NCBI GenBank assembly: GCA_036267475.1
Contig: DATAVZ010000098.1
Span: 4,974 to 68,973 of the forward strand
Reading direction: 5' to 3'
Length of the DNA stretch: 64,000 bases
Source: Terracidiphilus sp.
GTDB lineage: Bacteria; Acidobacteriota; Terriglobia; Terriglobales; Acidobacteriaceae
The notes below the pieces were generated by a model. That model made no database searches, had not been told where the DNA came from, and was given only the letters and a program-made list of their open reading frames with translations. Positions within the stretch are counted from its first letter, which is position 1; each line of letters starts with the position of its first letter. The translations under genes and the position numbers were made by a program. Of this stretch, positions 1 to 64,000 are shown one piece after another.

Positions 1-153
1 TCGCCCACGATGTTCCGTCCCGGAGGGACGCGCCGAGGATAGCCCAGGACAAGCGAAGCGCAGTCCTGGGAAGGCGGAATTGCAGGACAAGGCAGCCCCG
101 TAGGGGCGGCGCGAAACCATTGCGCAATTCGTCTCACGTTCATGCGATTGCCC
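1..153. repeat. Right part of a TIR-bounded dispersed repeat (subfamily A), cut by the window edge
   Basis: Shares the core GTCCCGGAGGGACG...TAGCCCAGG.CAA.CGAAGCGCAGTCCTGGGAA...AGGGGCGGCGCGAA and the end ATGCGATTGCCC with the copies at 2723-3039 and 17752-18067. Confidence 0.85.
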
Positions 154-176
154 GGCCCCCAGCCATTTTGAGCAGC

Positions 177-209
177 AAAACGGCCGCACCCCCGAGGAGT
201 GCGGCCGCT
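177..209 (-). terminator. Probable intrinsic terminator downstream of bamD
   Basis: CGGCCGCAC/GTGCGGCCG stem followed by a T run on the minus strand. Confidence 0.55.
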
Positions 210-269
210 GTTTTCAGAATCGCCTTCGCTTCTTAGAACCTGTCCAGAAATCATCCTTCTCAGAACCGT

Positions 270-338
270 TTTGAAAGGGCACGGCTTTAGCCGTGCCGTA
301 AAGAGCTGAAAATAGGTTGGGCTTTAGCCCCTGAGGGA
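270..338. repeat. REP-like double hairpin module
   Basis: TTTGAAAGGGCACGGCTTTAGCCGTGCCG...GGGCTTTAGCCCCTGAGGGA, near-identical at 18668-18737; a related module lies inside the 12026 and 60427 elements. Confidence 0.85.
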
Positions 339-387
339 CGATTTTTTGTCCACGTTCGACATCTCCTCAGAGTTCCTGGACAGGTTC

Positions 388-1890
388 TTAGAACGGGTTC
401 AGCTTATCCAGCCCCTTCTTCTTTTTCTTCTTGCTCGACGACTCGTCGCTCAGGTCGGCCTTGGGAGCCTTCTTCTTCTTCTTGCCGTTCGCAGCCTGAA
501 CCGGCTGCGTGGTCGGCACTTCGCCGGGCTTGATGTCGTTGATCTGCACCGGTGCCTCGGCCGGCTTGTCGACCGCGGGCAGCGCGGTATTCACCGGTCC
601 CACCGGCTTCACCAGCGCATTGGGATCGGCCGCCGGAGTGCCCCCTGGCGCACTCACAATCTCCGCACCCACCCCGGTTCCACCTGCCGGCGCGCCCAAC
701 TGCAGTGGCGCGTCGGAAGGCCGGTCGCTGGTCGGCGGCTCGTTGGGTCCGGTGGGCGTGGCCACTGTCACCGGAGCTACGGGCTTGCCCGCATTCTCGG
801 CTTCCCGGAACAGCGCCACATTTTCCTTGGTCACATCCGGCGCCAGCGTGCGCTGTGGGTCGGTCAGGGTTGGCTCGCCTACGTGCGCCGCCTCCACCAT
901 GGTGGGACCGCGCTTGATAATGTCCAGGGTGCGATCGGTAAAGTGCAGCGGCTGCCGGCTCCGCTCCTCGGCGTCGTTTTCGGCAATTGCCGTCTGGGTC
1001 GGTTCGGGTACCGCGCGATTCATCGCCACCAGCCGGTCGCGTGCATCTTCCACGTGCGGCGCCATCGGATACCGCGTAATCACCTTGGCGTAAGCCGCCG
1101 CGGCCTTATCTTCGTAAACCGCCGCCAGCCGCTCCCGCACCGCTCCCGGCAGCCCGGTGGCAAGCTGAATGCCATGCGCCTGGCCCGCGTACGCGTCGCC
1201 AATGGCGATCAGCACCTGGTCGCTCTTGGAGTAGAGAGGATAGGTATCGGCCACCGTGTCCAGCCGGGCGATCGCCGCGTTGTAGTTTTCCCGGCTCTCG
1301 TAATAAAAGCCGATATCGGCCTCGCGCTCGGCCAGCACTTCCTGCACATCGCGCAGTTTCTGCTTGGCCTGCGGAACCAGCGTCGAGTCCGGGAACATGT
1401 TGATCATCTTGCGATACTGTTCCTCGGCCGCCTGCGCATTGGTAAAGTCGCGGTCAGGCTTCTCCATCTGCTGGTAGTAGATGTTGGCCACCTTCATCTG
1501 CGCTTCTGCCGCCTCGGGCGTGTTCGGGAAGAAGGTGATGAAGTCCTGGTATTCGGCTTCGGCCTGGGTCAGCGCCGCCGACCCGCCCTCCTTGTACCAC
1601 GTGTCGCCCACCGACAGCTTGGCGCGCATCCGGTACTCTGACTCCGGATAGGTGTTCAGAAGCGTCTGCAGATCCAGCCGCGCCACGTCGTAGCGGCCCT
1701 TCTTCAGCGCCACCATGGCCTTGTCGTAAAGCTCCTTGTCGGGCTGTTTCGACTGCACTTTGGCAAGCGGATTGGCGCTCAGGTCGAAAGTCTTCTTCTG
1801 CTTCTTCCTTCTCGCTGCGTGCCCTGTGGCGCTCGTCGCCATCAGCGCGGCCATCGCCGCGACGGCTGCTATTTTTGAAAACCGGTTCAT
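388..1890 (-). CDS. bamD: Outer membrane protein assembly factor BamD (TPR) with a long Pro/Lys-rich C-terminal tail
   Basis: Signal peptide, then TPR motifs (LYDKAM..KKGRYDVARLDLQTLLNTYPESEY, FITFFPNTPEAAEAQMKVANIYYQQMEKPDRD). Confidence 0.85.
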   Translation of the reverse strand: MNRFSKIAAVAAMAALMATSATGHAARRKKQKKTFDLSANPLAKVQSKQPDKELYDKAMVALKKGRYDVARLDLQTLLNTYPESEYRMRAKLSVGDTWYKEGGSAALTQAEAEYQDFITFFPNTPEAAEAQMKVANIYYQQMEKPDRDFTNAQAAEEQYRKMINMFPDSTLVPQAKQKLRDVQEVLAEREADIGFYYESRENYNAAIARLDTVADTYPLYSKSDQVLIAIGDAYAGQAHGIQLATGLPGAVRERLAAVYEDKAAAAYAKVITRYPMAPHVEDARDRLVAMNRAVPEPTQTAIAENDAEERSRQPLHFTDRTLDIIKRGPTMVEAAHVGEPTLTDPQRTLAPDVTKENVALFREAENAGKPVAPVTVATPTGPNEPPTSDRPSDAPLQLGAPAGGTGVGAEIVSAPGGTPAADPNALVKPVGPVNTALPAVDKPAEAPVQINDIKPGEVPTTQPVQAANGKKKKKAPKADLSDESSSKKKKKKGLDKLNPF

Positions 1891-1963
1891 ACCACCTCAT
1901 TGAAGCCGCGGTCCCGTGCACAGGTCCGCCCGCTCTTTGTTTGCCTGCCGAGAATCTTACCTG

Positions 1964-2644
1964 TCAGAGGGCCGTTTTGGCACTCTCTGCCGCGCGGGCC
2001 ATCTCCAGCAGTTCCCGCGCGTCGCGTTCCGCCTGCCCGGCGCCAAAAACGGCGTTCCCGGCCACCAGCAGTTCCGCTCCAGCTTGGACGACGCGGGCAA
2101 TCGTGTCGTGAGCCACGCCGCCATCCACTTCGATTCTAAATCCCAGCCCCAGCTCGTCGCGCATCCCCGCCAGCCGCCGGATTTTACCCAGTGAAAAGGG
2201 GATAAACTCCTGCCCTCCGAACCCCGGATTCACGCTCATGATCAGCACATGATGCAGCATCGGAAGGACTTCCTCGATCGCCTCCACCCGCGTGGCCGGA
2301 TTCAGCACCACCCCCGGCTTCATCCCGTGCTGCAGAATCAGCTCCAGCGTCCGGTGCAGGTGCGGGCACGCCTCGTAATGCACACTCACCCAGTTGGCCC
2401 CCGCCTCGGCAAAGGCCGGAATGTAGTCGTTGGGGTTCTCGATCATCAGGTGGCAGTCCAGCGGCAGCCGGGTAACCTTGCGCAGACTCTTCACCACCGG
2501 CGGTCCCAGCGTGATGTTGGGCACAAAATGCCCGTCCATCACGTCCACATGGATCACCGTTCCGCCGCCGCGCTCGGCCGCGGCTACTTCGTCGGCAAGA
2601 TGCGCAAAATCCGCGGAAAGGATCGACGGAACCAGCTCAACCAT
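1964..2644 (-). CDS. rpe: Ribulose-phosphate 3-epimerase
   Basis: PSILSADF, HVDVMDGHFVPNITLG, DCHLM, MSVNPGFGGQ and VDGG motifs; start moved to MVELV. Confidence 0.97.
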   Translation of the reverse strand: MVELVPSILSADFAHLADEVAAAERGGGTVIHVDVMDGHFVPNITLGPPVVKSLRKVTRLPLDCHLMIENPNDYIPAFAEAGANWVSVHYEACPHLHRTLELILQHGMKPGVVLNPATRVEAIEEVLPMLHHVLIMSVNPGFGGQEFIPFSLGKIRRLAGMRDELGLGFRIEVDGGVAHDTIARVVQAGAELLVAGNAVFGAGQAERDARELLEMARAAESAKTAL

Positions 2645-2722
2645 AGGCCTTTGCAAACCACTACCCACACGCCCAGTGTATCAGGCGGCGCAGTTGGAAA
2701 CACGCCCCAGCCAGCCCACTTA

Positions 2723-3039
2723 CAGGGCAATTGCATGAACGCCTTTTGCTGGCGAGTCAGGGTGGGCGAGTCAGGTCTGGCAAGTCAGGCTTGGCAAGTC
2801 AGGTTCTGTCCGGGCGTATCAAGCAATGCCACGGCAAGTGCCGCCGTCGATTTCGTCGAGCGCCACGGCAAGTGCCACGGTGAGCGCCGTGGCCGTTTTC
2901 GTCCCGGAGGGACGGATCGATACTAGCCCAGGCCAAACGAAGCGCAGTCCTGGGAACGCGAAATCGCAGAGCAAACCCGCCCCAGAGGGGCGGCGCGAAC
3001 CCATTGCACAGTTCTTCCCACGTTCATGCGATTGCCCTG
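2723..3039. repeat. TIR-bounded dispersed repeat (MITE/BIME-like), subfamily A
   Basis: 19 bp terminal inverted repeats CAGGGCAATTGCATGAACG / CGTTCATGCGATTGCCCTG (1 mismatch); internal GGCRAGTCAGG and TGCCACGG tandem units plus the shared hairpin core. Confidence 0.85.
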
Positions 3040-3194
3040 CAGCCCGTTGGCAATCGGCCGCAGCCTCACTCGCCCCGCCCCCTCGCTTGACAGCGCCGCG
3101 CCGCGCCGATAGTTTGTTGTTCGTATTAAAGCTCCCGGTTCTGGCCCGCTGAGATAGCATGGGAATCGTTTGCACAATCCTTTCTGGAGTTCGA

Positions 3195-4367
3195 ATGAAA
3201 ATCAGTAAATTTGCCCTGCTCGCAGGCCGCGTCTGCGGCGTTCCTGCCCTCGCCATCGCCGGCGCGCTCTCACTTGCCGCGCCGCTCGCCGCGCAGGCAA
3301 AGCCCAAGATTGCGCCGCCGGGAGACACCCTGCCCACCGCCGGCCCGCTGGCGCACCTTTCGCCCAAACTCTCGCGCCGCGACCTGTCCAAAGCCATGAA
3401 GCTGGTGGCCGACTGGCAACTCAGCCGCCTGCCTGCCGAGCCGCAATATGACTGGACCTGGGCCGCGCTCTACGCCGGCTTCATGGGCGTACCGCACAAG
3501 GTGGCCGGCAACAAGTACCAGAACGCCATGCTCAAGGTGAGCAGCGAGCTCAACTGGCAGCCAGGCCCGCGCGTCATGATGGCCGACGACCAGGCCATCG
3601 GCCAGACCTACCTCGAGCTCTACATGATCCACAAAGATCCCAAAATGATGGGCCCCATGAAGGCTCGGCTCGACGAAGAGATCGCCACGCCCGACCCCAC
3701 CAATCCCAAACGGCCGCTCTGGTGGTGGTGCGACGCCCTGTTCATGGCTCCGCCGGTCTATGCGGACATGGGCAAGATCACCGGCGACGACAAGTATGTC
3801 AAGTTCATGGATCACGAGTGGGACATCACCACCAACCTGCTCTACGACCACGACAAGCATCTCTACTTCCGCGATGCCTCCTATCTTGAAAAGAAGGAAA
3901 AGAACGGCGAGCCGCTGTTCTGGTCGCGTGGCAACGGATGGGTAATGGGCGGCACGGTGCGGGTGCTGAAGATGCTGCCCGCCGACTCGCCGCTGCGGCC
4001 GAAATATGTGGCCCTGCTCAAGGACATGGCCGCGGAGATGCTGTCGATCCAGGGCAGCGACGGCCTGTGGCGGCCCGGCCTGCTTGACGCCGACGCCTAT
4101 CCGCTGCCCGAAATCTCCGGCAGCGCGTTCATTACGTATGCGCTCGCCTATGGAGTGAACGAGGGAATTCTGGACAAAGCCACCTACGAGCCCGCGGTGC
4201 AGAAAGCATGGGCCGGAATGTTGACCCACGTCTACGCCGACGGACGCCTGGGCAGCATTCAGCCAGTGGGCGCAGCTCCCGGAGCCTTCACCGAAACCAC
4301 CAGCTACGTCTACGGCGTCGGCGCCTACCTGCTGGCCGGCTCAGAAATCTACCGCACCGCAAAGTAG
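3195..4367 (+). CDS. Exported glycoside hydrolase, GH105/GH88 family (unsaturated glycuronyl hydrolase, YteR-like)
   Basis: Signal peptide; WWWCDALFMAPP, FWSRGNGW, QGSDGLW and EISGSAFITYAL motifs. Confidence 0.9.
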   Translation: MKISKFALLAGRVCGVPALAIAGALSLAAPLAAQAKPKIAPPGDTLPTAGPLAHLSPKLSRRDLSKAMKLVADWQLSRLPAEPQYDWTWAALYAGFMGVPHKVAGNKYQNAMLKVSSELNWQPGPRVMMADDQAIGQTYLELYMIHKDPKMMGPMKARLDEEIATPDPTNPKRPLWWWCDALFMAPPVYADMGKITGDDKYVKFMDHEWDITTNLLYDHDKHLYFRDASYLEKKEKNGEPLFWSRGNGWVMGGTVRVLKMLPADSPLRPKYVALLKDMAAEMLSIQGSDGLWRPGLLDADAYPLPEISGSAFITYALAYGVNEGILDKATYEPAVQKAWAGMLTHVYADGRLGSIQPVGAAPGAFTETTSYVYGVGAYLLAGSEIYRTAK

Positions 4368-4428
4368 CCTAACCGATCGTCGAGTCAGGCGGCAGGTGGC
4401 CCGGTCATAAAATAACAAGCAACGCTGT

Positions 4429-4700
4429 GTGCCCCATCCATCCACAGTTTTATCGTGGATGGTTGGGAGACCGCGAACCTGAACCCGTCGTGTTCAGAAC
4501 TGGCTTACGATAGGACCATGCAGTCCGGTCTGAAGCGGTTCCACAGGACAGAATCCCTTCACTTCGTCACGTTCAGTTGGCGGGTGTGGACCAGCTCTCA
4601 GGGAATTAAATCCACCACGAAAATGGGTGGCCCAGGTCTTAGGGCGTTAAAATCCACCACGAAAATGGGTGCCCCTGGGTCTCGCTTTTGAGACCCGGGA
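4429..4700. repeat. Cluster of REP-like hairpins and a 22 bp direct repeat around a transposase stub
   Basis: GTGCCCCATCC...GGATGGTTGGGA hairpin (related copy at 21437-21480); AAATCCACCACGAAAATGGGTG at 4608 and 4650; GGGTCTCGCTTTTGAGACCC hairpin. Confidence 0.7.
4518..4580 (+). pseudogene. N-terminal stub of an IS200/RAYT-type (Y1 HUH) transposase
   Basis: MQSGLKRFHRTESLHFVTFS resembles the start of REP-associated tyrosine transposases (..GLKR......LHF.TFSC); similarity stops after about 21 codons. Confidence 0.6.
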
Positions 4701-5060
4701 AAGCACGAATCCATTCCATCCTGCATTTGCTTTGCACAAAATTTCCGTACCCAGGCTCACAATGGAATCGAGACGACTCAACTCTCCGGCCCAGCGCCAA
4801 AGAACGCACCCCCCCCATACCCCCCCGGTTTTGGAGCGAAAATGCCCATCCCGCGAACCAATTACAACCACCAACCAACTGCAAAATCAACAACTTACAG
4901 CATGAACCCTTCGCGATCTCACGGCTTCACCACACTGCAATACCCTGCAAAAACCATACAAATCCCTGCATCTACCCATATCTCACACTCAGTCGTGGTC
5001 AGGTGTCAGGGAATTAAAAATGCAGCACGAATCCTTACTTCCCCTCGCTACTTCCCCTCG

Positions 5061-6020
5061 CTACTTCCCCTCGCTGCGCACAATCTCTGAAGCTCCGTTC
5101 AAAAATCCCGGGTCCATCTCGGCAATATCCACCCGGTAGCTGACCGTCTTCGCGGTAGGAAAATCCGCCGGTACTTTCTGCGTGACTTTGCCCGTGGCCG
5201 CCCACTCGGTTCCGCGCTGGTAGATGGTCATAAAGCCCACGCCGCTCAGCGCAAAAACATCGTGGCCCATGGGAGTGTGAAAGATGCGGCCCTTGCCGTA
5301 GTGCAGCACCATGATCATGGGCTCGTCGCGGCCGGTGCCACGGTTTTTGGAGTCGGAGTGCGCCGTGGCCAGCACCGTCATGTTCTTGCCCGGCCCGCGC
5401 AGCGCGCCGTAGAGCTCGTCGTTGACGTGCATCCACACCGGCGGCAGGCCCTTCATGATCGGGTTGCCGGCATCCCGCATCGTCACCTGAAAGGGAAGGC
5501 GCGCGCCGTGCTCGCCGGCCGAACCGGGCGTGGTGTCGCCCACCATCTTTCCGTCCTGCCAGTACCAGTGCGGCCCGGCATTCTCGTTGCGTTTGCGCCA
5601 GCCGCCCACGCCGATCATCTCGTTGAAGGCCGGCCAGCCGGGGAAGGCGTTGTCGGCCGCGTGTATAACCACCAGGCCGCCGCCATCGCGCACATACTTT
5701 TCAAACTGCGCGCGCAAATCGGCGGGCCAGTCGGGCGCGTCGTAGTTCATCACAATAGCCTTGTAGCGGCTGAACTCGGGCTTGAAGTTTGAAAAGTCGC
5801 CGTCCGAGGGCGGAGCGGTGATCACCGTCACGTCGAACAGGCCGGTCTCTTCAAGCTCCCTTTTAAGCACCTGCGTGGTCAGCCGCCAGTTGTGGTAAGC
5901 GCCGCCGCTGGCGCCGTCCAGAATGGCCACGCGAATATGCCTGGCTTCAGCATGCGCCAGGGTAGCCAGAAAAAGTCCGCACAAAAAAATTGCCGCCAGC
6001 CGTCTCGTCAATCGATTCAT
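5061..6020 (-). CDS. Exported ThuA-domain (class I glutamine amidotransferase-like) protein
   Basis: Signal peptide; H.W, YVRDGGGLVVIHAA, WMHVNDELY, YGKGRIFHTPMGHD and RGTEWAATG motifs. Confidence 0.85.
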   Translation of the reverse strand: MNRLTRRLAAIFLCGLFLATLAHAEARHIRVAILDGASGGAYHNWRLTTQVLKRELEETGLFDVTVITAPPSDGDFSNFKPEFSRYKAIVMNYDAPDWPADLRAQFEKYVRDGGGLVVIHAADNAFPGWPAFNEMIGVGGWRKRNENAGPHWYWQDGKMVGDTTPGSAGEHGARLPFQVTMRDAGNPIMKGLPPVWMHVNDELYGALRGPGKNMTVLATAHSDSKNRGTGRDEPMIMVLHYGKGRIFHTPMGHDVFALSGVGFMTIYQRGTEWAATGKVTQKVPADFPTAKTVSYRVDIAEMDPGFLNGASEIVRSEGK

Positions 6021-6285
6021 TCGTTATCCCCGTCGCGCGCTGAGAAAATCCCGCGAAGAGGAAGAATACTCCAGCCGCGCGGGTTCGGCGCGCCGCTGCG
6101 CGAGGTCGAGAAATGGTGGAAGGCCGCGGCTTCAACCACGGACAGTGCCCGGCTGATTCCCGCGGAGCGCGCAACTCCGCCAGCCAGTGAAAATGTCTGG
6201 CGGCGCTGGATCCAACCGAAGCTGGATCCAACTGAAGCTGGAAAAGGCTGCTTGAGGCGGGGTTATTTCGAACTCTTGCTGCGTC

Positions 6286-6360
6286 TGGAGCGGGAGACGG
6301 GGATCGAACCCGCAACCAACGGCTTGGGAAGCCGCTACTCTACCATTGAGCTACTCCCGC
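6286..6360 (-). tRNA. tRNA-Gly(CCC)
   Basis: Reverse complement GCGGGAGTAGCTCAATGGTAGAG...GGCTTCCCAAGCC...GGTTCGATCCCCGTCTCCCGCTCCA; TATAAT 10 nt upstream. Confidence 0.96.
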
Positions 6361-6656
6361 TTCGACCCTAATTATACTGCGGAATCAATGCCCTTCGACC
6401 CACGCCCGAGCAATCGGCCCAGCAGGTAGCAGTTCGACCTATCCACTTTTTCAGTCAGACACCGGTTGCCCAGAACGAGCGTTATCCAGAACGAGGCGCA
6501 TCAGGCCACCGCAGCCTCGGCCGTGGCAAACCAGTCTGCCTGTGACGAACAGGATGAATGTGCGCGCCCGGTTTCCAGATTGCGGTCAACGGCTGGACGG
6601 GTGGTGCGTCTATATGGATAAGGTGTATGGATATAGGTGTGCGCACCGGATACGCT

Positions 6657-7826
6657 ATGAAAACCTCCCTCTTTTCCGCTCTTGCGGCCACCGCTCTCGT
6701 TGCGCTTGGACAGTGCGGGCTGTGCGCGGCCCAAACGGTCCCGGCGCATGGTCCCAGCGCCGACCAGCCCGCAGCCACACTCAAGGTGCAGGCGCGCGAG
6801 GTGCTGCTGCCGGTAACCGTGCGCGACAAGCACGGCGCGCTAATGACCAACCTGACCGCCGGCGACTTTACGCTGACAGAAGACAACCGGCCGCAGGTGA
6901 TCAAGAGCTTTTCGCGCGAAAGCAACCTGCCGTTTCTGCTGGGGCTGATGGTAGACACCAGCCGCAGCGTGCAATCGGCCATGGACAGCGAGCGCAAGGC
7001 GGCGGAGAAGTTCACAGACTCGATGCTGCCCGCCGATCCCAAAGACGCCAAGGCCGGCGATCAGGCGTTTTTGCTTCACTTTGACCGCGAGGTGGAGCTG
7101 CTTGAGGACTTTACCAACTCGCGCGCCAAGCTGGACCGCGAATTAGAGCAGATGGGGTCGACCGCCGGGGAACATAACAGTCCGCAGGGACCGGAGTCGA
7201 GCGGCGACAACGGCACCTACGGACAGCACGGCGGCGCGCGCGGCGGAACCCAGCTCTACGACGCGATCTACCTGGCCGCGGACGAGCTGATGAAGCCAAA
7301 GACGGGACGCAAGGCGCTCATCATCTTTTCCGACGGTGTAGACCGCGGCAGCCGCGAGACGCTCAATGAGGCGCTGGACGCCGCCGACCACGCGAACGTT
7401 TCAATCTATACCATCTACTTCAGGGGCGAGGGCGAGCGCGACCAGAATGGATTTCCGGGCGGTGGCCGTCATGGCGGTATGGGCGGCGGCATGGGCGGCG
7501 GATTTCCGGGCGGCGGTGGCGGATGGCCCGGTGGTGGCGGCGGACATCGACGCCAGGAAGAAACCGGCGTGGACGGCAAAAAGATCATGGCGCAGATCGC
7601 CACACGCACCGGCGGCCGCTACTTTGAGGCGAAGAAGAAAGAGAATCTCGACGACATCTACAACCAGATTGCCGAAGAGCTTCGCGGTCAGTACCTGCTG
7701 AGCTACACACCACAACCGGCAGACAACGACGGCGGCTATCACAAGATCGCGCTCAAGGCCAACAAGGACGACCTGATCGTGATCACGCGCGAAGGCTATT
7801 ATGCGCCCGGCGGAGATTCGCAGTGA
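6657..7826 (+). CDS. Exported VWA domain protein (Acidobacteria VWFA-related family)
   Basis: TLKVQAREVLLPVTVRDKHG, MIDAS DTSRS, GGTQLYDA, RKALIIFSDGVD, TGGRYF, ELRGQYLLSYTP; Gly-rich insert. Confidence 0.88.
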   Translation: MKTSLFSALAATALVALGQCGLCAAQTVPAHGPSADQPAATLKVQAREVLLPVTVRDKHGALMTNLTAGDFTLTEDNRPQVIKSFSRESNLPFLLGLMVDTSRSVQSAMDSERKAAEKFTDSMLPADPKDAKAGDQAFLLHFDREVELLEDFTNSRAKLDRELEQMGSTAGEHNSPQGPESSGDNGTYGQHGGARGGTQLYDAIYLAADELMKPKTGRKALIIFSDGVDRGSRETLNEALDAADHANVSIYTIYFRGEGERDQNGFPGGGRHGGMGGGMGGGFPGGGGGWPGGGGGHRRQEETGVDGKKIMAQIATRTGGRYFEAKKKENLDDIYNQIAEELRGQYLLSYTPQPADNDGGYHKIALKANKDDLIVITREGYYAPGGDSQ

Positions 7827-7853
7827 GCTCCTCTCCGCACTTGCCGTGCCGCG

Positions 7854-8699
7854 CTATTCCGTGAAGGCGCGAACCAGGTACGTCTCTTCCGGGGCCGGAG
7901 CCTCTTCCCGCGTAATCACTTCGAACCCGCGTAGCGTCGCCTCGCCGAAGGACGTGGTAATAGCCACATCCGAGGCGTCACGCCCCACCGCCATGAGCAC
8001 CCGGCCCACCTGCGGCGTGTTGTGGCGCGCGTCGAAGGTCCACCAGCGGCCGTCGAGAAAAGCCTCGAACCACGCGCTGAAATCCATGGGACCGCGCGAG
8101 GGAATGCCGATGTCGCCCAGATAGCCGGTAGCGTAGCGCGCCGGAATATTCAGCGCGCGGCAGAAGGTGATGGCCAGGTGCTGAAAGTCGCGGCACACCC
8201 CGGTACGCTCGGTAAACACGTCCAGCGCGGTCTTGGTGGGGCGGGCTTTCTGATAGTCGAAGACCACCGAGTTATGCACCCATTTGCAGACCGCCTCCAC
8301 CCGGCCCCAGCCAGGAGGGATCGCGCCAAAAAGCTCGGTGGCGATTGTCACGAAGCGATCCACCTCGCAGTAGCGGCTGCTGAGCAGATATTGAAGTACC
8401 GAGTGCGGCAGCGCTCCCACCGGCGTCTGATGCGCGGCCTCGTTGGCTTCGTCCGGCCAGCCGGAGTCGCGGATCAGCGCAGAGCTGCTCAACCGCAGCG
8501 GGCCTGCTGGCGCCACAAAGCGTGTACAGCGGTTGCCGAAGCCATCCTCGTATGTGTCCATCTTGATCTTTGGCTCAACAACTGCTTCTTCCGACTCAAC
8601 CAGGTCCCACTCGCGGGTGGGATGCACGCTGATCATGGCGATCATGGCGGCTTCCGCCGGGAGATCGAATTGAATGTCAAAACCGATTCTTATCAACAT
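7854..8699 (-). CDS. Transglutaminase-like family protein
   Basis: YLLSSRYCE, GVCRDFQHLAITFCRALNIPARYATGYLGD, DFSAWFE and FDARHN motifs. Confidence 0.9.
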   Translation of the reverse strand: MLIRIGFDIQFDLPAEAAMIAMISVHPTREWDLVESEEAVVEPKIKMDTYEDGFGNRCTRFVAPAGPLRLSSSALIRDSGWPDEANEAAHQTPVGALPHSVLQYLLSSRYCEVDRFVTIATELFGAIPPGWGRVEAVCKWVHNSVVFDYQKARPTKTALDVFTERTGVCRDFQHLAITFCRALNIPARYATGYLGDIGIPSRGPMDFSAWFEAFLDGRWWTFDARHNTPQVGRVLMAVGRDASDVAITTSFGEATLRGFEVITREEAPAPEETYLVRAFTE

Positions 8700-8892
8700 A
8701 AAAAGTCCTTGTGCCTCCTGCATCGCTGCTGCGCGGCCCAAGCGTTTACCTTATTGAAGTTTACCCAAATGAAGGCGAGCAAGCCTATCGAATAAGATGC
8801 GGCCCAAACGGTGATCGCAGGCGCGCAGACCAGTAAATTCGCGGATTTTAAGAGGGACAGAATCGCTTGTTGATGAGAAAACAGGGTTGTGC

Positions 8893-8929
8893 AGAAAAAG
8901 GGCGCAGCCGGAGGCTGCGCCCTTTTTCT
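8893..8929. terminator. Intrinsic (bidirectional-type) terminator after ppdK
   Basis: 17 bp perfect inverted repeat AGAAAAAGGGCGCAGCC-GGA-GGCTGCGCCCTTTTTCT. Confidence 0.8.
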
Positions 8930-8947
8930 TATGTTCTTCAGTCGATG

Positions 8948-11698
8948 TTACTTGGAGCCCTGGTGAACTTCCTTGCCGGCCTTGGCCTGCTCCTCTTCCA
9001 GCGCTGCCTGCGCCGCGGCCAACCGCGCCGTCAGCAGCCGGAAGGGCGAGCAGGAAACGTAGCTCAGGCCGATCTTATGGCAGAACTTGACGCTCTCCGG
9101 ATCGCCGCCATGCTCGCCGCAGATGCCCAGTTTGATCTTGGGCCGCGTAGCGCGTCCCTTTTCCACTGCGCCCTGCACGAGCTGGCCCACGCCCGTCTGG
9201 TCGAGTGAGGCGAAGGGATCCTGCTTGAAGATGCCAGCCTTGAGATAGGCAGGCAGGAAGTTGTTAATGTCGTCACGCGAGATGCCGAAGGTGGTCTGCG
9301 TGAGATCGTTGGTGCCGAAGCTGAAGAACTCGGCCTCTTCGGCAATCTGATCGGCGGTGAGCGCGGCGCGCGGCAGCTCGATCATGGTGCCTACCATGTA
9401 GTCGACCTTGACGCCTTTGGCCTTGAAAACCTCATCGGCGACGCGGCGGACAATGGCCGTCTGGTTGCGCATCTCCTCGATGGACCCGATGAGCGGAATC
9501 ATGATCTCCACGTGCGGATTGCCGCCCTTGCTCTTCACCTGCACAGCCGCTTCCAGAATGGCCTGCGCCTGCATCTCGGTGATCTCGGGGAAGGTAATGC
9601 CCAGTCGGCAGCCGCGCAGTCCGAGCATGGGATTCATTTCGTGCAGCTCTTCCACACGCGCCAGCAGCGTGCGCAGGTCCTTCAGCTTGGGCGACCTCGG
9701 CTTGCTCTCTTCCAGCCGCGCAATCTGCACCAGCAGGTCTTCGCGCTTGGGCAAAAACTCGTGCAGCGGCGGATCGAGCAGGCGGATGGTGACCGGCAGC
9801 GACTCCATCGCCTTGAACAGGCCGGCAAAGTCAGCCCGCTGCATGGGCAGCAGCTTCTTGAGCGCGGCGCGGCGATCCTTCTCGCTGGTTGCCAGAATCA
9901 TGGTGCGCATGTGGCCAATACGGTCTTCGGCAAAGAACATGTGCTCGGTGCGGCACAGGCCAATGCCTTCGGCGCCGAACTGGCGAGCCTGCTTGGCGTC
10001 GCGCGGAATGTCGGCGTTGGCCCGGACTTTGAGGCGGCGCAGCGGATCGACCCAGTTCATGAACTTCACCAGATCGGCATCGTCGGGTTGCGCGTCCAGC
10101 GTCTTGAGCCTGCCCGCGATCACCCGGCCGGTGGTGCCGTCGAGCGAGATGTAATCACCCTCCCGGTAGGTCTTGCCTTTTACGCGCAACTCTTTCTTCG
10201 CTTCGTCCACCACGCAGTCGCCGGCGCCTGCCACGCAGCACTTGCCCATGCCGCGAGTCACAACCGCCGCGTGCGAGGTCATGCCGCCGCGCGAGGTGAG
10301 AATGCCATCGGCTACTTCCATGCCGGCGATGTCCTCGGGAGTGGTCTCGCCGCGCACCAGCACGATCGACTTATAGGAGCCGTTGCCGTGGTGCTTCACC
10401 GCGTCTTCGGCGGAGAATACGATCTGGCCCACGGCGGCGCCCGGCGATGCGGGCAGGCCGGTGGCCAGCACTTCGATTTTTTCGCCCTTTTCCACCAGGC
10501 GCGGAACCAGGAAGTCGTAGAGCTGGTTGGGCTCGACGCGGAAGATGGCTTCTTCCTTGGTGATGAGGCCTTCCTTCACCATGTCGATGGCCACCCGGAC
10601 CGCGGCCAGGCCGGTGCGTTTGCCGTTGCGGGTCTGCAGCATGTAGAGCTTGCCATCCTGGATGGTGAACTCGAAGTCCTGCATGTCGCGGTAGTGCGTT
10701 TCCATCTTCCGCGTAATGTCCTTCAACTGCTCGAAGCACTGTGGCATCGCCTTCTCGAGCTCGCTGATGGGGTTGGGCGTGCGCACGCCGGAGACCACGT
10801 CTTCGCCCTGCGCGTTCATCAGGTATTCGCCGAAGAAGACGTGCTCGCCAGTGGCCGGATTGCGGGTAAAGCCCACGCCGGTGCCGGAGTTTTCGCCCAG
10901 GTTGCCGAACACCATGGCCTGCACGTTGACCGCGGTGCCGATGCTGTCGTCGATGCGGTTGATGCGGCGATAGGTCTTGGCGCGATCGTTCTGCCAACTG
11001 CGGAACACGGCATTGCGCGCTTCCTTGAGCTGCTCGATCGGATTCTGCGGGAAGTCGTTGCCGGTTTCCTTCTTCACCAGCTTCTTGTACTCGGCAATGA
11101 TCTGCTTGAGCGTGTCGGCGGTCAGATCGTAGTCGAACTTGATCTTTTTGGCCGTCTTGAAACCGTCGAAGATGTGCTCGAACTTCTTCTTCGGCACATC
11201 GAGCACCACGTCGCCGAACATCTGGATCAGGCGCCGGTAGGAGTCGTAGGCGAAGCGCGGATTGCCGGTGAGCTTGGCGAGCGTTTCCACGGCCTTGTCA
11301 TTGAGGCCGAGGTTGAGGATGGTGTCCATCATGCCGGGCATGGAAAATTTGGCGCCCGAGCGCACCGAGACCAGCAGCGGATTGTCGCCCGCGCCCAGCT
11401 TTTGCCCCTGCACCTTTTCAAGCTGTTCGAGCGCGGCCAGCATCTCCTTGTCGATCTGCGGGCTTACCTTGCCGCGCATGTACTCGCGGCAGGCCTCGGT
11501 CTGGATGGTGAATCCGGGAGGGACGGGCAAACCGGCGAGAGTCATCTCGGCCAGTCCTGCGCCCTTGCCACCCAGCACATCCTTCATCTTGCCGTTGCCG
11601 TCAGCCTTGCCGCCGCCAAAGGAGTAGACATACTTGGTTGGACCTGCGTTTGAGCCTGCTTTTGCAGCAGGCGCTTGCTCCAGAACGCCCTGCGTCAT
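8948..11698 (-). CDS. ppdK: Pyruvate, phosphate dikinase
   Basis: LGGKGAGLAEM, LVSVRSGAKFSMPGMMDT, phospho-His motif GGMTSHAAVV, GIGLCRTEHMF, SFGTNDLTQ, GICGEHGGDP. Confidence 0.98.
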   Translation of the reverse strand: MTQGVLEQAPAAKAGSNAGPTKYVYSFGGGKADGNGKMKDVLGGKGAGLAEMTLAGLPVPPGFTIQTEACREYMRGKVSPQIDKEMLAALEQLEKVQGQKLGAGDNPLLVSVRSGAKFSMPGMMDTILNLGLNDKAVETLAKLTGNPRFAYDSYRRLIQMFGDVVLDVPKKKFEHIFDGFKTAKKIKFDYDLTADTLKQIIAEYKKLVKKETGNDFPQNPIEQLKEARNAVFRSWQNDRAKTYRRINRIDDSIGTAVNVQAMVFGNLGENSGTGVGFTRNPATGEHVFFGEYLMNAQGEDVVSGVRTPNPISELEKAMPQCFEQLKDITRKMETHYRDMQDFEFTIQDGKLYMLQTRNGKRTGLAAVRVAIDMVKEGLITKEEAIFRVEPNQLYDFLVPRLVEKGEKIEVLATGLPASPGAAVGQIVFSAEDAVKHHGNGSYKSIVLVRGETTPEDIAGMEVADGILTSRGGMTSHAAVVTRGMGKCCVAGAGDCVVDEAKKELRVKGKTYREGDYISLDGTTGRVIAGRLKTLDAQPDDADLVKFMNWVDPLRRLKVRANADIPRDAKQARQFGAEGIGLCRTEHMFFAEDRIGHMRTMILATSEKDRRAALKKLLPMQRADFAGLFKAMESLPVTIRLLDPPLHEFLPKREDLLVQIARLEESKPRSPKLKDLRTLLARVEELHEMNPMLGLRGCRLGITFPEITEMQAQAILEAAVQVKSKGGNPHVEIMIPLIGSIEEMRNQTAIVRRVADEVFKAKGVKVDYMVGTMIELPRAALTADQIAEEAEFFSFGTNDLTQTTFGISRDDINNFLPAYLKAGIFKQDPFASLDQTGVGQLVQGAVEKGRATRPKIKLGICGEHGGDPESVKFCHKIGLSYVSCSPFRLLTARLAAAQAALEEEQAKAGKEVHQGSK

Positions 11699-12025
11699 GG
11701 GGTAAAGCCTCCGTCTTTGTTTGGATTGCGCGGGCGGGTCGATACAAGAGGGTGGCGAACAGAGGCTCAACGGCTGGATTTCAGACGGCCATAGCGGTTT
11801 GTCAATTGCTTCGTCCGAAGACCACGGATGCTGTGCGGAATTTCCCGGTGGGAAAGACCGCCCTCCGTGATCATCGGAAAAGGCGCCTGATTGTGGAACC
11901 GCTCTGAACTGAGCATGCGCGCGTCATCCAGACATCGGACTTCGCCTTGCGGCATGTCGCAAATACAATAGCCATTCAAGTATACGTTTCGCGGTGCCAT
12001 TCGTCACATGGCGGCCGTGCGCGCG

Positions 12026-12381
12026 GGGCAATTGCATTTGAAATTCGTTGCGAGCCGGTTGCCGCAGGGCGTGTTTTCCATTCAAAGTCGAGGTTTTGTA
12101 TCAATCTAGCTAGGTTTTGTAACAGGGCACGACTTCAGTCGTGCCGCATCAGGCCACAAGAGCGATAGGGCTTTAGCCCCTGCCAATGCGCGTCTCCATC
12201 AATTGAGCTTTTGCAGCGGCTAAAGCCGGTCGGATCGCAGCCCCACCGGCGGCACGACTCAAGTCGTGCCCTGTTACAACGCACCCATCAATCTGGGTTT
12301 ACAGTTTGCAAGGTTTAGAGTTTGCAAAGTTTACTGTTTGCGCGATGCTGGTACCCTCATAAAATCCAAATGCAATTGCCC
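12026..12381. repeat. TIR-bounded dispersed repeat, subfamily B
   Basis: 15 bp perfect TIR GGGCAATTGCATTTG / CAAATGCAATTGCCC; colinear and highly similar to 60427-60760 along its length. Confidence 0.9.
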
Positions 12382-12468
12382 TGGGCGCGCGCCATATAGG
12401 CTGGGACAAATTTCCGTCGCCCCTTCGCTATCTGGGACAGGCGGCGTTACTGGTACGCGGCTGGCGGC

Positions 12469-12822
12469 TCAGGCCGCGTTGAGCACAAGCTCGGGGCAGG
12501 GCTGCGCGGCCTCGTGACAGACAATCATGCGCTCCAGACCCACCAGCAGAAGAATCTCTTCCACGCGCGGCGTGACGCGGCAGATGGTGAAGCAGTGGCC
12601 GGCCTGTCTGGCCGCGCAATAAAGAGAGATAAGCGTGGCGATGCCGGCGGCGTCAATGCGCTCCACGGCGCGCATGTCGAGCGTGACCGGGTGCGCCAAA
12701 ACCAATGGGTTGAGCTGCTCGACTAGGGCCTCGTCGTGGCCGCGGACCAGTTCGACCGTCTCACCCGGCAGGTCGGGTTCGAGGATGGCGATGGCTCGAT
12801 TGCTGCTGAATGCGATATGCAT
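12469..12822 (-). CDS. STAS domain protein (anti-sigma factor antagonist-like)
   Basis: VTLDMRAVERIDAAGIATLI and VEEILLLVGL match the STAS pattern. Confidence 0.8.
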   Translation of the reverse strand: MHIAFSSNRAIAILEPDLPGETVELVRGHDEALVEQLNPLVLAHPVTLDMRAVERIDAAGIATLISLYCAARQAGHCFTICRVTPRVEEILLLVGLERMIVCHEAAQPCPELVLNAA

Positions 12823-13071
12823 AAAAACCTCCTGTGAGCTTGCAGCTCGGCTTTCCCTATAGTGTGCATGCGGAAGGCCAAACTGGATTGGCAGCCGTCG
12901 GATGGGAATATGCTGAAACTGCAAGGGAAAGCCGAAGTTCCCGGATTTCCCTGGGCGGCCGCCCGGTGTGCGATTTCAAACCGGGCGTCCGCAAATGAAC
13001 AGTAATCTTTTCTACGTAAAATGAGTGTTTCCAGTTCCATTATCGCTTCATCCGGCGGTTCGCAGGCTGGG

Positions 13072-14232
13072 ATGGCCCGCGATCCGGTACGCGCTCAGGC
13101 GCTTGAGGCCGGCTTTGCGGAGGCCGGGCTGGTGGCGCTGCCGCACCCCGCCGAAGCCCGCGATGCCAGCCGGTTTGCGCAGTGGATTCGCGCCGGCCGC
13201 GCCGGAACCATGCGCTATCTCGAACGGGCGGCGGAAGATGGGCGGCTGGTGCGGGAGCGCGTGGGGGTGCCGTTTCCGTGGGCGCGGTCGGCGGTGGTGT
13301 GCCTGGCCAACTACCACTCCGCACAGCCCAAGTCGACCGACGCGGCTCAAAAGGGCGCCGCATGGATTGCCCGCTACGCCTGGAGCAGCCGGCGGGATGC
13401 CGGCGGCGCGCGCCGCCCGAGCGATTATCACAAAGTGCTGCTCAAGCGGCTCAAGGCGCTCGATGCCGGGCTTCGCCAGCGCTATGGCGAGTTCGAATCG
13501 CGCGCCTATGTGGACACCGGTCCGGTGGTGGAGCGGTCGCTGGCCGTCGCCGCGGGGCTGGGATGGGCAGGCAAGAATACCTGCCTGATTCATCCCCGGC
13601 TCGGGTCGTATGGATTTCTGGCTGTCCTGCTCACCTCGCTGCCGGTTCGGGAAGAGGAGGCGTTCACGGCGTTTCATGTCCCCGACCGCTGCGGGAGTTG
13701 CACGCGGTGCATCGAGGCCTGCCCCACCGGCGCGCTGGTTACGCCCTACCAGATGGATGCGACGCGCTGCATCTCCTACCTGACCATCGAACACAAGGGC
13801 GCAATTGCCGCGGAGCTGGCCGCGGAGATGGGCCGGCAGGTGTTTGGCTGCGATATCTGTCAGGACGTCTGCCCCTGGAATCGCAAGGCTCCGATTGGCG
13901 TGGATGCGGAGCTGGAGCCGCGCCAGGAGCTGGTGAATCCGGCGCTGGAGTGGCTGGCGAACCTGGACGAATCCTCCTTCGAGCGCGCCTTCAACGGTTC
14001 GCCGGTGCGGCGGGCGGGATTTGCGGGGCTGCGCAGAAATGTGGCCATCGCCATGGGCAACGCGGGACTGGCGCGGTTTGCGCCGCGATTGCGGGACTGG
14101 GCGCAGGCGGCAGATGAGGGACTGCGCGCCGCGGCCCGCTGGGCGCTCGACAGACTCGACGGTGCGGCGAACGGAGAAAAGCGGCATTGCCCACCGGCGC
14201 AGCGCGAACCGGCCCGAAGCGACTATCCTTAA
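13072..14232 (+). CDS. queG: tRNA epoxyqueuosine(34) reductase
   Basis: IARYAW, DYH, YVDTGPVVER, AGLGWAGKN, CGSCTRCIEACPTGA, CISYLTIE, FGCDICQDVCPWN. Confidence 0.95.
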   Translation: MARDPVRAQALEAGFAEAGLVALPHPAEARDASRFAQWIRAGRAGTMRYLERAAEDGRLVRERVGVPFPWARSAVVCLANYHSAQPKSTDAAQKGAAWIARYAWSSRRDAGGARRPSDYHKVLLKRLKALDAGLRQRYGEFESRAYVDTGPVVERSLAVAAGLGWAGKNTCLIHPRLGSYGFLAVLLTSLPVREEEAFTAFHVPDRCGSCTRCIEACPTGALVTPYQMDATRCISYLTIEHKGAIAAELAAEMGRQVFGCDICQDVCPWNRKAPIGVDAELEPRQELVNPALEWLANLDESSFERAFNGSPVRRAGFAGLRRNVAIAMGNAGLARFAPRLRDWAQAADEGLRAAARWALDRLDGAANGEKRHCPPAQREPARSDYP

Positions 14233-14429
14233 AAAGTCTTAGTAGAAAAGGTCTGCGCGCCTCTATCTATCGGCCTATCGGCGATCGGTTGCATACGAAC
14301 CTGGTTGCCGTCCGTCAGGAGCTATACGTGTCTGGCATAGCGGGGTAGACGCCGGCCGTACAGCCGGGCTGGAGTCTACACAACAGCGCCGCGCCGGCAA
14401 GAGCCTGATCTACGAAGCGGGAGCAGTGT

Positions 14430-15377
14430 TTGGCGGAACTGGTGAAATCGGATTTGCCGCTCGAGACCACGGTAGGCGGCGCACCGCCGCCGGAGCCGGC
14501 CAAGCGGTCCAAGTGGTATCACTGGCGCAGACGCGGCACCGCGCTGGTTGCCTACCTGCTCGACAGCGAAGTGCACACCTTCGCCTTCAGCGTGGCCGCC
14601 AATGCGATTCTTTCCTTCATTCCTTTCGTGGTGCTCATGTATACGCTGGCGCTGTCTGTGTTTCACTCGCAGGCCATGGTGGATGTGATCACCCAGATGG
14701 TGAATTATTTCTTTCCCACCACCACGCGGGAGCCGAACTGGCTGGCCAACAACATGCGGGCCGCTGCGGCCTTGTCTTCGCGCCATGGCGTGCAGGCCTT
14801 CTCGCTGCTGGTGATTCTGATCTCCTGCACGGGAATCTTTCTGCCCCTTGAGGTTGCGCTCAACCAGGCATGGGGCGTCAGCCGCAGCCGCAACTATTTG
14901 TTCAACCAGGCGGTGGCCTTCGGGCTGGCGCTCATCCTGGTAGCGCTGGGCATGGGCAGCGTGGCGCTGAACGCCAGCGCGAACACGGTGCTGACGTTCG
15001 TCTTCTTTCACCACACCGATAATTTTTTCTTCACCGGCCTCAGCTCGATCCTGCTCACGCTCAGCACCGGCGTGGCGGTGATCCTGTTCTTCTTTTGCGT
15101 CTACTGGATTCTGCCCAACCGCAAAGTGCCGGCCATGCCGGTGCTGCGCGTGTCGATTGCGACCGGAATCATCTGGCTGCTTTTGAAAGAAGCATTCGCA
15201 GACGTGCTGCCGCATCTTGATCTGCGCTCGCTCTATGGAGCGTTTTATGTGTCCGTGGGGCTGCTGTTCTGGGCCTACATCTCGGGCCTAATCCTGTTTG
15301 CCGGCGCGCAGTTCAGCGTGGCGCGGATCGGCAATGAGACGAATTCGACCCAGCCGGTAAGCAACGCCGCGGGCTGA
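14430..15377 (+). CDS. YihY/virulence factor BrkB family membrane protein
   Basis: Multiple transmembrane segments; ALNQAWGV, YWILPNRKV and SLYGAF..SVGLLFWAYISGLILFAGA motifs. Confidence 0.85.
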   Translation: MAELVKSDLPLETTVGGAPPPEPAKRSKWYHWRRRGTALVAYLLDSEVHTFAFSVAANAILSFIPFVVLMYTLALSVFHSQAMVDVITQMVNYFFPTTTREPNWLANNMRAAAALSSRHGVQAFSLLVILISCTGIFLPLEVALNQAWGVSRSRNYLFNQAVAFGLALILVALGMGSVALNASANTVLTFVFFHHTDNFFFTGLSSILLTLSTGVAVILFFFCVYWILPNRKVPAMPVLRVSIATGIIWLLLKEAFADVLPHLDLRSLYGAFYVSVGLLFWAYISGLILFAGAQFSVARIGNETNSTQPVSNAAG

Positions 15378-15451
15378 CGGGCCCAGCCGCGGCGCCCTCA
15401 GAATCAGATGACAGCCCCAATTAGATGACAGGCCCAGCCGCCTTGAATTGC

Positions 15452-16615
15452 TCAGCGAACCTTGAACGCCTTCACCACAATCGCGTCCGGATCGCGTCCG
15501 GTCGGCAGCATGGTGAACAGAGACTCGGTTGCCGTGCGCACCACGGCCACATCGTCCGAGCGCGAGTCGACCACGAACAGCAGATGGCCGGCGCCTGAAA
15601 ACGCCATGGCCGAAGGCCCGTCGCCAACATGCACCCATCCGATGCGCTTTCCATCGTCAATCGAATAGAGGTTCACGAACTGGGTGCGCAGATTGGCTAC
15701 ATAGAGGAGCGCATTGTCGCGCGAGACCAGGCCGAAGACCGGATCTTCGCCGATCATGAAGGTGTCGCCCACCTCGTCGCTGGTGTCGTAGATCTCCGAG
15801 ACCGAGTCGGAGAGCGAGTTGGAGGCGAAGATCTCGCCGCCGTCCGGCTTGAGCGTCAGAGCGACCGGCGCGCGGCCCACATCCATGAGCGTTTCGAGCT
15901 GGTCGGGCTCGGCGGGATGATCCTTGGGGCGCGCCAGCGCAATGGCCATCACCTGGTGGCCGGCGGAACAGGCCACGAAGGCCTTCGACGAGTCGGGCAG
16001 AATCACCGGGGCCTGCGCGCCCGGGCAGCCGGTGAAAACCGCGCGGACGCGGCCGGTTTTAGGATCGACGATGGTCACCGAGTCGGCCCCGCGATTGGCC
16101 ACAACCAGAGACTTTCCGTCGGGCGCGATCCTGGCGGCCACCGGCTCCTGGCCGGTGCCGATTTCGGCCAGCACGCGCCGCGTGCGCAGGTCGATCACGG
16201 AGATTGAATTCGAGCCCGAGTTGGCCACGTAGGCGATGTTGCCGGCGGCGTCGAGATCGATGGAAACCGGCTGGCGCCTGACGGCAATGGTGGCCACAAC
16301 GGTGTTGTGCTCCGCGTCAATCACTGAAACTGAGCCCCAGCCGGTTGGCGAGCCGGAGTTGACGACGTAGATCTCGTTGCGCCTGGGACTGGCTGCCATC
16401 GCCACCGGATTCTGGCCCACCTGCAGCTCGCGGTCCACGCGGACATTCACCACGTCGAGAATGGTCACCGTACCGCTGCCGCCGTTGGAAATGTAGGCGT
16501 ACTCGCGATAGTTGGGCGGATACTGCGGAAAGTCGTGCGGACGGCAGCCGGTGAGGGCCAGCACGCAGAGGGTGAGAGGCGCAGTCAGCCGCGCAATGCT
16601 TTTCAACGCCAACAT
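15452..16615 (-). CDS. YncE/YVTN beta-propeller lipoprotein
   Basis: Lipobox LTGC; repeated AYISNGGSGTVTILD, YVANSGSNSISVID and LVVANRGADSVTIVD blades. Confidence 0.85.
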   Translation of the reverse strand: MLALKSIARLTAPLTLCVLALTGCRPHDFPQYPPNYREYAYISNGGSGTVTILDVVNVRVDRELQVGQNPVAMAASPRRNEIYVVNSGSPTGWGSVSVIDAEHNTVVATIAVRRQPVSIDLDAAGNIAYVANSGSNSISVIDLRTRRVLAEIGTGQEPVAARIAPDGKSLVVANRGADSVTIVDPKTGRVRAVFTGCPGAQAPVILPDSSKAFVACSAGHQVMAIALARPKDHPAEPDQLETLMDVGRAPVALTLKPDGGEIFASNSLSDSVSEIYDTSDEVGDTFMIGEDPVFGLVSRDNALLYVANLRTQFVNLYSIDDGKRIGWVHVGDGPSAMAFSGAGHLLFVVDSRSDDVAVVRTATESLFTMLPTGRDPDAIVVKAFKVR

Positions 16616-16616
16616 C

Positions 16617-17669
16617 CTATCCGGCGGCAGCGGCCACGTGAATGCCGCGGGGCAGATTGCGCGCGACGATGGGCGCAATCTGGCCGATCTCGCTCATCAG
16701 CTCGGCAAACTGGTCGGGATAAATGGACTGCGGCCCGTCGGAAAGCGCAATCTCGGGGTGGTTGTGTACCTCCACCAGGATGCCGTCCGCTCCGGCGGCC
16801 ACTGCGGCCCGAGCCATGGGCAGCACGCTGTCGCGGCGGCCGGTGCCGTGGCTGGGGTCCACCAGGATAGGCAGATGACTGACGCGCTTGATGGCCGGCA
16901 CCACGCTCAGGTCGAGCGTGTTGCGGGCGTGGTCGGTAAATGTGCGCACGCCGCGCTCGCACAGAATCACCTGGTAATTGCCCTCGCTCATAACGTACTC
17001 GGCAGCCATCAGGAACTCTTCCAGCGTGGCGCTCAGGCCGCGCTTGACCAGCACCGGCTTGCGCAGCCGGCCGGCTTTCTTCAGCAGGGAATAGTTCTGC
17101 ATGTTGCGCGCGCCGATCTGGATCACGTCGGCCCACTCGGCAACCAGCTCCAGGGTTTCGCTGTCGATGGCCTCGGTAATAATGCGCAGGCCGAATTTGT
17201 CCCGAATCTCGGCCATGATCTTCAGCGCGTCCACACCCATGCCCTGAAATGCGTAGGGCGATGTGCGCGGCTTGTACGCGCCGCCGCGGAAAAACTGCGC
17301 TCCAGCGGCTGCTACCCGCTCGGCGATGGCGAAGGCCTGCTCACGGCTCTCGATGGAGCAGGGGCCGGCCACAACTGCCAGATCGCGGCCGCCAATGGTG
17401 GCGTCTGTCCCGGCAAAACGCACCACGGTGTCTTCCTGCTTTACGTCGCGGCTGGCCAGCTTGTAGGCCTTGGAGACGCGGATCACTTCGGCAACGCCAG
17501 GCAGCGCTTCAAGATTGCCGCGGTCCACCTCGCCCTGGTTGCCGGTGATGCCGATGGCCGTGCGCTGCGCGCCGGGCAGCGGATGCGCACGAAAGCCCAG
17601 TTGCTCGATGTGCTCGCAAACCGCCTGTATCTGCCCCGGCGTGGCTTGCGCTGTCATGACCACTAACAT
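16617..17669 (-). CDS. aroF: 3-deoxy-7-phosphoheptulonate synthase (type I-beta with N-terminal regulatory domain)
   Basis: [63 protein letters not shown]. Confidence 0.95.
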
Positions 17670-17751
17670 GGCTGGCCTCTCGAACCCTCAGTTTATAGTA
17701 TTTTTCCCATGACGGGCGTGCATTGGCATGCATGGTCGCGCCGGACGCAGC

Positions 17752-18067
17752 GGCAATCGCATGGACGCTTTTCGTTGGCGAGTCAGGTTTTGTTTGCGCG
17801 TGTCAAGGACTGCCACGGTGACTGCCACGGTGAATACCACGCCAGGTGCCACAGTCGATTTGGTCGAGTGCCACGCTCGATTTCTTCGAGCGCCACGGCA
17901 AGTGCCACGGCGAGTGCCATGGCCGTTTTCGTCCCGGAGGGACGGGCCGAAACTAGCCCAGGCCAAGCGAAGCGCAGTCCTGGGAAGCGGAAACCTCAGC
18001 ACAAGGCAGCCCCGGAGGGGCGGCGCGAACCCATGGCACGGCTCTTCGCACGCTCACGCGATTGCCC
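17752..18067. repeat. TIR-bounded dispersed repeat, subfamily A, flanked by 18 bp direct repeats
   Basis: Ends GGCAATCGCATGGACG / CGCTCACGCGATTGCCC; same core as 2723-3039; GGTCGCGCCGGACGCAGC at 17734-17751 and 18068-18085. Confidence 0.85.
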
Positions 18068-18302
18068 GGTCGCGCCGGACGCAGCCGCGAGGCAATGCAA
18101 GTCTGGAAGAGGATTCAGGAGGAAAAGGGAAAGACGGGCTTAAGGATGGAGGTGCGATGCCGGAGGGGTTGGTGCCTGTTGCTCGTTTGGTTCGGCGCCG
18201 GGCCTGATTGGCCTTCGAGTCACCGTGGTTTCAGGTCAGGCGATGCGCCAACAATACAGATCTGGGGGCGGCGCACAACGCCATAAGGTTTGCGAGGACA
18301 AC

Positions 18303-18404
18303 TTACTCGTGCTTTACAGCAGAACCGGGGCCAAAGTTGACAGCGACAATAGCCGGGGCCACAACGACACCAATGAATGCGATAGCGATCAAGAGATCAT
18401 GCAT
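18303..18404 (-). CDS. 33 aa single-helix hydrophobic small protein MHDLLIAIAFIGVVVAPAIVAVNFGPGSAVKHE (below the ORF-track cutoff)
   Basis: ATG preceded by GGGAG; one 19-residue hydrophobic segment. Confidence 0.6.
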   Translation of the reverse strand: MHDLLIAIAFIGVVVAPAIVAVNFGPGSAVKHE

Positions 18405-18667
18405 GGAAGGAATCTCCCTGTGCGGCTTCGCTGAGCCCGTCCACAACTGAATGATCCCTCAGATTGGAAAAAACTGAAATACCACTTGCACCGGGTTCGC
18501 AAGTCTTTGAGTGCTACCCGGTTCTGGTGCGAAAGTGGTATCGGGAAGGCGCACCTTTCAAGAGCCGGCCGCATTGCGGAATGAGTCGCCACGCAGATAT
18601 CCATAAGCAGTTCACTGATGGGATTTCAGGCTGGTGTAGCCCGCAAAACAGATGGTCATTTAAGCTC

Positions 18668-18737
18668 TTTGAAAGGGCACGGCTTTAGCCGTGCCGCAAA
18701 CGCCGCAGAATGAGTGTGGGCTTTAGCCCCTGAGGGA
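18668..18737. repeat. REP-like double hairpin module
   Basis: Second copy of the 270-338 module. Confidence 0.85.
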
Positions 18738-19006
18738 ATGCCGCTTGTATGATCCGCCAATTTTGGCTCGCAAATAGCAGATGCTATTTGCGGCGGACAC
18801 CACTAATGTCCTGCGTGGTCGATACGGTTCAAGCGCTCCAGATCGCGTTTCTGCGCGCGCCAGCGATAGCCCATCCAGGCCACATAACCAAGCTGAATGC
18901 ACCACGAGATCGCGTATGCGGCCACCCGGAACTGGTGATCGAGAATTGCGCCTTGATCGAGACCCATCTTTCCCTCGCTTCGGAGCTGTGTTCGGATGAT
19001 TGAGGC

Positions 19007-19720
19007 TCAGACGCCCATGTCGCCGGCCAGAGCCAGCCGGGCTTCGGCCGCGGCAATGCGCTGCTGGCGGCGTTCCACCGCATAGCGAATCATGAAAAGC
19101 AGAATGCTCCAGGCCAGCCACGCAAAAACATTCCATAAAAAAGGGATGTACATGGATTTATCCATGCCGGACCCCGGCGCACCCCCAAATACCGGCGCGG
19201 GATGCTGGGTACGCCACCAGCGGTTGGACATGTAGACAATGGGCACGTCGAGCGCACCAAAGATGCCCAGAACCGCGGCCAGCGTCTGCACCTGCGGGCC
19301 GTCGGCAAAGCGGCGCAGAAGCAGGTAGCTCACGTAGATCAGCCACAGAACCAGGGTGGTGGTAAGCCGCGCGTCCCATGTCCACCAGATGCCCCAGGCG
19401 CGCCGTCCCCACATCGAGCCGAGAATGAGCGCGTTGGCGCAGCAGATGACGCCGACCTCGGCGCCGGCCAGCGCCCATGCGTCTGCAATCTGCGCCCGCT
19501 CCGGCTGGCTGTGACGCCAGGTTAAAAATCCCACCGAGCCCAGGAAGGAGAGCGCAAAGAACAGAAAGCAGCAGAAGAATAGCGGCACATGGTAAAAGAT
19601 GATGCGAAAGATCTCGCCCTGCATGGCGTCAGTCGGCGCCACGTAGATGGCCTGATAGTAGCCCCAGACCATCAGCAGCACAGTAAGAATGGCGTAGAAT
19701 CCGAATCCGGCACGTTTCAT
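19007..19720 (-). CDS. ccmC: Heme exporter / cytochrome c biogenesis protein CcmC
   Basis: RIIFYHVP, Trp-rich WWD motif GSMWGRRAWGIWWTWDARLT, RWWRTQHP. Confidence 0.9.
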   Translation of the reverse strand: MKRAGFGFYAILTVLLMVWGYYQAIYVAPTDAMQGEIFRIIFYHVPLFFCCFLFFALSFLGSVGFLTWRHSQPERAQIADAWALAGAEVGVICCANALILGSMWGRRAWGIWWTWDARLTTTLVLWLIYVSYLLLRRFADGPQVQTLAAVLGIFGALDVPIVYMSNRWWRTQHPAPVFGGAPGSGMDKSMYIPFLWNVFAWLAWSILLFMIRYAVERRQQRIAAAEARLALAGDMGV

Positions 19721-19869
19721 GAGAGAGATATTCCTGGCACCTCCAGTGTACGACGGCAAGCGCGATGCGCCGTCTCACGGTCCGCCTATTCCACATGCCG
19801 AAGGCCGCATCCGCAAAACCGGATCGAGTCTTGCCTGCAGCGGAACGGCCTTCGCTCACCAAGGCCCAG

Positions 19870-20724
19870 TCAGCCCTGTTCAGGAAAATGTGCAGGCTTG
19901 CGCAGCGTAAAGATCAGGAAGGTGAATTCCAGATGATAGAGATCCCACCGGACCGACGGCCGGCAGCATTCCAGGTCAATCGGACCGGTAGGCTCGAAGC
20001 CGCAGCTTTCCGCCATGGCGATCATCTGCTCGGCATCGGATTTCGAAAAGATTTTGATCGGCGATCCATGCGCGACCTGATTCATCGTGTCGATGGGGTC
20101 CGGATAGTAGTCGGTGGAAGTAATCAGTACTCCGCCAGGCTTGAGCAGGCGAAACATCTCCTGAAAATACGCAGGCAAGGGAACGCCGTGCTCAATGACG
20201 CTCATGCAGGTGATCGCGTCAAAAAAAGCGTCGGGAAAACCCGTTCGCGTGATGTCTCCGGGCACATAGCGGATCGGTCCGCGTCGCGCCGGGTCCGCAA
20301 AGGAAAGATTCATTCCGTACAGGTGCTGGTATCCATAGGCGAACAAGGCCGGAAGCACGTTGCTGTAGAACTCCGCGCCCGCATCCAGAACAAATGCCGA
20401 TCGCGGAAAGGCGCTGGCGATTGCGTCCACGGCCGCCAGATGGTCCCAGTTCTTCTCCGCCGAGCGATGCAGCGGCAGTTGAAGCTTTTTGCCTCGCCGC
20501 GTCGCTTCCCGCCATTCGGCCTCGCTTTGCAGCACTCCATTTGGCAGCGGGACATCAGGAGAAGTCGACAGACCGCGCGTTCCGTATTTGTATCTGAGAT
20601 ACAGGCGATAGATCGGCTCGAATTGGAGAATGCTGCTCCTGATACGCCGGAAAAACCGTCGCGAGGCCGGCAGGCCGGAATGGCCCGATTGCGATGAGGA
20701 CGGCTGCTGCATGCTTTCAACCAT
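19870..20724 (-). CDS. Class I SAM-dependent methyltransferase
   Basis: VLDAGA, GDITRTGFPDAFFDAITCMSVIEH, RLLKPGGVLITS; start uncertain. Confidence 0.85.
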   Translation of the reverse strand: MVESMQQPSSSQSGHSGLPASRRFFRRIRSSILQFEPIYRLYLRYKYGTRGLSTSPDVPLPNGVLQSEAEWREATRRGKKLQLPLHRSAEKNWDHLAAVDAIASAFPRSAFVLDAGAEFYSNVLPALFAYGYQHLYGMNLSFADPARRGPIRYVPGDITRTGFPDAFFDAITCMSVIEHGVPLPAYFQEMFRLLKPGGVLITSTDYYPDPIDTMNQVAHGSPIKIFSKSDAEQMIAMAESCGFEPTGPIDLECCRPSVRWDLYHLEFTFLIFTLRKPAHFPEQG

Positions 20725-21070
20725 GTTCTTGTTATGAATGATCGCACAACGCCGGAGCCCGGCTGCCGCGAGCTTTACTCTAGGAATCCACGATGCTGCG
20801 CGTCCACACCGGCTGCCATACGGTCAGATGCCGCCAGCGCTCCTAGGCACATCTGCAAGGAGCGTACACTTTGGGCGCTTGATGACACCAACGATATCGA
20901 GCGCGTGGCGGGTGAAGATGCTTGTTCGGGTGCAACGCAAGAGTAAGGACCGGAGCGCTCAACTCCCGCTCCGAGAGGACGCCCCGGCGGCCGCGAAGAA
21001 TCGCGCCGGGTATTTCCTCCCTTTATTTGAGAGCGTCGGAACAGATAGCAGATTTTCTTCAGTCTGAAGC

Positions 21071-21220
21071 TCAATGCTTTTTGAAGTATTGAACTTCGCG
21101 TTCGTGTTGCTTCGCCTGCTCCATCGTCGAAAAGGTGCCAAGGTTGCGACGTTTTCCGGTTGAAGCGTCCTTCTTGCGTGAATACAGACGGTATTGGCCC
21201 GATTTCAATTTGCGAATCAT
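21071..21220 (-). CDS. 49 aa basic hypothetical protein MIRKLKSGQYRLYSRKKD...
   Basis: AAGGAG RBS; resembles a recurrent small bacterial family (GKRRNLGTF...A.QHEREVQYFK). Confidence 0.7.
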   Translation of the reverse strand: MIRKLKSGQYRLYSRKKDASTGKRRNLGTFSTMEQAKQHEREVQYFKKH

Positions 21221-21436
21221 AAAAGCTCCTTTGCCTGGAATGGAAGACAAGCCGTCAGGGCCCCGGCTACGCACACCTAGAAGGGTTGCCGCATCTGCCC
21301 AAATAGTTGCACCTGATGGATACGCGAACCTCCTGCGCGGCAATGCGGATCAGGTGCTCACCGCAACCGCAGAGCATTTACACCAGGACGCCAGACAGGC
21401 CGCTTATTGAACGGCACTAAAACAGTGACATCGTAT

Positions 21437-21480
21437 TCCCACCCATCTCCGCAAAAAACGCGGAAATGGATGGGGCACCC
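21437..21480. repeat. REP-like hairpin
   Basis: TCCCACCCATCTCCGCAAAAAACGCGGAAATGGATGGGGCACCC, reverse-orientation relative of 4429-4468. Confidence 0.7.
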
Positions 21481-21616
21481 CGACAGTATTTAGTTGCCGG
21501 ATCAATCGCGGCTCGATCTTCTCAGGCTTTTGGAAAGGCTCGGCTCGGAACATGGGAATCAGCATAGGCAACATCTACTTCCTGTCGTGAATCTGACAGG
21601 GAGAGGAAGCTGTGTC

Positions 21617-22522
21617 ATGGCGCGTCCATTCTGGTCCGGTCACCTGCAAATTTCATTGGTTTCATTTGGAATCAGCTTGATTCCCGCTACGGAAGCAGCC
21701 GGCGAGATTCGTTTTCACCAGATCGATCGGCGGACTGGAGAGCGTGTTCGGCATCAGAAAGTCTCCTCAGAAGACGAGGAGCCGGTCGATAAAAGCGACA
21801 TCGTGAAAGGCTATGAATACAGCAAGGGCGAATACATCCAGCTGGAGCCTTCTGAGATTGAGAACTTGAGGATTGCATCCCGTCACACGATAGAGCTCGA
21901 ACAATTTGTCCCTGCAGACGAGATCGATCCGGCGTTCTACGAGAAACCCTACTTCGTTCTGCCTGAAAATTCGGCTCAGGCAGAGGCATTCGCCGTGGTG
22001 CGCGAGGCCCTTGAGGAAACCAAGCGAGTCGGCCTTGGAAAAATCGCGCTGGGCGGCAGAGAGCGCCTCGTCGCGGTAACCCTTCCGAATGATCCGAAGT
22101 TGCGCGGGATGATGGCCTACACACTGCGTTTCGCAACCGAGTTGCGAAGCGCAGCCGAATTCTTCAAAGACATCAAAGGTCACAAGGTCGACCGTGACCA
22201 ATTGTCTTTGGCCAAGGAACTCATCCAGAGAAAGTCGGCTCCGTTCCAACCGGACAAGTTCACCGACGATTACGAAGCGGCGCTACGTGAGCTGATCGAT
22301 GCCAAGCTCAAACATGTCACCCCGCTCAAGTCGCAAGACCGCGAGCCGCGTGGAAAGGTCATCAACCTGATGGATGCTCTTCGGCGCAGCGTCGGCGAAC
22401 AGACCGCCAAGAAGAAGCCCGCGGTTCGTGCTGACGGCAAGGCTGTGAGAGATCGAGCGGGCAAGCAGGGACTTCGGTTGATGCATCCGCGCGGAGCCGA
22501 GAGACGCCGCAAGTCGGCCTGA
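21617..22522 (+). CDS. ku: NHEJ DNA end-binding protein Ku
   Basis: MARPFWSGHLQISLVS, DIVKGYEYSKGEYI, FYEKPYF, VINLMDALRRS, basic C-terminal tail. Confidence 0.96.
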   Translation: MARPFWSGHLQISLVSFGISLIPATEAAGEIRFHQIDRRTGERVRHQKVSSEDEEPVDKSDIVKGYEYSKGEYIQLEPSEIENLRIASRHTIELEQFVPADEIDPAFYEKPYFVLPENSAQAEAFAVVREALEETKRVGLGKIALGGRERLVAVTLPNDPKLRGMMAYTLRFATELRSAAEFFKDIKGHKVDRDQLSLAKELIQRKSAPFQPDKFTDDYEAALRELIDAKLKHVTPLKSQDREPRGKVINLMDALRRSVGEQTAKKKPAVRADGKAVRDRAGKQGLRLMHPRGAERRRKSA

Positions 22523-22533
22523 GCCCCCTCCTC

Positions 22534-25242
22534 ATGAGCAAACGAGAGTCACTCGCCGCTAATCCAGCCAAACGTACTTCGAAGCAGCAACTCGCAAAGT
22601 ACCGGGCGAAGCGCGATTTCAAGCTCACTCCGGAGCCAAGCGGAGACAAGCAAAAAAGCGGGAGTCAGAGCAAACGGCGCAAATTGTCGTTTGTGATTCA
22701 GAAGCACGCGGCTACCCGTCTGCATTATGACTTCCGGTTGGAGTGGGACGGAGTTCTCAAAAGCTGGGCGGTCGCCAAAGGGCCGAGCTACTATCCCGGC
22801 GACAAGAGGCTGGCGATTCAGGTCGAAGACCATCCACTCGACTACGGTGGCTTTGAGGGAATCATCCCCAAGGGACAATATGGCGGCGGCACGGTAATGC
22901 TGTGGGATCGTGGAACATGGGAACCTGTCGGGGACGCTGCGGAAGGACTTCGACATGGAAATCTCAAGTTTGTGCTGCACGGCGAGAAATTGCGCGGTCA
23001 CTGGGTTCTTGTTCGCATGGCGGGGAAATTTGCCAATCAATCCAAGCCCAGCTGGTTACTGATTAAAGAACACGATGGAGATGAACGGGCCGCAAACGAG
23101 ATTCCCATTACCGAAGAAGCACCCAAAAGCGTCCTCAGCGGGCGTGACATGGATGCCATCGCCAAGGCGCGAGATGCAGTTTGGAATTCAAGAGCCGGTC
23201 CATCAGCAGATCCAGCCGATGATCGCAATTCACCGAAGCGCACAAGGACCGATCCAGCCGCCAGACTCTCCAAATCTTCCCAAGCCAGCACCCTTTCTAA
23301 TCTGGCGTCTCGGCGGCCACATCTGCCCAGGGAGGCGCTGCCCTCGTTCGTTTCGCCGCAACTGGCTTCGATGGGTAAGTCTTCGCCAAATCGCGAAGGT
23401 TGGGTACACGAGCTCAAGCTCGATGGTTACCGTATCCAGGCTCGGGTGCAATCGGAAGGGCAGGCGTCGGTCGGACTTCTGACGCGCACCGCTTTGGACT
23501 GGACAGATCGAATGCGGCCGGTCGCCGACGCACTAGCATCTCTAGAAATTCGCAATGCTCTGTTTGACGGAGAGGTTGTGGTGCTGGCTAGCGATGGCAC
23601 GACGAGCTTCGCAAATCTACAGGCCGCATTTCAAGAGGGCGCCCGGTCTGCACTCACATACTTCATCTTTGATCTTCTCCACCTGGACGACCGAAACCTC
23701 CGTAATCTGCCGTTGTTGGAGAGAAAAGAGATTTTGGCTGAAGTACTTTCCGGTTTGCCTCCCGATAGCTCGATCCGCTTCAGCGAGCATACGGGCGGCG
23801 ACGCAAAGACTGTGTTTGACAACGCCTGCAGGCTCGGTGCTGAAGGGATTATCTCCAAGCAGGCGCAGAGCAAGTATGTCTCTGGCCGCAGCAATGCGTG
23901 GCTGAAATTCAAATGTTATCGGGAGCAGGAGTTTGTTATCGGCGGGTTCACGTTCCCCTCCAACGGCATTCGGGGTGTGGGCGCACTACTCCTGGGTTAC
24001 TACAAGAATGGGAAACTGCTTTATGCAGGCCGCACCGGGACTGGCTTCACACAGAAGACGCATCGTATGATGCGCGACCGGCTTGAGACCATCCGAAACA
24101 AGACATCACCGTTCGCGACGGTCCCAACTCAAATGTGCCGTGGCGTGCATTGGGTCAAACCAGAGCTTGTGGCGCAAGTCTCGTTTGCTAACTGGACCAC
24201 AGACAATATCGTGCGCCAGGCGGCCTTCAAGGGTTTGCGCGAGGACAAGCCTCCAAAGTCGGTTCAACGGGAGGAAGAGCAGGTGGCGCAGAAACGAGAG
24301 AAGGCGAAATCCGGAACGAAGCCGATTCGACGGGAAACAGCACGGGGCAAGCAAATATTCGTGGGAGCATACTCATCGAGGCCGCTGCCGATTCGGTTAA
24401 CGCATCCCGACAAAGTGCTCGACTCGGACTCGGGCCTCACCAAGGAGGGGCTCGCTCACTACTATGCCGCAATTGCCTCACACATGTTGCCGCACATCAA
24501 CGGCCGGCCCCTGTCACTCGTTCGCTGCATGAATGGGAGCAGCAAACCCTGCTTCTTCCAGAAACATGCCAATGAGACGCTGCCGCCCGACATCGAAAGT
24601 GTCGACATCGTCGACAAGAAGACCGGCACGCCAGAGCCTTACATCACACTATCGACGCCTGAAGCGCTCATCGAACTTGCTCAGGTGAACGTATTGGAAA
24701 TCCATTCTTGGGGATCAAAGAACAGCTCTCTCGAAATGCCCGATCGAATTGTTGTTGACCTCGATCCCGACACGACAATCGACTGGAAGATGCTCGCAGC
24801 CAGCGCAATTGAAGTGCGAGAGAGAATGAAGGCCGCCGGCCTTGCGTCTTTTCTCAAGATAACCGGTGGAAAGGGTCTGCATGTCGTGGCTCCGATACGG
24901 CCGGAGCATGATTGGCTTGCAGTGAAAGATTTCGCTCATCGCATGGTGCTTGCTATGGAGGCGGACAACCGCTCGCTCTTTCTCACGCGCATGACGAAAG
25001 CCGCGCGCAAGGGCAAGATCTATCTCGACTACCTGCGCAACGAACGAGGAGCCACTTCGATTGCGCCTTTTTCTCCGCGTGCGCGGGAGGGAGTATCCGT
25101 CGCCCTTCCATTGGATTGGTCTGAATTGAGGTCAACTGAGCGGCCGATTTTCCGCGTATCGGACTTCGCTGAATGGAAAAAACGGCTGCATCGCGATCCC
25201 TGGAGAGAAATGCTGAAAACGGCACCACGCCTGAAAATCTAG
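22534..25242 (+). CDS. ligD: DNA ligase D (phosphoesterase-ligase-polymerase)
   Basis: PE motif QKHAATRLHYDFRLE, ligase ELKLDGYR and EGIISK, polymerase CFFQKH and DLDP. Confidence 0.97.
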   Translation: MSKRESLAANPAKRTSKQQLAKYRAKRDFKLTPEPSGDKQKSGSQSKRRKLSFVIQKHAATRLHYDFRLEWDGVLKSWAVAKGPSYYPGDKRLAIQVEDHPLDYGGFEGIIPKGQYGGGTVMLWDRGTWEPVGDAAEGLRHGNLKFVLHGEKLRGHWVLVRMAGKFANQSKPSWLLIKEHDGDERAANEIPITEEAPKSVLSGRDMDAIAKARDAVWNSRAGPSADPADDRNSPKRTRTDPAARLSKSSQASTLSNLASRRPHLPREALPSFVSPQLASMGKSSPNREGWVHELKLDGYRIQARVQSEGQASVGLLTRTALDWTDRMRPVADALASLEIRNALFDGEVVVLASDGTTSFANLQAAFQEGARSALTYFIFDLLHLDDRNLRNLPLLERKEILAEVLSGLPPDSSIRFSEHTGGDAKTVFDNACRLGAEGIISKQAQSKYVSGRSNAWLKFKCYREQEFVIGGFTFPSNGIRGVGALLLGYYKNGKLLYAGRTGTGFTQKTHRMMRDRLETIRNKTSPFATVPTQMCRGVHWVKPELVAQVSFANWTTDNIVRQAAFKGLREDKPPKSVQREEEQVAQKREKAKSGTKPIRRETARGKQIFVGAYSSRPLPIRLTHPDKVLDSDSGLTKEGLAHYYAAIASHMLPHINGRPLSLVRCMNGSSKPCFFQKHANETLPPDIESVDIVDKKTGTPEPYITLSTPEALIELAQVNVLEIHSWGSKNSSLEMPDRIVVDLDPDTTIDWKMLAASAIEVRERMKAAGLASFLKITGGKGLHVVAPIRPEHDWLAVKDFAHRMVLAMEADNRSLFLTRMTKAARKGKIYLDYLRNERGATSIAPFSPRAREGVSVALPLDWSELRSTERPIFRVSDFAEWKKRLHRDPWREMLKTAPRLKI

Positions 25243-25674
25243 CCCCTGCAGCCCGGGATTGCTATCTAGATTATGAGGGTGACTTTATTGCGGGGAACTA
25301 CAGGATTGGGGCGGAACAAGGTAACAGATCGTTCAGGCAGGGGAAATGGGAGTGCAGGGTATGGTGGCCGATTGTAAGGCCGCGGCCGCGTGGCAAGCGA
25401 CCGAATTACTGTCGGAAGATCAGATCGACAAGTACTGCTTATAACTGGAACGTTCGATGTCAAGCCCGATAAGCACTCTACGCCGAACTTTTGATCGCGC
25501 GACAAAGCCGCAAATCTTCGTGGTGAGTCTGACTGATTTGGCGATCAGTCAGACTCCCACGTAACAGCATGAGAAGTTTGTAGAACTCTGGTATCGAGTG
25601 TGTCAGTTCCCATGTTCTTCGGGAATCTCAATACTGCGAGTGTAATGCCGTGAATTGGAGTCGAACCGGATGGA

Positions 25675-25944
25675 TCAGTCCCCTGACGTGGCTCGACCGA
25701 CCAAAAATCCGAGAATGATGCCGACCGCGAGTGACGCCAGCACGGATTCAGTCGGACTGCGCCTAACCCGCTTGTTGGTGTCATTGACAAACTGTTCTAC
25801 GGCATCACGCCCATCTCTGGCTGCACGCTTCGCCGTACCTAAGCCATCCTCGACCGCGTCCGCGACAGAAGATGCAAATCGAGAAGCCCCATGGACAGAT
25901 TCTCCGATGGAGTCGCTTGTTCTGCCTAAAACTGATTTTGCCAT
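25675..25944 (-). CDS. ElaB/YqjD/DUF883-like tail-anchored small protein
   Basis: Amphipathic N-terminal part, then VRRSPTESVLASLAVGIILGFLVGR C-terminal anchor; GGAG RBS. Confidence 0.7.
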   Translation of the reverse strand: MAKSVLGRTSDSIGESVHGASRFASSVADAVEDGLGTAKRAARDGRDAVEQFVNDTNKRVRRSPTESVLASLAVGIILGFLVGRATSGD

Positions 25945-26325
25945 TTTGTTTTCTCCTTTCACTCCAGTTATGAGTCGGAAATATAAGCAGACCTCAGATA
26001 GAATGCAGGAAGCAAACTAGTACCCGCACACGAGAACCTTCTTGATTCCGTCCTTAATTTATAGATGCACAAATCGGAAGTGACGGCCTACGGCCTGAGG
26101 TTCGCCATTGGTTCCCATGATCGCGGATTGGACAAGAATGATCGCACTTAGATTAAGCGCGGCACAAGATCATCTGCGGCAAAAGCAACACCTGTATCCG
26201 TAGCGCGGCTACTGCCGGGCCGCTTCACCAAATCGTCCCGAAGTTCAGCGTCGCGGTCCGGCTTCGGTCGATACGGCTCCCAGATTCATCTCCAGACGAT
26301 CAGGAGTTCCAATTTTCGCATCCCG

Positions 26326-26757
26326 TTAAATTCGGATGAGCGCGATTCCGGATTCTGGATCGACCTGCTTCTGCAGGTGTTCAGGATTTTCGGTGAGAAT
26401 GATCTCGCACGTTGGACGAACTATCGCGCTCAAGAGGTGGCCGCCGTGCGCCGTCCCATCCGCACGTCCCACTACCAGATGGGCGTGAACCTGCGGTTCG
26501 CCGTCTTTCAGGGCGATGTCCCCAATTAGCGACAGTAATTCAACCTGCTCTTCCAACTTGACTGCCGTCTGATATGTCTTGGCCTCCCAGTTGAACCATC
26601 CTAGTTCCACCCGGCTTAAGGCTCCGATGGCCTTGAAACTGCTCCCGGCAAAACCCTCAGCTCCGGCGATCTTCTTAAGACAAGCAAGAATTTCTTCACC
26701 GGGATCGAGAATGATTGCAAAAGTTTTCGGATTGTCTGCGATCTGTTTGGAGCGCAT
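26326..26757 (-). CDS. PPC domain (DUF296) protein
   Basis: LDPGEEIL, AIGAL, ELLSLIGDIA, HAHLVVG...GGHL, TCEI. Confidence 0.9.
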   Translation of the reverse strand: MRSKQIADNPKTFAIILDPGEEILACLKKIAGAEGFAGSSFKAIGALSRVELGWFNWEAKTYQTAVKLEEQVELLSLIGDIALKDGEPQVHAHLVVGRADGTAHGGHLLSAIVRPTCEIILTENPEHLQKQVDPESGIALIRI

Positions 26758-27167
26758 CTCGTCGCCTCTGCACTCTCGGATGCAAATGACAGAGCACGCG
26801 GCCACATTGCTCAAAGGGCGCGCTGTATTTGGACTTCGATCTGATCATTGACGCGGGACTGGATTGAGTTGGTAGTCGGCTACTTTGCATCTGTTGAGAG
26901 GGCTGCGATTGGAGCCGTTATCAACGCGGGCCAAAACCCCAAGCCTTCCACTCAACCTTGATTACGCCGTGAAGGCGTTCAACCTCTGATACCAGCTTGG
27001 GAATTCGCGCGCGAATGCGGTTCTTGAAGGGTGGGTGCCTGCAGTCGAGCAGATGGACCGGACGGGGCGGCAGGCGAAGCTGGGAAAGAATCAAAAGGCT
27101 GCCGATGAAGTCTTCCCAAGTTTTCCTAACCTGGTGGAAGGAGGTTCTTCTAAGCTTTTGAATTGAT

Positions 27168-27212
27168 TGGTGGACGCGGTAGGAATCGAACCTACAACCT
27201 GTCGGTTAAGAG
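27168..27212. other. att core duplication (3' half of tRNA-Lys)
   Basis: TGGTGGACGCGGTAGGAATCGAACCTACAACCTGTCGGTTAAGAG, identical to 38522-38566. Confidence 0.95.
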
Positions 27213-27375
27213 AACAAAATCTAACGTAATATCAACGACTTACGCGCAACGGCTGGCAGCCTAAAGTATTGAAAAGTAACGGTGAGTAATTCTTACTGTG
27301 GGGTCATTGTGGGATGAAATCTGCTCCCATCCATTACCCACGTTTGCACCGAACGATCACCGAACGGTCGTTCTC

Positions 27376-27645
27376 TCAGGCAGCGTGTTCGATGTCCAAC
27401 TGGTCATCAATGGCTTTCCAGTTTGCCGCTGCCCGAAGCATGGCGTCGAATGCTTTCTCTTTCGTGATGATTCCGAGTGCCAGCAGGTGTACAGCCGTGG
27501 TTACCTTATTCAACGGCAGGCAATAAACGTCAAAGTCATCAAGCGTGAGGCCGCTCCGCTTGAAGAATCGGTTGTGCTTCGATATGTGTTCTTCGATCTC
27601 GTAATCCATCACGTGGTCGGTCGTTTTCACGATCATCGTTTTCAT
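27376..27645 (-). CDS. Hypothetical protein (89 aa), element accessory region
   Basis: AGGAG RBS and protein-like composition; no family recognised. Confidence 0.65.
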   Translation of the reverse strand: MKTMIVKTTDHVMDYEIEEHISKHNRFFKRSGLTLDDFDVYCLPLNKVTTAVHLLALGIITKEKAFDAMLRAAANWKAIDDQLDIEHAA

Positions 27646-27864
27646 AGTGGTCTCCTTGACTCCCGATCATGCCGGGGCCGGGTTGTGGGCAGAGTGCTGC
27701 CGTGGATGGTGTCAGAGGGTGCCCGTCTTCTGGATTACCCTCATGCCTCTAGGAGTGAGCGGTGTTGATGTGCTGAAGGTAGCCCGACAGAGAGCAGAAA
27801 GCAACAACTCTTTGGTGCTGTTTTGGCACCGTCTTTAGTGCAGCATTTTGGTCGATTCGTGACC

Positions 27865-27893
27865 TTGACAGAATCAAATATCTATATTATTAT
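27865..27893 (+). promoter_or_regulatory. Sigma70-type promoter
   Basis: TTGACA-17 bp-TATTAT, upstream of the 27988 ORF. Confidence 0.6.
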
Positions 27894-27987
27894 GTATAAC
27901 ATACAGTCTCCATAATCTGCATGTGACGTTTAAGATTTATGCAACTTTCTGCCCTCACAATCTGCTTATCGCGGATACACTGATTGC

Positions 27988-28290
27988 ATGAAATATTTCC
28001 TCAATCTATTCACTGCCAAGCGAGCCGATGGAACTCCGCAATACCATTCCTCAATCAACCGCAAACCCATTGTGCCTGGTTCTAGGACCGGAACAAAAAC
28101 ATTCGAGAGCGAAGCCGTGTTCAAGGAAAAGTTGAGCCAGGTGCGTGATGAGATAAACATCGAAGACGTTATGGAGAGACTAGGGCATGGTGAAAAAGCC
28201 CAGAGAGATAACATTGATCTCACAGACGCGGAAGCAGCGTCCTTTGGGTGGGAGTTTCCTAATCCAAAGTCAGAGAGCGATAAAGAATAG
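27988..28290 (+). CDS. Hypothetical protein (100 aa), element accessory region
   Basis: Open frame downstream of a strong predicted promoter; no family recognised. Confidence 0.55.
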   Translation: MKYFLNLFTAKRADGTPQYHSSINRKPIVPGSRTGTKTFESEAVFKEKLSQVRDEINIEDVMERLGHGEKAQRDNIDLTDAEAASFGWEFPNPKSESDKE

Positions 28291-28522
28291 AAGGTAAACA
28301 TGAGCAGCAGCCACTCTAAGGACGCCACCAGAGTTTGAAGACACCGCAGGCCGATATATCCCACATTGACAAGACGGGCCGGGCTTTCGCCCGACCCTTT
28401 GCCAGTTCTGGGGAAGGTTCTGGTGTGCAGATAGATGAGATGTTAACGGGCGGGAGGGACTGCGGATTCAAATGCGGGGAACTGGCAATTGGAACGAGCA
28501 TACACACTGTTGGTTCCGAGAG

Positions 28523-28726
28523 CTACGTGACCAAAGAGTTAGTGATGTGAATCGAACGTGACTCGTTACCTCTGAATTCTTTGCGGAGATTATCGACCGT
28601 CTCTTTTTGCAAGAGCAGAAGAGAATCCTCCGCGTCCTGTACTTTCTTCCGAACAATGGCGTTCGTTTCCACACCGATAGATCGTTCGATGTCCAATAGC
28701 TGTTCCAATATTAAATTGGGACTCAT
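28523..28726 (-). CDS. Small helical hypothetical protein (67 aa)
   Basis: GAGAGGG RBS; amphipathic LLDIERSIGVE...VRKKVQDAEDSLLLLQKE. Confidence 0.55.
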   Translation of the reverse strand: MSPNLILEQLLDIERSIGVETNAIVRKKVQDAEDSLLLLQKETVDNLRKEFRGNESRSIHITNSLVT

Positions 28727-28908
28727 CTGCACCCTCTCAGGCGGAAAGTTTCTCCGGGTAATGAGAAAGTGGATGTAGCCGCGATTCCAAAGGTTTCCCG
28801 ATTAGGTGATAGATACGGGAGCATCCGATTACTAAAGTGATGATTTTCTAAATGATCCGTCTGGTGCCATTGGGATAATTCTAAGGTGAGCCAGCCAGAA
28901 AGGAAAAC

Positions 28909-29394
28909 ATGAGCAAAATAACAAACATCTTCAGAGCATCGGAGGTAGACACATTCACAGTGCCTGCTGCCGTCTTCAATCGGCTGCTCACCGATCCCAA
29001 GGTGAAAATGAGCACTACTATTCTTTATGCCTATATCTTGAGCAAGGCTGATTCTCCCATGGTGCGCATTTACACAGGCGATGCATTGAACGATACCGGC
29101 CTATCGCGTCCTGTGTTCATTGAAGCCAGAGAAACCCTAGTTGCGGCCAAACTCATCAAGGCAAAAGAAACCACGAAGCAAGGTGTGTGGGAGTATGAGA
29201 TTCGTTCGGAGCATGGTGGCAAGCTGGCGACATTTGAAGACTTCATTGTCTTCCGCGATTTGGCAGCCGAGCAGATTGAGGCTTACTATGCGAGTCGCCT
29301 GGGTGTGAAGAAAGCGCCCGGCCAGAAGTCAGACAACAACCTGCTCTTCTACTGCCCATTTCATTCAGAGAAAGGCAGCGACCCAAAGCACTAG
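28909..29394 (+). CDS. Putative replication initiator, N-terminal part: winged-helix domain plus first half of a primase-type zinc ribbon (CPFH); truncated
   Basis: FTVP..F..LL...TILYAYILS...TGLSRPVFIEARETLVAAKLI initiator-like wHTH; stops 9 residues after CPFH; AGGAAA RBS. Confidence 0.6.
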   Translation: MSKITNIFRASEVDTFTVPAAVFNRLLTDPKVKMSTTILYAYILSKADSPMVRIYTGDALNDTGLSRPVFIEARETLVAAKLIKAKETTKQGVWEYEIRSEHGGKLATFEDFIVFRDLAAEQIEAYYASRLGVKKAPGQKSDNNLLFYCPFHSEKGSDPKH

Positions 29395-29560
29395 CTGCGG
29401 TAGCTGTAGCGGCTGTTATCGCGCCCGCCATCAGGTTAAACGACCGTTCTATATTTTTGCTGGAGTTCAAAGCTACAGCCGATGCCTTTTCCATGCCGCT
29501 CTGAAAGCTGGCAGTTTCCGCCGAAAGAGAAATCTGAATGTTTCCAATTTTTATAGCCAA
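29390..29560 (-). pseudogene. N-terminal stub of a tail tape measure protein
   Basis: MAIKIGNIQISLSAETASFQSGMEKASAVA...MAGAITAATATAASALG; TTG start with AGGAG RBS; the rest of the formal ORF (to 29243) is antisense to the rep gene. Confidence 0.65.
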
Positions 29561-29569
29561 TGTGGTCTC

Positions 29570-29947
29570 CTATACTTTCGGTACAAGATCGGGACGGCTG
29601 GCAACTCTGCGTGCCATCTCTTCTTTAACCCATGCAGCGGTCAACGGATCAACGCGGTCATAATGGGCAGCAATCTCCTCCGGCGTCATGAACGTACCAA
29701 GCCGGGCAATGCGCTCTACTTCACAGTAGGGAATGCGGCGAGCACCAAGGATATTGATAGATTGGAGTTTTCCAGATTTCAGAAGGTTAAAAATGGTACG
29801 CTCCGAAACTTTAAGGATGCGGGCAATCTCACGGATTGTGTAAACCGGGGAAACATCATCCTTAAATTCAGGAAGGTCTGAAAGCTGTGCGAAGACTGCT
29901 TCTAAGGCCGCCTCGGTATGCGCAGGGCGAATAGGGTGTTTAGACAT
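29570..29947 (-). CDS. Excisionase/AlpA-like helix-turn-helix regulator
   Basis: VYTIREIARILKVSERTIFNLLKSGKLQSINILGARRIPYCEVER; GGAG RBS. Confidence 0.8.
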   Translation of the reverse strand: MSKHPIRPAHTEAALEAVFAQLSDLPEFKDDVSPVYTIREIARILKVSERTIFNLLKSGKLQSINILGARRIPYCEVERIARLGTFMTPEEIAAHYDRVDPLTAAWVKEEMARRVASRPDLVPKV

Positions 29948-30594
29948 GGGTTCTCCTTCCGCTCGCGGTCTGTACCGGGCATGTCTGGTGTTGGTTAAAT
30001 TGTGGGATAAGAATCTTGCGGCTACCGCTACATACTCATAGATCAATTTTTTCGGACAAAAGGGACACTACCTGAAACTTTCTTCATTTTTGTTCGATCG
30101 GCTGCGGTTTCGTGCAGTCCTCTTCATACTCATAGATCAATTTTTTCGGGTAAAAGTCCCGGCTCGCCCAAACTTTTCTCAAAATAATTTCCGCTGGATA
30201 GGTCTGCACACTTTGCAGTGAAATTCTAAAGGAGTTAAGCGAAATGACCGAACCGCGTAGACGCATCGCTCGAAAAGTGTAGGCTACCCCATCACTTCTT
30301 TCTGCCGCAAGCGCGTTGCCCGGTTGCTGCCTCTTGCCGCTAGATTCTGAGTAGTGGGTCAGACCCTCAATCGCGCACTTCACCGAGGAATTTTGCTAGA
30401 GCCTCGATGGTGGGTGGGCAGTTCCCCGCTGGCGGGGAACTGGTCAATCTCGAATCCCGGCGCAATACGGATAACATCAGATCGCTGACGTTCGCCAGTC
30501 TTGATGGGCATCTCTTCCGGCCTGATCTTGCCAGCAGCCAGGGCATCCAAAGCAGACGTGATGGTCTCTCGCAGAACGCTGGCGTCAGTCTGCC

Positions 30595-31161
30595 CTATGC
30601 TGCACCTTGCCGGATGGCTTGTGCCTCACTGCCCCATGCAGCCTCGGTTGTCTCATGCTGCTCGAACGGTCGCACGTCAATCTGACGACGCATTCCATTC
30701 TGGCGTCTAAATTCGCGCTCTGCATCTTCGCGGCGTTCTTTGGTAATCTGCCGCGTGGCCTTGGCAACCGCATCACGCACTAGAATGTTCTTCCGTTCTG
30801 CTTCTATCGCCTTGGCATCTTCACTCTTGAACAGCACATCTATGACTTTCTGCAACCTGTTGGCCGCAGGTTTGTCTGCGAAGTGAAGCTGAGACCATAC
30901 AGCATCCAGGCTGGCACGCACAGCGCGGGTGCAAGCATGGCATCTCTTGCCGGTCGCTACGGTCTCATGGTCGCAGCGGTCGAAGTAAACCCGGCTGGCT
31001 ACAGCACCAGGTGCTTTTCTTGCTGTGAGTGATTCTTGTATTGCCGCCGTGGTGCAGGCAGGGCAAGCATAAACGGGATTCTGCCCTAGTGTGTGAAAGG
31101 TGAATGGCTGTGCAAGGCTGCTGGACTCTCCCAGGTGCTGGCAAAGATCAGGTGTAGACAT
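30595..31161 (-). CDS. Cys-rich hypothetical protein (188 aa)
   Basis: AGGAG RBS; CQH, CPAC, CDH and CHAC motifs, then a charged helical C-terminus. Confidence 0.65.
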   Translation of the reverse strand: MSTPDLCQHLGESSSLAQPFTFHTLGQNPVYACPACTTAAIQESLTARKAPGAVASRVYFDRCDHETVATGKRCHACTRAVRASLDAVWSQLHFADKPAANRLQKVIDVLFKSEDAKAIEAERKNILVRDAVAKATRQITKERREDAEREFRRQNGMRRQIDVRPFEQHETTEAAWGSEAQAIRQGAA

Positions 31162-31445
31162 GGTTCTCCTGTGTACCGGATGTGACCGGCTAGTAAATGT
31201 TTTGAGATTTGGCCGCATGTGGACCAGGATTGTAACCAGGGTTGTACCGCTCGCTACGCTCGCTCAAAAGATGGCGAACCACAAGACTTTTACCCCTTGA
31301 TGTTTCAGACTAGGTATAGCCTTGGCTAGATCAGCGCAGGTACCATCCTGAGACCGCTCGCTCAAGAAGCCTGTATACAGGCACTGTAATTAAAGAGCAT
31401 ATATCTTCCGAACAACTCATCTGTTTTCTTATAGATAAGCCTCGA

Positions 31446-31530
31446 ATCTGTAAAGATTCTTTACACCTAGGCTCTATTATCTGTAAAGATTCTTTACACT
31501 TGGCATGGGTCGATGTAAATAAAATTGACA
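31446..31530. promoter_or_regulatory. Phased palindromic operator/iteron array
   Basis: ATCTGTAAAGATTCTTTACAC at 31446 and 31479 (33 bp period; 17 bp palindrome); degenerate third copy TGTAAATAAAATTGACA at 31514. Confidence 0.7.
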
Positions 31531-31534
31531 CCCG

Positions 31535-31834
31535 TTAGATGGTCACTTTCGAAGCCTCGGTTAGCCGTCTCATCTCCGCGATAGCCGGGTGTTCTGCTTT
31601 ATCAGGAGTCAACCTGCCAACCATGAAGGATCGCACCGCTTGGGATGCCTGCGATTTGGTGAGATGCTGGCCGCGCGTCTCTGACATGGCTTGCTCGAAT
31701 TCGACGAGTCCACCACGGCGACCGCAGCGAGCTTTGCCGCAGATGTACCTACCGTGGTGCTCTCCACGGTCTACAGAAACAGTGAGAGTGGGTTTCGGGT
31801 TGCCGCCGCTGTTATGCCGTGATCTGGTCTCCAT
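31535..31834 (-). pseudogene. Second half of a primase-type zinc-ribbon protein, complementary to the 28909 ORF
   Basis: PKPTLTVSVDRGEHHGRYICGKARCGRRGGLVEF matches the post-CPFH half of CHC2 zinc fingers. Confidence 0.55.
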
Positions 31835-32260
31835 CGTCGTTTAGACACGATTTCAAGATGCGTGCTGCCCTTTTCGTAATCTCCAAGGTTTTTAGTCCAA
31901 CTTTTGGATAGTAGCCTACGGGCAGCACCATGCTGGTTTTCTCATTATTTACCAGCCTTGCGGGTGTAGGCGTCAACTCCTACACCCGATAAGTTTAAGT
32001 TGCACGTGCGGGCGGACTGAATGGTCCCTAAGTTTTAGTCTATCTTCGGGTGCTCATAACTCAATAGCCCGCACGTGCCAAAGATTCAATCAACATTGCA
32101 GCCGATGACTGGTGACCGTGCCTTGTGGGAGTGCCGCGTGTCCTGGTCATCGGTGCAGTTGGGTACACATCTGGAAAAGCCTGCGTCCGTGATATCGATC
32201 ACGGATATAGTGCAACGTGTGCTGATCCATAACCAAACCACGTAAAGGGAACAACTCATC

Positions 32261-32419
32261 GTGAAGAATCTTACAGACGTTATTAATCTTGAAAATATAT
32301 TTTCCGTCCGCGTAGGAGACGATCCAGAGAATGATGTGGACAACAGCCTGGATGCCATGACGGAACAATCTTCGTCCGACACAGACGATCTAATCGCAAT
32401 TACATTCGAGGTTGTCTAA
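32261..32419 (+). CDS. 52 aa acidic small protein directly upstream of the fibre gene
   Basis: GTG start after AAAGGG; 13 Asp/Glu against 2 Lys/Arg; stop lies 2 nt before the next ATG. Confidence 0.4.
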   Translation: MKNLTDVINLENIFSVRVGDDPENDVDNSLDAMTEQSSSDTDDLIAITFEVV

Positions 32420-32421
32420 TA

Positions 32422-33498
32422 ATGGCCGCACCAACAACAAGTATCATGCTCAACACTTCCACGCCTGCTCCTCCTAGTGGACAGCAGAATGTAGCCTTTC
32501 AATCCGATGGTGACACGCCACAGCAGAGAGTTTCAGCCTATATGCCGGTTGCTACTTCATCCCTGTCCGGCGCAATGTACCCAGATGGTGCGACGTGCGA
32601 AGTAGATGGCGCAGGCAAGCTGACTGTGCTCGGCACGACGGGCAGCACGAATGCAAGCGAAATTCAGGGTATAGCTGTTTCTGCCACAACCCCCACCACA
32701 GGTCAAGTACTCGAATACAACGGTACAGAATACGTGCCAACAACACCAAGCATCACCAGCAGCATTACCGCACACTTCGGCACAGCCGACCCTAACGGAG
32801 CAAACACACCTGCAAGCGTGCAATCTGCGTCTGCTGGTGGTGGTTCGGTCGCTCTGTCTTCATCGGTCACCGAAGGTAATTTACTGGTCGTGGTTTTTTC
32901 TATTGACACCTATGTTCCGGGCCGAACATGCACCGATACACTCGGCACCAGCTACACGCAATTGGAAAACCTTTCAACACCGGAAGAGCTAGACGTGTGG
33001 GCTGGCATTGCGCCTGCATCTGGTACCAACACAGTGACCATTTCGGGCAGCATGAATTATCGGCCTGCAATGACAGCCTGCGAGTTTTCTAACGCTACTA
33101 TCTCCGTGGATCAGTCCATCACGTCTTCAGACCATTCATCGATGGCTGGTCCTATCTCTGTGACAACCGCCGCGCCGAATGATCTGGTACTCGCTTGCGT
33201 AGGTAGCAGCAGTGGTGGTTCCGCTACCGTTTCGTCTGGATTCACACAGCTATCTGACCAAGAGGCAGCCTACAACCAAAACGTCACAGCCGTTGCCTAC
33301 TCAGTCGAAACCAGCCCTGCATCGGTATCTGCTTCCTTTTCGCTCCCGAGTACAGGAGCGTGGTGTATGGCGTTGATTGCGCTCAAGGCAATCTCTGACC
33401 CGGTAAGTGGCACCGAAGGTGATCTGTACTTTCAAACCAGTTCCAGCCCGTACACAAGCTATGTGTTGCATAGTGGCGCGTGGCAACCATTCAGTTAA
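32422..33498 (+). CDS. Virion fibre/spike-like structural protein
   Basis: Ser/Thr/Gly/Ala-rich; PTTGQVLEYNGTEYVP and GTADP...GTEGDLYF...Y..HSGAW motifs typical of phage fibre proteins. Confidence 0.6.
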   Translation: MAAPTTSIMLNTSTPAPPSGQQNVAFQSDGDTPQQRVSAYMPVATSSLSGAMYPDGATCEVDGAGKLTVLGTTGSTNASEIQGIAVSATTPTTGQVLEYNGTEYVPTTPSITSSITAHFGTADPNGANTPASVQSASAGGGSVALSSSVTEGNLLVVVFSIDTYVPGRTCTDTLGTSYTQLENLSTPEELDVWAGIAPASGTNTVTISGSMNYRPAMTACEFSNATISVDQSITSSDHSSMAGPISVTTAAPNDLVLACVGSSSGGSATVSSGFTQLSDQEAAYNQNVTAVAYSVETSPASVSASFSLPSTGAWCMALIALKAISDPVSGTEGDLYFQTSSSPYTSYVLHSGAWQPFS

Positions 33499-33553
33499 GC
33501 CATCTGTGACTGTGATCATCTTACTGTAAGGTTATGGTCCACTTTGGGCACAG

Positions 33554-33647
33554 CGGGGATATGGGGGTCGAATAGTTTCAACCTTTTGGGCTCTACGGAA
33601 CGCGCGTGAATCTTCGGCGTGCCCCGTCAGTGCGAAAACCGAAAAAT
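33554..33647. other. Candidate cos packaging region
   Basis: GGGGATATGGGGGTCGAATAGTTT...GGAACGCGCGTGAAT...GCGAAAACCGAAAAAT just upstream of terS; similar in layout to the ends of HK97-like cos phages. Confidence 0.45.
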
Positions 33648-33800
33648 CAGAATCGATTTCGATCCGCAGCACTCGCGGTAACCATATTGTTTTCAGTTGT
33701 TTATGGGAATGTCGAGGAATGCCCTGATAGTAGTACCATTCTCCATCGGAATCAAAAGACGCATGAATGCTGCACAGTGCGCATAAAGGAACCTTGAACC

Positions 33801-34286
33801 ATGAGCAAACGAAAATCGACTGCAAATCATATTGCGGCGGGCACCTTCCGTGCCGATAGACATGCAAAGAGTAGACTCACATTCCCGCCTGCGACCGGCA
33901 CCGCACCACGTTGGCTATCCAAGGTAGCCAAAGCAGAATGGAGGCGTGTAGCGCCCTTTCTGCTTGAGCAGGGCGCACTCCTGGAAGTGGACACGGCAAT
34001 TCTTGCTGCCTACTGCACCGCGTTCGCTGGATACCTGGAAGCAAAGTCTCTGGTGGATGAGCAAGGGCAGATTATCACCGTCACGTCACAGACGCGCACG
34101 GGCAGCACATCAAAGCCGATCCGAAATCCTGCCGTTACTCTCATGCTGGATTATCAGCGTTCAATGCTGGCAGCCGCGAGCAAGATGGGTTTCAGTCCCT
34201 ATGACCGCGAACGCATCGAGGGGCAGGAAATCGAGCCTGAGACTGCTCTCGCAGAAGACGAATTCCCTGAAGCCTTATACGCATAA
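33801..34286 (+). CDS. Phage terminase small subunit, P27 family
   Basis: APRWLSKVAKAEWRRV, DTAILAAYC, RNPAV, ASKMGFSPYDRERI. Confidence 0.88.
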   Translation: MSKRKSTANHIAAGTFRADRHAKSRLTFPPATGTAPRWLSKVAKAEWRRVAPFLLEQGALLEVDTAILAAYCTAFAGYLEAKSLVDEQGQIITVTSQTRTGSTSKPIRNPAVTLMLDYQRSMLAAASKMGFSPYDRERIEGQEIEPETALAEDEFPEALYA

Positions 34287-34321
34287 GTTCTCACTCCCGC
34301 CTAAAAAGGAAAATCCCACAC

Positions 34322-35176
34322 ATGACAAAGCACAAAACTCCCACGCGGGAGCTGCGCACAACCACGTCCAAAGCTCAACCTATGACCGTCCGCACCCTCG
34401 CTGATGGCAGCAAGCAAATTGGTGGCTACGCGATTGTATTCAACTCACGCAGCGTTGACCTTGGCGGATTCACGGAGATTGTTTCTCCTGGTGCAGTCAA
34501 GCGAACGCTCAAAGATGGTCACCCGATCCTCGCATTGCGTGACCATAAGCAAGAGCTGCTGCTCGGCAACACAGCGGCGGGAACGCTCGAACTCAAAGCA
34601 GATTCAAAGGGTCTCGCATTCACCATCACCCTTCCGAGAACCGCAATCGGTGAGGATACGGCAGAGAACGTCAGACTCCGTAACTTGTTCGGCGTGTCGT
34701 TCGGATTCAGCGTCAACTATAGCGAAGATGCAGAGGGTGATTCATGGGCAGCCGATGCTGACGGCAACGTAGTTCGCACCTTGCTTGACATTGATCTGTT
34801 TGAAGTGAGCCCTACCAGCTTTGCAGCCTATCCCGAAGCCAGTGTTTCTACGCGGAGCGCATCACCGGACATCCGAGCAAAACTGAAAGCGAAGCGGGCA
34901 GACCCTGGTTATGTACAGGGACTCGACATGCTCGGCATTCTCAACACCCCAGACGATACCGATCTTGACAACACGGACGGCGACAGCGAAGACACAGATG
35001 GCGAAGAACAGTGCTCCTGTATGCGGAGTGCTGCCTCTTGCGTAGCGTGTCGCACTGGAGACCATGCCAATTGCAATGCTGAAACCCGCTGCGATTTTGC
35101 AGACCGTGATGCTGACCAGCAACGCAGCGATTCACTCCGCATGAAGACACTCATCGCACGGCGAATGGCCGTGTAA
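34322..35176 (+). CDS. HK97-family prohead protease with acidic and Cys-rich C-terminal extension
   Basis: GYAIVFNSRS.DLGGFTEIVSPGA, catalytic His region LRDH, GVSFGF (Ser), LFEVSPTSFAAY. Confidence 0.93.
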   Translation: MTKHKTPTRELRTTTSKAQPMTVRTLADGSKQIGGYAIVFNSRSVDLGGFTEIVSPGAVKRTLKDGHPILALRDHKQELLLGNTAAGTLELKADSKGLAFTITLPRTAIGEDTAENVRLRNLFGVSFGFSVNYSEDAEGDSWAADADGNVVRTLLDIDLFEVSPTSFAAYPEASVSTRSASPDIRAKLKAKRADPGYVQGLDMLGILNTPDDTDLDNTDGDSEDTDGEEQCSCMRSAASCVACRTGDHANCNAETRCDFADRDADQQRSDSLRMKTLIARRMAV

Positions 35177-35224
35177 CGACATTGAAGTAAGACGTAGATA
35201 ACCCGCTCGACTGACTTCACAACA

Positions 35225-35258
35225 AAGGCTCGCCTTAATCGGCGGGCCTTTTTGTTTT
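35225..35258 (+). terminator. Intrinsic terminator between protease and capsid genes
   Basis: AAGGCTCGCC-TTAATC-GGCGGGCCTT followed by TTTGTTTT. Confidence 0.7.
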
Positions 35259-35348
35259 GCAAAGCAAATTCCCTCGGCCGTGAATTTAACCGGCCAATCC
35301 CACAACCTTTCAACCTACTCGGCAAACCCGAGAGAAAGATTCACATAC

Positions 35349-36578
35349 ATGGATTTGCAGCAACTTAAATTTAATCGCAATAAGCTCCTTACCGATATGA
35401 GCACCATTGCAGGCAAGCCCTGGTCTACGGAATCCCGTGCTCAGTTCGACCAGATGAATGTGGATGTGACCAATCTGGAGTCAGACATTCAGCGGGCAGA
35501 GACACTGGCGTCTTTGAACGCGAAAGATCAGCAGTTCACGCGGTCTCCTCGCCCTCAGGTGAACGGCAGCACTACGGATGAAACCAGCGTGGAGTATCGC
35601 AAGAAGAATTTCAGCGAAGCATTTCGTCAGTATGCTCTGCATGGTCGTGCGGGTCTGAATCAGGAGCAGCGCGATCTGTTGACCACATCTGCGGCGACGG
35701 GGGGCGCTCTGATTCCCCAGTTGTTCAATGATTCGCTGACCATGGCTCGCAAGTTCTACGGACCTATTGCGGACAAGGTGAAACAGAAGATCACAGACAA
35801 GAATGGTGCTCCGGTGAAGATTTCACTCGGAAACGATACCACCCATGGACTCACGTTGCTTGGTACGGAAGGTACTAGCTCTCCTGCTGAGACCGATCCG
35901 TCGTTTCAGGCTAATATCCTGGGCGTGGACACCGTAACTGGTGGTCTGGTGAAGGTGTCTTTTGAGGAACTTGAAGACTCTGCGTTCGATTTGGATGCTT
36001 TCCTGCGTGAATCGTTCGGTATGCGCTATGCGCGCGGTCTCGAAAAGGCCATCACTGTAGGCACGGATTCAGCGGGCACTCCTTTGCCGAACCAGACTGC
36101 GGGAGGAATTTCTGCGGGTGCAACCGTGGTTGTCACGACTGTTGCTATCGCGGAGGGCCTTGGGTGGGATGACCTGACGGCTGCATATACCGGCTTGGAC
36201 CCGGCTTATGTGCAGAATGCGTCATGGGTCATGAACTCGACCACTCGTGGTTACTTGGTTGGATTGAAGGATGGGTTTGGCCGCCCATATTTTCAGCCGG
36301 ACCCCTCAGATAATGCGCCTTTCAGTCGCATCCTTGGATTCCCCATCGTGCTTAATCAGTCGATGCCTGCAATGGGTGCTAGTGCGATTCCGATTATCTT
36401 TGGAAGCCTCGCGGACGCCTATATGTTGCGCACAGACGGGCAGCCGTCGATTCTGCGCCTAAATGAGCGATTCGCAGACACGCTGGAAGTAGGTTTCTAT
36501 ATGTGGACCCGCATCGGAGGAATTTCACTGAATGCGGGCGTGACCCCGCTGGTTTCGATTCAGCAAGCGAGCAGCTAG
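35349..36578 (+). CDS. HK97-fold major capsid protein with N-terminal delta/scaffold domain
   Basis: Coiled-coil N-terminus, TGGALIP, WVMNSTT...LKDGFGRPYFQP, ILGFPIV, IIFGSL. Confidence 0.93.
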   Translation: MDLQQLKFNRNKLLTDMSTIAGKPWSTESRAQFDQMNVDVTNLESDIQRAETLASLNAKDQQFTRSPRPQVNGSTTDETSVEYRKKNFSEAFRQYALHGRAGLNQEQRDLLTTSAATGGALIPQLFNDSLTMARKFYGPIADKVKQKITDKNGAPVKISLGNDTTHGLTLLGTEGTSSPAETDPSFQANILGVDTVTGGLVKVSFEELEDSAFDLDAFLRESFGMRYARGLEKAITVGTDSAGTPLPNQTAGGISAGATVVVTTVAIAEGLGWDDLTAAYTGLDPAYVQNASWVMNSTTRGYLVGLKDGFGRPYFQPDPSDNAPFSRILGFPIVLNQSMPAMGASAIPIIFGSLADAYMLRTDGQPSILRLNERFADTLEVGFYMWTRIGGISLNAGVTPLVSIQQASS

Positions 36579-36592
36579 TAGTTAACAAACGG

Positions 36593-36628
36593 ATGGGGCA
36601 GGCTCTCGGGTCTGCCCCATTTGCTTTT
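36593..36628 (+). terminator. Terminator-like hairpin after the capsid gene
   Basis: ATGGGGCAGGC-TCTCGG-GTCTGCCCCAT followed by TTGCTTTT. Confidence 0.6.
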
Positions 36629-36637
36629 GGAGAAGAA

Positions 36638-36844
36638 ATGAAAGTAACAATCATCAAGAGTTTTGTTGTTCCACCTGCTGCACCGTTCACACCCGGTGAA
36701 ATTCTCACCGTGAACGATGAACTCGCTGCGGAGTGGATTCGACTTGGCAATGCAATCGAAGGTCTCATCCCTGCTTACAAGAATCCTGCTACTAATCTGA
36801 TCGTTAAGAAACCTGTCAAGGGCAGGTGGGGTAAACGACGGTGA
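36638..36844 (+). CDS. 68 aa small head-module protein of the type that often follows HK97 capsid genes
   Basis: GGAG RBS; MKVTIIKSF...FTPGEILTVNDELAAEWIRLGNA, basic C-terminus. Confidence 0.65.
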   Translation: MKVTIIKSFVVPPAAPFTPGEILTVNDELAAEWIRLGNAIEGLIPAYKNPATNLIVKKPVKGRWGKRR

Positions 36845-36982
36845 CACTACTCACGCACAGTCGGCACAGCAACGCAGACAGCGACTGACAACTTAACAGT
36901 TTCCTCTCGGAGTCTAGGCTTCGGGAGGGTGCATTTTTCGTATCTGTAATCTTCCACCAAAACACTATTTATAGGAGAACCA

Positions 36983-37249
36983 TTGAATATCGAAACAACC
37001 ATAGCGACTGAGCGTGGCGCAATTGAATCAATCATGGCTGCGAGCAGAGACCTTTTCGAGCCGTTGCTGACCGCAGAGGAAGCGGCGGAATATCTTCTCA
37101 TCCACGTCAAGACACTTCAGAAACTTGCCCGTGAAAAGCGGGTTCCCTGTGTTCGCATGGGGAAATATTGGAGGTTTCGCCTGTCTTCTCTTGACTCTTG
37201 GGTGACGGCACAGCACAATCAAATGCAGCCAACCGTTGTGTGTGAGTGA
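36983..37249 (+). CDS. Excisionase (helix-turn-helix, HTH_17-like)
   Basis: LLTAEEAAEYLLIHVKTLQKLAREKRVPCVRMGKYWRFRLSSLDSWV; AGGAG RBS; directly upstream of the integrase. Confidence 0.85.
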   Translation: MNIETTIATERGAIESIMAASRDLFEPLLTAEEAAEYLLIHVKTLQKLAREKRVPCVRMGKYWRFRLSSLDSWVTAQHNQMQPTVVCE

Positions 37250-37261
37250 CAGGAGAGCATC

Positions 37262-38458
37262 TTGAATCACACACGCAGCAAATATCAAAGAGGAAGTCTC
37301 CGCAGAGTGTCTCGCAAATCCGGTGCCGACGTTTGGGAATATCGATTCCGCAACCACGCGGAACCTGGTAGTCCTATGCGCCAGATTACGCTCTCCACAC
37401 TTGAATACCCAACCGAGTCAAAGGCTTTGCTTCGTCTTCAAGAGGAATTGCTTCGCATCAATGGAGCATCAGCCTACAGACAGCAGAACAAGCCGACATT
37501 GGGCCTAGTCATAGATCGATTCAACAGGGAAGAGCGTATTGAGGACATTGTGAAACAGCAGCCGGGCGAGATCACCATCACCGATGGTCTCTCCTATAGC
37601 ACCGCACGCGGATACCGCAGCTATCTCTCAAAGCACGTAAAACCGAGATGGGGCAGCACTCCGCTGGTGGATATTAAAGCACTAGAAGTCACTGAGTGGT
37701 TGAAGTCTCTACCCCTGTCACCGAAAACGCGCGGGCAAGTGCGGGCGCTCCTGCATCTGCTATTCGAGCGGGCCATGCTGTGGTGTCTAATTGAACTACA
37801 GCGCAATCCCATCGAGCTAGTCAAGGTGAAGGGTACCAGCAAGCGTCAGAAGAGACCGCAGATACTTGCCCCTGCGAAGTTCCTGGAACTGGTAGGCAAA
37901 CTGCGTGACCCGTACAGGACAATGGCTATTGTGGCGATGTGTACCGGTCTGCGAGTATCAGAGATTCTGGCCTTGCGGTGGGAACACATCGACTTCAAGG
38001 CAGGGTCGATGATGGTCACGCAGGGTGTGGTCAATGGGAGAATCGGGAGGGCGAAGACGGAAGCATCGCATGATGATGTTCCGCTTGACTCCGCGTTTGC
38101 CGATGTTCTGCTCCGTTGGAAGGGTGACCACAAAGAGGGTCTTGTATTTCCCTCACCCGTCACAGGGGGTTGCTACTACAGCGGAATCATCCAAAGGCAG
38201 ATTCTCAAACCGAAGGGTGAAGATGTTGGCATAGCAGGTTTGGGCTGGCATACTTTCAGACACACGTATCGTTCGCTCCTGGACGAAACGGGCGCTCCGA
38301 TTGGTGTGCAGCAAAAGCTGATGCGTCATGCCAACGTGTCTACCACAATGAACGTGTACGGCAACGCAAGCCTGAAGGCGAAGCAGCAAGCTAACTCTAA
38401 GGTTGTGCAGATGGTGATGAAGGAAAAGCCGCAGACAAAGGAATCATCTGCGGCCTAA
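37262..38458 (+). CDS. Tyrosine recombinase (phage integrase)
   Basis: Intact catalytic set TGLRVSE (R), HTFRH (HxxR), MRHA (H), MNVY (Y); N-terminal arm-binding strand VWEYRFR. Confidence 0.95.
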   Translation: MNHTRSKYQRGSLRRVSRKSGADVWEYRFRNHAEPGSPMRQITLSTLEYPTESKALLRLQEELLRINGASAYRQQNKPTLGLVIDRFNREERIEDIVKQQPGEITITDGLSYSTARGYRSYLSKHVKPRWGSTPLVDIKALEVTEWLKSLPLSPKTRGQVRALLHLLFERAMLWCLIELQRNPIELVKVKGTSKRQKRPQILAPAKFLELVGKLRDPYRTMAIVAMCTGLRVSEILALRWEHIDFKAGSMMVTQGVVNGRIGRAKTEASHDDVPLDSAFADVLLRWKGDHKEGLVFPSPVTGGCYYSGIIQRQILKPKGEDVGIAGLGWHTFRHTYRSLLDETGAPIGVQQKLMRHANVSTTMNVYGNASLKAKQQANSKVVQMVMKEKPQTKESSAA

Positions 38459-38521
38459 TTCTTAACGTGGGGTTCCGTGGGGTTGGGCTTCTCTACCGCA
38501 TTCGCTAAGTTCTTTAGAATC

Positions 38522-38597
38522 TGGTGGACGCGGTAGGAATCGAACCTACAACCTGTCGGTTAAGAGCCGAATGCTCTGCCAGTTGAGCTACGCGTCC
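38522..38597 (-). tRNA. tRNA-Lys(CTT), integration target
   Basis: Reverse complement GGACGCGTAGCTCAACTGGCAGAGCATTCGGCTCTTAACCGACAGGTTGTAGGTTCGATTCCTACCGCGTCCACCA. Confidence 0.95.
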
Positions 38598-38741
38598 ATT
38601 GGTTGGGTAACCGCTTGGAGGGATCGTTCTTGCGGCCGCGCGGACAGCGAAAATAATGTCCGTACCTCCAAAAATATACCACAGGCACGGCCAAATCGAA
38701 AGGACTGGACGGGACCCGGCTGGCGCTGCGCAGCATTCGAT

Positions 38742-40016
38742 TTAGAACGGAAGCAGGTTGCCGCCCGGATCGAACTGCATGGCGCGCGCCTGCCCGGTTA
38801 TGCGCACTCCGGGCAGCTTTTCGAGCATTTCCGCGCAGCATTCTGAAACCAGCATACGCTCCAGGCTGAGCGTGTCGGCGATGCGCACAATGCGCGTCTT
38901 TTCAGGATGCGTAGTGGCAAGCGTCGTCAGCGCCGCGTCAATCGACTCGCGATCGCTGTCGAAGTAAATGGGTATCTTGGCCGGGTGCATTCCGATGGCG
39001 GTAATCGCATTGATGTAGATGGAGCGCAGGTCAAGAGCTTTTACCGCGCGGCTGGTGGTAAAGTCGGCCAGCCCGATGCCGATTCCGTTGCCCTTGGTTG
39101 CAGCCGACAAATCGCGAACAAAAATGCGGGAGATGTGCGGCGTGACTGGACCGGCATGTTGCAGAGCAGTGGAGTAGCCCAGGATATCGCGGCCAATAAT
39201 GTTGGTGTCCATTCCCGTTCCGCTGATCTCTTTGCCAATCCGGTCAATAATCAGCAGGTCAATCTCATCCAGCGGCAGGCGCGGCATCAGCGCCCGGGCT
39301 CTCTCCAGCAGCACAGGCTCCTGGCGCACGATCGCATCGGGCGGCAGAACCTCGATTGCGGCGGTCTGATGATGTTGATCTTCAAGCAGCGCAATGCCGC
39401 ACAGCACGGGCACTTTATCGAGAATGATCCTGGCAAACTCGCGGATGGCAATTTCATGGCCGAAGTGAGCTGCGGCGCGGTGAGCGTTGGCCGCGCCGGC
39501 GTGCTTGCCAAAGCCGATGGTCAGCATCTTTTGAATGCCGCTGCCAAGGCTTCCGCGAAAGTCAGTATGCGGCTTGACGCGATTGATCGCCACGATGCCA
39601 TCGGCCTTGAGCGCGGGAACACTCCACAGCACATCCCACCCGTCCAGAGCCGTGCCGATCTTCTCCACATCCATGCCGGCCTCAATGGGAACGCCCAGGC
39701 TCTCTGCCGTAATTCCATATCCGGCCAGCACTTTTATCTGTCCGTCGGGCGTGGCGCCGCCATGGCTGCCCATGGCCGGAATCACAAAGGGCCGCGCGCC
39801 TGCGTCGATCAACACGCGCACTGTCGCTTCCACAATCTCTTTCAGATTGGCAATGCCGCGGCTGCCCACTCCCACGGCAATCCGCATTCCGGGCGATATT
39901 TTATTGCGCGGGCCGAGGCTCTCAAACTGCTCGGCAACAAGGCTGCGAAAGTCCAGCCGCACAGAAGCAGGATAAGTCTGCGTGATCTCGATCAGGTCGG
40001 GCAATTGGCTATTCAT
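38742..40016 (-). CDS. LarA/DUF2088 lactate-racemase-domain protein
   Basis: GVGSRGIANL, PAMGSHGGATPDGQ, INRVKPHTDF, GKEISGTGMDTNIIGR. Confidence 0.8.
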   Translation of the reverse strand: MNSQLPDLIEITQTYPASVRLDFRSLVAEQFESLGPRNKISPGMRIAVGVGSRGIANLKEIVEATVRVLIDAGARPFVIPAMGSHGGATPDGQIKVLAGYGITAESLGVPIEAGMDVEKIGTALDGWDVLWSVPALKADGIVAINRVKPHTDFRGSLGSGIQKMLTIGFGKHAGAANAHRAAAHFGHEIAIREFARIILDKVPVLCGIALLEDQHHQTAAIEVLPPDAIVRQEPVLLERARALMPRLPLDEIDLLIIDRIGKEISGTGMDTNIIGRDILGYSTALQHAGPVTPHISRIFVRDLSAATKGNGIGIGLADFTTSRAVKALDLRSIYINAITAIGMHPAKIPIYFDSDRESIDAALTTLATTHPEKTRIVRIADTLSLERMLVSECCAEMLEKLPGVRITGQARAMQFDPGGNLLPF

Positions 40017-40107
40017 TGGAAATTCGGCTCACGAAATTCGGTTCAGCCCACGCAGCCATGACTCTATATAGGTATCGTCGAATGTGCCGTCTGCAATTTG
40101 AAAGGAA

Positions 40108-40200
40108 TGGCGGAGAGAAGGGGATTCGAACCCCTGATAGAGCTTTTGACCCTATAACGGTTTAGCAAACCGCCGCCTTCGGCCACTCGGCCATCTCTCC
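40108..40200 (-). tRNA. tRNA-Ser(GCT)
   Basis: Reverse complement GGAGAGATGGCCGAGTGGCCGAAGGCGGCGGTTTGCTAAACCG, long variable arm, GGTTCGAATCCC, CCA end. Confidence 0.95.
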
Positions 40201-40515
40201 GCGGTTTTCTATCAAGAGTTTAGCACGTGGCCGGCTGGGCGCCCGCTGAACAATTATGGGACTCTGCCTCAGAAGCTCCGCGGCGCTCGGCAACCACTCC
40301 ATCCCGTCCCCCGCGGCAGGGTCGAAGGGCTTGATATAGTTCTGTTTAGTCTTGCGCCGATGCGCGGATCGTGGAATTCTCCGCGCCACGTTTTCATCGG
40401 GGCCGCCCAATGCTCGCTCCGTTTCCGCTTTGCCGGCGTTTCGACAAGGCTCACCAGTAAACAACGTAAAACAACAATGTTGCATAACGGCAGGAAGCAG
40501 AGAAGGGACTGAGCA

Positions 40516-41520
40516 ATGGCGGAGTCTGTCTGGATCGGTCTGGGACTAACCTTGCTGGCAGGCCTGGGCTCCGGCAACTGCATGTTACCGCTGAAGTTGG
40601 CTCGAAGGTGGAAGTGGGAGAACCTTTGGCTGATCTTCACTCTCGTCTCTCTCGTCGTGATTCCCTGGTTGCTGGCGTTATTCCTGGTGCCCCGGCTCGG
40701 CAGCGTCTACGCGTCCACCGGCGTTCGACAAATGACGCTGCCTTTCTTGCTCGGCGCCGGCTGGGGAATCGCGCAGATCCTGTTTGGGCTTTCCGTCGCG
40801 CGGCTGGGACTGGCGCTGGCCTACGCCGTCATTATCGGTCTGGGATCGCTGGGCGGCACGCTGGTTCCCCTCGTCTTTAACAACCGCTCAGTCCTCCTTA
40901 CGCCCAGGGGAGCGCTCATCCTGGTAGGCCTTGCCGTCATGGTTGCCGGCATTGCGGTTTCGGCACGAGCCGGAAGCCGGCGCGAGCAGGGAACTCCCCG
41001 CGCGCATGGTTCCGGCTATGCAGCCGCACTGGCTCTCGCCATCCTGTGCGGGCTCATGGCTCCCATGCTCAACTATGCCTTCGCATTCGGACAGGCCATC
41101 GCCAATAGCGCAATGCATCTTGGTTCAACCCCGGTGCGGGCCGCGTACGCCGTCTGGCCGATTGCGCTGGCCGGGGGCCTGCTGCCCAACCTCTTCTACA
41201 GCATCTTTCTGCTATGCAAAAACCGCACCTGGGGTCTTTTTCGCGAAGCCTCCACGCGCGACGGCTCTCTCGCTCTGTCGATGGGCGTCCTGTGGATGGG
41301 AGCTGTCGCGGTCTACGGTGTGGCCTCGGTCTATCTTGGCAGCCTTGGAACCTCGGTCGGCTGGGGTCTCTTTCAAATTTTCATGATCATTACCGCCAAT
41401 TGCGGCGGATTGCTGGCGGGAGAGTGGCGCAGCGCGTCAACGGCCGCGCGCGCTCAGCTTTATGCCGGTTTGACGCTGCTTATCGTTGCAACCCTGCTGC
41501 TGGCCGCCGCCAATCGGTGA
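40516..41520 (+). CDS. rhaT: L-rhamnose/proton symporter (RhaT) family transporter
   Basis: About 10 transmembrane segments; WKWENLW, GAGWGIAQILFG, LGLALAYAVIIG, GLLAGEW; substrate may be another deoxy-sugar. Confidence 0.8.
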   Translation: MAESVWIGLGLTLLAGLGSGNCMLPLKLARRWKWENLWLIFTLVSLVVIPWLLALFLVPRLGSVYASTGVRQMTLPFLLGAGWGIAQILFGLSVARLGLALAYAVIIGLGSLGGTLVPLVFNNRSVLLTPRGALILVGLAVMVAGIAVSARAGSRREQGTPRAHGSGYAAALALAILCGLMAPMLNYAFAFGQAIANSAMHLGSTPVRAAYAVWPIALAGGLLPNLFYSIFLLCKNRTWGLFREASTRDGSLALSMGVLWMGAVAVYGVASVYLGSLGTSVGWGLFQIFMIITANCGGLLAGEWRSASTAARAQLYAGLTLLIVATLLLAAANR

Positions 41521-41731
41521 GTGAACGAATGTCCATCGGCGTAACCTTTTCTTGATCGTAATTTTTCTTGATCAAGCTTTTCTTGATATGTACCCGCGCA
41601 GAAAGTGCAGTACCCTTTCGGCAGGTCATCGACGAGATAGAAACTGAGCAGACGATGTAAAGTCCTTGACCGTTCATCGCTTCCGCTTTCAGAATCGACG
41701 AAGCGGTTGCCGCGGCTTCATAGTGAATCCG

Positions 41732-41813
41732 GCTAACCAGAGCCATAACTGACCGGAGCCGTAACTAATCCACGCAATGACTGACCAGAACCGCAACTAA
41801 CCAGCGCCACAAC
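41732..41813. repeat. Five degenerate 16 bp tandem repeats (consensus ACTRACCAGAGCCRYA)
   Basis: Units start at 41732, 41748, 41764, 41780 and 41796. Confidence 0.75.
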
Positions 41814-41837
41814 GGATTCCGGCCGATTGGACCCTCC

Positions 41838-42950
41838 ATGAAAATTACCAAGCTTGAGCCGATCATTCTGCATGCGCCCGTGACGCGTGGCGGCATCGCC
41901 GACAGCACCAACACCCTGTCGCACTGGGGCGCGCCCGGCGTTGCCATTCATACAGACACGGGCCTGGTGGGCTACGGATTTTCCGGCACTCATGCTCATC
42001 TGCCCACCGACCGGCTCATTGTGGACTGCATTCTTCTGAGCTACGGCCCGCTGCTGCTCGGTGAGGATCCGCGCGAGGTGCTGGCGCTATGGGAGAAGCT
42101 GCACAAGCAGGCAGAGATCTGCTGGGTTGGCCGCGCCGGCATCACCCACCTGGCGCTCGGCGCAATTGATATTGCGCTGTGGGACTTGAAGGCCAAGGAC
42201 GCGGGCCTGCCGCTTTGGAAGCTTCTGGGCGGCTCGGCGGCAAAAAAGGTGGAAGCCTACAACACCGATGGAGGATGGCTCAACTGGCCGCTCGATACCG
42301 TGGTGTCGGACTGCAGACGCATGGTCGAAGAGGAAGGTTATCGAGCCGTGAAGCTCAAGGTGGGCGGAGCCAGCCCGAGCGAGGATCTCCGCCGCGTGGA
42401 AGCCGTGCGCAGAGCGCTGGGCCCCGAGATTCGCATCATGACCGACGCCAATGGGCGCTGGTCGTTGCCGCAGGCCATCCAGACCGCTGGACGGCTGGTG
42501 GAGTTCGACGTTGCCTGGATCGAGGAGCCCATCTACTTTGACGATGTCGAAGGCCACCGGCGGCTGGCCCAGACGATTCACACGCCGATTGCGCTGGGCG
42601 AGCAGCTCTACACGGCGTCGCACTTCCGCGATTTCATTCATGCGGGCGCCGTTCATTTTGTGCAGCCGGATGTGGTCAGGCTCGCGGGCATCACGGAATT
42701 CTGGCAGGTGGCTGACATGGCGCGCTGCTACAGTCTTCCGGTGGTGCCGCATGTCGGCGACATGTGCCAGGTACACCAGCACCTCTGCTTCGCACACGCC
42801 GCATGCTCGTTGCTTGAATACATTCCGTGGCTGAAAGACTGGATGGCGGACCCGGCGAAGATTGAGGCCGGCTACTACATTGCGCCCGAGGCGCCCGGAG
42901 CGGGAATGACGCCCAATCGAAGGGCGCTTGCCGAGATCAATAGAGTTTGA
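41838..42950 (+). CDS. Mandelate racemase/enolase-superfamily sugar-acid dehydratase
   Basis: GAIDIALWDLKAK, KxK (VKLKVG), metal ligands MTDAN, WIEEP, LGE, then VQPD and VPH. Confidence 0.9.
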   Translation: MKITKLEPIILHAPVTRGGIADSTNTLSHWGAPGVAIHTDTGLVGYGFSGTHAHLPTDRLIVDCILLSYGPLLLGEDPREVLALWEKLHKQAEICWVGRAGITHLALGAIDIALWDLKAKDAGLPLWKLLGGSAAKKVEAYNTDGGWLNWPLDTVVSDCRRMVEEEGYRAVKLKVGGASPSEDLRRVEAVRRALGPEIRIMTDANGRWSLPQAIQTAGRLVEFDVAWIEEPIYFDDVEGHRRLAQTIHTPIALGEQLYTASHFRDFIHAGAVHFVQPDVVRLAGITEFWQVADMARCYSLPVVPHVGDMCQVHQHLCFAHAACSLLEYIPWLKDWMADPAKIEAGYYIAPEAPGAGMTPNRRALAEINRV

Positions 42951-43048
42951 AGCTGGTGACTGCATGAATTTCCAGAAGAAAAAGCCACCGTGCACACGGT
43001 GAGCTGCTGTATGGAAACTTTGGTTTTGCGTTAGAAGGGAGCGATCGC

Positions 43049-43816
43049 ATGCTGCTCAAGGATAAAGTCATCTTTCTCACCGGCGGCTCGACCGGCATCG
43101 GCTGGGAATGCGCCATGGCCTATCGGGCCGAAGGAGCGCGTGTCGTAATCGCGGCGCTCGACGAAGCGGCCACGCTGAAAGCGGCCGCGGAACTGGGTCC
43201 GGATCATCTGGGCATCTTCTGCGATGTGTCCCGCGATGCGGATGTGAAGTCGGCGATCGAGCGCACGCTCGCTCAGTACGGCCGCATCGACGCGGTGCAT
43301 AACAACGCCGGCATCGGTACGCCGGTAAAGGCCATTCACGAGACCACCGACGCCGAATGGGATGCGCTTTTCAACGTCAATTTGAAAAGCCTGCTCCACA
43401 CCACGCGTCACGCGTTTGCCGCGCTCCTGCAAAGCCAGGGTTCCATCCTCAACACGTCCAGCATGGTTGGCGTGATGGGTCAGGAGGCCCATGCGGCCTA
43501 CACCGCGACCAAAGGCGGCATGAACGCGCTCACCAAATCGATGGCCCTCGACTACGCAAAGCACGGCATCCGCGTCAACGCCGTTTGCCCCGCTGGAATC
43601 TGGACACCCATGCTCCGCACCTTCTGCGCCGAGCAGCCCGACCCATCTTCCATGGAGCGTTACCTGGGCGAGATTCACGCGCTTGGCTACTGCCCTGAAG
43701 GCGATGTGATCGCCGACGCATGTGTCTTTCTGCTCTCTGACAAGGCGCGCTTTGTTACCGGCCATATCATGCACGTAAGCGGTGGCGCCGAGCTTGGCTA
43801 TCGCCGGTCGCTTTGA
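43049..43816 (+). CDS. SDR oxidoreductase, candidate L-fucose/aldose dehydrogenase
   Basis: TGGSTGIG, NNAG, YTATK, GIRVNAVCP. Confidence 0.9.
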   Translation: MLLKDKVIFLTGGSTGIGWECAMAYRAEGARVVIAALDEAATLKAAAELGPDHLGIFCDVSRDADVKSAIERTLAQYGRIDAVHNNAGIGTPVKAIHETTDAEWDALFNVNLKSLLHTTRHAFAALLQSQGSILNTSSMVGVMGQEAHAAYTATKGGMNALTKSMALDYAKHGIRVNAVCPAGIWTPMLRTFCAEQPDPSSMERYLGEIHALGYCPEGDVIADACVFLLSDKARFVTGHIMHVSGGAELGYRRSL

Positions 43817-43862
43817 GCAGGATGATCGGCAATGCCGCAATGAGAGCCATCGAGGAGATCGA

Positions 43863-44717
43863 ATGAATGCCATGGCGCACGAGTGCCACGAATGCATAGA
43901 TGCGCACCACCACCTCTGGAACTATCGCCCCGAAGACTATCCGTGGATGGGCGAGGGCATGGAAGTGCTGCGCCGCGATTATCTGCCCACCGACCTTGAA
44001 GAAGTGGCTCGATCCGCCGGAATCACTGGCACTGTTGTTGTGCAAGCGCGGCAAACAACCGAGGAAACGGAATGGCTTGCGGAACTGGCCGCAAAGTCTG
44101 AGTTAATTCGTGGAGTCGTGGGCTGGGCGCCTCTCGTCGATCCGAATGTGGCTGCGGATCTGGAAAGATTCTCGAGCCTTCCCAAGGTAAAGGGCGTGCG
44201 CCACGTGCTACACGATGAGCCGGACCCGTACTATATGTGCCGCGAGGATTTTCATCGCGGCGTGTCGCTTCTGAGCCATTACGGCCTTCGATATGACCTG
44301 TTGATCTTTGCGAGCCACCTGCCGCAGACCATCGAATTTGTAGACAGGCATCCCAACCAGATTTTCATCGTCGACCACATTGCCAAGCCGCGCATTCGCG
44401 AGGGTGTTTTGTCGCCATGGCGAGAAAATCTGAAGGAACTCGCGCTGCGGCAAAACGTGTACTGCAAACTCTCCGGATTGGTAACCGAAGCGCGGTGGAG
44501 TACCTGGAAAGAAGTAGACCTCAAGCCGTATCTGGACGTGGCAATTGAGGCCTTTACGCCGCAGCGCGTCATGTTCGGCTCGGACTGGCCCGTGCTGACG
44601 CTCGCCAGCGGCTATGGGCAGTGGGCGCAGATGGTGAACAATCACATCCGGGAATTCTCTCCCGATGAGCAGCGAAGAATCCTAGCCGGCACCGCGGTAG
44701 AAGCTTATGGGCTCTGA
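43863..44717 (+). CDS. Amidohydrolase-family lactonase (L-fuconolactonase-like)
   Basis: IDAHHHLW, YLPTDL, VVVQA, GVRH, DHIAKP, NVYCKLSGL, MFGSDWPV. Confidence 0.88.
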   Translation: MNAMAHECHECIDAHHHLWNYRPEDYPWMGEGMEVLRRDYLPTDLEEVARSAGITGTVVVQARQTTEETEWLAELAAKSELIRGVVGWAPLVDPNVAADLERFSSLPKVKGVRHVLHDEPDPYYMCREDFHRGVSLLSHYGLRYDLLIFASHLPQTIEFVDRHPNQIFIVDHIAKPRIREGVLSPWRENLKELALRQNVYCKLSGLVTEARWSTWKEVDLKPYLDVAIEAFTPQRVMFGSDWPVLTLASGYGQWAQMVNNHIREFSPDEQRRILAGTAVEAYGL

Positions 44718-44788
44718 ACAGGAAACAGCCTGTGCCCGCGGGATGATTTGACGATTCAATCGCCATGGCCGCATGCGCGGTCAGATTC

Positions 44789-47452
44789 CTAAAACGAGTT
44801 GCTGGGGTTGCCAAAGGGCGGATGTCCCACCAGCGCCGGATCATACGTGTGCAGGGCAGCCAGCTTTTGTTTCGGAACAAAAGCGTCCCATTTTGTAATG
44901 GGTTGCGGAGCGGGCAATGTCGACTCGGTTTCGAAATGAATGGTCACAATCTGCTGCGGCTTGACTGCGATCTGGTAGCTCGACGCGTGGGGCAGCTCGG
45001 ACTGCGCGCGTCCGGCCAGATCGGTAAGCACTGCACGCTTGTGAGGCAGCATCAACTTGACCGTCGCCGTTCCCGCATGGCCGTAGCACTCCGCCATGCG
45101 CAGCTCAATGTGATTCTCTTCGCACCGCAAGGCCTCCACGATCACGTTGCCCGATGTCTCCAGAATCGATCGGGGCGTTTGAGCGGCGCGATTGCCGATA
45201 AGGATGGGCGGGCAGTTATATTCCCAGGCCATTTGCGGAATCAGCGCCTGCTCCCACGATTCGTCATGTGGGCAGAGCGCATAGCAGATCATGTGCTTGC
45301 CCTTCCCGCTCAGCCAGGAGTTGGCGTATCCGTGATATTGATTCTCGGCGTTGAGCAGATAGATGGTCGGCGTTCGCCCGTCGATCTCGCGCCCGGTTGC
45401 TCCGCGGTCGAAGATTGCAAATCCTCCTCCACCGGAAACCTCGTAGTCGATCCAGCGGACCGTTGGAACGATACCGCGCGTCCAGCCATGCAGATCGGGG
45501 TTTTGTCCGGTCCATGATCCGTGGGAAAATCCATAGGGAATGCCGCGGCGGATGCTCTCTATGTCCATGGCCAGAGGAAACTCGGAAACAACAACCGTAT
45601 AGTCCGGAACGTCGTTGAGTTCGGTTTCAAAGTCGATGCGCGGACTGTCGTGATAGAGACGGAAGGTTCGGCGAATGGCTCCGCCTCCATAGAATGTGCC
45701 TTTGGCTTCGACGGTGTAGGCCATGGCGCCGCGAGATAGCTGGACAGACGACTGCCCATCGCTGGACGTGCCCAACTGCATACGCTCCGGACGCGGAGCC
45801 ATAAAATCGGCAGGCGAGTCTTCTTTCTTCTTCGGTCGTTCGGCGACAATCACATTCGCCGGGCCTGCCAGCAATTCGCGTCCCGACTTCTTGAGCTTGA
45901 GGCTGGTAATAGCTCCCGTGTGGCGATCCAGGCGGACAGAATAATATTTGGTGTCCAGGGTCTCGGGCAGATCGACCACAGTGGGCTGTTCCGCAGCTCG
46001 ATGCGCCAACTTCCAGCCGCCTACGCTCACCGACGGCATATCGACCCGGCAAAGCACAGTTCCGTCCGGTAGCAATTCGCCGCCAGCCCCTTCGATCGTT
46101 GTTCCGGCAGGCAAATGCAAACTCACCGGATCGCTGCGCTTCCAGTTGAGCTGGTTGAACAAGCCAATGCCATCGCCATCGGGAACAAGAGCGCTGCCCG
46201 CACTCTGAACAGCGCCGCCGGTCGTTTCGTCCACCCAGTTAAAGCGGTCCTGTACGTCCCACGACTCCTTACTCGTAAAGACCATGCCGCCTGCCGAGCC
46301 CCACAGCGTATTGCGATCCATGTTCAGACACATCAGCGTCCAGCACCCTTGCAGATCCTGAACCGGGTAATCGTGCTGTGCATCGAGATGCGCGAACGAG
46401 CAGAGCATTTCTGCGGCCTGCAGCGTTTGCTCGCTGTACCGGTAGCGGGTCTTCACCTCGTAGTTCTCGATCCAGAAGGCATCGAACGAATACGCCGTTC
46501 CGCCTTCAAAAGTAGGAATCGAGATGTCTCCCGATTGAATCCGCTGAAGGATCGGGTCGAGATAGTCGCTGAGGGTTGCGAACGTGAGCGGGTTGGCCTT
46601 GTGCGCATCCTTCCACTGTTGCAGTAGCAGCGTGGGATACTCCTTGAGCGCTGGCGCAAGGGAATAATCGCCGGAGCCGCACAGAACCAGAATCGGAGCG
46701 CCATCGGGCGTGACGGCCGCCTTCTTCTGGAACAGCGCTTCGAGATCGTTCAACCCGCTTTCATCGAGTGGCTTGGTGGCTGTGAAAATGGAAGTGGCTT
46801 CGGCATAGTGGCCGGGGCAGAGCGTTACGATGCGTGAGCCATCTGGAGAAACCGACCAGAACATGGTCTTGCCGGTGGGATTCTTGCGCGTATAAACCAT
46901 CGCCTCAAAGCCCAGGCCCGCGGCTATCTGCGCCATCTGATCGTGTACGCCGCAGGTATCGATGTTCCATCCATATTTCGGCTTGATTCCAACCACTTTT
47001 TCATACCACCGCAGACCCTCCACTCCAAGCCGGACAAGCGCTTCGCCGCCGGACAAATCGATGGTGGACTCAAGAAAGTATCCGGCCACCAGCTCCACGC
47101 GCTTCTCCCGCACGCGCTGTTCCAGCTCCGCTACGCGGTCGGGTTTGAAGTTCATGATGGCGACGAAGTTATTTGCCTCGGAGAAGAGAAACCTATAGTG
47201 CGGGTCATCCCGGACCCGGTCGAGCTGATTCAGGTAGCTGTTGGCGCAGTAGACTCTCTCTCTTGAGAAAGTGGTGAGCCACCCGCAGCTCGCCGGATGA
47301 AAATTCGGCACCAGGAATACTTCCCGAGTCTCCGCGGGTTGCGCGTGGCCTGACGCCGGCAAACCTGCGCCGATAGCAGTAATGGCAATGGCGGTTACGA
47401 ACTGACGCCGGTTGAGAGGCGGGTTGAAAACGGGATCGCCCGAATCCTGCAT
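44789..47452 (-). CDS. Tat-exported, divergent GH38-like glycoside hydrolase
   Basis: NRRQFV Tat motif; GH38 layout (VFLVPNFH...GW, GGEALVR, WNIDTCG, C-terminal beta domains). Confidence 0.75.
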   Translation of the reverse strand: MQDSGDPVFNPPLNRRQFVTAIAITAIGAGLPASGHAQPAETREVFLVPNFHPASCGWLTTFSRERVYCANSYLNQLDRVRDDPHYRFLFSEANNFVAIMNFKPDRVAELEQRVREKRVELVAGYFLESTIDLSGGEALVRLGVEGLRWYEKVVGIKPKYGWNIDTCGVHDQMAQIAAGLGFEAMVYTRKNPTGKTMFWSVSPDGSRIVTLCPGHYAEATSIFTATKPLDESGLNDLEALFQKKAAVTPDGAPILVLCGSGDYSLAPALKEYPTLLLQQWKDAHKANPLTFATLSDYLDPILQRIQSGDISIPTFEGGTAYSFDAFWIENYEVKTRYRYSEQTLQAAEMLCSFAHLDAQHDYPVQDLQGCWTLMCLNMDRNTLWGSAGGMVFTSKESWDVQDRFNWVDETTGGAVQSAGSALVPDGDGIGLFNQLNWKRSDPVSLHLPAGTTIEGAGGELLPDGTVLCRVDMPSVSVGGWKLAHRAAEQPTVVDLPETLDTKYYSVRLDRHTGAITSLKLKKSGRELLAGPANVIVAERPKKKEDSPADFMAPRPERMQLGTSSDGQSSVQLSRGAMAYTVEAKGTFYGGGAIRRTFRLYHDSPRIDFETELNDVPDYTVVVSEFPLAMDIESIRRGIPYGFSHGSWTGQNPDLHGWTRGIVPTVRWIDYEVSGGGGFAIFDRGATGREIDGRTPTIYLLNAENQYHGYANSWLSGKGKHMICYALCPHDESWEQALIPQMAWEYNCPPILIGNRAAQTPRSILETSGNVIVEALRCEENHIELRMAECYGHAGTATVKLMLPHKRAVLTDLAGRAQSELPHASSYQIAVKPQQIVTIHFETESTLPAPQPITKWDAFVPKQKLAALHTYDPALVGHPPFGNPSNSF

Positions 47453-47695
47453 TGGAGACGCCTTTCCATTCAACAAAAAAAGATTTGCTCTGCAAAAGCC
47501 AGACGGTGACAGAGTTTACTTTCTGGAAATATCCGGTGTCAATGGAATTCTGGCAAGGTGCCGGCGGAAGCCAGGGCCACGCTTGTGCCCGGTAGAGCCG
47601 TTTGGGCCTCACCAGCGACCGGAATCCAGAATGCCATTGCCACATGCGGCGAACGGTTGACACGCGCTTGTCCCGGTGCGTATCGTTCGGCGGTT

Positions 47696-49054
47696 ATGAG
47701 CGCTTATTGGCCAAGTCGGCGGGACTTCATAAAAACCGCCATCGCGAGTTCCTGCGTTCCTTTCCTTTCAAACGTGGCGTGGGCAGAAACCGCAGAAGAT
47801 GAGCGAATCCGGTGGTATCGGGATGCGAAGTTCGGAATGTTCATGCACTGGGGCCCTTATTCGCTGGCGAGCGTTGAGGCTTCGTGGCCGATTATGCGGC
47901 CCACACCGGGCGGAATCACGCAGGCCGAATACGAGGCGCTGCCGCAGCGGTTTAATCCCACTCTCTTCGATCCGGAAGCCTTTGTCGACCTGGCGCGTTC
48001 GGCCGGCCAGAAATATATGGTCTTCACCACCAAGCACCATGATGGCTTTTGCATGTTCGACTCGCAATACACCAGTTACAAGATTACGAACGCGCCCTAC
48101 GGCAAGGACATTGTCAAGCAGCTATCAGACGCTTGCCTGAAAGATGGAATGCCGCTGGGCTTCTACTACTCGCCGCCCGACATGCACAACCCCAACTTTC
48201 GCGACACCAGCAAGCCGGCAAGCGAGAACTGGCATGGGCAGCCTGAGCGCCCCGAGTGGCCGCTCTATCTGCAATATTTGAAGTTGCAGGTAACCGAACT
48301 GCTCACGCGCTATGGGCCGGCGGCGCTGGTATGGTTCGATGGACTCAACGATCAGGCGAAATACGATGGCGTGGATGTGGTGAACATGATTCATCGCCTT
48401 CAGCCGGCGACGCTCGTGAACGATCGCATCGGAGTGCCCGGAGATTTTGAGACGCCCGAGCAGTTCATTCCCAAGGCGATTCCGACCATGGGAGTACACA
48501 TATCCGGGACCAATGCCGAGGCTTCGGAGCAGCTCAAGAACACGGTTCCCGCAGCGCAGGACTTTCGCCTGTGGGAGACCTGCATGACCATCAACCACAC
48601 CTGGGCTTATAACAAGAACGACCATGACTTCAAATCGTCGCAAACTCTGATCAGAAGCCTGGTGGAAGTCGCCAGCCGCGGCGGAAATTTTCTGCTGAAT
48701 GTAGGGCCTGAGCCAACCGGACAGATTCAGCCGGAATTTCAGCAGCGCCTGCGCGCAATCGGAGACTGGCTGAGGCTGAATGGGGACTCTATCTACGGGT
48801 CCACATACGGACCCATTCAGGGCGTGTCGAGCCTGCGCACAACGGCAAAAGACAAGTCAGTCTATGTGCATCTGTTCGATTGGAATGGAACGTCCTGCGA
48901 ACTCCCCGATTTCAACACTAAGCTGATTTCAGCCCGATTGCTCGCCAACGGAAGACCGCTTACCTTTCGTCAGGATGAGGCAGGTCTGCGCATCGACGTT
49001 CCCGCCCAGGCTCCCGATCCAAATGTAAGCGTGATCGCGCTGGAAACGTATTAG
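47696..49054 (+). CDS. Tat-exported alpha-L-fucosidase (GH29)
   Basis: SRRDFI; WYRDAKFGMFMHWGPYS, FTTKHHDGFCMF, LVWFDG, WETCMT, RGGNFLLNVGP. Confidence 0.93.
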   Translation: MSAYWPSRRDFIKTAIASSCVPFLSNVAWAETAEDERIRWYRDAKFGMFMHWGPYSLASVEASWPIMRPTPGGITQAEYEALPQRFNPTLFDPEAFVDLARSAGQKYMVFTTKHHDGFCMFDSQYTSYKITNAPYGKDIVKQLSDACLKDGMPLGFYYSPPDMHNPNFRDTSKPASENWHGQPERPEWPLYLQYLKLQVTELLTRYGPAALVWFDGLNDQAKYDGVDVVNMIHRLQPATLVNDRIGVPGDFETPEQFIPKAIPTMGVHISGTNAEASEQLKNTVPAAQDFRLWETCMTINHTWAYNKNDHDFKSSQTLIRSLVEVASRGGNFLLNVGPEPTGQIQPEFQQRLRAIGDWLRLNGDSIYGSTYGPIQGVSSLRTTAKDKSVYVHLFDWNGTSCELPDFNTKLISARLLANGRPLTFRQDEAGLRIDVPAQAPDPNVSVIALETY

Positions 49055-49077
49055 ATGGAGACTTATTAGCCGGGAAC

Positions 49078-49614
49078 TTAAGAGTCGGACTCGGTCTCGC
49101 CGGCGCGAAACTTCTCCGCATCGCGATAAGTGACCGTGAGCAGATGTTCGCAATACAGAACCAGCTCGCCCTCGTCTTTGAAGACCTCATAGGAGGCTTT
49201 GACCAGGCCCATGGCTGGGTATTTAGGCTTCTTTTCGAGATTGGTCCGGATCGTATAGATCGTGTCGCCGATAAAGACCGGCCGGATGAAGCGAAGCCGG
49301 TCGTAGCCGTAGCTGAAGGAGTTGACGCAGTTCGTCGCTACCAGTCCGAGGCCCATGCTGAACACCATGGCGCCGGCCACAAGCCGCCGGCCGAAGACAC
49401 CATCTGCCTTCGCAAAAATCTCATCGGCGACATAGGGATGCATGTCAAGCACAAGCGCATTGAATTGCATGCACTCGCCCTCTGAAATGGTTCGTCGAAT
49501 CGAGCGGATGCGATGACCGACCTCGAAGTCCTCGTAGAACCAGTTTTCTGCATTCCACACCGGTATGTTGCGGTGGGCGGCCGGATCGGGATTCGGATTC
49601 TGAAAGCGACTCAC
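49078..49614 (-). CDS. MaoC-family hot-dog dehydratase
   Basis: [37 protein letters not shown]; start uncertain (GTG assumed). Confidence 0.85.
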
Positions 49615-49858
49615 TTGTTCCGCCTGTTGCCGCCCGGCTGAGGCGGCCCTTTCTGCAAGCCGGTATTTTGAGGGTAGATGTGCCTTTTTTATCCCGGCTG
49701 TCACACAACTTGTGTCCGCCGGGTTTGATTTACCGCCCTTGTCCGCGCGCGCGAAAAATCCAGACCGGCGCTAGCATAACAGCAAAAGCATAACATTGTG
49801 TTGCATCTGGAGCCTCTTCTATGCAAAACTTTTTTTCTTGAAGGAGAAAGCTGTCCGG

Positions 49859-50926
49859 ATGAGTATTTCAGGCCTGCGTCTTCCGAAAGTTCCCCGGCCC
49901 ATTGTCATGATTGGCGCCGGAGGCATTGCCGGCGATGCGCACCTGCCTGCCTACCGCAAGGCCGGGTTCGAAGTGGCGAGTATCTTCGATTTGGACCGCG
50001 GCCGCGCCATGACCACGGCGGAGCGGTTCGGGATCCGTTCTACGCCGGAGAGTCTGCGCCAGGCGGTCGCCTCGGCGCCTCTCGATGCGGTGTTCGATAT
50101 TGCCACGCCTGCCGGCGCCTATCTGCGGATTCTGAGCGATCTGCCGGACGGGCGCGGGGTCCTGCTGCAAAAGCCGCTTGGGGAAAATCTGGACGAAGCC
50201 CGCAAGATTCGTGAGTTGTGCCGGGCTAAAAGATTGAAGGCCGCGGTCAACTTTCAGTTGCGCTACGCTCCTGCAATTCTGGCGGCCAAAGACATGATTG
50301 CCGCCGGCAGCATTGGGCAGTTGCATGACATGGAAGTCAGAGTAACCGTGTTCACTCCGTGGCATCTATGGACATTTCTGGAGTCGATTCCGCGAGTCGA
50401 AATTCTTTACCATTCAGTGCACTACATCGATCTGATCCGCTCCATACTTGGCGATCCGGTGAGCGTTTACGCCAAGACAGTGAAGCACCCGAAGATGGAA
50501 AAACTGGCTTCAACCCGGTCCAACATCATTCTCGATTACGGCGATACCATGCGCGCCAATATAACAACGAATCACGGACACGAGTTCGGCGTCCGTCACC
50601 AGGAATCCTACGTGAAGTGGGAAGGAACCGGCGGTGCGATCAAGACGCGACTGGGCTTACTGATGGACTATCCCCAGGGCGCGCCGGATGAGTTTGAATA
50701 CTGCATTCTCGATCCCGGGCGTGCCGCCGAGTGGAAGACGCGCGCCATCGACGGTACGTGGTTTCCCGATGCGTTCATCGGGCCCATGGCGGATCTGATG
50801 TGCTTTCTGGACGGTCTTAGCGATGAGTTGCCCACGTCGGTTGAGGATGCTTATAAAACCATGGCGATCGTAGAGGCCGCCTACCAGTCGAGCGTCTCCG
50901 GCGGAACCAGGATCGGTTATGACTGA
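49859..50926 (+). CDS. Gfo/Idh/MocA family oxidoreductase
   Basis: IGAGGIAGDAHLPAY, LLQKP, AVNFQLRY, HSVHYID. Confidence 0.9.
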   Translation: MSISGLRLPKVPRPIVMIGAGGIAGDAHLPAYRKAGFEVASIFDLDRGRAMTTAERFGIRSTPESLRQAVASAPLDAVFDIATPAGAYLRILSDLPDGRGVLLQKPLGENLDEARKIRELCRAKRLKAAVNFQLRYAPAILAAKDMIAAGSIGQLHDMEVRVTVFTPWHLWTFLESIPRVEILYHSVHYIDLIRSILGDPVSVYAKTVKHPKMEKLASTRSNIILDYGDTMRANITTNHGHEFGVRHQESYVKWEGTGGAIKTRLGLLMDYPQGAPDEFEYCILDPGRAAEWKTRAIDGTWFPDAFIGPMADLMCFLDGLSDELPTSVEDAYKTMAIVEAAYQSSVSGGTRIGYD

Positions 50927-52082
50927 GCTTAGAGGAATCACCTGGGATCACACCCGTGGTTATGTTCCACTCATCGCAACCGCGCAGCGGTTTGCAGAGC
51001 TGCATCCGGATATTTCCATCCAATGGCACAAGCGTTCGCTGAAGGAATTTGGCGATCTCGCGCTCGATCGACTCGGGCAGGAATTCGACCTGCTGGTCAT
51101 CGATCATCCCTTTGTGGGCATGGCGGCGGAGCGCAGGTTGCTGGCGCCGCTGGAGCCCTATATTTCCGCCGCGTTCCTGAAAGATCAGGCCCAGCACTCC
51201 GTGGGAAAGTCGAACGCGAGCTATCTGTATAACGGCAGTCAATGGGCGCTGGCGATTGATACCGCTGCTCCCATAAGTGGGTGGCGCTCCGATCTTCTCG
51301 CGAACGCCGGAGTCTCTGCGCCATCGACATGGTCCGAGCTGCTCACTCTGGCCCGCCGTGGACTGGTGGTGATTCCGGGCGTTCCGATCGACACGTTGAT
51401 GCACCTGTACATGCTGTGCATTGCCCTGGGCGAGGAGCCGTTCTCCAAACCCAATTGCTTTGCCTCGCACAGGGTCGCCATCGAAGCGCTCGAAATGTTG
51501 CGCGAACTGGCGGGGCTGGTCTCTGCTGAGTGCTCCCAATTCAATCCGATCAAGGTGTGGGAGTTGCTGGCCGTTAGTGAGAGCGTAGCCTACTGCCCCT
51601 TTGCCTACGGCTATTCCAACTACTCACGTGATGGCTACGCGAAGCAATGGCTCGAGGTCGGTGGCGTGATTTCATTTGACGGGCGCGCGCGCTTCCGCAC
51701 AACGCTGGGCGGCGCCGGACTCGCAATTTCCTCGCATTGCCGTCACATCGAGAGCGCCGCGGCGTACTGCCGGTACGTTGCGGGCGCTGAATGTCAGAGT
51801 CATCTCTACTTCGATTCGGGCGGACAGCCCGGACATCGCTCCGCATGGAGCAATGTGGAAGTGAATCGAAGAAGTCATAACTTTTTCCGCAATACCCTGC
51901 AAACTCTGGATGAAGCCTGGCTTCGCCCACGCTGGAGCGGCTACCACGATCTCCAGAACAAGGCCGCAAAAGTGGTTCACCAATGTGTGTGGGGAAAACA
52001 GGACCCCGGCGACGTTGTGTCCACGTTGAATCGGCTGGCTGGCGAAGTCGAACACAGAGATGTCATGGAGGAGCGCGCATGA
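50919..52082 (+). CDS. Solute-binding-protein-fold protein without a signal peptide
   Basis: LRGITWDHTRG, DLLVIDHP, LGGAGLAIS; start overlaps the upstream stop (ATGACTGA); no hydrophobic N-terminus. Confidence 0.8.
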   Translation: MTELRGITWDHTRGYVPLIATAQRFAELHPDISIQWHKRSLKEFGDLALDRLGQEFDLLVIDHPFVGMAAERRLLAPLEPYISAAFLKDQAQHSVGKSNASYLYNGSQWALAIDTAAPISGWRSDLLANAGVSAPSTWSELLTLARRGLVVIPGVPIDTLMHLYMLCIALGEEPFSKPNCFASHRVAIEALEMLRELAGLVSAECSQFNPIKVWELLAVSESVAYCPFAYGYSNYSRDGYAKQWLEVGGVISFDGRARFRTTLGGAGLAISSHCRHIESAAAYCRYVAGAECQSHLYFDSGGQPGHRSAWSNVEVNRRSHNFFRNTLQTLDEAWLRPRWSGYHDLQNKAAKVVHQCVWGKQDPGDVVSTLNRLAGEVEHRDVMEERA

Positions 52083-53260
52083 AACCCCTTGAAGGGCTGC
52101 TGGTGCTGGATTTCAGCCAGTTTCTTGCCGGCCCCGCAGCCGCATTGCGCTTAGCCGATCTGGGCGCTCGTGTCATCAAGGTCGAGCGGCCAGGCAAGGG
52201 CGACCTGTGCCGTCAACTGTACATCACCAACCTCGAGATTGAAGGCGATAGCACACTCTTCCATTCCATCAATCGCAATAAGCAAAGCCTGGCCGTGGAT
52301 CTGAAGAAAGATGAGGATCGCGAGCTGGTTCGCAAACTCATATCCCGCGCCGACGTGTTGATTCAGAATTTTCGGCCAGGCATCATGCAGCGTCTGGCTT
52401 TCGATTACGAATCTGTGCGTGCTTACAACCCGCGCATTGTGTACGGAGAAGTGAGCGGCTACGGCAGCGAGGGACCCTGGCGGAACAAGCCGGGGCAGGA
52501 TCTGCTGGCGCAGTCGCTGTCTGGGCTGGCATGGCTCAACGGCAATGCGGATCAGCCGCCGGTGCCGTTCGGGCTCTCGGTTGTCGATCTGTTTGCGGGC
52601 GCTCATCTGGTGCAGGGAATTCTTGCCTGTCTGGTGCGGCGGTCCGTATCGGGCAACGGAGGCCATGTGGAGGTGAGCCTTCTTGAGTCCATTCTGGATG
52701 CGCAGTTTGAGCTTCTCACCACGTATTTGAACGACGGCGGAAAGCCGCCGCAGAGAAGCGCCGTGAACAATGCGAATGCATATCTTGGCGCCCCGTATGG
52801 CCTGTACGAAACAAAGGATGGTTATATCTCGCTGGCTATGGGATCTGTAACCCAGCTCGGCGATCTGCTCGGCTGTAAAGCTCTCTTGCAGTTCTCTGAT
52901 CCCAAAAGCTGGTTTGCAGAGCGCGATACGATCAAGGCAATCCTGGCAGAGCACTTGAAGACGCAAGAGACGGAGCACTGGCTCAAAATTCTCGAGCCGG
53001 AAGATATCTGGTGCTCGGATGTCTTCACCTGGTCCCGACTGGTGCAGCATGAAGGTTTCCAGGCGCTCGACATGATTCAGGAGGTGGTGTGCCACGGCGG
53101 CTCGCAGTTGAAAACCACCCGCTGCCCGATACGTATCGATGGAGAGCTCTACAAGTCATCGCAGGCCGCACCCAGGGTTGGACAACACAGCAGTCAGATC
53201 ATCGAAGAATTTTCTTTGAAGGCAGAAGCATCCGCGGTAGAGAGAAAATTCGATGAATAA
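52079..53260 (+). CDS. CaiB/BaiF class III CoA-transferase
   Basis: PLEGLLVLDFSQFLAGP, ADLGARVIKVERP, NRNKQSLAVDLK, DVLIQNFRPG, PGQDLLAQ. Confidence 0.93.
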   Translation: MKPLEGLLVLDFSQFLAGPAAALRLADLGARVIKVERPGKGDLCRQLYITNLEIEGDSTLFHSINRNKQSLAVDLKKDEDRELVRKLISRADVLIQNFRPGIMQRLAFDYESVRAYNPRIVYGEVSGYGSEGPWRNKPGQDLLAQSLSGLAWLNGNADQPPVPFGLSVVDLFAGAHLVQGILACLVRRSVSGNGGHVEVSLLESILDAQFELLTTYLNDGGKPPQRSAVNNANAYLGAPYGLYETKDGYISLAMGSVTQLGDLLGCKALLQFSDPKSWFAERDTIKAILAEHLKTQETEHWLKILEPEDIWCSDVFTWSRLVQHEGFQALDMIQEVVCHGGSQLKTTRCPIRIDGELYKSSQAAPRVGQHSSQIIEEFSLKAEASAVERKFDE

Positions 53261-54512
53261 ATCCGGGGAAAATCGCGAGCAGACACTTCGAATTGCCGTT
53301 CGCAAGTTTGGACCGTTCGAGACTGCGCTGCAGAAGCAGTGGAAATGCTTCGAACAGCGGATGCGGACAGGCTTCGAACTCGATGCAATCTCTCTCGATC
53401 TCGAGCCTCTGCATCGATTGCTGTTCGAACAGCAGGACCTGGATCGCGGCGAGTGCGATCTCGCGTTGGTGAGTACAGACTGGCTCGCGGAAGCGAATGA
53501 ATCCGGCGGCTTGATGGACTTGAGCCCGCTGCTCGCGTCTGCGCCGCCAGAGGGATATCCAGATGCATGGTCTGAATCGCTGCTGCGCCTGCAAAGCTTC
53601 GACGGCCGTGTTCTCGGATTGCCTTATCACGATGGGCCGGAGTGCCTCATCTATCGCCGGGATCTGTTCGATTGCGCCGCGGAGCAGCAACGATTTTTGG
53701 AGCAGTATAGAGAGCCGCTGCATGTGCCTCGCACCTGGAGTGAGTTTCGGCGAGTCGCACGTTTCTTCACCCGTCCCGACGAAGGGCTCTACGGGACTGT
53801 GTTCGCAGGCTATCCGGATGGACACAACACGGTCTACGACTTTTGTCTCCAGTTATGGAGCCGCGGCGGCCAACTCTTCGACGCGGAGCGGCGCATATTG
53901 CTCGATACTGCAGAGGCGACCGCAGCGCTCGAATATTATCGATCGCTGTGTCATGACGCGGGCGCAATTCATCCCGACTATGCTTCGTTTGACTCGGTCA
54001 AGTCGGGCCTGGCGTTTGCCGCCGGTGAAATTGCGATGATGGTCAACTGGTTTGGCTTCGCGGCGATGTCGGAAACGATTGACGAGTCGCAGGTGAAAGG
54101 CAAGACAGCAATCGCTGCCATTCCATCGGACCAGGGCCATGGCATTTCCTTGAATGCGTATTGGATCATCGGCATCGTAGCGGGTACCCCGCATGCCGAT
54201 GTGGCCTGGAAATTCCTGTGTCACTGCGCCAGCGCGGAGATGGATAAGTTGCTGACGCTTGAGGGCGGAATCGGCTGCCGAAAATCGACTTGGTCCGATG
54301 AACAGGTAAACGCGAGCATTCCTTATTACCATCGGCTTGCGCAGCTTCATGAAAATGCCCGCGAGCTTCCTCGCATAAGTAATTGGTCGAAGTTAGCCGC
54401 CGTAGTGGATAGGATGGTCCTCGATGTTATGCAGACCAACGATCCGGTCGCCCACATTACCAAGCGAGCGCAGGAGCAGGCGTCAAAGGTGCAGTTGGAG
54501 GGCGTCCTTTAG
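53253..54512 (+). CDS. Second solute-binding-protein-fold (sugar-binding family 1-like) protein without a signal peptide
   Basis: DLSPLL, FDGRVLGLPY, LIYRRDLF, PRTWSEF, FAAGEIAMMVNW; start overlaps the upstream stop. Confidence 0.8.
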   Translation: MNKSGENREQTLRIAVRKFGPFETALQKQWKCFEQRMRTGFELDAISLDLEPLHRLLFEQQDLDRGECDLALVSTDWLAEANESGGLMDLSPLLASAPPEGYPDAWSESLLRLQSFDGRVLGLPYHDGPECLIYRRDLFDCAAEQQRFLEQYREPLHVPRTWSEFRRVARFFTRPDEGLYGTVFAGYPDGHNTVYDFCLQLWSRGGQLFDAERRILLDTAEATAALEYYRSLCHDAGAIHPDYASFDSVKSGLAFAAGEIAMMVNWFGFAAMSETIDESQVKGKTAIAAIPSDQGHGISLNAYWIIGIVAGTPHADVAWKFLCHCASAEMDKLLTLEGGIGCRKSTWSDEQVNASIPYYHRLAQLHENARELPRISNWSKLAAVVDRMVLDVMQTNDPVAHITKRAQEQASKVQLEGVL

Positions 54513-54600
54513 GAAATCTCTGTATAAGTCGACGACTTGAAGGGTACGGCTTCGGCCAGTACAGGAAGCGCAAACGAATTGAGCGAGCTATAGGCGAACC

Positions 54601-55407
54601 ATGACCGAAAGCGACAGATCGAAGAAAGCGAATAAGAAATCTCGACGCGATTACGCGGTACCGGCGCTGGATAAGGGCTTGGACGTTCTCGAGCAACTAG
54701 CCGCGGCCGCATCCCCGCTATCGCTTAGCGAGATTGCGCGGGCCATTGGACAGACGCCGAGCGCCGTCTTTCGTTTGTTGAACCGGCTGGAGGGGCGCTC
54801 CTATGTGACAAAGGAGCCGATGTCCGGGCAATATAGCTTGTCTCTCAAGCTACTGGAATTGGCGCATACTTATCCCCCGGTGGAGCATTTGACTCGCGTT
54901 TCCGGCCGTCTCATGCGGGAGTTAGCCGATTCGGTTCGTGAGTCTGTACACCTGAGCGTTCTCGATCACGGACGTCTTGTGGTGCTGATGGATGTTGCCA
55001 GCCCACTGCGCGTGCGCTTCGCTCACCAGGTAGGGAGCCAGTTTTCGCCGCTAAGGACGAACTCCGGCCGACTGCTGCTCGCCTATCTGAATCCGGAGGA
55101 GCTTGTGAAATATCTTTCCGAAGATCCGGACTATGCGGCGCTTTCCAGGACCAGGCAGGACTCCGTTCACGAGCAGTTGAAAAACATACGACGGAACCGC
55201 TACGCTGTTTCCTTCAGCGAGGAGAGGGTGGGCATGAAGGATATCGCCGTGCTGGTTGGGAATCCCGCGGTAGGCTCTACGGCAGCGCTCGCAATTGCGT
55301 GCCTCGGAGGCCTCAGAGACAAGGCGGAGGTGAGCAGGTTAGCTGCCGCGCTGCAGGAGTGCGCGGCCAGAATCACGGCATCCATGGGGTTAAGTTATGA
55401 GCGCTAG
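54601..55407 (+). CDS. IclR family transcriptional regulator
   Basis: [47 protein letters not shown]. Confidence 0.93.
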
Positions 55408-55846
55408 CAGATACTTTGAAGACTATGAGATTGGCGCGTCCCGCGAGACTCTTGGTAGAACGATTACCGAGGCCGACATCGTTCTGCACGCAGGACAGAC
55501 AGGGGACTTTTATCCGCACCACATGGATGCCGAGTGGTGCAAGACGCAGCCTTTCGGCCAGCGGATTGCGCACGGCACATTGATCTTCAGCATTGCAGTT
55601 GGAATGAGTGCGGGAGAAGTGAACCCCGCCAGCTTCAGCTATGGATACGACCGGCTGCGCTTTATCAAGCCCGTGTTCATTGGAGACACTCTGCACACCA
55701 GGGTTACGATCAAGGAGAAAAAGGACGCACCCAAGTCGCCCCGGCACGGTATCGTGGTGGAGTTGTGCGAGGCAATCAATCAACAGCAGCAAGTTGTGCT
55801 GGCGTGTGAACATTTGCTGATGGTCACACGCCGCGGAAGTGAATGA
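55397..55846 (+). CDS. MaoC-family dehydratase (second copy)
   Basis: [48 protein letters not shown]. Confidence 0.9.
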
Positions 55847-55888
55847 TTCGCGAAGGCGCGGTACGATTCCGCGCCGACGCGCAGGCTC

Positions 55889-57691
55889 TCAAGCCAGAGT
55901 TACCTTCAGAGCGGCCGCATAGTCGCTCGCCGGACGATATCGATCCGGCAACTCTACCCGAAGGCTATCCGCCGACTGCTTCCACTTCAGCTTTTGCTCA
56001 GTGCCTATCAGTTCCACATGAGCAATCTTTCCGGGATTCGTAGCAGCTGACGTCCCCAATGCGCGCACAACGACTGGTTTTGTCGGCCATCCCAGCACCA
56101 GCGCATACACCACCGTATTGGCTTTGTTGCGTGTGAATCGAACATCTTCCGAACCCAACGCGGAGATGCTGTTGCCCTGAAACGACCCGCTCTTTACCGC
56201 GTGTGGTCCTTCGCCATAAATTTTCCAGGGCCGGGTCTCGTAGATCGCTTCGCCATTCACCTGCATCCACGCCGTCACGCCATCCAGAACCGCTATCTCC
56301 TTGCTGTCGATGGTCCCATCCGGTTTTCCCGGCACATTCAGAATGAAAGTGCCATTCTTGCTCACCGTGTCGATCATCCAGTGAATCACATCGCGCGGCG
56401 GAAGGTATCCGCCATATTCGCCGTCTTTTTCATAGAGGGCGCGATTGTAATGCCACTCGCCGATGCAGGTTTCCGACTGCCATGCATACTCCATGATCTT
56501 GTCGGTCAGCCCCCGCTCGTAGTCAGCGATCAGAGTCTTGGCCAATCGGTCCGGAACCTGCTTGCCATTCAGAACCGCCTCCATCTTGCCGCCATGGGTC
56601 GCGAGATTGTGATTGTAGAAGTACGCGGCGATATTCATTCCGGCCCATCCCAGTGGAACCAGAGAATTATCGAAGTAGAGAAGGTCGGGATTGTGCTGAT
56701 CGATCAGATCGCGCGTGCGATCGTAGAAGTTCTTGACATACGATGTATCCGGCAACGCATCTTTCGGATGTTTCACTCCGTAGACTCGATGCGGATCCAG
56801 CCCCTGCCACCATTGGTCCTTGCCTTCGTTCATCCTTAAATCGCCATCGTAAGGAACGCCCGAGTACGGGCCGCTCGTATCGGCTCCGTGCGAGGGCTGG
56901 AACCACCACCAGTTTCTGGCCTGATGCACGGTCACGCCAAACCGCATGTCCTGCTTGCGCGCCGCCGCGGCCCATGTGCCCACCACGTCGCGATGCGGGC
57001 CGAGCGCAGCCGCGTTCCAGGGTTGATGCTTCGAGTCCCAGGTGTCGAAGCCGTCATGGTGATTGGCAAGCGCGATGAACAGTCTGGCGCCGGCCTTCTT
57101 ATAGCGGGAAATCAGTTCCTCGGGTTCCCAGTTCAGCAGCGTCCATTGCGGGCAAAGATCCTTGTAGCCAAATCGCGACTGCGGGCTATAGTGTTCGAGA
57201 TGGTATTTATAGTCCTTGGAGCCTTCCTGATACATCGCGCGGGCATACCAGTCCCCGGCTTCCGGTACGCATTGTGGGCTCCAGTGCGCCCAGATTCCAA
57301 ACTTCGCGTCGCGATACCACTCCGGGGCGTCATACTGCTGCATCGAATCCCAGGTGGGCTTGTAAGGTCCATCGCCGGCGAGATCGGGTATGGGCGAATT
57401 CATTGGAACCCCATCCCAGGAACCGCCCGGAACCGGCAGCGCCGGAGGCTCGCCCCACTCCGCTGGATGCCAGCTCGCATTGTCGAGCTTGATCTGTACG
57501 ATCTTGCCGTCCTTCAGCGCATAGAACATCCGTTCATCGGGCAGCTTGCCGCAGAATGCCGCATAATCTTCCACGAGTCGATTGAAGTCGGGCGGGAACG
57601 CCGATGATTCGCCCTGTGCGTGCGCACGGAGCGCCTGTGCAGTGGCCGTTGCCATAACAAGTTTGCAGAAATCCCTGCGTCGCAAGTGCAT
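55889..57691 (-). CDS. Tat-exported alpha-L-fucosidase (GH29)
   Basis: LRRRDF; WYRDAKFGIWAHW, NHHDGFDTW, LLYFD, VSKNGTFILNVP. Confidence 0.9.
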   Translation of the reverse strand: MHLRRRDFCKLVMATATAQALRAHAQGESSAFPPDFNRLVEDYAAFCGKLPDERMFYALKDGKIVQIKLDNASWHPAEWGEPPALPVPGGSWDGVPMNSPIPDLAGDGPYKPTWDSMQQYDAPEWYRDAKFGIWAHWSPQCVPEAGDWYARAMYQEGSKDYKYHLEHYSPQSRFGYKDLCPQWTLLNWEPEELISRYKKAGARLFIALANHHDGFDTWDSKHQPWNAAALGPHRDVVGTWAAAARKQDMRFGVTVHQARNWWWFQPSHGADTSGPYSGVPYDGDLRMNEGKDQWWQGLDPHRVYGVKHPKDALPDTSYVKNFYDRTRDLIDQHNPDLLYFDNSLVPLGWAGMNIAAYFYNHNLATHGGKMEAVLNGKQVPDRLAKTLIADYERGLTDKIMEYAWQSETCIGEWHYNRALYEKDGEYGGYLPPRDVIHWMIDTVSKNGTFILNVPGKPDGTIDSKEIAVLDGVTAWMQVNGEAIYETRPWKIYGEGPHAVKSGSFQGNSISALGSEDVRFTRNKANTVVYALVLGWPTKPVVVRALGTSAATNPGKIAHVELIGTEQKLKWKQSADSLRVELPDRYRPASDYAAALKVTLA

Positions 57692-58073
57692 ACCCTCTCA
57701 ATCTCTGGATCTGTTGCCGATGTTGTTCTGTTGCCGAGGTTGTTTTGTTGCCGTGATCGAAGCGTCTTCTGCGCAATTCCGCGCCTGAATCAACTATGTG
57801 GACGAACTATATTGAATGCGCCGAAGGATTGTCAACGATACAGTTATCGATATCTAAAGGGCCGCGTGCCGATCAGGATGCCTCGACAGCGGCGACCGCA
57901 GGGTCTTGCTTGTCGTGACCGATGGGCTCGACGTGATCAATGCGATCGACGCGATCAAACCGGCAATCGTGTTCTCCAAACAGGCGCGGGATGTACGCCA
58001 GGCGAGTGCGTGCCACGATTCACTCAGCAGAATTTTTTGTGAGCACGGCGCCCCGCTTGTTAGATTCACAAGC

Positions 58074-59420
58074 ATGTCCATGTTCCGCAAACCGGCCCGG
58101 CTCAAAATGCGGTTGGTGCCTCTGATCGCCGCCACCTATTTCATGGTGTCGGGCGGTCCCTATGGCATTGAGGACATTCTTGGCGGGGCCGGGTTCCTGC
58201 GCGCCATCGTCCTTCTGCTGGTGCTGCCGCTCATCTGGAGCCTGCCCGCGGCGCTCATGATCGGCGAACTTGCCGCCGCCATTCCCGCCGAGGGCGGATT
58301 CTACGTGTGGGTGCGCCGCGCCATGGGACCCTTCTGGGGTTACCAGGAGAGCTGGCTCTCGCTCTCGGCCAGCATCTTTGACATGGCACTCTATCCCGCG
58401 CTGTTTGTGCTCTACCTGGGCAAATTCAACCCGGCCCTTGGCCAGGGCTGGACGGGCTACGCCGGATCGCTGGCCGTGGTTGCGCTTTGCTGCCTGTGGA
58501 ACCTGCGCGGTGCGCCCGAGGTAGGCGAGGACTCCGTGTGGATGGGCGTACTGCTGCTGGCCCCGTTCGCGGTCTTCGTCGTGCTCGGCCTCTGGCGCGG
58601 ATTCACGCTGCATCCGGCAGTCGTCTGGGGCCGGCCCGCGTCAGACGAGGCGCTCTCCACCGCCTTCCTGGTGGCGCTATGGAATTACATGGGCTGGGAC
58701 AACGCGTCCACCATCGCCCGGGAGGTGGAAGATCCGCAGCGCACCTACCCACGCGCCATGATCGCGGCCACCGCGCTCACCACCATCTCCTATGTGTTGC
58801 CGCTGGCCGCCATGGCATTCGCGGGCTTGTCGGCTGACAGCTTTTCCACCGGCGACTGGACTACCGCGGCGCGCACCGTCGGCGGACCGCTGCTGGCCGT
58901 GGCCGTCATCGCCGGAGGCTGCATCACCGGCGTGGGCATGTTCAATGCCCTGGTCATGAGCTACACCCGCCTGCCCATGGCCATGGCCGAAGACGGCATG
59001 CTGCCTCGCGCGCTGGCGCTGCGCAACCGCCGCGGCGTTCCCTGGCTCAGCGTGCTGCTGTGTGGCGTGGCCTGGGCGCTGGCGCTCAAGCTGCCCTTTG
59101 AGCGGCTCATCTCGATTGACCTCATTTTGTATGGATCGAGCCTGATGCTGGAGTTTGTTGCGCTGGTGGTTCTGCGCATCCGCGAGCCGCATCTGCCGCG
59201 GCCCTTCAAAGCCGGCAACCTCGGCTTCGCCTGCCTGCTCGGCGCCGGGCCGGCCGTGCTGATCGGTTATGCCTTGTACATTTGCCGCGGAGAAAAGGTG
59301 ATCGGATCGCTTTCCGCACTGGTTTTTGCAGCCGGCGTCTCGCTGGCGGGGCCGTTATTTTATTGGCTCACCACTCTGGCCGCCGCGCGCCGGCCGGTGG
59401 ACGATCCGGCTATCGAATAA
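58074..59420 (+). CDS. APC family permease (amino acid/polyamine)
   Basis: YFMVSGGPYGIED, IPAEGGFYVWV, WNYMGWDN, EVEDPQRTYP; start uncertain. Confidence 0.9.
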   Translation: MSMFRKPARLKMRLVPLIAATYFMVSGGPYGIEDILGGAGFLRAIVLLLVLPLIWSLPAALMIGELAAAIPAEGGFYVWVRRAMGPFWGYQESWLSLSASIFDMALYPALFVLYLGKFNPALGQGWTGYAGSLAVVALCCLWNLRGAPEVGEDSVWMGVLLLAPFAVFVVLGLWRGFTLHPAVVWGRPASDEALSTAFLVALWNYMGWDNASTIAREVEDPQRTYPRAMIAATALTTISYVLPLAAMAFAGLSADSFSTGDWTTAARTVGGPLLAVAVIAGGCITGVGMFNALVMSYTRLPMAMAEDGMLPRALALRNRRGVPWLSVLLCGVAWALALKLPFERLISIDLILYGSSLMLEFVALVVLRIREPHLPRPFKAGNLGFACLLGAGPAVLIGYALYICRGEKVIGSLSALVFAAGVSLAGPLFYWLTTLAAARRPVDDPAIE

Positions 59421-59455
59421 CGTCGAATAGCGCCGCGGCTTCAGCCGCAAATTCT

Positions 59456-60028
59456 TCAACTGGCCTGCACCGCGGCGATCTTGGCTGCGTTCTTGGCGTT
59501 TTTCTCCCTGTGGTCCTCATACATCTTGATGGCCCGCGCCACCCGGTCGCGTGCATAGCCGGCGTCATGCCAGCCTATTACTTCCACGCGCTTGCCTTCA
59601 AGATCCTTATAGATGGAGAAGAAGTGCGTAATCTCCTTGAGCAGGTGCGGATACGTGTCGGTATAGTTCCACACATCGGTATAGCGCGGATTGTTTTTGC
59701 CCACCGCCAGCACCTTCTCGTCCAGCACGCCCTGGTCCAGCATCTCCAGCAGGCCAATGGGACGCACCTCCTGCACGCAGCCCGGAAAACTGGGACTTGG
59801 CACCAACACCAGCACATCCAGCGGATCGCCGTCGTCGCTCAGAGTGGAGGGAATAAAGCCGTAATCTCCGGGATAGTGAACGGGCGAGTGCAGGTTGCGG
59901 TCCAGTTTGAAGACGTGCAGTTGCTTGTCGTATTCAAACTTCTGGGTTCCGTCTTTGGGAATTTCGACCACGCAGCGAAAGACCTCGGGTGCGCGTTCGC
60001 CTACGGGTAGTTCCAGATAGTTGATCAT
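59456..60028 (-). CDS. ppa: Inorganic pyrophosphatase (family I)
   Basis: VEIP, YPGDYGFIPSTLSDDGDPLDVLV, DEK, FFSIYKDLE. Confidence 0.95.
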   Translation of the reverse strand: MINYLELPVGERAPEVFRCVVEIPKDGTQKFEYDKQLHVFKLDRNLHSPVHYPGDYGFIPSTLSDDGDPLDVLVLVPSPSFPGCVQEVRPIGLLEMLDQGVLDEKVLAVGKNNPRYTDVWNYTDTYPHLLKEITHFFSIYKDLEGKRVEVIGWHDAGYARDRVARAIKMYEDHREKNAKNAAKIAAVQAS

Positions 60029-60156
60029 CTTATCGTCCTTCTCATTCGGGTTGGAGGAGCCGGCCTCAACGTCTTCTGATGCAACCGGGATAAAACCGAA
60101 ATGCTCCCGGCTCGAAAACGCCGGAGCACGGCCCGGAACTACTATAATCAGGGATA

Positions 60157-60402
60157 ATGAAGGCGCATGTCTATGTCACGTTGAAAGCGTCGGTCCTGGA
60201 CCCACAGGGCCAGACCATCCAGAACGCCCTGCGCAAGATCGGATTTTCCGATGTCTCCGCCGTTCGCCAGGGCAAATATTTTCAGTTGTCTTTGCCCGAC
60301 GGCCTCAGCGCCGACACAGCCGGCTCGCAGGTGGAAAGCATCGCCCGTGACGTGCTCACCAACCCGGTCATTGAAGAGTTTACATACCGCATAGAGGAAT
60401 AG
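60157..60402 (+). CDS. purS: Phosphoribosylformylglycinamidine synthase subunit PurS
   Basis: VYVTLKASVLDPQG, VRQGKYF, LTNPVIE. Confidence 0.95.
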   Translation: MKAHVYVTLKASVLDPQGQTIQNALRKIGFSDVSAVRQGKYFQLSLPDGLSADTAGSQVESIARDVLTNPVIEEFTYRIEE

Positions 60403-60426
60403 TCTGTCGCCGGCCGGAATAGCGCA

Positions 60427-60760
60427 GGGCAATTGCATTTGAAAGTCACTGCGAGCGGGTTGCCGCAGGGCGTGTTTTCCATTCAAAATCGAGGTTTTGT
60501 ATCAATCTAGGTTTTGTAACAGGGCACGACTTCAGTCGTGTCGAATCAGGCAACAACGATAGGGCTTTAGCCCCTGCAAATGCGCATCTCCATCAATTGA
60601 GCTTTTGCAGCGGCTGAAGCCGGTATGATCGCGGCCCCTCCTGCGGCACGACTCAAGTCGTGCCCTGTTACAACGCACCCATCAATCAAGGTTTACAGCT
60701 TGCCAAGGTTTACAGCTTGCGCGCTGCTGGTTCCCTCATACAATCCAAATGCGATTGCCC
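60427..60760. repeat. TIR-bounded dispersed repeat, subfamily B
   Basis: Ends GGGCAATTGCATTTG / CAAATGCGATTGCCC; colinear with 12026-12381. Confidence 0.9.
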
Positions 60761-60791
60761 TGCGGAATAAGGGACGCGCTGTGTCTGCGCT

Positions 60792-61679
60792 TCACCCCGC
60801 GGCCGACGGCGCCTCGCCGCGCCCGCCCGCGCCCATCAGCATGAGCGAGCGCTGCGCAAACGGCGAGTAAACCAGCAGCGTGGTGCAGGCCAGCGCCAGC
60901 CCGAAGTTGATGTGGTGCAGCAGTAGAAACGGCGCAAGCGACCATAATTCGTCCACCAGCAGCAGAAACGGCCACAGCCGGAAAAATTGCTTGCGTGCCA
61001 CGGGAGCGCGCAACAGCACCGCCGAAAGAACAAAAGCCCGCACCGGAATCAGGATGGCGGCTGTGACCACCAGCATGGTAAAAATGGCCGTGGCCCGCGG
61101 CAGCCCCGCCAGCAGATCCGCAATCTCGCCCAGGTTCGCTAGCGCGCCCACATAAAATCCCACATACATCAGTTGCAGCAGCACAAACAGCGTTCGCACC
61201 ACCGCATAGGGAGTCTTGGGCAGCTCTTCTTCCGAAGCCAGAATCCCTCTGCGCGGCCTCGAATCGGCTTCGCCGGCCGTGCTGCTCTGCGCCACTGCCG
61301 CCTGCGCGGATGCCTCGTTTGCCGGCGGCTCTTCGTTGCCCGCAATCCGCTCCACCGGCGCCACAAAACGATAGCCGCGCCGGGCCAGCGTCTCAATAAA
61401 CCTGGGACTGCTCGCCGTATCGCCAAGCGCTTCCCGAATGCGATTCACCGCCGAGTTCAGCCCGTGCTCGTAGTCGACAAACGTTCCGCCGGGCCACAGC
61501 TCGCGGGAGAGTTCTTCGCGGGTGAGCAGCTCGCCCGGCTGGTCGAGCAGCAGCACCAGCACCTGAAATGGCTGCGCGTGCAGCCGCACCCGCAGGCCCT
61601 GCCTGCGCAGTTCCCCGGTGGCCGTGTCCGCCTCAAACACTCCAAAGCGATAGCGCCGTGCTGGCTGGGATTCCCTCAT
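60792..61679 (-). CDS. Membrane-anchored OmpR/CadC-type winged-helix regulator with C-terminal transmembrane helices
   Basis: YRFGVFE, RLHAQPFQVL, DYEHGLNSAVNRIREALGD, RFIETLARRGYRF, then about 4 hydrophobic segments. Confidence 0.85.
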   Translation of the reverse strand: MRESQPARRYRFGVFEADTATGELRRQGLRVRLHAQPFQVLVLLLDQPGELLTREELSRELWPGGTFVDYEHGLNSAVNRIREALGDTASSPRFIETLARRGYRFVAPVERIAGNEEPPANEASAQAAVAQSSTAGEADSRPRRGILASEEELPKTPYAVVRTLFVLLQLMYVGFYVGALANLGEIADLLAGLPRATAIFTMLVVTAAILIPVRAFVLSAVLLRAPVARKQFFRLWPFLLLVDELWSLAPFLLLHHINFGLALACTTLLVYSPFAQRSLMLMGAGGRGEAPSAAG

Positions 61680-61852
61680 GCCGTATTTCTTGCACAGTGT
61701 ACCGGACGGCCCCCGATTAAAGCCCCTCCACGGCCATATACATCCTTCGCCAAATCCAAATTTTGCAATCATTTGCACCGTGATATACATTTCACCCGTA
61801 GGTGAGGCCGGTGGCATTGATTCCGCTCCCGTTTGTCCGGCAGATTAGGCAC

Positions 61853-62704
61853 ATGACGCACCGCCATCTTCGGCTTCGTTTGAGATTTTTCCCGCTTCTC
61901 CTGCTTGGATGGTTGCCGCTTTGCGCGCTCCTTCCCGGCCATGCCGTCGCCCAGCCCTCGCTGGCGGCGGTGGCAGCTTTTAACGCCTATACCGGCGTCA
62001 TCGAGTCGCGCCTTGCCGTGCAGCATCGCTCGCCAAACACCTTTCTCGCCCACATCCCGGCAGACGCCGAGGCATCGGCAGGCACGCGGATAAACGACCG
62101 CCTGCTCCCCGGTCAGGTCATCATCGAGCGCATTCCCGTTCCCGCCCATCCGGGGCTGAGCGGCGCGGCTCTCTACCACTGGCGCGGCACCGCCTTTGCC
62201 CCCGGAGCCACGGTGGCGGAGTTCGAGCGGCTCATGAAGAACTTCGCCTCCTACCCGCGAAATTTCGCTCCCGAGGTGCTCTCCGCGCGGCTGCTCGGGC
62301 AGCAGGGCGACCGCCTCCGGGCCACCATGCGCGTCCGTCAGCAGCACGTCCTCACCGTCGTTCTGGACACCGATTACGACATCGACTATGGACGGCTGGA
62401 TGCGCGCCACGGCTACAGCATGGCCCGCAGCACGCGCATTGCGGAGATCGCCTCGCCCGGCACACCCGCCGAGCACGTGCTCGACGCCAGCCATGCGCAT
62501 GGCTTTCTCTGGCGGCAGAAAACCTACTGGAGCTACGAGCAGCGCGACGGCGGCCTGTACATGCAGATCGAGTCCGTCTCGCTCACCCGCGCCATTCCAC
62601 TCGGTCTCGGCTGGGCAATCGGTCCCTATGTCGAAAGCATTCCCCGCGATTCGCTGGAGTTCACGCTCCGCGCCGCAATCCTCGCGCTCGGTAAACAGCG
62701 CTGA
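61853..62704 (+). CDS. Exported hypothetical protein, possibly helix-grip (START-like) fold
   Basis: Signal peptide ending AVA; alternating beta pattern and C-terminal helix; the fold is a guess. Confidence 0.7.
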   Translation: MTHRHLRLRLRFFPLLLLGWLPLCALLPGHAVAQPSLAAVAAFNAYTGVIESRLAVQHRSPNTFLAHIPADAEASAGTRINDRLLPGQVIIERIPVPAHPGLSGAALYHWRGTAFAPGATVAEFERLMKNFASYPRNFAPEVLSARLLGQQGDRLRATMRVRQQHVLTVVLDTDYDIDYGRLDARHGYSMARSTRIAEIASPGTPAEHVLDASHAHGFLWRQKTYWSYEQRDGGLYMQIESVSLTRAIPLGLGWAIGPYVESIPRDSLEFTLRAAILALGKQR

Positions 62705-62728
62705 ACCTACCGGAAAGGACACACCGCA

Positions 62729-63463
62729 ATGGACACGCAATCCGCCGCCGCAAACGGTCAATCCGCATTTCGCTCCGCGCGCCGCGTCAACCGCTCTCTC
62801 ACCGCGCTGCTGGAAAAACGCGCGCTCGAATGGATGGCCGCACACGCCCCCGCATGGCTCACGTCGGATCAGCTCACCCTGCTCGGTCTGGCCGCGCAGA
62901 TCGCGGCCGGCGCCTGCTACGCGCTCGCCCGTTTCCATCGCGGCGCGTTGCTGCTGGTGGTTCTGTGTGTGGCCCTCAACTGGCTCGGCGACAGCCTGGA
63001 CGGCACCCTTGCCAGGGTGCGCTGCCGGCAGCGTCCGCGCTATGGCTTCTATGTCGACCACATGGTCGACGTCTTCGGCTCCATCGCCCTGCTGTCGGGC
63101 CTCGCCTGCTCGGGATTTCTCCACTGGCAGACGGCGCTCGCCTTGCTCATTGCATTTCTCGTGCTTGCCGCCGAGAGCTATCTCGCCACCTACACGCTGG
63201 CCTGCTTCGAGCTCTCGCAGGGCATCTTCGGTCCCACGGAGATTCGCATCCTGCTCATCCTCGGCAATCTCGCCCTGCTGCACAGCCCCTATGCAACGTT
63301 GTTCGGCCACCGCTTCCTGCTGTTCGATTTAGGAGGCGCCATCGCGGCTGCGGCCATGTTCGCCACTGCCATCAGCGTCACCCTCCGCCACACCGCGCAG
63401 CTCTATTGCCAGGAACCACTGTCGCCGCGATTACCGGAACCATTGCCGGAGCCGCTGCCGTGA
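62729..63463 (+). CDS. CDP-alcohol phosphatidyltransferase family protein
   Basis: DSLDGTLARVR...RYGFYVDHMVD signature. Confidence 0.9.
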   Translation: MDTQSAAANGQSAFRSARRVNRSLTALLEKRALEWMAAHAPAWLTSDQLTLLGLAAQIAAGACYALARFHRGALLLVVLCVALNWLGDSLDGTLARVRCRQRPRYGFYVDHMVDVFGSIALLSGLACSGFLHWQTALALLIAFLVLAAESYLATYTLACFELSQGIFGPTEIRILLILGNLALLHSPYATLFGHRFLLFDLGGAIAAAAMFATAISVTLRHTAQLYCQEPLSPRLPEPLPEPLP

Positions 63464-63897
63464 ATCCCATCCATCGCTGGTGCCGCTTCAACGCGGTCGG
63501 AGCCCTCGGCATGGCCGTCCAGCTGGGCGTGCTGGCTCTGCTCAATCGCCTCCTGGCTGGCCGCTATCTGTTCGCATCGGCCGCCGCCGTCGAGCTGGCG
63601 CTGCTGCACAACTTCACCTGGCACCTGCGCTACACCTGGCGCGATCGCGGCGGCTGCGCGCCCATTCAACCCCAAACGCATGCCCGGACTCAACCGCGAA
63701 TTCTGCCACGGCTTACGCGCTTCCATCTTTCCAACGGATTGGTCTCCATGCTGGGCAATCTGGGGCTGATGCGCTTGCTGGTTCGTCAGGCTCGCCTGCC
63801 CGTGCTCATCGCCAACGCCATCGCGATCCTGTGCTGTTCGCTCATTAACTTCGTTCTCAGCGACCGGTGGGCTTTCGCCGCGCCGCATGCCGCATGA
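63460..63897 (+). CDS. GtrA family membrane protein
   Basis: RFNAVGALG, HNFTWH..YTW, LINFVLSDRWAF; GTG start overlaps the upstream TGA. Confidence 0.85.
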   Translation: MNPIHRWCRFNAVGALGMAVQLGVLALLNRLLAGRYLFASAAAVELALLHNFTWHLRYTWRDRGGCAPIQPQTHARTQPRILPRLTRFHLSNGLVSMLGNLGLMRLLVRQARLPVLIANAIAILCCSLINFVLSDRWAFAAPHAA

Positions 63898-64000
63898 ACT
63901 CTGCAAACTGGCCATTACGATGGTGCCCTCCATCGATTGCGGGCCATGCACCACGGTAATCTCGGCTTTGCCTTCACTTCGCATAGAATCGTTCCATGTG

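Follow-up and report, generated by a model that had tools for sequence, protein, structure and literature searches.

How does an integrated island spread if it encodes capsid genes of its own and lacks both the large terminase subunit (TerL) and a portal? Such an island, 11.35 kb long, lies in the window (the whole 64-kb stretch of DNA analysed here) from a Terracidiphilus-like soil bacterium. An earlier note, made from the sequence alone, described it as a satellite that has its own major capsid protein (MCP), protease, small terminase subunit (TerS), cos site and fibre gene, and borrows TerL, portal and tail from a helper phage. Comparative data support this layout, whereas the copy in the window proved to be rearranged and the fibre assignment was overstated. 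We estimate at roughly 70% the probability that the element belongs to a family of 9–13 kb tRNA-integrating phage satellites of Acidobacteriaceae.

Boundaries and integration module

The island is bounded by perfect 45-bp direct repeats, attL (27168–27212) and attR (38522–38566), spaced 11354 apart, as the earlier note had observed. The right copy comprises the 3′-terminal 45 nt of a tRNA-Lys(ctt) gene (38522–38597, minus strand; ARAGORN; Rfam tRNA, 70.5 bits), and the left one duplicates this tRNA end. Logan contigs break within attL (k = 31). The genes for an excisionase (Xis, HTH_17; 36983–37249, plus strand; Pfam 2e-13) and a tyrosine integrase (37262–38458, plus strand; Phage_integrase 3e-17 and a SAM-like N-terminal domain) are both intact, and the R..K..HxxR..H..Y residues are present in the integrase translation, confirming the catalytic set reported earlier. 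Their counterparts in the related elements L034 and L061 are 71–87% (Xis) and 77–79% (integrase) identical. Since the G+C content is lower within the element (0.49–0.54) than in the flanks (0.56–0.62) and the att repeats are perfect, the element is of foreign origin.

The soil metagenome runs gave no sign of an excised circle, an empty site or over-replication; the depth of the element and of the chromosome was 106 vs. 92–142 in one run and 40 vs. 39–53 in another, and the element is present on each of the three contigs that have the identical LigD. No terminal repeats were found on any family contig, and no helper was identified for the window genome.

Head genes and missing functions

The head genes follow each other on the plus strand: TerS of the P27 family (33801–34286; Terminase_4 2e-21; phrog_83 2e-31; equivalog TIGR01558, sm_term_P27), an HK97-family prohead serine protease (S78) of 284 aa (34322–35176; Peptidase_S78 2e-39; TIGR01543, proheadase_HK97), which aligns to family members over its full length, and an HK97-family MCP of 409 aa with an N-terminal delta domain (35349–36578; Phage_capsid 2e-36; TIGR01554, major_cap_HK97, 4e-69), for which more than 260 homologues exist at 52–68% identity. 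The family matches of these three genes bear out the intact run proposed from the sequence. The "small head gene" appended to it is a 68-aa ORF (36638–36844, plus strand), also called in L001 and 39% identical to orf74 of phage L002, a small ORF that sits between the MCP and connector genes; it has no NCBIfam match.

Only 35 nt separate the TerS stop (34286) from the protease start (34322), leaving no room for TerL or portal, as claimed. In tblastn searches of the 64-kb window, TerL, portal, connector, tail-tube and other tail proteins of the complete phage L002 had no match apart from a stub of the tape measure protein (TMP), and HNH of phage L080 had none anywhere. The reported absence of HNH, connector and tail tube is therefore confirmed for the window, the TMP stub of 67 aa being present as a tail remnant. 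No replication gene is recognisable in the element.

The "fibre" gene encodes a 358-aa protein whose C-terminal beta-sandwich resembles those of siphophage minor tail proteins (32422–33498, plus strand). It has no Pfam, PHROG, NCBIfam or PDB match; its AF2 model (pLDDT 80–94 across residues 130–330) yields BFVD matches with E from 5e-9 to 1e-4, several of them labelled minor tail protein, and a 31% identical homologue is located upstream of the protease in the small element L005. The likeness to minor tail proteins, through this beta-sandwich, is at the fold level only.

Rearranged left arm

The element is not fully intact, as a segment of about 2.45 kb in its left arm (29361–31830) is inverted, with the left junction at 29360/29361 and the right one between 31790 and 31830. 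The inversion splits a gene of family F6. Its N-terminal part (28909–29394, plus strand), containing a winged helix and the first half of a CPFH-type zinc finger, aligns to residues 1–151 of the 238–280-aa homologues in L005, L018, L058, L067 and L070, and stops 10 codons past CPFH. The C-terminal part, with the second half of the zinc finger and the tail, is a separate 99-aa ORF on the opposite strand (31535–31834, minus), where residues 165–219 of the L005 protein and 153–217 of the L018 protein match window positions 31789–31619 (tblastn). The TMP stub adjoins the left junction, and its homology stops where that of the N-terminal F6 part stops: in a 105-aa ORF (29243–29560, minus strand), similarity is limited to residues 1–67, which are 67% identical to residues 1–67 of the 1061-aa TMP of L002 and also match the TMP of the small element L023. 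Contigs of 100% identity from other runs cross the junctions (X4, 29308–29975 and 31528–31848; X5, 31660–31946), and the X3 variant departs from the window sequence exactly at 29361. Because F6 is split and TMP is reduced to a 67-residue stub, the window copy may be impaired despite its intact integration and head modules.

The family-conserved F6, a winged-helix/zinc-finger gene, is a candidate replication or regulation factor. Other left-arm genes are an HTH_17 (excisionase/AlpA-like) regulator of family F4 (29570–30046, minus strand; Pfam HTH_17 4e-8; TIGR01764; called as 125 aa from 29947), found in eight out of 24 elements; a 207-aa Cys-rich ORF of family F12 (30595–31218, minus strand), with homologues in L005, L054 and L061 and no Pfam match; an accessory 89-aa ORF (27376–27645, minus strand), called in two independent assemblies and having no Pfam, NCBIfam or PADLOC match; and a 100-aa ORF (27988–28290, plus strand) with no family matches. 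Upstream of the HTH gene, two 38-nt direct repeats (30025–30156; 89% identity, 94 nt apart) are a candidate operator or iterons, and two identical 21-nt repeats (31446–31499), each containing the palindrome TGTAAAGATTCTTTACA, may serve as an operator.

Family of related small elements

MCP homologues led us to some 30 distinct loci of this kind in Acidobacteriaceae, in which protease and MCP are preceded by 3.5–10 kb devoid of TerL and portal; true phages (TerS–TerL–portal–protease–MCP–connector) are a minority among the MCP-homologue loci. Ten relatives, 8,976–12,652 bp in size, are bounded by 17–52-nt direct repeats copying the end of a tRNA gene, and all ten have a tyrosine integrase, the protease and MCP. 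The delimited elements occupy six kinds of tRNA genes, those of the relatives being Leu, Cys, Arg, Ser and Gln. Elements of about 9 kb (9.0–9.6) mostly lack TerS, and those of 11.4–12.9 kb (the window, L065, L005) have it. L023 carries a full-length TMP. TerS adjoins the protease in at least eight lineages, with a spacing of −22 to +37 nt in the window, L025, L030/61, L032/65, L056 and L066; this junction is inherited rather than the product of repeated accidents, since it is kept among proteins only 40–60% identical.

Purifying selection acts on the head genes: between small elements, dN/dS is 0.065–0.20 for MCP (dS 0.19–1.0), 0.10–0.25 for the protease, and 0.125 for TerS. MCP genes are split in L015, L017–L019, L021, L034 and L072; some of these splits may be Nanopore errors, and some probably reflect real decay. 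The earlier note had named lack of independent homologues and relaxed selection on the head genes among the outcomes that would speak against a satellite; instead, many independent 9–13 kb homologues with the same layout exist, and selection is not relaxed (0.065–0.25). Judged by sequence, this is a widespread, previously undescribed integrative family with its own MCP, protease and cos-type site, and without a packaging motor, portal or tail.

Full-size siphophages with 56–67% identical MCPs, among them L002, L029 and L031 (TerS–TerL–portal–protease–MCP), fall into the same MCP clade (bootstrap 99). In this star-like tree, the phage MCPs nest among those of the small elements, which outnumber the phages about 6 to 1. 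With full-size phages among the closest relatives, the tree gives no support for a deep satellite-only MCP lineage, and the siphophages of the clade are a candidate helper lineage.

Conserved cos-like site

A non-coding element of about 100 nt (GGGGATATGGGGGTCGAA ... CGGAACGCGCG ...; 33554–33650, plus strand; nhmmer E 2e-15) is carried by nearly all family members and is better conserved than the genes flanking it. With nhmmer E from 1e-20 to 1e-3, it recurs on the plus strand upstream of TerS or the protease in some 28 distinct small elements. It has no consensus RNA fold and no Rfam match. In phage contigs L080, L098, L016 (HNH confirmed), L087 and L090, its core GGGGATATGGGGGTCGAA lies directly downstream of HNH and, wherever the contig covers that side (L080, L098, L016), upstream of TerS, as also in L041. 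HK97-type phages canonically have cos at this position. The motif-bearing phages have MCPs only about 30% identical and TerS of another subtype than the window; the contigs of the phages closest in MCP and TerS, L002 and L029, end just upstream of HNH and so fall outside the motif comparison. The motif shared with HNH-cos phages at the expected position upholds the cos-like site of the earlier note and places it at 33554–33650.

The same element could be a late promoter, a site bound by an activator or the leader at the 5′ end of the head operon, mobilisation proceeding otherwise, e.g., by TerS-started headful packaging. This would account for its constant placement 20–500 nt before the first head gene, always on the same strand, for the late-operon continuation also contained in the phage HNH–TerS gap, and for the motif-bearing phages having TerS of another subtype than the window. 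We nevertheless consider it rather unlikely, as the element is retained in members without any TerS (L003, L009, L058, L067, L070), contigs L087 and L090 stop 71 and 27 nt past the motif, straight after HNH, and the combination of P27-type TerS and HNH is the hallmark of cos packaging (10.1101/2022.09.08.507074).

Proposed life cycle and alternative explanations

Having no packaging motor, portal or tail, the family most likely spreads by hijacking a helper phage. We infer that the island depends on a helper, assembles its shell on that phage's portal, has a small capsid and is packaged, as follows. The island would reside as a prophage-like insert (tyrosine integrase, Xis, att at the tRNA 3′ end) and excise when an HK97-like HNH-cos siphophage, the helper, grows in the host cell. 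Its late operon would then express the minor-tail-like protein, TerS, protease and MCP. HK97 gp5 and gp4 form proheads without a portal; here, the island MCP, with its delta-domain scaffold, and the S78 protease would give rise to a mature shell made of island-encoded protein and formed on the helper portal. Helper TerL and HNH would cut the island cos and pump the DNA, directed by the island P27-type TerS where present, while the ~9-kb members without TerS would use that of the helper, cf. P4 and SaPIbov5. Helper connectors and tail would complete the particle, and some members may modify the tail through an island-encoded full tape measure, minor tail proteins or a gp10-like protein.

We give little credence to the possibility that the window island and each of its relatives are immobile remnants of full-size HK97-like prophages, from which TerL, portal, connectors, tail and lysis genes were deleted. 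Full prophages of canonical gene order do occur among the closest MCP relatives, the TMP stub has diverged from L002 about as much as the MCP (67 and 63% identity, respectively), and the gene-splitting inversion, the split MCP genes of several relatives and the missing signs of excision all fit decay. Yet independent decay is unlikely to yield repeated sizes of 9.0–9.6 or 11.4–12.9 kb with intact att at six kinds of tRNA genes, a tight TerS–protease junction recurring in lineages 40–60% diverged, intact MCP and protease with dN/dS of 0.07–0.25, a 100-nt non-coding site conserved beyond its flanking genes, and the ~6 to 1 prevalence of small elements over phages. Even less probable is an anti-phage interference island, whose MCP, protease and TerS would be retained mainly as an abortive or decoy defence that derails head assembly and DNA packaging in related infecting phages, with virion transfer absent or incidental. 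It would suit head genes under purifying selection and MCPs about 60% identical to those of co-resident phage lineages, and known satellites do act thus via MCP homologues, e.g., Ccm of SaPIbov5 (PMC5052747); on the other hand, the integrase, Xis, intact att, varied tRNA targets and conserved cos-type site point to regular horizontal movement, PADLOC finds no known defence gene, and in known satellites interference is compatible with transfer.

Comparison with known systems

The niche between PICIs and capsid-forming PICIs (cf-PICIs) suggested in the earlier note is already occupied by the closest published analogue, the Extracellular Prophage-Inducing Particles (EPIPs) of Mycolicibacterium aichiense (bioRxiv, December 2025; PMC12822802). 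EPIPs encode TerS, MCP, scaffold and TMP without TerL or portal, and have been isolated as particles, with heads smaller than those of the helper (PMC12822802), whereas the present family is known from sequence alone. Both comprise elements of about 11 kb with TerS, MCP, an HTH regulator and integrase, and lack TerL, portal, tail tube and lysis genes; TMP is present in EPIPs (PMC12822802), full-length in L023 and a stub in the window. A serine integrase, scaffolding protein, head–tail adaptor and stopper, and an Actinomycetota host are found only in EPIPs (PMC12822802), while the S78 protease and delta-domain MCP distinguish our family, sequence relationship between the two being undetectable.

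The cf-PICIs (e.g., EcCIEDL933) are likewise 10–15 kb islands with capsids from their own HK97-type MCP and protease and their own TerS, and parasitise HNH-cos phages (10.1101/2022.09.08.507074; PMC10085698). They additionally encode portal, head–tail adaptor, connector, HNH and TerL, all five lacking in the window, so that the helper gives tails only; at least nine of their 11 core components are required (10.1101/2022.09.08.507074; PMC10085698). Unlike them, our family has no recognisable pri-rep and comes from another phylum. The cos-type SaPIs (SaPIbov5/SaPIbov2) combine the helper cos with an HK97-fold MCP homologue, Ccm, and use helper TerL, HNH, portal and tail, which results in small capsids (PMC5052747). 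Ccm, which is one diverged homologue, acts by remodelling the capsids of the helper, and SaPIs have no protease or TerS, reside in Firmicutes and carry SaPI-typical regulatory and replication modules (PMC5052747).

P4-like satellites are similarly tRNA-integrated and about 11.6 kb long, and the helper terminase, using a helper-type cos, packages them in a small capsid; they lack MCP and protease, relying on the external scaffold Sid acting on the P2 capsid protein, and have an alpha primase-helicase and delta/epsilon regulators. Finally, the portal-less "mini" HK97-fold elements (5–12 kb) known from metagenomes have an integrase and an HK97-fold shell protein and no portal or tail, but their MCPs are encapsulin-like, their replicases are of the RepA type, and terminase and packaging genes are absent (10.1101/2025.06.18.659913); the family described here is set apart by a canonical PF05065 MCP, S78 protease, P27 TerS and cos-type site.

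Organization of the island

The 11.35-kb island is bounded by perfect direct att repeats of 45 nt at 27168-27212 and 38522-38566 (11,354 bp from att to att), the right copy being the 3' end of tRNA-Lys(ctt), encoded on the minus strand at 38522-38597. Its G+C content is 0.49-0.54, versus 0.56-0.62 outside, and it is flanked by ordinary chromosome genes (Ku, LigD, pyruvate phosphate dikinase, RhaT), with the dikinase 87-90% identical to versions from Terracidiphilus MAGs, which places the host in Acidobacteriaceae. Ku (TIGR02772) and a full-length LigD, with the 3'-phosphoesterase, ligase and polymerase domains all present, form an NHEJ pair at 21494-25242, about 2 kb upstream of attL.

The genes of the right part were assigned from strong matches in Pfam, PHROG and NCBIfam (equivalog level): a P27-family TerS (33801-34286), an HK97-family S78 prohead protease (34322-35176), an HK97-family MCP (35349-36578), which contains a delta domain, an HTH_17 excisionase (Xis, 36983-37249) and a tyrosine integrase (Int, 37262-38458). 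Between MCP and Xis lies a 68-aa ORF (36638-36844). Only 35 nt separate TerS and the protease, and tblastn with proteins of the related complete siphophage L002 gave zero matches to TerL or portal in the 64-kb window. The same search yielded no match there for the connector, head-closure (HCP), tail-completion, tail-tube, chaperone and gp10-like proteins, nor did the HNH protein of another phage, L080. Among the element ORFs there is no Pfam match to Phage_portal or to a head-tail adaptor or connector, and no primase, helicase or Rep domain; the sole unassigned ORF above 300 aa encodes a minor-tail-like protein. Tail and lysis genes were likewise not found in the element by Pfam on ORFs and tblastn with L002 proteins. 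The island thus does not have the layout defining an intact HK97-like prophage (TerS-TerL-portal-protease-MCP-connectors-tail-lysis, ~35-65 kb). These results agree with the earlier note, which had reported the att repeats, Int and Xis, the terS-protease-MCP run devoid of terL and portal, and the lack of HNH, connector and tail-tube genes.

The note had also listed a fibre gene. The 358-aa protein at 32422-33498 has no family match and only 12 homologues; in the related contig L005, a homologue of 31% identity is encoded directly upstream of the protease. Residues 130-330 of its AlphaFold model are confident and form a beta-sandwich, which had no match below E 0.018 in PDB and many among phage proteins in BFVD (E 5e-9 to 1e-4), several of them annotated as minor tail proteins of actinobacteriophages. 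A tail-like fold is retained from that claim, with matches confined to BFVD, but not a fibre as such; a fair reading of the model is that the protein may be a tail accessory or receptor-binding-like protein.

A family of small elements in Acidobacteriaceae

More than 260 homologues of the MCP were found (52-68% identity), the named ones coming from Acidobacteriaceae or Terracidiphilus. We collected the surroundings of these genes in GTDB genomes, IMG/VR, JGI metagenomes and Logan, and mapped the window proteins and the L002 proteins onto every collected locus. A minority are true siphophages with the order HNH-TerS-TerL-portal-protease-MCP-connector-tail (L002, L029, L031, L011; more distantly L016, L037, L038, L040-44, L048-50); in L002, a tRNA-Pro(tgg) gene lies between portal and protease (4112-4189). 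About 30 distinct loci have protease-MCP, with TerL and portal absent from the upstream 3.5-10 kb, and most of them have a tyrosine integrase close by. TerS and protease directly adjoin each other (-22 to +37 nt) in the window and in L025/26/53, L030/61, L032/33/65, L056 and L066; since the proteins of these loci share only 40-60% identity, the junction without TerL and portal has been inherited rather than recreated.

Ten relatives, of 8,976-12,652 bp, are fully bounded by direct repeats duplicating a tRNA gene end, namely, tRNA-Leu (L003, 8,978 bp; L017, 9,542 bp; L058, 8,976 bp; L065, 12,652 bp; L072, 9,507 bp), tRNA-Ser (L027, 9,602 bp; L070, 9,201 bp), tRNA-Cys (L009, 8,976 bp), tRNA-Arg (L018, 9,336 bp), and tRNA-Gln (L067, 9,351 bp); L005 is a contig of like kind of 12.9 kb. 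Together with the window island (11,354 bp), the sizes span a narrow range and fall into two classes: TerS is present in the class of 11.4-12.9 kb and missing from most of the class of ~9.0-9.6 kb. Just past the tRNA-Ser gene that closes the complete 9.6-kb element of L027, there is a second, partial MCP (12206-13293, minus strand; 75% identity to the L002 MCP), so that islands may lie side by side or in tandem at a single tRNA locus.

Clustering of all proteins from 24 elements left integrase, protease and MCP as the core genes. The variable shell comprises TerS (10/24 elements), the HTH_17 regulator and family F5 (8/24 each), F6 and the sigma-70-region-2-like F7 (6/24 each), as well as Xis and F12, the 207-aa ORF of the window. 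Its tail-related genes encode a gp10-like neck protein (L021, L022, L034, L064), an Ig-like He_PIG protein, beta-rich proteins of ~335 aa and, in L023, a full-length tape measure protein (TMP) 53% identical to that of L002. L023, which has TerS-protease-MCP and is devoid of TerL and portal, encodes this 1047-aa tape measure together with a beta-rich protein of 337 aa and an Ig-domain protein of the He_PIG type at 867-4010 and 4198-5961. Pfam searches with ten accessory family proteins matched only HTH_36 (F15), He_PIG (F29) and, weakly, Sigma70_r2 (F7). The gene order of the window (HTH ... TerS-protease-MCP ... F12-Xis-Int) is shared by L061, with Xis 87% and Int 79% identical.

Several members show peculiarities of their own. 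In L034, an Illumina-derived IMG/VR contig with Int 77% identical to the window's, the MCP aligns in three pieces (9746-11502) separated by gaps of ~260 bp, which could be insertions, intervening sequences or decay. L006 and L020 lie on short contigs of Victivallales / Verrucomicrobiota MAGs from binchicken co-assemblies; the labels are likely due to mis-binning, and a wider host range may be the other explanation. The proteases are mostly 250-290 aa long in the small elements versus ~375 aa, with a C-terminal extension, in the related full phages, a difference that could bear on scaffolding and capsid size.

A candidate cos-type element upstream of the head genes

Comparison of the DNA upstream of TerS revealed a conserved stretch of ~100 nt, in the window at 33554-33650 (GGGGATATGGGGGTCGAATAGTTTCAACC...CGGAACGCGCG...). 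A nhmmer profile finds this intergenic element in about 28 distinct small elements (E 1e-20 to 1e-3). It is always on the plus strand, and the first head gene, be it TerS, a small ORF or the protease, follows 20-500 nt downstream; members without TerS keep the element. A structured RNA was considered and rejected, as RNAalifold predicts 0 pairs from 12 copies and Rfam, whose only hit is a tRNA, has no match in the element.

In IMG/VR, we looked for phages carrying the core motif and a second, phage-specific block. The composite pattern GGGGATAKGGGG-N28-40-GGAACGCGCG gave 0 matches, and the 16-17-mer gave 22, most of them due to chance and four informative (L022, L080, L087, L090). In phage L080, the HNH gene (1833-2186) is followed by the motif at 2209, TerS at 2439, and then TerL, portal and protease; 17/17 nt of the motif and 26/30 of the extended core are identical to the window. 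Phage L098 has HNH at 5972-6322, the motif near 6345 and TerS at 6577, then TerL, portal, protease, MCP and connector. The motif also lies between HNH and TerS in L016, upstream of TerS in L041, and directly after HNH in L087 and L090, the contigs ending 71 nt and 27 nt later, respectively. All these comparisons concern phages other than the L002/L029 type, whose contigs stop 130-280 nt upstream of HNH; the motif-bearing phages have a different TerS subtype, and their MCP shares only ~30% identity with that of the island.

HK97-type HNH-cos phages carry cos in the gap between HNH and TerS, a location that has also been discussed for the helpers of cf-PICIs. Since the motif occupies this gap in phages, we read the element as a candidate helper-type cos site, which accords with the cos-like site proposed in the earlier note; the cohesive ends of L080/L098-type phages would then lie within the GGGGATATGGGGGTCGAA region. 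A stretch that keeps its strand and its place ahead of the head genes may instead be a late promoter rather than cos; with the HNH-TerS location in phages on the side of cos, we regard the promoter as unlikely.

Selection and phylogeny of the head genes

The earlier note had left a decayed prophage as the alternative and relaxed selection as its mark. Nei-Gojobori dN/dS between pairs of small elements is 0.065 (L024/L054, dS 0.19), 0.13 (L027/L057, dS 0.25) and 0.19 (L003/L010, dS 0.68) for MCP, with 0.1-0.2 for remoter pairs, 0.10-0.25 for the protease, and 0.125 (L023/L051) for TerS. These values (0.065-0.25 overall) show no relaxation, and hence the head genes have been kept by selection inside the small-element lineage. 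Ten bounded relatives of 8.98-12.65 kb, which keep the core genes and the junction and show dN/dS of 0.07-0.25, constitute a recurrent architecture distinct from prophage debris.

In the neighbour-joining MCP tree, all small elements and the phages L002, L029/60, L031 and L011 form one clade (bootstrap 99). The clade is star-like inside, and the phages are grouped there in a small nested subclade (bootstrap 77), not at the base. The MCP therefore does not represent a deep satellite-only lineage of the kind reported for cf-PICIs (10.1101/2022.09.08.507074). The small elements may have been in exchange with L002-like phages or have arisen from them repeatedly. On grounds of capsid compatibility, L002-like phages would be natural helper candidates.

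Rearrangement of the window copy

With the L002 tape measure as a tblastn query, residues 1-67 of 1061 match the window at 29360-29560 on the minus strand (67% identity), and no remnant of the rest was found in the window. With this stub begins a 105-aa ORF, which immediately follows the HTH gene. Family F6, in five relatives 238-280 aa long, combines a winged helix with a CPFH...C..C zinc finger, resembling a wHTH plus CHC2-like Zn finger with no Toprim and no helicase. In the window, F6 residues 1-151 align to 28918-29367 on the plus strand, where the ORF ends 10 codons past CPFH, and the counterpart of residues ~153-219 is on the minus strand, at 31789-31619 within a 99-aa ORF (31535-31834). 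As the halves are on opposite strands, the segment from 29361 to ~31.8 kb, containing the TMP stub, the HTH gene, F12 and the C-terminal part of F6, has been inverted. Undoing the inversion restores F6 and places all genes on the plus strand in the order F6-F12-HTH-TMP...tail-like-TerS-protease-MCP-Xis-Int, which is the family order. F6, split by the inversion, is the sole candidate for a primase-replicase (pri-rep) gene in the island.

No inverted repeat was found at the inversion junctions. Contigs of other soil metagenome runs span them with 100% identity (run X4, 29308-29975 and 31528-31848; run X5, 31660-31946), and an assembly artefact was rejected as the cause, because identical contigs from separate samples cross both junctions. 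In run X3, a variant departs from the window sequence precisely at 29361, compatible with the TMP running on. The head gene run described earlier as intact-looking and the integration genes are in place, but the copy is rearranged.

X3 also contains a mosaic relative sharing 27184-27690 and ~31.0-36.5 kb (tail-like gene to MCP) at at least 95% identity, with a different left arm and int/xis module, which shows modular exchange; a second variant of ~92% identity is there as well. The inverted segment bears 38-nt direct repeats upstream of the HTH gene (30025-30156) and, at 31446-31499, two identical 21-nt units, each with the palindrome TGTAAAGATTCTTTACA; both are candidates for operators or an origin.

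Read depth and excision

The depth of the island is close to that of its flanks (106 vs 92-142 in X1, 40 vs 39-53 in X2). The right flank (38572-40165) is ~1.3-fold above the island (27184-38550) in both runs (142 vs 106 and 53 vs 40), and the left is about equal; the excess could reflect a sub-population without the island or with another one. Word depth jumps 3-20-fold over both tRNA genes in all runs (38526-39026 and 40029-40500, the latter around tRNA-Ser at 40108-40200). Many different loose ends, none of them fitting the opposite end of the element, begin at the att core in contigs of the soil runs: the tRNA ends are common to many genomes, or to many different islands, in the same soils.

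The contigs of four runs contain no attP or attB joint over 25500-40500. The 11,368-bp Logan contig L001 is not a circle: both its ends lie 30 nt within the 45-bp repeat, where a k=31 graph break would put them. No empty site was seen in sister strains, every contig with an identical LigD carrying the island, and no terminal repeats occur on any family contig. The metagenome contigs thus display single-copy depth and no excised form, an absence that is only weakly negative because assembled contigs drop rare forms. In a search for a helper phage in X1 and X2, L098 matched only scraps. That the window copy is still mobilisable is a real possibility, which we rate slightly below even.

Proposed mode of life

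Taken as a whole, we consider this a family of helper-dependent, capsid-encoding satellites, with a probability of about 0.7. The helper dependence proposed in the earlier note is largely borne out at the family level, with the reservation that the MCP lineage is shared with phages. In the mechanism we envisage, the island would build and mature a shell entirely from its own MCP and protease, starting assembly on a portal taken from a helper. TerL and HNH of this helper would fill the shell via the helper-type cos site, and in some members the element's own tape measure, minor tail or neck protein would re-tool the stolen tail (length or host range). Whether these steps amount to a new satellite class, the first in Acidobacteriota, seems to us evenly balanced.

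Known satellites either remodel the helper capsid protein (P4, SaPIs, PLEs) or carry a complete head-and-packaging kit with portal and TerL (cf-PICIs, MulchRoom/MiniFlayer). The present family, which is widespread, brings the shell protein, its maturation protease, a cos site and sometimes TerS, and never the portal or motor, which implies that shells encoded by a satellite can start on a portal foreign to them. If true, it would be a functional intermediate between capsid-remodelling and capsid-forming PICIs, making portal-MCP specificity and capsid size control directly testable. It would also open a view onto the satellite biology of Acidobacteriota, an abundant soil phylum with, to our knowledge, almost no cultured phages. 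A cos-type element beside protease-MCP without portal could mark satellites and candidate helpers in soil metagenomes, where such loci are currently labelled "incomplete prophage" or IMG/VR viral contigs, and their recognition would correct soil virus counts.

Comparison with known satellites

We found no paper on satellites in Acidobacteriota, in line with the earlier note, and the SatelliteFinder survey omits the phylum. By general features the island is a satellite: it lacks genes for an autonomous virion and carries TerS together with a cos-type element that it has in common with HNH-cos phages. The PICI model counts int, regulator, pri-rep, capsid morphogenesis and terS as its five core components. 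An integrase, an AlpA/HTH regulator, TerS, the size of ~10-15 kb and att sites are common to PICIs and the island, whereas the primase-replicase module of PICIs is not in the island; as classical PICIs have pri-rep and solely capsid-remodelling genes, the island fits only in part. The cf-PICI model of SatelliteFinder has 11 core components, of which at least nine are needed, and requires portal, adaptor, connector, HNH and TerL (10.1101/2022.09.08.507074; PMC10085698). Own MCP, protease, TerS, integrase and an AlpA-type regulator are shared with the island, but all five required components are absent from it, and so it is not a cf-PICI.

SaPIbov5, with cos and one MCP homologue (PMC5052747), offers a mechanistic parallel; MulchRoom and MiniFlayer carry TerL and portal (PMC10690885), and portal-less encapsulin-like mini-elements have neither terminase nor cos (10.1101/2025.06.18.659913). 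The place between PICIs and cf-PICIs assigned to the island in the earlier note has a published analogue in EPIPs, 11-kb elements with TerS, MCP, scaffold, adaptor, stopper and TMP, without TerL and portal, and with small heads and altered tails by EM (PMC12822802). Given the full-length tape measure and tail-like genes of L023, tail parts travel on some members of our family, as they do in EPIPs. EPIPs use a serine integrase, a scaffolding protein and a full TMP, the island a tyrosine integrase, a protease with the MCP delta domain, and a 67-aa TMP stub. They are the closest functional analogue of the island, unrelated in sequence, recombinase type and host phylum, and the two are analogous in function, not homologous.

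Follow-up and report, generated by a model that had tools for sequence, protein, structure and literature searches.

Kilobase-sized segments that lie opposite to their counterparts in relatives and interrupt a gene are known from programmed switches, namely those of the serine invertases Hin, Gin, Cin and Pin, the tyrosine invertases of Fim systems and the Rci shufflons. One-off spontaneous inversions, characterized by imperfect microhomology, a single orientation, deletions and gene scraps, and the loss of a maintenance gene, are known from cryptic prophages and other degenerate elements. Among mobile islands, the cfPICI model of SatelliteFinder requires nine or more of its 11 core components, TerL, portal, head-tail adaptor and connector among them (PMC10085698), and treats tail genes as a forbidden component (PMC10085698). 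Most satellites found with this tool come from Proteobacteria and Firmicutes (PMC10085698), and our literature search turned up no described satellite in Acidobacteria.

The locus compared here with these systems is an island of 11,354 bp within a 64,000-nucleotide stretch of DNA (the window) from an uncultured, Terracidiphilus-like member of the Acidobacteriaceae. It is flanked by a 45-nt repeat, its tyrosine integrase adjoins tRNA-Lys, as in other tRNA-integrated islands, and GC content falls to ~0.50-0.53 within it (Table 1). An Rfam scan of the island returned the tRNA and nothing else, and our search for an empty att site yielded none, as the synteny of the 424-aa flanking gene was not conserved in 72 Acidobacteriaceae loci, none of which held a related island. 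Like cfPICIs and other phage satellites, the element is small (11 kb) and integrated, with an integrase, HTH_17/AlpA-like regulators, a replication gene (here broken) beside an ori-like site, TerS, a prohead protease and an HK97-type capsid, and its relatives carry a head-tail connector gene. It departs from the cfPICI model in that no ORF for TerL, portal, head-tail adaptor or connector was found within the 11.35 kb, in its tail-gene scraps (a tape-measure stub and a putative fibre-like gene), in a replication protein devoid of a primase or helicase catalytic domain, and in its acidobacterial host. The island is a satellite-like element or reduced prophage, and it is decaying, as further losses relative to the related locus L011 also show, namely a 376-nt deletion at 32154/32156 and the absence of a Neck1-like gene.

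Table 1. Features of the island and of its inverted block (window coordinates)
Feature	Position	Strand	Remarks
attL	27168-27212	.	45-nt perfect direct repeat of the tRNA-Lys 3' end; left island end
rep 5' fragment	28909-29384	+	winged helix and first zinc knuckle C149-P-F-H152; 76% nt identity to L005 2925-3396; winged-helix fold matches
Left inversion breakpoint	29381-29391	.	best model between 29384 and 29385
Tail tape-measure N-terminal stub	29385-29560	-	~58 codons; phrog_2854, E 6.7e-7, residues 4-59
HTH_17/excisionase-family DNA-binding gene (HTH125)	29570-29947	-	Pfam PF12728, 3.7e-8; TIGR01764; 125 aa (JGI call)
Two 38-nt direct repeats	30025-30062 and 30119-30156	.	89% identical
ORF207	30595-31218	-	188 aa by JGI call; 84% identical in L011, 62% in L005, colinear with rep
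Conserved non-coding region just 3' of rep	31392-31534	-	77-79% nt conserved in L001, L002, L005 and L006
rep 3' fragment	31535-31796	-	second zinc knuckle C178-x4-C183 and C-terminal helices; 76% nt identity to L005 3413-3815
Right inversion breakpoint	31792-31797	.	best model between 31796 and 31797; 91% L011 homology begins exactly at 31797
Last 16 codons (GLPPLLCRDLVSIVV, then stop) of a gene 169 aa long in L011	31797-31844	+	91% identical DNA in L011
Remnant of 145-aa gene	32075-32245		upstream of fibre-like gene
Fibre-like gene (putative)	32422-33498	+	no family match; 51% identical to a 357-aa protein of L011
TerS, P27 family	33801-34286	+	
Prohead serine protease S78	34322-35176	+	
HK97-type major capsid	35280-36578	+	
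HTH_17 excisionase-like gene (xis)	36983-37249	+	
Tyrosine integrase (int)	37262/37376-38458	+	
tRNA-Lys(CTT)	38522-38597	-	its 3' 45 nt (38522-38566) = attR

Two ORFs on opposite strands of the island, 28909-29394 (+), with its stop codon at 29392-29394, and 31834-31535 (-), are complementary parts of one gene (rep). Aligned to an HMM built from intact homologues only, the first covers model positions 1 to ~158 (E 4.4e-87) and the second positions 155-240 (E 2.4e-40), bearing out the initial annotation, which had described them as halves of a replication gene and whose ORFs, translations and coordinates we reproduced. A search for an intact winged-helix/CHC2 homologue of the joined protein, fused between ...DPK and PTL..., was successful, returning full-length single chains of 238-250 aa with 48-74% identity (P0001-P0010). 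The wider family is large, with 65 of 106 clusters (50% identity) reaching E<=1e-10, most of these 65 being 220-260 aa in length and spanning both halves. No relatives were found in the species-representative genome collection or in IMG/VR, and a metagenome scan returned two.

The initial annotation had also held that joining the halves gives a complete CHC2 zinc ribbon. The four ligands are indeed present in the pattern C-x2-H ... C-x4-C (C149, C178 and C183 invariant and H152 nearly so in an alignment of ten sequences) and are split two and two across the ORFs, but the joined protein matches Pfam Zn_ribbon_DnaG (E 0.006-0.01) at 16.0-16.9 bits, under the gathering threshold of 24.9 bits. It additionally matches phrog_47 DNA primase (E 1.4e-4), and neither half searched separately matched either profile. 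Homology of the ribbon to CHC2 (PF01807) is nevertheless likely, albeit by an indirect route, because remote members of the family, of ~400 aa and carrying Toprim_2, score above the PF01807 cut-off (29-40 bits) at the homologous position. Sequence searches of the PDB with the full and C-terminal rep profiles gave nothing usable, and Foldseek returned generic winged-helix matches for the full model and no PDB match below E 0.3 for residues 132-221, which AF2 models as four short strands followed by helices (pLDDT 73). CHC2 DnaG-type primases, which pair PF01807 with Toprim, share the ligand pattern with rep and the domain pair with the ~400-aa members. The 245-aa joined protein differs in that it has no TOPRIM domain, being too short to hold one. 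Given this lack, the Pfam score below cut-off and the N-terminal winged helix, it is probably not a primase but an initiator or adaptor that binds the origin.

Just 3' of the gene, the conserved region at 31392-31534 contains two palindromes, ATCTGTAAAGATTCTTTACAC (31446-31466 and 31479-31499), and a conserved AT-rich block. In L006 and L008 the palindromes vary in concert, and the region is presumed to be a Rep-binding site or origin. Judging from its domain content and its place beside these conserved palindromes, the intact protein would be a replication initiator of ~245 aa, comprising an N-terminal winged helix, the putative CHC2 zinc ribbon (C149, H152, C178, C183) and C-terminal helices.

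Comparison with relatives indicates how the gene came to be split. Positions 2925-3396 of L005 correspond to window 28895-29363 on the plus strand, but positions 3413-3815 and 4100-4460 correspond to 31795-31392 and 31153-30787 on the minus strand. Similarly, L011 928-1624 and 1638-1738 match window 31288-30593 and 30350-30250 (-), and L011 2800-3155 matches window 31797-32154 (+) with 91% identity. Both relatives therefore carry the block opposite to the window relative to its flanks, as the initial annotation's inversion would have it. Gene order in L011 is rep, ORF207, HTH, 169-aa gene, 145-aa gene, fibre-like gene, Neck1-like gene and TerS, all on one strand, and the plus strand of the P0009 contig likewise encodes rep, HTH_17, a 174-aa gene, protease and capsid. 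In the relatives, ORF207 immediately follows rep and the ori-like region. Since L005 and L011 are colinear on one strand, it is the window that carries the derived inversion, of about 29385-31796. Flipping the block places rep, the palindromic repeats, ORF207, HTH_17, the tape-measure stub, the fibre-like gene, TerS, protease, capsid, xis and int on a single strand, as had been predicted, and the stub, also named initially, is real (Table 1).

The breakpoints can be placed to within a few nucleotides, and rep stays in frame for any breakpoint pair with b1+b2=61180. At the distal junction, two unrelated, out-of-frame scraps meet: the tape-measure stub, which has a TTG start and ribosome-binding site 9 nt past the HTH gene (whose own ORF extends to 30046) and whose reading frame now enters antisense rep, and the tail of the 169-aa gene. 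HTH125 had no homologue besides itself, an exact-sequence look-up was also empty, and NCBIfam and Pfam gave nothing informative for the small ORFs of the block. No un-inverted relative with the HTH125/tape-measure-stub module was found, so the immediate un-inverted ancestor is unobserved.

The same arrangement recurs in independent assemblies. Unitigs of 11,367-8 bp from runs X1 and X2 are identical to the window, at depths of 106 (flank 117) and 40 (flank 39), respectively; short contigs of X4 cross both junctions (29308-29975 and 31528-31848), one of X5 crosses the right junction, and JGI contigs from two samples agree. No opposite orientation or strand-change joint of the window's element was present in the contigs of five independent soil metagenomes (up to 106x), although contigs drop rare variants, and a low-frequency opposite orientation could therefore be missed. 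A joint in X3 linking opposite strands (30273/31800) was considered as a candidate un-inverted form and rejected, as it belongs to a diverged element (a 408-nt match with 82 differences, ~80% identity). Its likely source is a relative resembling L011, in our view, since L011 matches in the same way (window 30350 to 30250, then 31797 on, with ~1.06 kb unrelated between).

Based on these data, we favor a fixed, one-off illegitimate inversion of 29385-31796, probably accompanied by deletion, that inactivated the rep gene of a degenerate satellite-like island, and assign this reading a probability of roughly 0.85. The initial annotation had considered two other origins and had noted imperfect inverted 18-mers at the block ends (29374-29391 against the reverse complement of 31790-31807). 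These are present, at 13 of 18 positions, but do not rise above chance: 577 of 1000 shuffles gave a junction local alignment that was equal or better, and 5 of 300 random position pairs gave a 13/18 match within +-12 nt. Moreover, from 31797 on, the right 18-mer is the coding tail of the neighboring 169-aa gene, conserved in L011.

This last result bears directly on the improbable proposal that the N half and the C-half block derive from two diverged rep genes, recombined between elements in opposite orientation. The island family is mosaic, with L011 sharing ORF207 (84%) and the right arm (79-91%) with the window but having a rep that is 35% identical and a different HTH module; the distal junction does link unrelated fragments; and an L011-like relative occurs alongside the window's element in run X3. 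However, the argument from an overlap and paralogous copies fails because the right arm belongs to an unrelated gene, of which it forms the 3' end; we accordingly rejected the idea that both halves keep an overlapping rep segment, the supposed overlap (HNSGGN) being antisense of the neighbor's tail. The exact complementarity of the halves and their in-frame join fit one cut in one gene, not two independent breakpoints. Furthermore, the halves show 74.2% and 75.6% amino acid identity to L005 and equal identity and ranking across every homologue, as expected of a single source gene, and no second rep copy was found within the window.

It is very unlikely that the block is instead a programmed reversible switch that turns replication off and on, with the island integrase or a host recombinase acting on the terminal 18-mers. 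Re-inversion would restore an in-frame rep, both halves are undamaged ORFs, the island does encode a tyrosine recombinase, and the block ends do have the 13/18 inverted similarity. Yet that similarity is at chance level, its right arm is part of a conserved gene, and the junctions bear no likeness to an att core. No site-specific invertase, whether a serine invertase or a second recombinase, was found in the island, where the tyrosine integrase on the att side, at a distance of 5.5 kb, is the sole recombinase. The relatives have no such repeats around an invertible block, the contigs of the five metagenomes hold one orientation, and turning the block to its supposed 'on' state would fuse tape-measure stub and gene tail out of frame at the far junction, a product without meaning. 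In comparison with the Hin, Gin, Cin, Pin, Fim and Rci systems, the island lacks an invertase, conserved inverted sites, a second orientation in contigs, and any coding or regulatory logic at the distal junction. The same slim chance applies to a broader version, in which low-frequency reversible inversion would serve as the replication switch of a new family of capsid-encoding Acidobacteriota satellites, with the order rep, palindromic ori, HTH, TerS, protease, capsid, xis, int and with the window, the P0009 contig, L001 and L011 as members.

Still less probable is a natural two-gene arrangement of cooperating winged-helix and zinc-finger proteins. In its favor, each of the two reading frames is open and that of the C half includes an ATG, but this apparent start and the first ~12 codons (METRSRHNSGGN) are antisense of the 169-aa gene's 3' tail, each ORF supplies just two of the four zinc ligands, the majority of family members combine both halves in one chain, and the arrangement was found in the window's element only. 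Finally, although the window derives from a metagenome assembly, a mis-join is next to impossible in view of the identical 11.37-kb unitigs in two independent runs, the junction-crossing contigs in two more, the agreement of JGI contigs from separate samples, and the lack of any repeat of at least 31 nt at the junctions that might mislead an assembler.

Under the favored one-off inversion, one break fell at codon ~159/160, within the variable linker that separates the zinc knuckles, and neither fragment can therefore assemble a zinc site with all four ligands. The 5' fragment retains the promoter and winged helix, while the 3' fragment, now without promoter and native start, still lies beside the palindromic Rep-site/ori-like region and ORF207, but reversed. 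The other break is situated where the N-terminal tape-measure stub meets the final 16 codons of an unrelated gene. We infer that the recombination was illegitimate and non-programmed, and two routes may be envisaged: two or three double-strand breaks rejoined the wrong way round, the host encoding Ku and LigD (21494-25242, 2 kb from the island), or a replication template switch. Either may have used a pre-existing short inverted microhomology between GGCAGCGACCC of rep and the reverse complement of GGCGGCAACCC in the neighbor's tail (9/11). As a simple two-break inversion leaves the joined unrelated fragments unexplained, one has to postulate a further deletion or the reuse of a pre-existing scar, and the DNA that separated the stub from the 169-aa gene tail was probably deleted as part of the inversion event. 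The island probably no longer replicates autonomously. Given that both halves are intact ORFs without frameshifts, either the event is recent or the 5' fragment may keep some function.

The rearrangement itself is of little consequence. It is a clean and well-documented example of a mobile element probably losing its replication gene to a spontaneous inversion. It differs from the cases in cryptic prophages in that the element and its gene family are undescribed, and in that the cut inside a conserved zinc ribbon makes the reconstruction clean. It is useful mainly as a caution that a switch does not necessarily follow from complementary ORF halves combined with weak inverted repeats. Of modest value is the indication that Acidobacteriaceae harbor a set of small islands that encode capsids. 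As a similarly modest by-product, rep defines an unannotated family, ~100 clusters at 50% identity, of ~245-aa winged-helix and putative CHC2 zinc-ribbon proteins that sits beside covarying palindromes and is related to winged-helix/zinc-ribbon/Toprim primases.

The two open reading frames (ORFs) of the island's replication-initiator gene (rep) and their translations match the initial annotation exactly. When joined between ...SDPK and PTLTV... as a search query, the halves yield a protein with nine full-length relatives (207-250 amino acids [aa], 48-74% identity), none of which carries a Pfam annotation. The plus-strand and minus-strand ORFs fill complementary alignment columns, and against a family HMM built from intact homologues only they cover positions 1-~158 (E 4.4e-87) and 155-240 (E 2.4e-40), respectively. 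An exhaustive profile search returned 106 clusters at 50% identity, 65 of them at E<=1e-10, and in most of the family's clusters both halves lie within one chain of 220-260 aa. Together, the complementary HMM coverage and single-chain relatives show that the split is real and that an intact form is the norm.

Neither half alone gave a family match, while the joined protein had a weak match to Pfam Zn_ribbon_DnaG (16-17 bits against a cut-off of 24.9) and one to phrog_47 DNA primase (E 1.4e-4). Across aligned homologues, three of the putative zinc ligands (C149, C178, and C183) never vary, and the fourth, H152, is nearly invariant. Remoter rep-family members of ~400 aa, which have a C-terminal Toprim_2 domain, carry a CHC2 zinc ribbon above the Pfam threshold at the homologous place (29-40 bits), lending support through transitive homology to the zinc ribbon predicted in the 245-aa form. 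Five such members (P0082, P0085, P0092, P0098, and P0105) combine the same winged-helix N-terminus with a CHC2 zinc ribbon and Toprim_2 in ~400 aa. Since it lacks a catalytic domain, the 245-aa form would not itself be a primase and, given the domains shared with the ~400-aa members, looks like a primase after loss of the catalytic domain. An AlphaFold model (pLDDT 78.9) has a winged helix at the N-terminus and Foldseek matches to the DNA-binding domains of CodY, MarR, and RepE (E about 0.01); no PDB neighbours were found for a separate model of the zinc-ribbon part.

Directly 3' of rep, every relative carries two palindromes of ~20 bp (31446-31466 and 31479-31499 in the window), with the sequence GGTGTAAAGAATCTTTACAG and copies 33 nt apart. 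In related contigs L006 and L008, both copies are swapped coherently for another palindrome, GTGTCTAAATTTTAGACAC. Next comes an AT-rich block under strong conservation, AGATTCGAGGCTTAT...TCGGAAGATATATGCT. This region is likely a binding site for Rep or a repressor plus an origin or promoter, and rep with its adjoining palindromes is consistent with a putative initiator and its predicted binding site.

Comparison with related contigs upheld the proposal that the block between the halves is inverted. L005, the source of P0001, which is the nearest intact homologue of the joined protein, matches the window in three stretches (table). In L011, whose copy of ORF207 (30595-31218, minus strand, in the window) is 84% identical, matches to window 31288-30593 and 30350-30250, both on the minus strand, are followed by 1.06 kb of unrelated sequence that holds a 169-aa gene and an HTH gene of its own; beyond this comes a 91% match to window 31797-32154 on the plus strand, and L011 then extends through the fibre-like gene as far as the small terminase gene (TerS). 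On the contig encoding the homologue P0009, rep, HTH_17, a 174-aa gene, protease, and capsid all lie on the plus strand. These arrangements imply that, in the window, block ~29385-31796 is flipped with respect to both of its flanks, and, on these sequence comparisons, the window orientation is the derived state. A 38-nt direct repeat (30025-30062 and 30119-30156; 89% identical, spacing 94 nt) overlaps the 5' end of the block's HTH ORF and the 3' end of its 99-aa ORF.

Features of the island and matching stretches of related contigs
Feature	Window position	Strand	Location elsewhere
ORF with rep 5' half	28909-29394	+	
ORF with rep 3' half	31834-31535	-	
L005 match, first	28895-29363	+	L005 2925-3396
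L005 match, second	31795-31392	-	L005 3413-3815
L005 match, third	31153-30787	-	L005 4100-4460
Palindrome/conserved region 3' of rep	31392-31534		L005 3674-3815; L001 10628-10737; L006 1555-1638; L008 ~1000-1100
Fibre-like gene	32422-33498	+	right arm of island
P27-family small terminase (TerS)		+	right arm of island
S78 prohead protease		+	right arm of island
HK97-type capsid		+	right arm of island
HTH_17 excisionase-like gene		+	right arm of island
Tyrosine integrase		+	right arm of island

Homology to L011 begins at exactly 31797, and window 31797-31844 encodes GLPPLLCRDLVSIVV and a stop, the C-terminal tail of the L011 169-aa protein (...EEIGLPPLLCRDLVSIVV, stop). The minus-strand ORF therefore takes its seeming start and opening ~12 codons (METRSRHNSGGN) from the antisense of this tail and not from rep. 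The right-hand copy of the inverted 18-mers reported at the block's ends is another gene's sequence from 31797 on, terminal inverted similarity is unremarkable (577/1000 shuffles; 5/300 random pairs), and neither junction resembles att. The best breakpoint model is 29384/29385 and 31796/31797; every breakpoint pair that satisfies b1+b2=61180 gives back the same 245-aa protein in frame. The pre-event inverted microhomology is 9/11, between GGCAGCGACCC in rep and GGCGGCAACCC, the tail read as its reverse complement.

The left breakpoint is bordered on its block side by the N-terminal stub of a tape-measure gene (58 codons; phrog_2854, 6.7e-7). Undoing the inversion makes this stub abut, out of frame, the last 16 codons of the 169-aa gene, so that the breakpoint is precisely where two unrelated scraps meet. 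A three-ended event, in which inversion was combined with loss of the DNA between stub and tail, is the most economical reading; alternatively, an older scar may have been re-used at this junction. As to how the inversion arose, host genes for Ku and for a full LigD (ligase, Prim-Pol, and N-terminal domains) lie at 21494-25242, 2 kb left of attL. The host thus has bacterial non-homologous end joining, from which we infer that mis-joining of double-strand breaks is a plausible cause.

The initial annotation had also considered a chimera of two related elements, with diverged paralogous copies, a reading that is not supported. The supposed overlap of the halves is in fact the antisense of the 169-aa gene tail. 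The halves are alike in identity to L005 (74.2% and 75.6% aa), their homologues rank identically by identity, and no second rep copy was found in the window, all of which points to a single source gene and away from two paralogues.

Independent soil metagenome runs (X1-X6) were compared at the unitig or contig level. In X1 and X2, the whole island forms one Logan unitig of 11,367-8 bp each, identical to the window, at a depth equal to that of the chromosomal flank (106 vs 117 and 40 vs 39, respectively). In X4, low-depth contigs cross both junctions, in X5 they cross only the right one, X6 holds only identical fragments that reach neither junction, and JGI assemblies of separate samples have the same arrangement; one JGI soil-metagenome contig of 120 kb contains the window sequence. 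No strand-change joint was reported for the window element in the unitigs or contigs of these runs. The sole such joint (X3) lies in a diverged element of about 80% identity and matches 30350-30273, then 31800 onward; because L011 shows these same matches, we attribute it to an apparently L011-like element. In X3, fragments identical to the window (about 50-85x) occur alongside this diverged, apparently L011-like element (about 24x), so related islands share one community. Although contig-level data can miss a rare minority form, the single orientation in contigs and the lack of any invertase found in the island make the suggested programmed switch by reversible inversion very unlikely. An assembly artefact is excluded by the same arrangement in independent unitigs, junction contigs, and JGI assemblies.

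The island spans 11,354 bp between perfect 45-nt direct repeats (att; 27168-27212 and 38522-38566), the latter being the 3' end of tRNA-Lys(CTT). GC content is 0.49-0.54 in the stretch holding the split gene vs ~0.58-0.65 over most of the remaining window, though it dips to ~0.55 in the 5-6 kb that border the island on the left. The best match of any flanking gene is to Terracidiphilus MAGs (77% aa identity), and the host is an uncultured member of the Acidobacteriaceae. Relative to L011, the island bears a 376-nt deletion at 32154/32156 (L011 3156-3531) that cuts a 145-aa gene to 29 residues, lacks a Neck1-like/tail-completion (gp10-like) connector gene between the fibre-like gene and TerS (gap 33498-33556 vs L011 4722-5219), and has ~159 nt extra before the fibre-like gene (within 32075-32420).

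Like capsid-forming PICIs, the island has an integrase, HTH regulators, a replication gene, TerS, protease, and capsid, but it falls outside the SatelliteFinder definition of cfPICI (PMC10085698) because it lacks TerL, portal, and connectors and contains scraps of tail genes. In L005, a 442-aa AAA_15/AAA_21 ATPase is encoded upstream of intact rep on the opposite strand (1479-2807) and is followed by two small ORFs, a module absent from the window island that is possibly defence-type cargo. Related small islands occur on L001, the P0009 contig, and L011. That of L001 (10001-16288), an Acidobacteria-like contig, adjoins tRNA-Arg(CCT), has the order rep, IS21 (IstA/IstB) insertion, 113-aa capsid fragment, and integrase, and likewise represents a decayed member of this element family. 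These related islands may thus reflect a compact architecture that recurs within the Acidobacteriaceae. The rearrangement described here is an ordinary spontaneous inversion within a decaying mobile element.

Follow-up and report, generated by a model that had tools for sequence, protein, structure and literature searches.

Why should two proteins with the fold of exported sugar-binding proteins, here SBP1 and SBP2, be encoded among a Gfo/Idh/MocA dehydrogenase (Gfo), a family III CoA-transferase (CaiB) and MaoC hot-dog proteins? The question is raised by a 64-kb stretch of DNA (the window; Table 1), in which an earlier note had described the Gfo, SBP1, CaiB and SBP2 genes as translationally coupled and had proposed a CoA-dependent route for a sugar acid or deoxy-sugar breakdown product. 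The coupling is borne out, because the Gfo/SBP1 (ATGACTGA, letters read directly) and CaiB/SBP2 (ATGAATAA) junctions overlap by 8 nt each and the SBP1/CaiB junction (ATGA) by 4 nt; the IclR and MaoC2 genes also overlap, by 11 nt. The described surroundings, with IclR and MaoC genes downstream, a second MaoC gene divergent and GH29 fucosidase genes on both sides, agree with the Pfam matches and coordinates. Moreover, an inverted repeat between the divergent MaoC1 and Gfo genes is a candidate operator.

Table 1. Positions of the module and its neighbours in the window, with the evidence for each assignment.
Feature	Coordinates	Strand	Evidence
LarA-like nickel-pincer-cofactor isomerase (group 22)	38742..40016	-	NCBIfam NF052515 484.7 bits (cutoff 400); no match in Pfam search
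RhaT-family sugar/proton symporter	40516..41520	+	Pfam RhaT 1.4e-27; NCBIfam RhaT 233 bits, under the model's 369-bit cutoff
Enolase-superfamily (MR/MLE) acid-sugar dehydratase	41838..42950	+	Pfam MR_MLE_C 2.7e-65; top NCBIfam match L-talarate/galactarate dehydratase, sub-cutoff
SDR dehydrogenase	43052..43816	+	Pfam adh_short_C2 1e-60; NCBIfam L-fucose dehydrogenase model one of many sub-threshold matches
Amidohydrolase_2, L-fucono-1,5-lactonase-like	43863..44717	+	Pfam Amidohydro_2 1.5e-53; sole NCBIfam match L-fucono-1,5-lactonase, 269.9 bits (cutoff 400)
GH38 alpha-mannosidase (exported)	44789..47476	-	Pfam families of the identical gene in L001
GH29 alpha-L-fucosidase, twin-arginine-type signal	47558/47696..49054	+	Pfam Alpha_L_fucos 1.7e-87; from 47696, 452 aa as called in L001, N-terminus MSAYWPSRRDFIKTAIASS
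MaoC1, divergent hot-dog protein	49078..49614 (or to 49704)	-	Pfam MaoC 2.9e-11; 178 aa by gene call in L002/L003
Inverted repeat, MaoC1/Gfo divergent intergenic region (putative operator)	49693..49723	.	13-nt arms, 85% complementary, 5-nt spacer
Gfo/Idh/MocA NAD(P) oxidoreductase	49796/49859..50926	+	Pfam; GGAG 9 nt ahead of ATG at 49859
SBP1, signal-less MalE-type binding-protein fold	50919..52082	+	Pfam SBP_bac_1 9.6e-9
Family III (CaiB/BaiF) CoA-transferase	52079..53260	+	Pfam CoA_transf_3 1.9e-101, full length
SBP2, signal-less MalE-type binding-protein fold	53253..54512	+	Pfam SBP_bac_1/8; SBP_bac_1 1.6e-26
IclR-family regulator	54601..55407	+	Pfam HTH_IclR + IclR_C
MaoC2, (R)-hydratase/dehydratase-type hot-dog protein	55397..55846	+	Pfam MaoC 5.8e-24
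GH29 alpha-L-fucosidase, C-terminal domain, twin-arginine-type signal	55889..57655 (or to 57691)	-	Pfam Alpha_L_fucos 1.6e-78 + Fucosidase_C; 588 aa as called in L001
Amino-acid permease	57906..59420		

Both SBP reading frames start at the first ATG, GTG or TTG after an in-frame stop, so a longer N-terminus is impossible and, as the earlier note had stated, no signal peptide can be hidden upstream. Neither N-terminus (MTELRGITWDHTRGY... in SBP1 and MNKSGENREQTLRIAVRKF... in SBP2) is hydrophobic, and the first β-strand of the predicted structures begins at residue 2 and residue 11, respectively. The neighbouring GH29 fucosidases carry twin-arginine-type signal sequences (SRRDFIK... and RRRDFCK...). 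Across about 80 SBP2 and 50 SBP1 orthologues, the first β-strand likewise lies right at the start, and no signal peptide, lipobox, membrane anchor or hydrophobic N-terminal stretch was found. Judged from these sequences, SBP1 and SBP2 have kept the fold of exported sugar-binding proteins and lost the export signal, and are predicted to be cytoplasmic, irrespective of the transporter on which the host relies.

No ABC permease or ATPase homologue was found in the 64-kb window by tblastn with ABC seeds or by a scan for the LSGGQ motif. The earlier claim that the window holds no permease or ATPase gene therefore stands for ABC systems but not for permeases in general, since a RhaT-family symporter, likely the uptake system of the module, and an amino-acid permease are both present. 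Among 54 full-length loci centred on SBP2, with neighbours counted within 10 kb, RhaT occurs in 29, and CUT1 permeases occur in three, all from Chloroflexota and each with a separate exported SBP; the ABC-linked homologues in these loci possess classical signal peptides. The partner transporter elsewhere is RhaT, a FucP-like MFS protein or a CUT2 ABC system equipped with a separate binding protein, and the module is also present in Bacteroidota loci with SusC/D. It is thus very improbable that the SBPs still serve transport, either by unrecognised export to a distant ABC system or as a cytoplasmic sugar-trapping sink at RhaT. The MalE-type fold, which is nearest to sugar-transport SBPs, the frequent company of RhaT and one Anaerolineae locus with SBP2 directly ahead of two permease genes would suit such a role. 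However, that same locus has a separate lipoprotein SBP, the orthologues examined lack any export or anchoring signal, ABC genes are absent from the window, four transporter types accompany a module that extends to Bacteroidota and a haloarchaeon, and the tightest linkage is with CaiB, Gfo and MaoC, not with a permease.

That linkage is widely conserved. Relatives are encoded in 519 species genomes from at least nine phyla, including a haloarchaeon, and amount to thousands of proteins. SBP2 is accompanied by CaiB in 45, MaoC in 45, Gfo in 42 and SBP1 in 38 of the 54 loci, and on the same strand SBP1 is followed by CaiB in 49 of 54 occurrences, CaiB by SBP2 38 times and SBP2 by Gfo 17 times. 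The same genes, order and overlaps are found again across phyla, which speaks against a chance arrangement, with overlapping starts and stops in Rufibacter, Persicobacter and Croceibacterium, and the unit is kept from Acidobacteriota to Bacteroidota, Verrucomicrobiota, an alphaproteobacterium and a haloarchaeon. In Rufibacter, where SusC/D and RhaT lie on either side, the six-gene core is joined only by a DUF5703 protein and one hypothetical protein. By their gene neighbourhoods, then, SBP1 and SBP2 are co-inherited with a dehydrogenase of the Gfo/Idh/MocA type, with a single family III CoA-transferase or a pair of them, and likewise with one or two hot-dog proteins of the MaoC type. The earlier note knew of no characterised pathway with this gene set, and our literature search found no description of it either; the conserved set of signal-less SBP, Gfo, CaiB and MaoC points to an undescribed CoA-dependent sugar pathway.

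The AlphaFold model of SBP1 (pLDDT 93) is a closed MalE-like binder, with Foldseek TM-scores of 0.84-0.86 to liganded MalE3, SmoF and trehalose/maltose-binding protein. The SBP2 model is of moderate quality (pLDDT 77.5), and the best PDB sequence match of SBP2 is also MalE3 (1e-24). Fifty-four positions of SBP2 are near-invariant in 25 diverse signal-less members (38-60% identity), including the clade-specific polar residues R17, D189-G-H191-N192 and N265 as well as S248, all of them replaced in every exported relative examined; the clade-specific group could equally well form a catalytic or a binding site. Some possibility, nearly as likely as a ligand-clamping role, therefore attaches to the SBP folds being enzymes themselves, having acquired catalysis as in thiaminase I, THI5 and cyclohexadienyl dehydratase. 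These residues and their enzyme-level conservation in both bacteria and archaea argue for it. However, the top structural matches are all plain binders, and the enzymes of this fold are not near the top; moreover, three cysteines invariant in close relatives are not conserved more widely, which speaks against a Cys-based metal or Fe-S site. SBP2-like domains are also attached to unrelated enzyme or regulator domains, such as the VOC/glyoxalase domain of P0421 (14 members), which fits a binding module better. A fusion of SBP2 to Gfo (P0251) is one sequence only and could be read-through.

At least 16 representative clusters combine LacI, Peripla_BP_1 and SBP_bac_1 domains, the last more distant from SBP2 (27-32% identity); SBP2-related domains are thus used in cytoplasmic regulators. 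Like AmiC, which is homologous to a periplasmic binding protein but is free-standing in the cytoplasm, SBP1 and SBP2 might sense the sugar or an intermediate and control IclR or enzyme activity, and in 26 of the 54 loci, the window included, an IclR gene is indeed present no more than 10 kb from SBP2. We consider such a role improbable, because two paralogues exist and the gene to which each is coupled in translation is that of an enzyme, not that of the regulator, about half of the loci have no nearby IclR gene, and IclR proteins already contain an effector domain. The sole IclR_C-SBP2 fusion (P0423) looks like a frameshifted read-through.

The module is tied to L-fucose by the flanking fucosidases, by the upstream operon of RhaT, MR/MLE dehydratase, SDR and lactonase-like amidohydrolase, and by orthologues in the L-fuconate locus on pSymB of Sinorhizobium meliloti. 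Gfo and MaoC2 are 49% and 67% identical to their counterparts there, which strengthens the earlier deoxy-sugar guess, and the MR/MLE protein is 39% identical to that of a 370-aa MR/MLE gene. The S. meliloti locus also contains an annotated L-fuconate dehydratase, a RhaM mutarotase, a lactonase-like amidohydrolase, an SDR and an FAH-like ORF recognised by eye. As well, no glycosidase neighbours the module more often than GH29 (within 10 kb in 18 of 54 loci), GH38 adjoins it in 12 of 54, and genes for a mutarotase, an amidohydrolase and an alpha-L-fucosidase are also present in the haloarchaeal locus. In the window, the SDR is a candidate L-fucose 1-dehydrogenase or keto-deoxy-fuconate 4-dehydrogenase, and the LarA-like isomerase, encoded just upstream of the RhaT operon, is possibly associated as an alpha-hydroxy acid racemase or epimerase, its membership of the module being only a candidate one. 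A cytoplasmic, non-transport, fucose-linked catabolic module is accordingly very probable, with L-fucose or a closely related 6-deoxy or L-galacto-configured sugar as the substrate class.

A different substrate, such as L-galactose, D-arabinose, L-rhamnose, 6-deoxy-L-talose, an acidic branched sugar, or L-lactate or lactaldehyde via CoA esters, is unlikely, yet several features would accommodate one. The neighbours are varied (GH38, GH42, GH78 rhamnosidase, GH127, GH2, GH88 and sulfatases), the transporter is of the rhamnose type, the mutarotases of the S. meliloti and haloarchaeal loci bear the annotation L-rhamnose mutarotase, dicarboxylates are the substrates of the nearest CoA-transferase models, the MR/MLE gene is nearest to talarate/galactarate dehydratase, and a LarA-like hydroxy-acid isomerase is nearby. 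The prevalence of GH29, the sole family match of the lactonase-like gene and the annotated L-fuconate dehydratase beside the S. meliloti orthologues all speak for fucose instead.

As to the chemistry, the NCBIfam models nearest to CaiB are succinate-glutarate, oxalate and mesaconate CoA-transferases, and its Asp motif, G-x-D...Q..SG, can be aligned to YfdE and Frc. In MaoC2, which matches PDB 4ffu (8e-61), both residues of the Asp/His pair are in place. Catalytic motifs are thus kept in both the CoA-transferase and MaoC2. MaoC1, 43% identical to MaoC2, reads D-M-H-P-Y-V where MaoC2 reads D-F-Y-P-H-H; it lacks the hydratase histidine and is probably a non-catalytic partner of MaoC2. Two CaiB copies are present in Bacteroidota, and an AMP-binding gene of the acyl-CoA-synthetase type adjoins SBP2 in the haloarchaeal locus.

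The best explanation, to which we give an even chance, is a cytoplasmic CoA-thioester-dependent branch of oxidative L-fucose (6-deoxyhexose) catabolism with the SBP folds as partners. The sugar would be released by exported GH29 (and GH38) glycosidases, imported by the RhaT-type symporter, oxidized by Gfo and/or the upstream SDR and converted to the aldonic acid by the lactonase-like amidohydrolase. CaiB would then turn a hydroxy-acid intermediate, at best guess L-fuconate or possibly a later keto-deoxy acid, into its CoA thioester, the MaoC1/MaoC2 pair, with one catalytic and one non-catalytic subunit, would remove the beta-hydroxyl, and CoA would be handed back to fresh substrate. Whether the intermediates are indeed CoA thioesters of an acid derived from the sugar seems to us evenly balanced. 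The SBP folds would be ligand-clamping partners made in step with their enzymes, SBP1 serving the CoA-transferase and SBP2 the dehydrogenase/MaoC unit, to capture or present the sugar or sugar acid; this specific division of labour is tentative. The observation of the earlier note is thus confirmed and its interpretation supported, while the dependence on CoA and what the SBP folds do are inferred.

This scheme has weak points. Because the window already encodes an enolase-superfamily dehydratase, there would be no need to dehydrate L-fuconate a second time by way of CoA, and the acyl compound that is really used may come later in the pathway. The pathway as drawn is also incomplete, since the 64-kb window yielded no enzyme for C-C cleavage, be it an FAH hydrolase or an aldolase. 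SBP enzymes could supply such missing steps by opening the fucono-lactone, perhaps onto CoA, or by cleaving the 2,4-diketo-3-deoxy acid, which is the task of an FAH hydrolase in the classical pathway. The lack of FAH hydrolase and aldolase in the window, the rarity of classical genes beside the module (lactonase in 2, FucD in 6 and FAH in 3 of 54 loci) and the nearly solitary core of Rufibacter would agree with this. However, simple replacement fails, because a lactonase-like amidohydrolase and an MR/MLE dehydratase are encoded alongside SBP2 in both the window and the haloarchaeon.

Compared with known systems, the S. meliloti locus shares Gfo and MaoC with the window but lacks CaiB and the cytoplasmic SBPs, so MaoC may be able to work with no CoA-transferase encoded in the locus, or its substrate may be a lactone instead of a thioester. 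For the CoA-dependent branch proposed here, the recycling of CoA would resemble that of CaiB/CaiD in carnitine metabolism, as well as that of the itaconate or mesaconate CoA-transferase working with a MaoC hydratase.

We class the module as a sugar-catabolic operon that has taken over binding-protein folds for another use and has a putative CoA branch, and the mechanism that we put forward for it is a hypothesis. Pfam gives the same nine genes that the earlier note had described, lying between 47.5 and 57.7 kb of the window, namely a GH29 fucosidase, the divergent MaoC1, the co-directional genes for Gfo (a Gfo/Idh/MocA oxidoreductase), SBP1, CaiB (a family III CoA-transferase), SBP2, IclR and MaoC2, and a convergent second GH29. 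The overlaps of starts and stops that had been claimed were also found, being ATGACTGA at Gfo/SBP1, ATGA at SBP1/CaiB and ATGAATAA at CaiB/SBP2, and IclR and MaoC2 overlap by 11 nt. Such translational coupling of the binding proteins with enzymes suggests matched production. A promoter and terminator scan gave nothing above the shuffled expectation. An inverted repeat, CCCGGCTGTCACA-n5-TGTGTCCGCCGGG, is present in the divergent MaoC1/Gfo promoter region and is a possible IclR operator. The source is an uncultured soil bacterium, the sequence of which was found in soil metagenome DNA runs only, and the nearest relatives of its SBP2 are carried by Granulicella and other Acidobacteriaceae (72% identity).

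Features of the module and of its surroundings in the window
Feature	Position	Strand	Remark
Ku and LigD	21494-25242		LigD with phosphoesterase, ligase and primase-polymerase domains
Low-GC island	25600-38600		GC 50-53% against 58-63% around it
Prohead protease	34322-35176		low-GC island
HK97-type capsid gene	35280-36578		low-GC island
Tyrosine integrase	37262-38458		low-GC island
tRNA-Lys	38522-38597		end of low-GC island
LarA-like nickel-pincer-cofactor isomerase	38742-40016	-	NCBIfam group 22, 485 bits, above cutoff; no Pfam match
RhaT-family sugar/proton symporter	40516-41520		first gene of four-gene operon
Amidohydrolase	43863-44717		last gene of the same operon
MaoC1	49078-49614	-	
Inverted repeat	49693-49723		candidate IclR operator
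Gfo	49859-50926	+	
SBP1	50919-52082	+	
CaiB	52079-53260	+	
SBP2	53253-54512	+	
IclR	54601-55407	+	
MaoC2	55397-55846	+	

It had also been stated that the window holds no permease or ATPase gene. This stands for ABC systems, since no homologue of an ABC permease or ATPase was found anywhere within the 64 kb, but not for transporters at large, because a RhaT-family symporter is present upstream of the module. The symporter gene is followed in its operon by those for an enolase-superfamily dehydratase, an SDR and an amidohydrolase, of which the last has L-fucono-1,5-lactonase as its sole NCBIfam match (269.9 bits against a cutoff of 400). No FAH-family hydrolase was matched in the window by tblastn with the S. 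meliloti FAH gene, and neither an FAH enzyme nor an aldolase was found there for C-C cleavage; an FAH-family gene occurs in 3 of 54 related loci.

The RhaT operon adjoins a LarA-like isomerase gene that lies between tRNA-Lys and tRNA-Ser, and this isomerase may act in the same pathway as an epimerase or racemase of a hydroxy acid. The low-GC island ending at the tRNA-Lys, with its integrase, capsid and protease genes, is a prophage or another integrated element of phage origin. The genes just before it encode Ku and a LigD of three domains, a pair that belongs to bacterial non-homologous end-joining.

Both SBP reading frames open at the first ATG, GTG or TTG past an in-frame stop, and therefore a longer N-terminus cannot exist in either protein. 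The N-termini, MTELRGITWDHTRGY and MNKSGENREQTLRIAVRKF, are devoid of a hydrophobic core, in keeping with the earlier claim that no signal peptide is hidden there, and the first strand of the fold begins at residue 2 in the AlphaFold model of SBP1 (pLDDT 93) and at residue 11 in that of SBP2 (pLDDT 77.5). The two neighbouring fucosidases carry clear twin-arginine-type leaders, so export signals are recognisable in this organism.

SBP1 and SBP2 match the Pfam family SBP_bac_1 with 36.1 and 94.4 bits (cutoff 26), have the two-lobe class II binding-protein fold and were assigned by Foldseek to MalE-type structures with a probability of 1.00. SBP2 is nearest in sequence to Thermotoga MalE3 (E 1e-24), and SBP1 to alpha-glycoside and trehalose/maltose-binding proteins. 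The SBP1 model superimposes on liganded MalE3, SmoF and the trehalose/maltose-binding protein with TM-scores of 0.84-0.86 and an rmsd of about 2.9 A, and SBP2 has the same matches at lower TM. In a profile-profile comparison the two are distant paralogues with 25% identity. No enzyme of this fold was among the top structural matches; all PDB entries matched by Foldseek were binding proteins or MBP fusions.

Relatives of SBP1 and of SBP2 number thousands each in the protein database, and among the best 120 of each their lengths (363-402 aa for SBP1 and 404-433 aa for SBP2) are the same as those of the queries. Every SBP1 and SBP2 orthologue in 85 loci starts a few residues before strand 1 and is free of any hydrophobic 12-mer comparable to a signal peptide. 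The two proteins of the window have no hydrophobic stretch either, and the same is true of about 130 orthologues. Two genuine ABC-linked homologues encoded in the same Chloroflexi loci have textbook signal peptides. The absence of export signals that had been proposed for the window proteins thus extends to their orthologues.

A tblastn-based census of 54 loci with at least 20 kb of sequence, in which co-occurrence was counted within 10 kb of SBP2, upheld the expectation that the cluster is a conserved unit without ABC permeases. CaiB and MaoC each accompany SBP2 in 45 loci, Gfo in 42 and SBP1 in 38. Of the 54 occurrences of SBP1, 49 have CaiB as the next gene downstream on the same strand; CaiB is directly followed by SBP2 38 times and SBP2 by Gfo 17 times. 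Start-stop overlaps are seen again in Rufibacter, Persicobacter and Croceibacterium. CUT1 permeases are found near SBP2 in only 3 of the 54 loci, all of them from Chloroflexota, and each of these three also encodes a separate exported SBP or lipoprotein. The transporters that accompany the module are RhaT (29/54) and FucP-like MFS proteins (3/54). On a Croceibacterium plasmid the module lies beside a CUT2 ABC system equipped with a ribose-type binding protein of its own, and in Bacteroidota it is found in SusC/D-type loci. A relative of SBP2 is present in at least 519 species representatives of Acidobacteriota, Chloroflexota, Planctomycetota, Verrucomicrobiota, Latescibacterota, Bacteroidota and Balneolota, to which plasmid records add an alphaproteobacterium and the haloarchaeon Halostagnicola. 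We regard the module as ancient, widespread and uncharacterised.

Some loci hold further genes. Some Bacteroidota loci have genes for an RraA-like aldolase, a zinc-ADH and an SDR in addition. Two genes that, judged by their sequence, resemble those of a RuBisCO-like protein and a four-carbon acid-sugar kinase adjoin the module in five loci of Acidobacteriaceae and Verrucomicrobiota (L060, L061, L086, L053 and L073), as in apiose- or tetronate-type pathways. A GH127-like gene was identified beside this pair by Pfam on a representative from another locus, L079.

The probable substrate of the module is L-fucose or a sugar that shares its configuration, as suggested by the upstream RhaT operon with its lactonase-like amidohydrolase and by the following observations. 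The placement between two GH29 fucosidases noticed earlier was confirmed, and GH29 is found near the module in 18 of the 54 loci; GH95-type proteins, and sulfatases in marine Flavobacteriaceae, are further neighbours. The Halostagnicola locus comprises genes for IclR, MR/MLE, two Gfo proteins, CaiB, an AMP-binding protein, SBP2, MaoC, an L-rhamnose-type mutarotase, an amidohydrolase and an alpha-L-fucosidase.

An adjacent pair of genes on S. meliloti pSymB encodes proteins 67% identical to MaoC2 (structure PDB 4ffu) and 49% identical to Gfo, placed between a mutarotase and an SDR. The locus also encodes an exported SBP with ABC permeases, an amidohydrolase, an IclR regulator, an FAH-like ORF recognised by eye and two enolase-superfamily proteins, one of which is annotated as L-fuconate dehydratase. 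We take it to be the locus for which mutant fitness data led to the reannotation of the ABC system as a transporter of L-fucose. It possesses neither CaiB nor a cytoplasmic SBP, which argues that Gfo and MaoC are an older pair, joined by CaiB and the SBP folds in other lineages. The annotation names of its Gfo, MaoC and MR/MLE proteins are generic only, and the pair has no assigned role within an otherwise well understood locus of a genetically tractable organism. A transfer of ligand from the exported SBP of this locus was rejected, as that protein is just 22% identical to SBP2 and no closer to it than MalE3. The S. meliloti Gfo and MaoC genes (7899-9444 of locus L090) are one base apart. Their 360-aa and 153-aa products are listed together in one 90% cluster of the protein collection, a hint that Gfo and MaoC may be read as a fusion in some record.

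CaiB covers the whole CoA_transf_3 profile (340 bits, positions 1-366 of 366). Its segment GQDLLAQSLSG aligns with AYDTIIQAMSG of YfdE and GYDFVVQAESG of 10uh, so that the catalytic-Asp segment Y/Q-D-x3-Q-x2-SG is present, the Asp of which is presumably the nucleophile described in published Frc/YfdE work. A named specificity was not obtained from the NCBIfam equivalogs for succinate-glutarate, oxalate, mesaconate, formyl-CoA and carnitine: CaiB matches the mesaconate, glutarate and oxalate transferase models below their cutoffs, the best score being 221.7 bits against a cutoff of 750 and the others falling far below. MaoC2 matches Pfam MaoC (84.5 bits) and PDB 4ffu (8e-61), as well as the RipB/Ich and mesaconyl-CoA hydratase models far below their equivalog cutoffs, and carries the motif G-D-F-Y-P-H-H, which we read by the Asp-x4-His definition assumed for PhaJ-type hydratases. 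With these residues in place, CaiB and MaoC2, the two enzymes of CoA chemistry, look catalytically active. Gfo has three Pfam domains above cutoff (N-terminal Rossmann and C-terminal alpha/beta) and reaches no NCBIfam equivalog cutoff.

MaoC1 is 43% identical to MaoC2 and is without the hydratase His, as it reads L-D-M-H-P-Y-V where MaoC2 has D-F-Y-P-H-H. In heterodimeric hot-dog dehydratases of the HadA/HadC type, the non-catalytic partner is without this His. The motif difference suggests that MaoC1 and MaoC2 may form a heterodimer of a non-catalytic and a catalytic subunit. Two MaoC copies are common in related acidobacterial loci.

The chemistry that we propose builds on the classical role of family III transferases, which activate a hydroxy acid for dehydration and then return the CoA to fresh substrate, as in CaiB/CaiD, FldA/FldBC and the itaconate or mesaconate transferases acting with a MaoC hydratase. 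Because of this role, a fucose-derived hydroxy acid would be dehydrated as its CoA thioester, and L-fuconate would be the simplest candidate. Against L-fuconate stands the enolase-type dehydratase already encoded in the window, and against the simple thioester version stands S. meliloti, which has MaoC without CaiB; for these two reasons the acyl substrate may instead be a later intermediate, or MaoC may also accept a lactone. In Halostagnicola an acyl-CoA-synthetase-type (AMP-binding) gene directly precedes SBP2, and Bacteroidota loci carry two CaiB copies, both of which fit one priming and one recycling activity.

As for the binding-protein folds, SBP1 is linked to CaiB, and SBP2 to Gfo and MaoC. 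We rank a role as substrate-clamp partner of the neighbouring enzyme slightly above one as an enzyme in its own right, and a role as sensor or in transport well below both. Conservation within SBP2 bears on a ligand or catalytic site. Among 25 signal-less members of only 38-60% identity, 54 positions are near-invariant; H126, D69, D137 and R343 are common to the clade and its exported relatives (P0247, which has a lipobox, P0281 and Chloroflexi SBPs), and R17, D189, H191, N192, N265 and S248 are specific to the cytoplasmic clade. The D-G-H-N motif (residues 189-192) and N265 are not found in exported relatives, and the clade-specific residues may belong to a catalytic site or reflect recognition of a new ligand moiety. 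The closest exported relatives, P0247 (39% identity) and P0281 (32%), have a lipobox or membrane anchor and keep the Y-H-D-G and C-R segments without D-G-H-N and N-W-F-G-F, a pattern that marks the point of divergence of the cytoplasmic clade. A Cys-based metal or Fe-S site was considered and dismissed, since C131, C198 and C342, invariant in close relatives, vary among more diverse members.

A search of 1.8 billion representative proteins found SBP2-like domains joined to several partners. P0251 of Streptomyces sp. B6B3 (WP_347587819.1, 823 aa) connects one to a Gfo/Idh/MocA domain through a Pro/Thr/Gln-rich linker; represented by one sequence only, this protein might be the product of a read-through. 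P0421 (579 aa, 14 members) has an N-terminal VOC/glyoxalase domain, and in P0384 (573 aa) a more distant SBP2-like domain is fused to a cupin. At least 16 clusters (P0342, P0348, P0354, P0374 and about 12 more, about 740-757 aa) combine a LacI HTH, Peripla_BP_1 and a C-terminal SBP_bac_1 domain that is 27-32% identical to SBP2; by this architecture they are predicted to be cytoplasmic repressors with a second, MalE-type ligand-binding domain. Joined to such various enzymes and regulators, the SBP2-like domain appears to behave like a ligand-binding module. An apparent IclR_C-SBP2 fusion, P0423, was treated as an artefact on account of an internal natural start and a frameshifted stretch.

Taken as a whole, and as a tentative reading to which we give roughly one chance in three, the module would be an undescribed 6-deoxy-sugar route, widespread in soil and marine glycan degraders, in which a sugar-derived acid is handled as a CoA thioester and two MalE-type folds recruited to the cytoplasm are new enzymes or obligatory substrate-clamp subunits of the CoA-transferase and the dehydrogenase. 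L-Fucose is a main constituent of the glycans of plants, algae (fucoidan), fungi and animals, and Acidobacteriota, Bacteroidota, Verrucomicrobiota, Planctomycetota, Chloroflexota and others are dominant polysaccharide degraders in soil and sea. If the reading is true, the metabolism of sugar acids can proceed through CoA thioesters, a kind of route that was not found in the literature searched; the module would then provide the first sugar-acid CoA pathway, and the SBP_bac_1 fold would gain a new function, catalytic or structural. Thousands of genes named "extracellular solute-binding protein" or "multiple sugar transport system substrate-binding protein" would then be neither extracellular nor involved in transport, which would affect automatic annotation as well as predictions of substrate use that are based on transporters. 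A new cytoplasmic role of the MalE fold would also be relevant to protein evolution and to the design of biosensors or enzymes.

Full-text literature searches returned no description of this gene set or of sugar-acid CoA esters, nor were MalE-type proteins without a signal found described from operons of this kind; the S. meliloti locus tags gave nothing relevant, and the GapMind paper and its supplements do not name the genes. Among known systems, CaiB/CaiD, Ict/Ich and Mct/Mch likewise pair a family III CoA-transferase with a dehydratase or hydratase. Unlike these carnitine and itaconate/mesaconate systems, the module lies in a sugar-catabolic context, has no CitE-type lyase, includes SBP folds and Gfo as integral parts and reaches no equivalog cutoff.

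The classical oxidative (non-phosphorylative) L-fucose pathway consists of L-fucose dehydrogenase, L-fucono-1,5-lactonase, L-fuconate dehydratase, keto-deoxy-fuconate 4-dehydrogenase and an FAH-family hydrolase. The window resembles it in having a lactonase-like amidohydrolase, an MR/MLE dehydratase and an SDR near a symporter and fucosidases, and the S. meliloti orthologues of Gfo and MaoC sit in a locus of this kind, but the window differs in having no FAH hydrolase and in family matches that fall below curated cutoffs. The classical pathway accounts for the upstream operon, and there is no place in it for CaiB, MaoC and the SBP folds.

The two-lobe fold of SBP1 and SBP2 is common to MalE-type ABC binding proteins of cluster B/D, such as Thermotoga MalE3, the Thermococcus trehalose/maltose-binding protein and Agrobacterium SmoF. 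However, SBP1 and SBP2 are only 13-23% identical to these, have no signal peptide, lipid anchor or cognate permease and ATPase, and are encoded inside an enzyme operon. They fall outside the functional class of ABC binding proteins, as two features that define it, export and a cognate permease, are lacking. Binding-protein folds outside ABC transport include the amide sensor AmiC, thiaminase I, the HMP-P synthase THI5, cyclohexadienyl dehydratase and the effector domains of LacI and LysR regulators. All of these were absent from the top 50 structural matches. They represent other fold subclasses or families, and to our knowledge they include no SBP_bac_1 protein of MalE type that is coupled to a CoA-transferase or a Gfo dehydrogenase. 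AmiC, thiaminase I, THI5 and cyclohexadienyl dehydratase are precedents in principle only. The fusions of LacI with SBP_bac_1 follow the same principle as the AmiC-type reuse of a binding fold.
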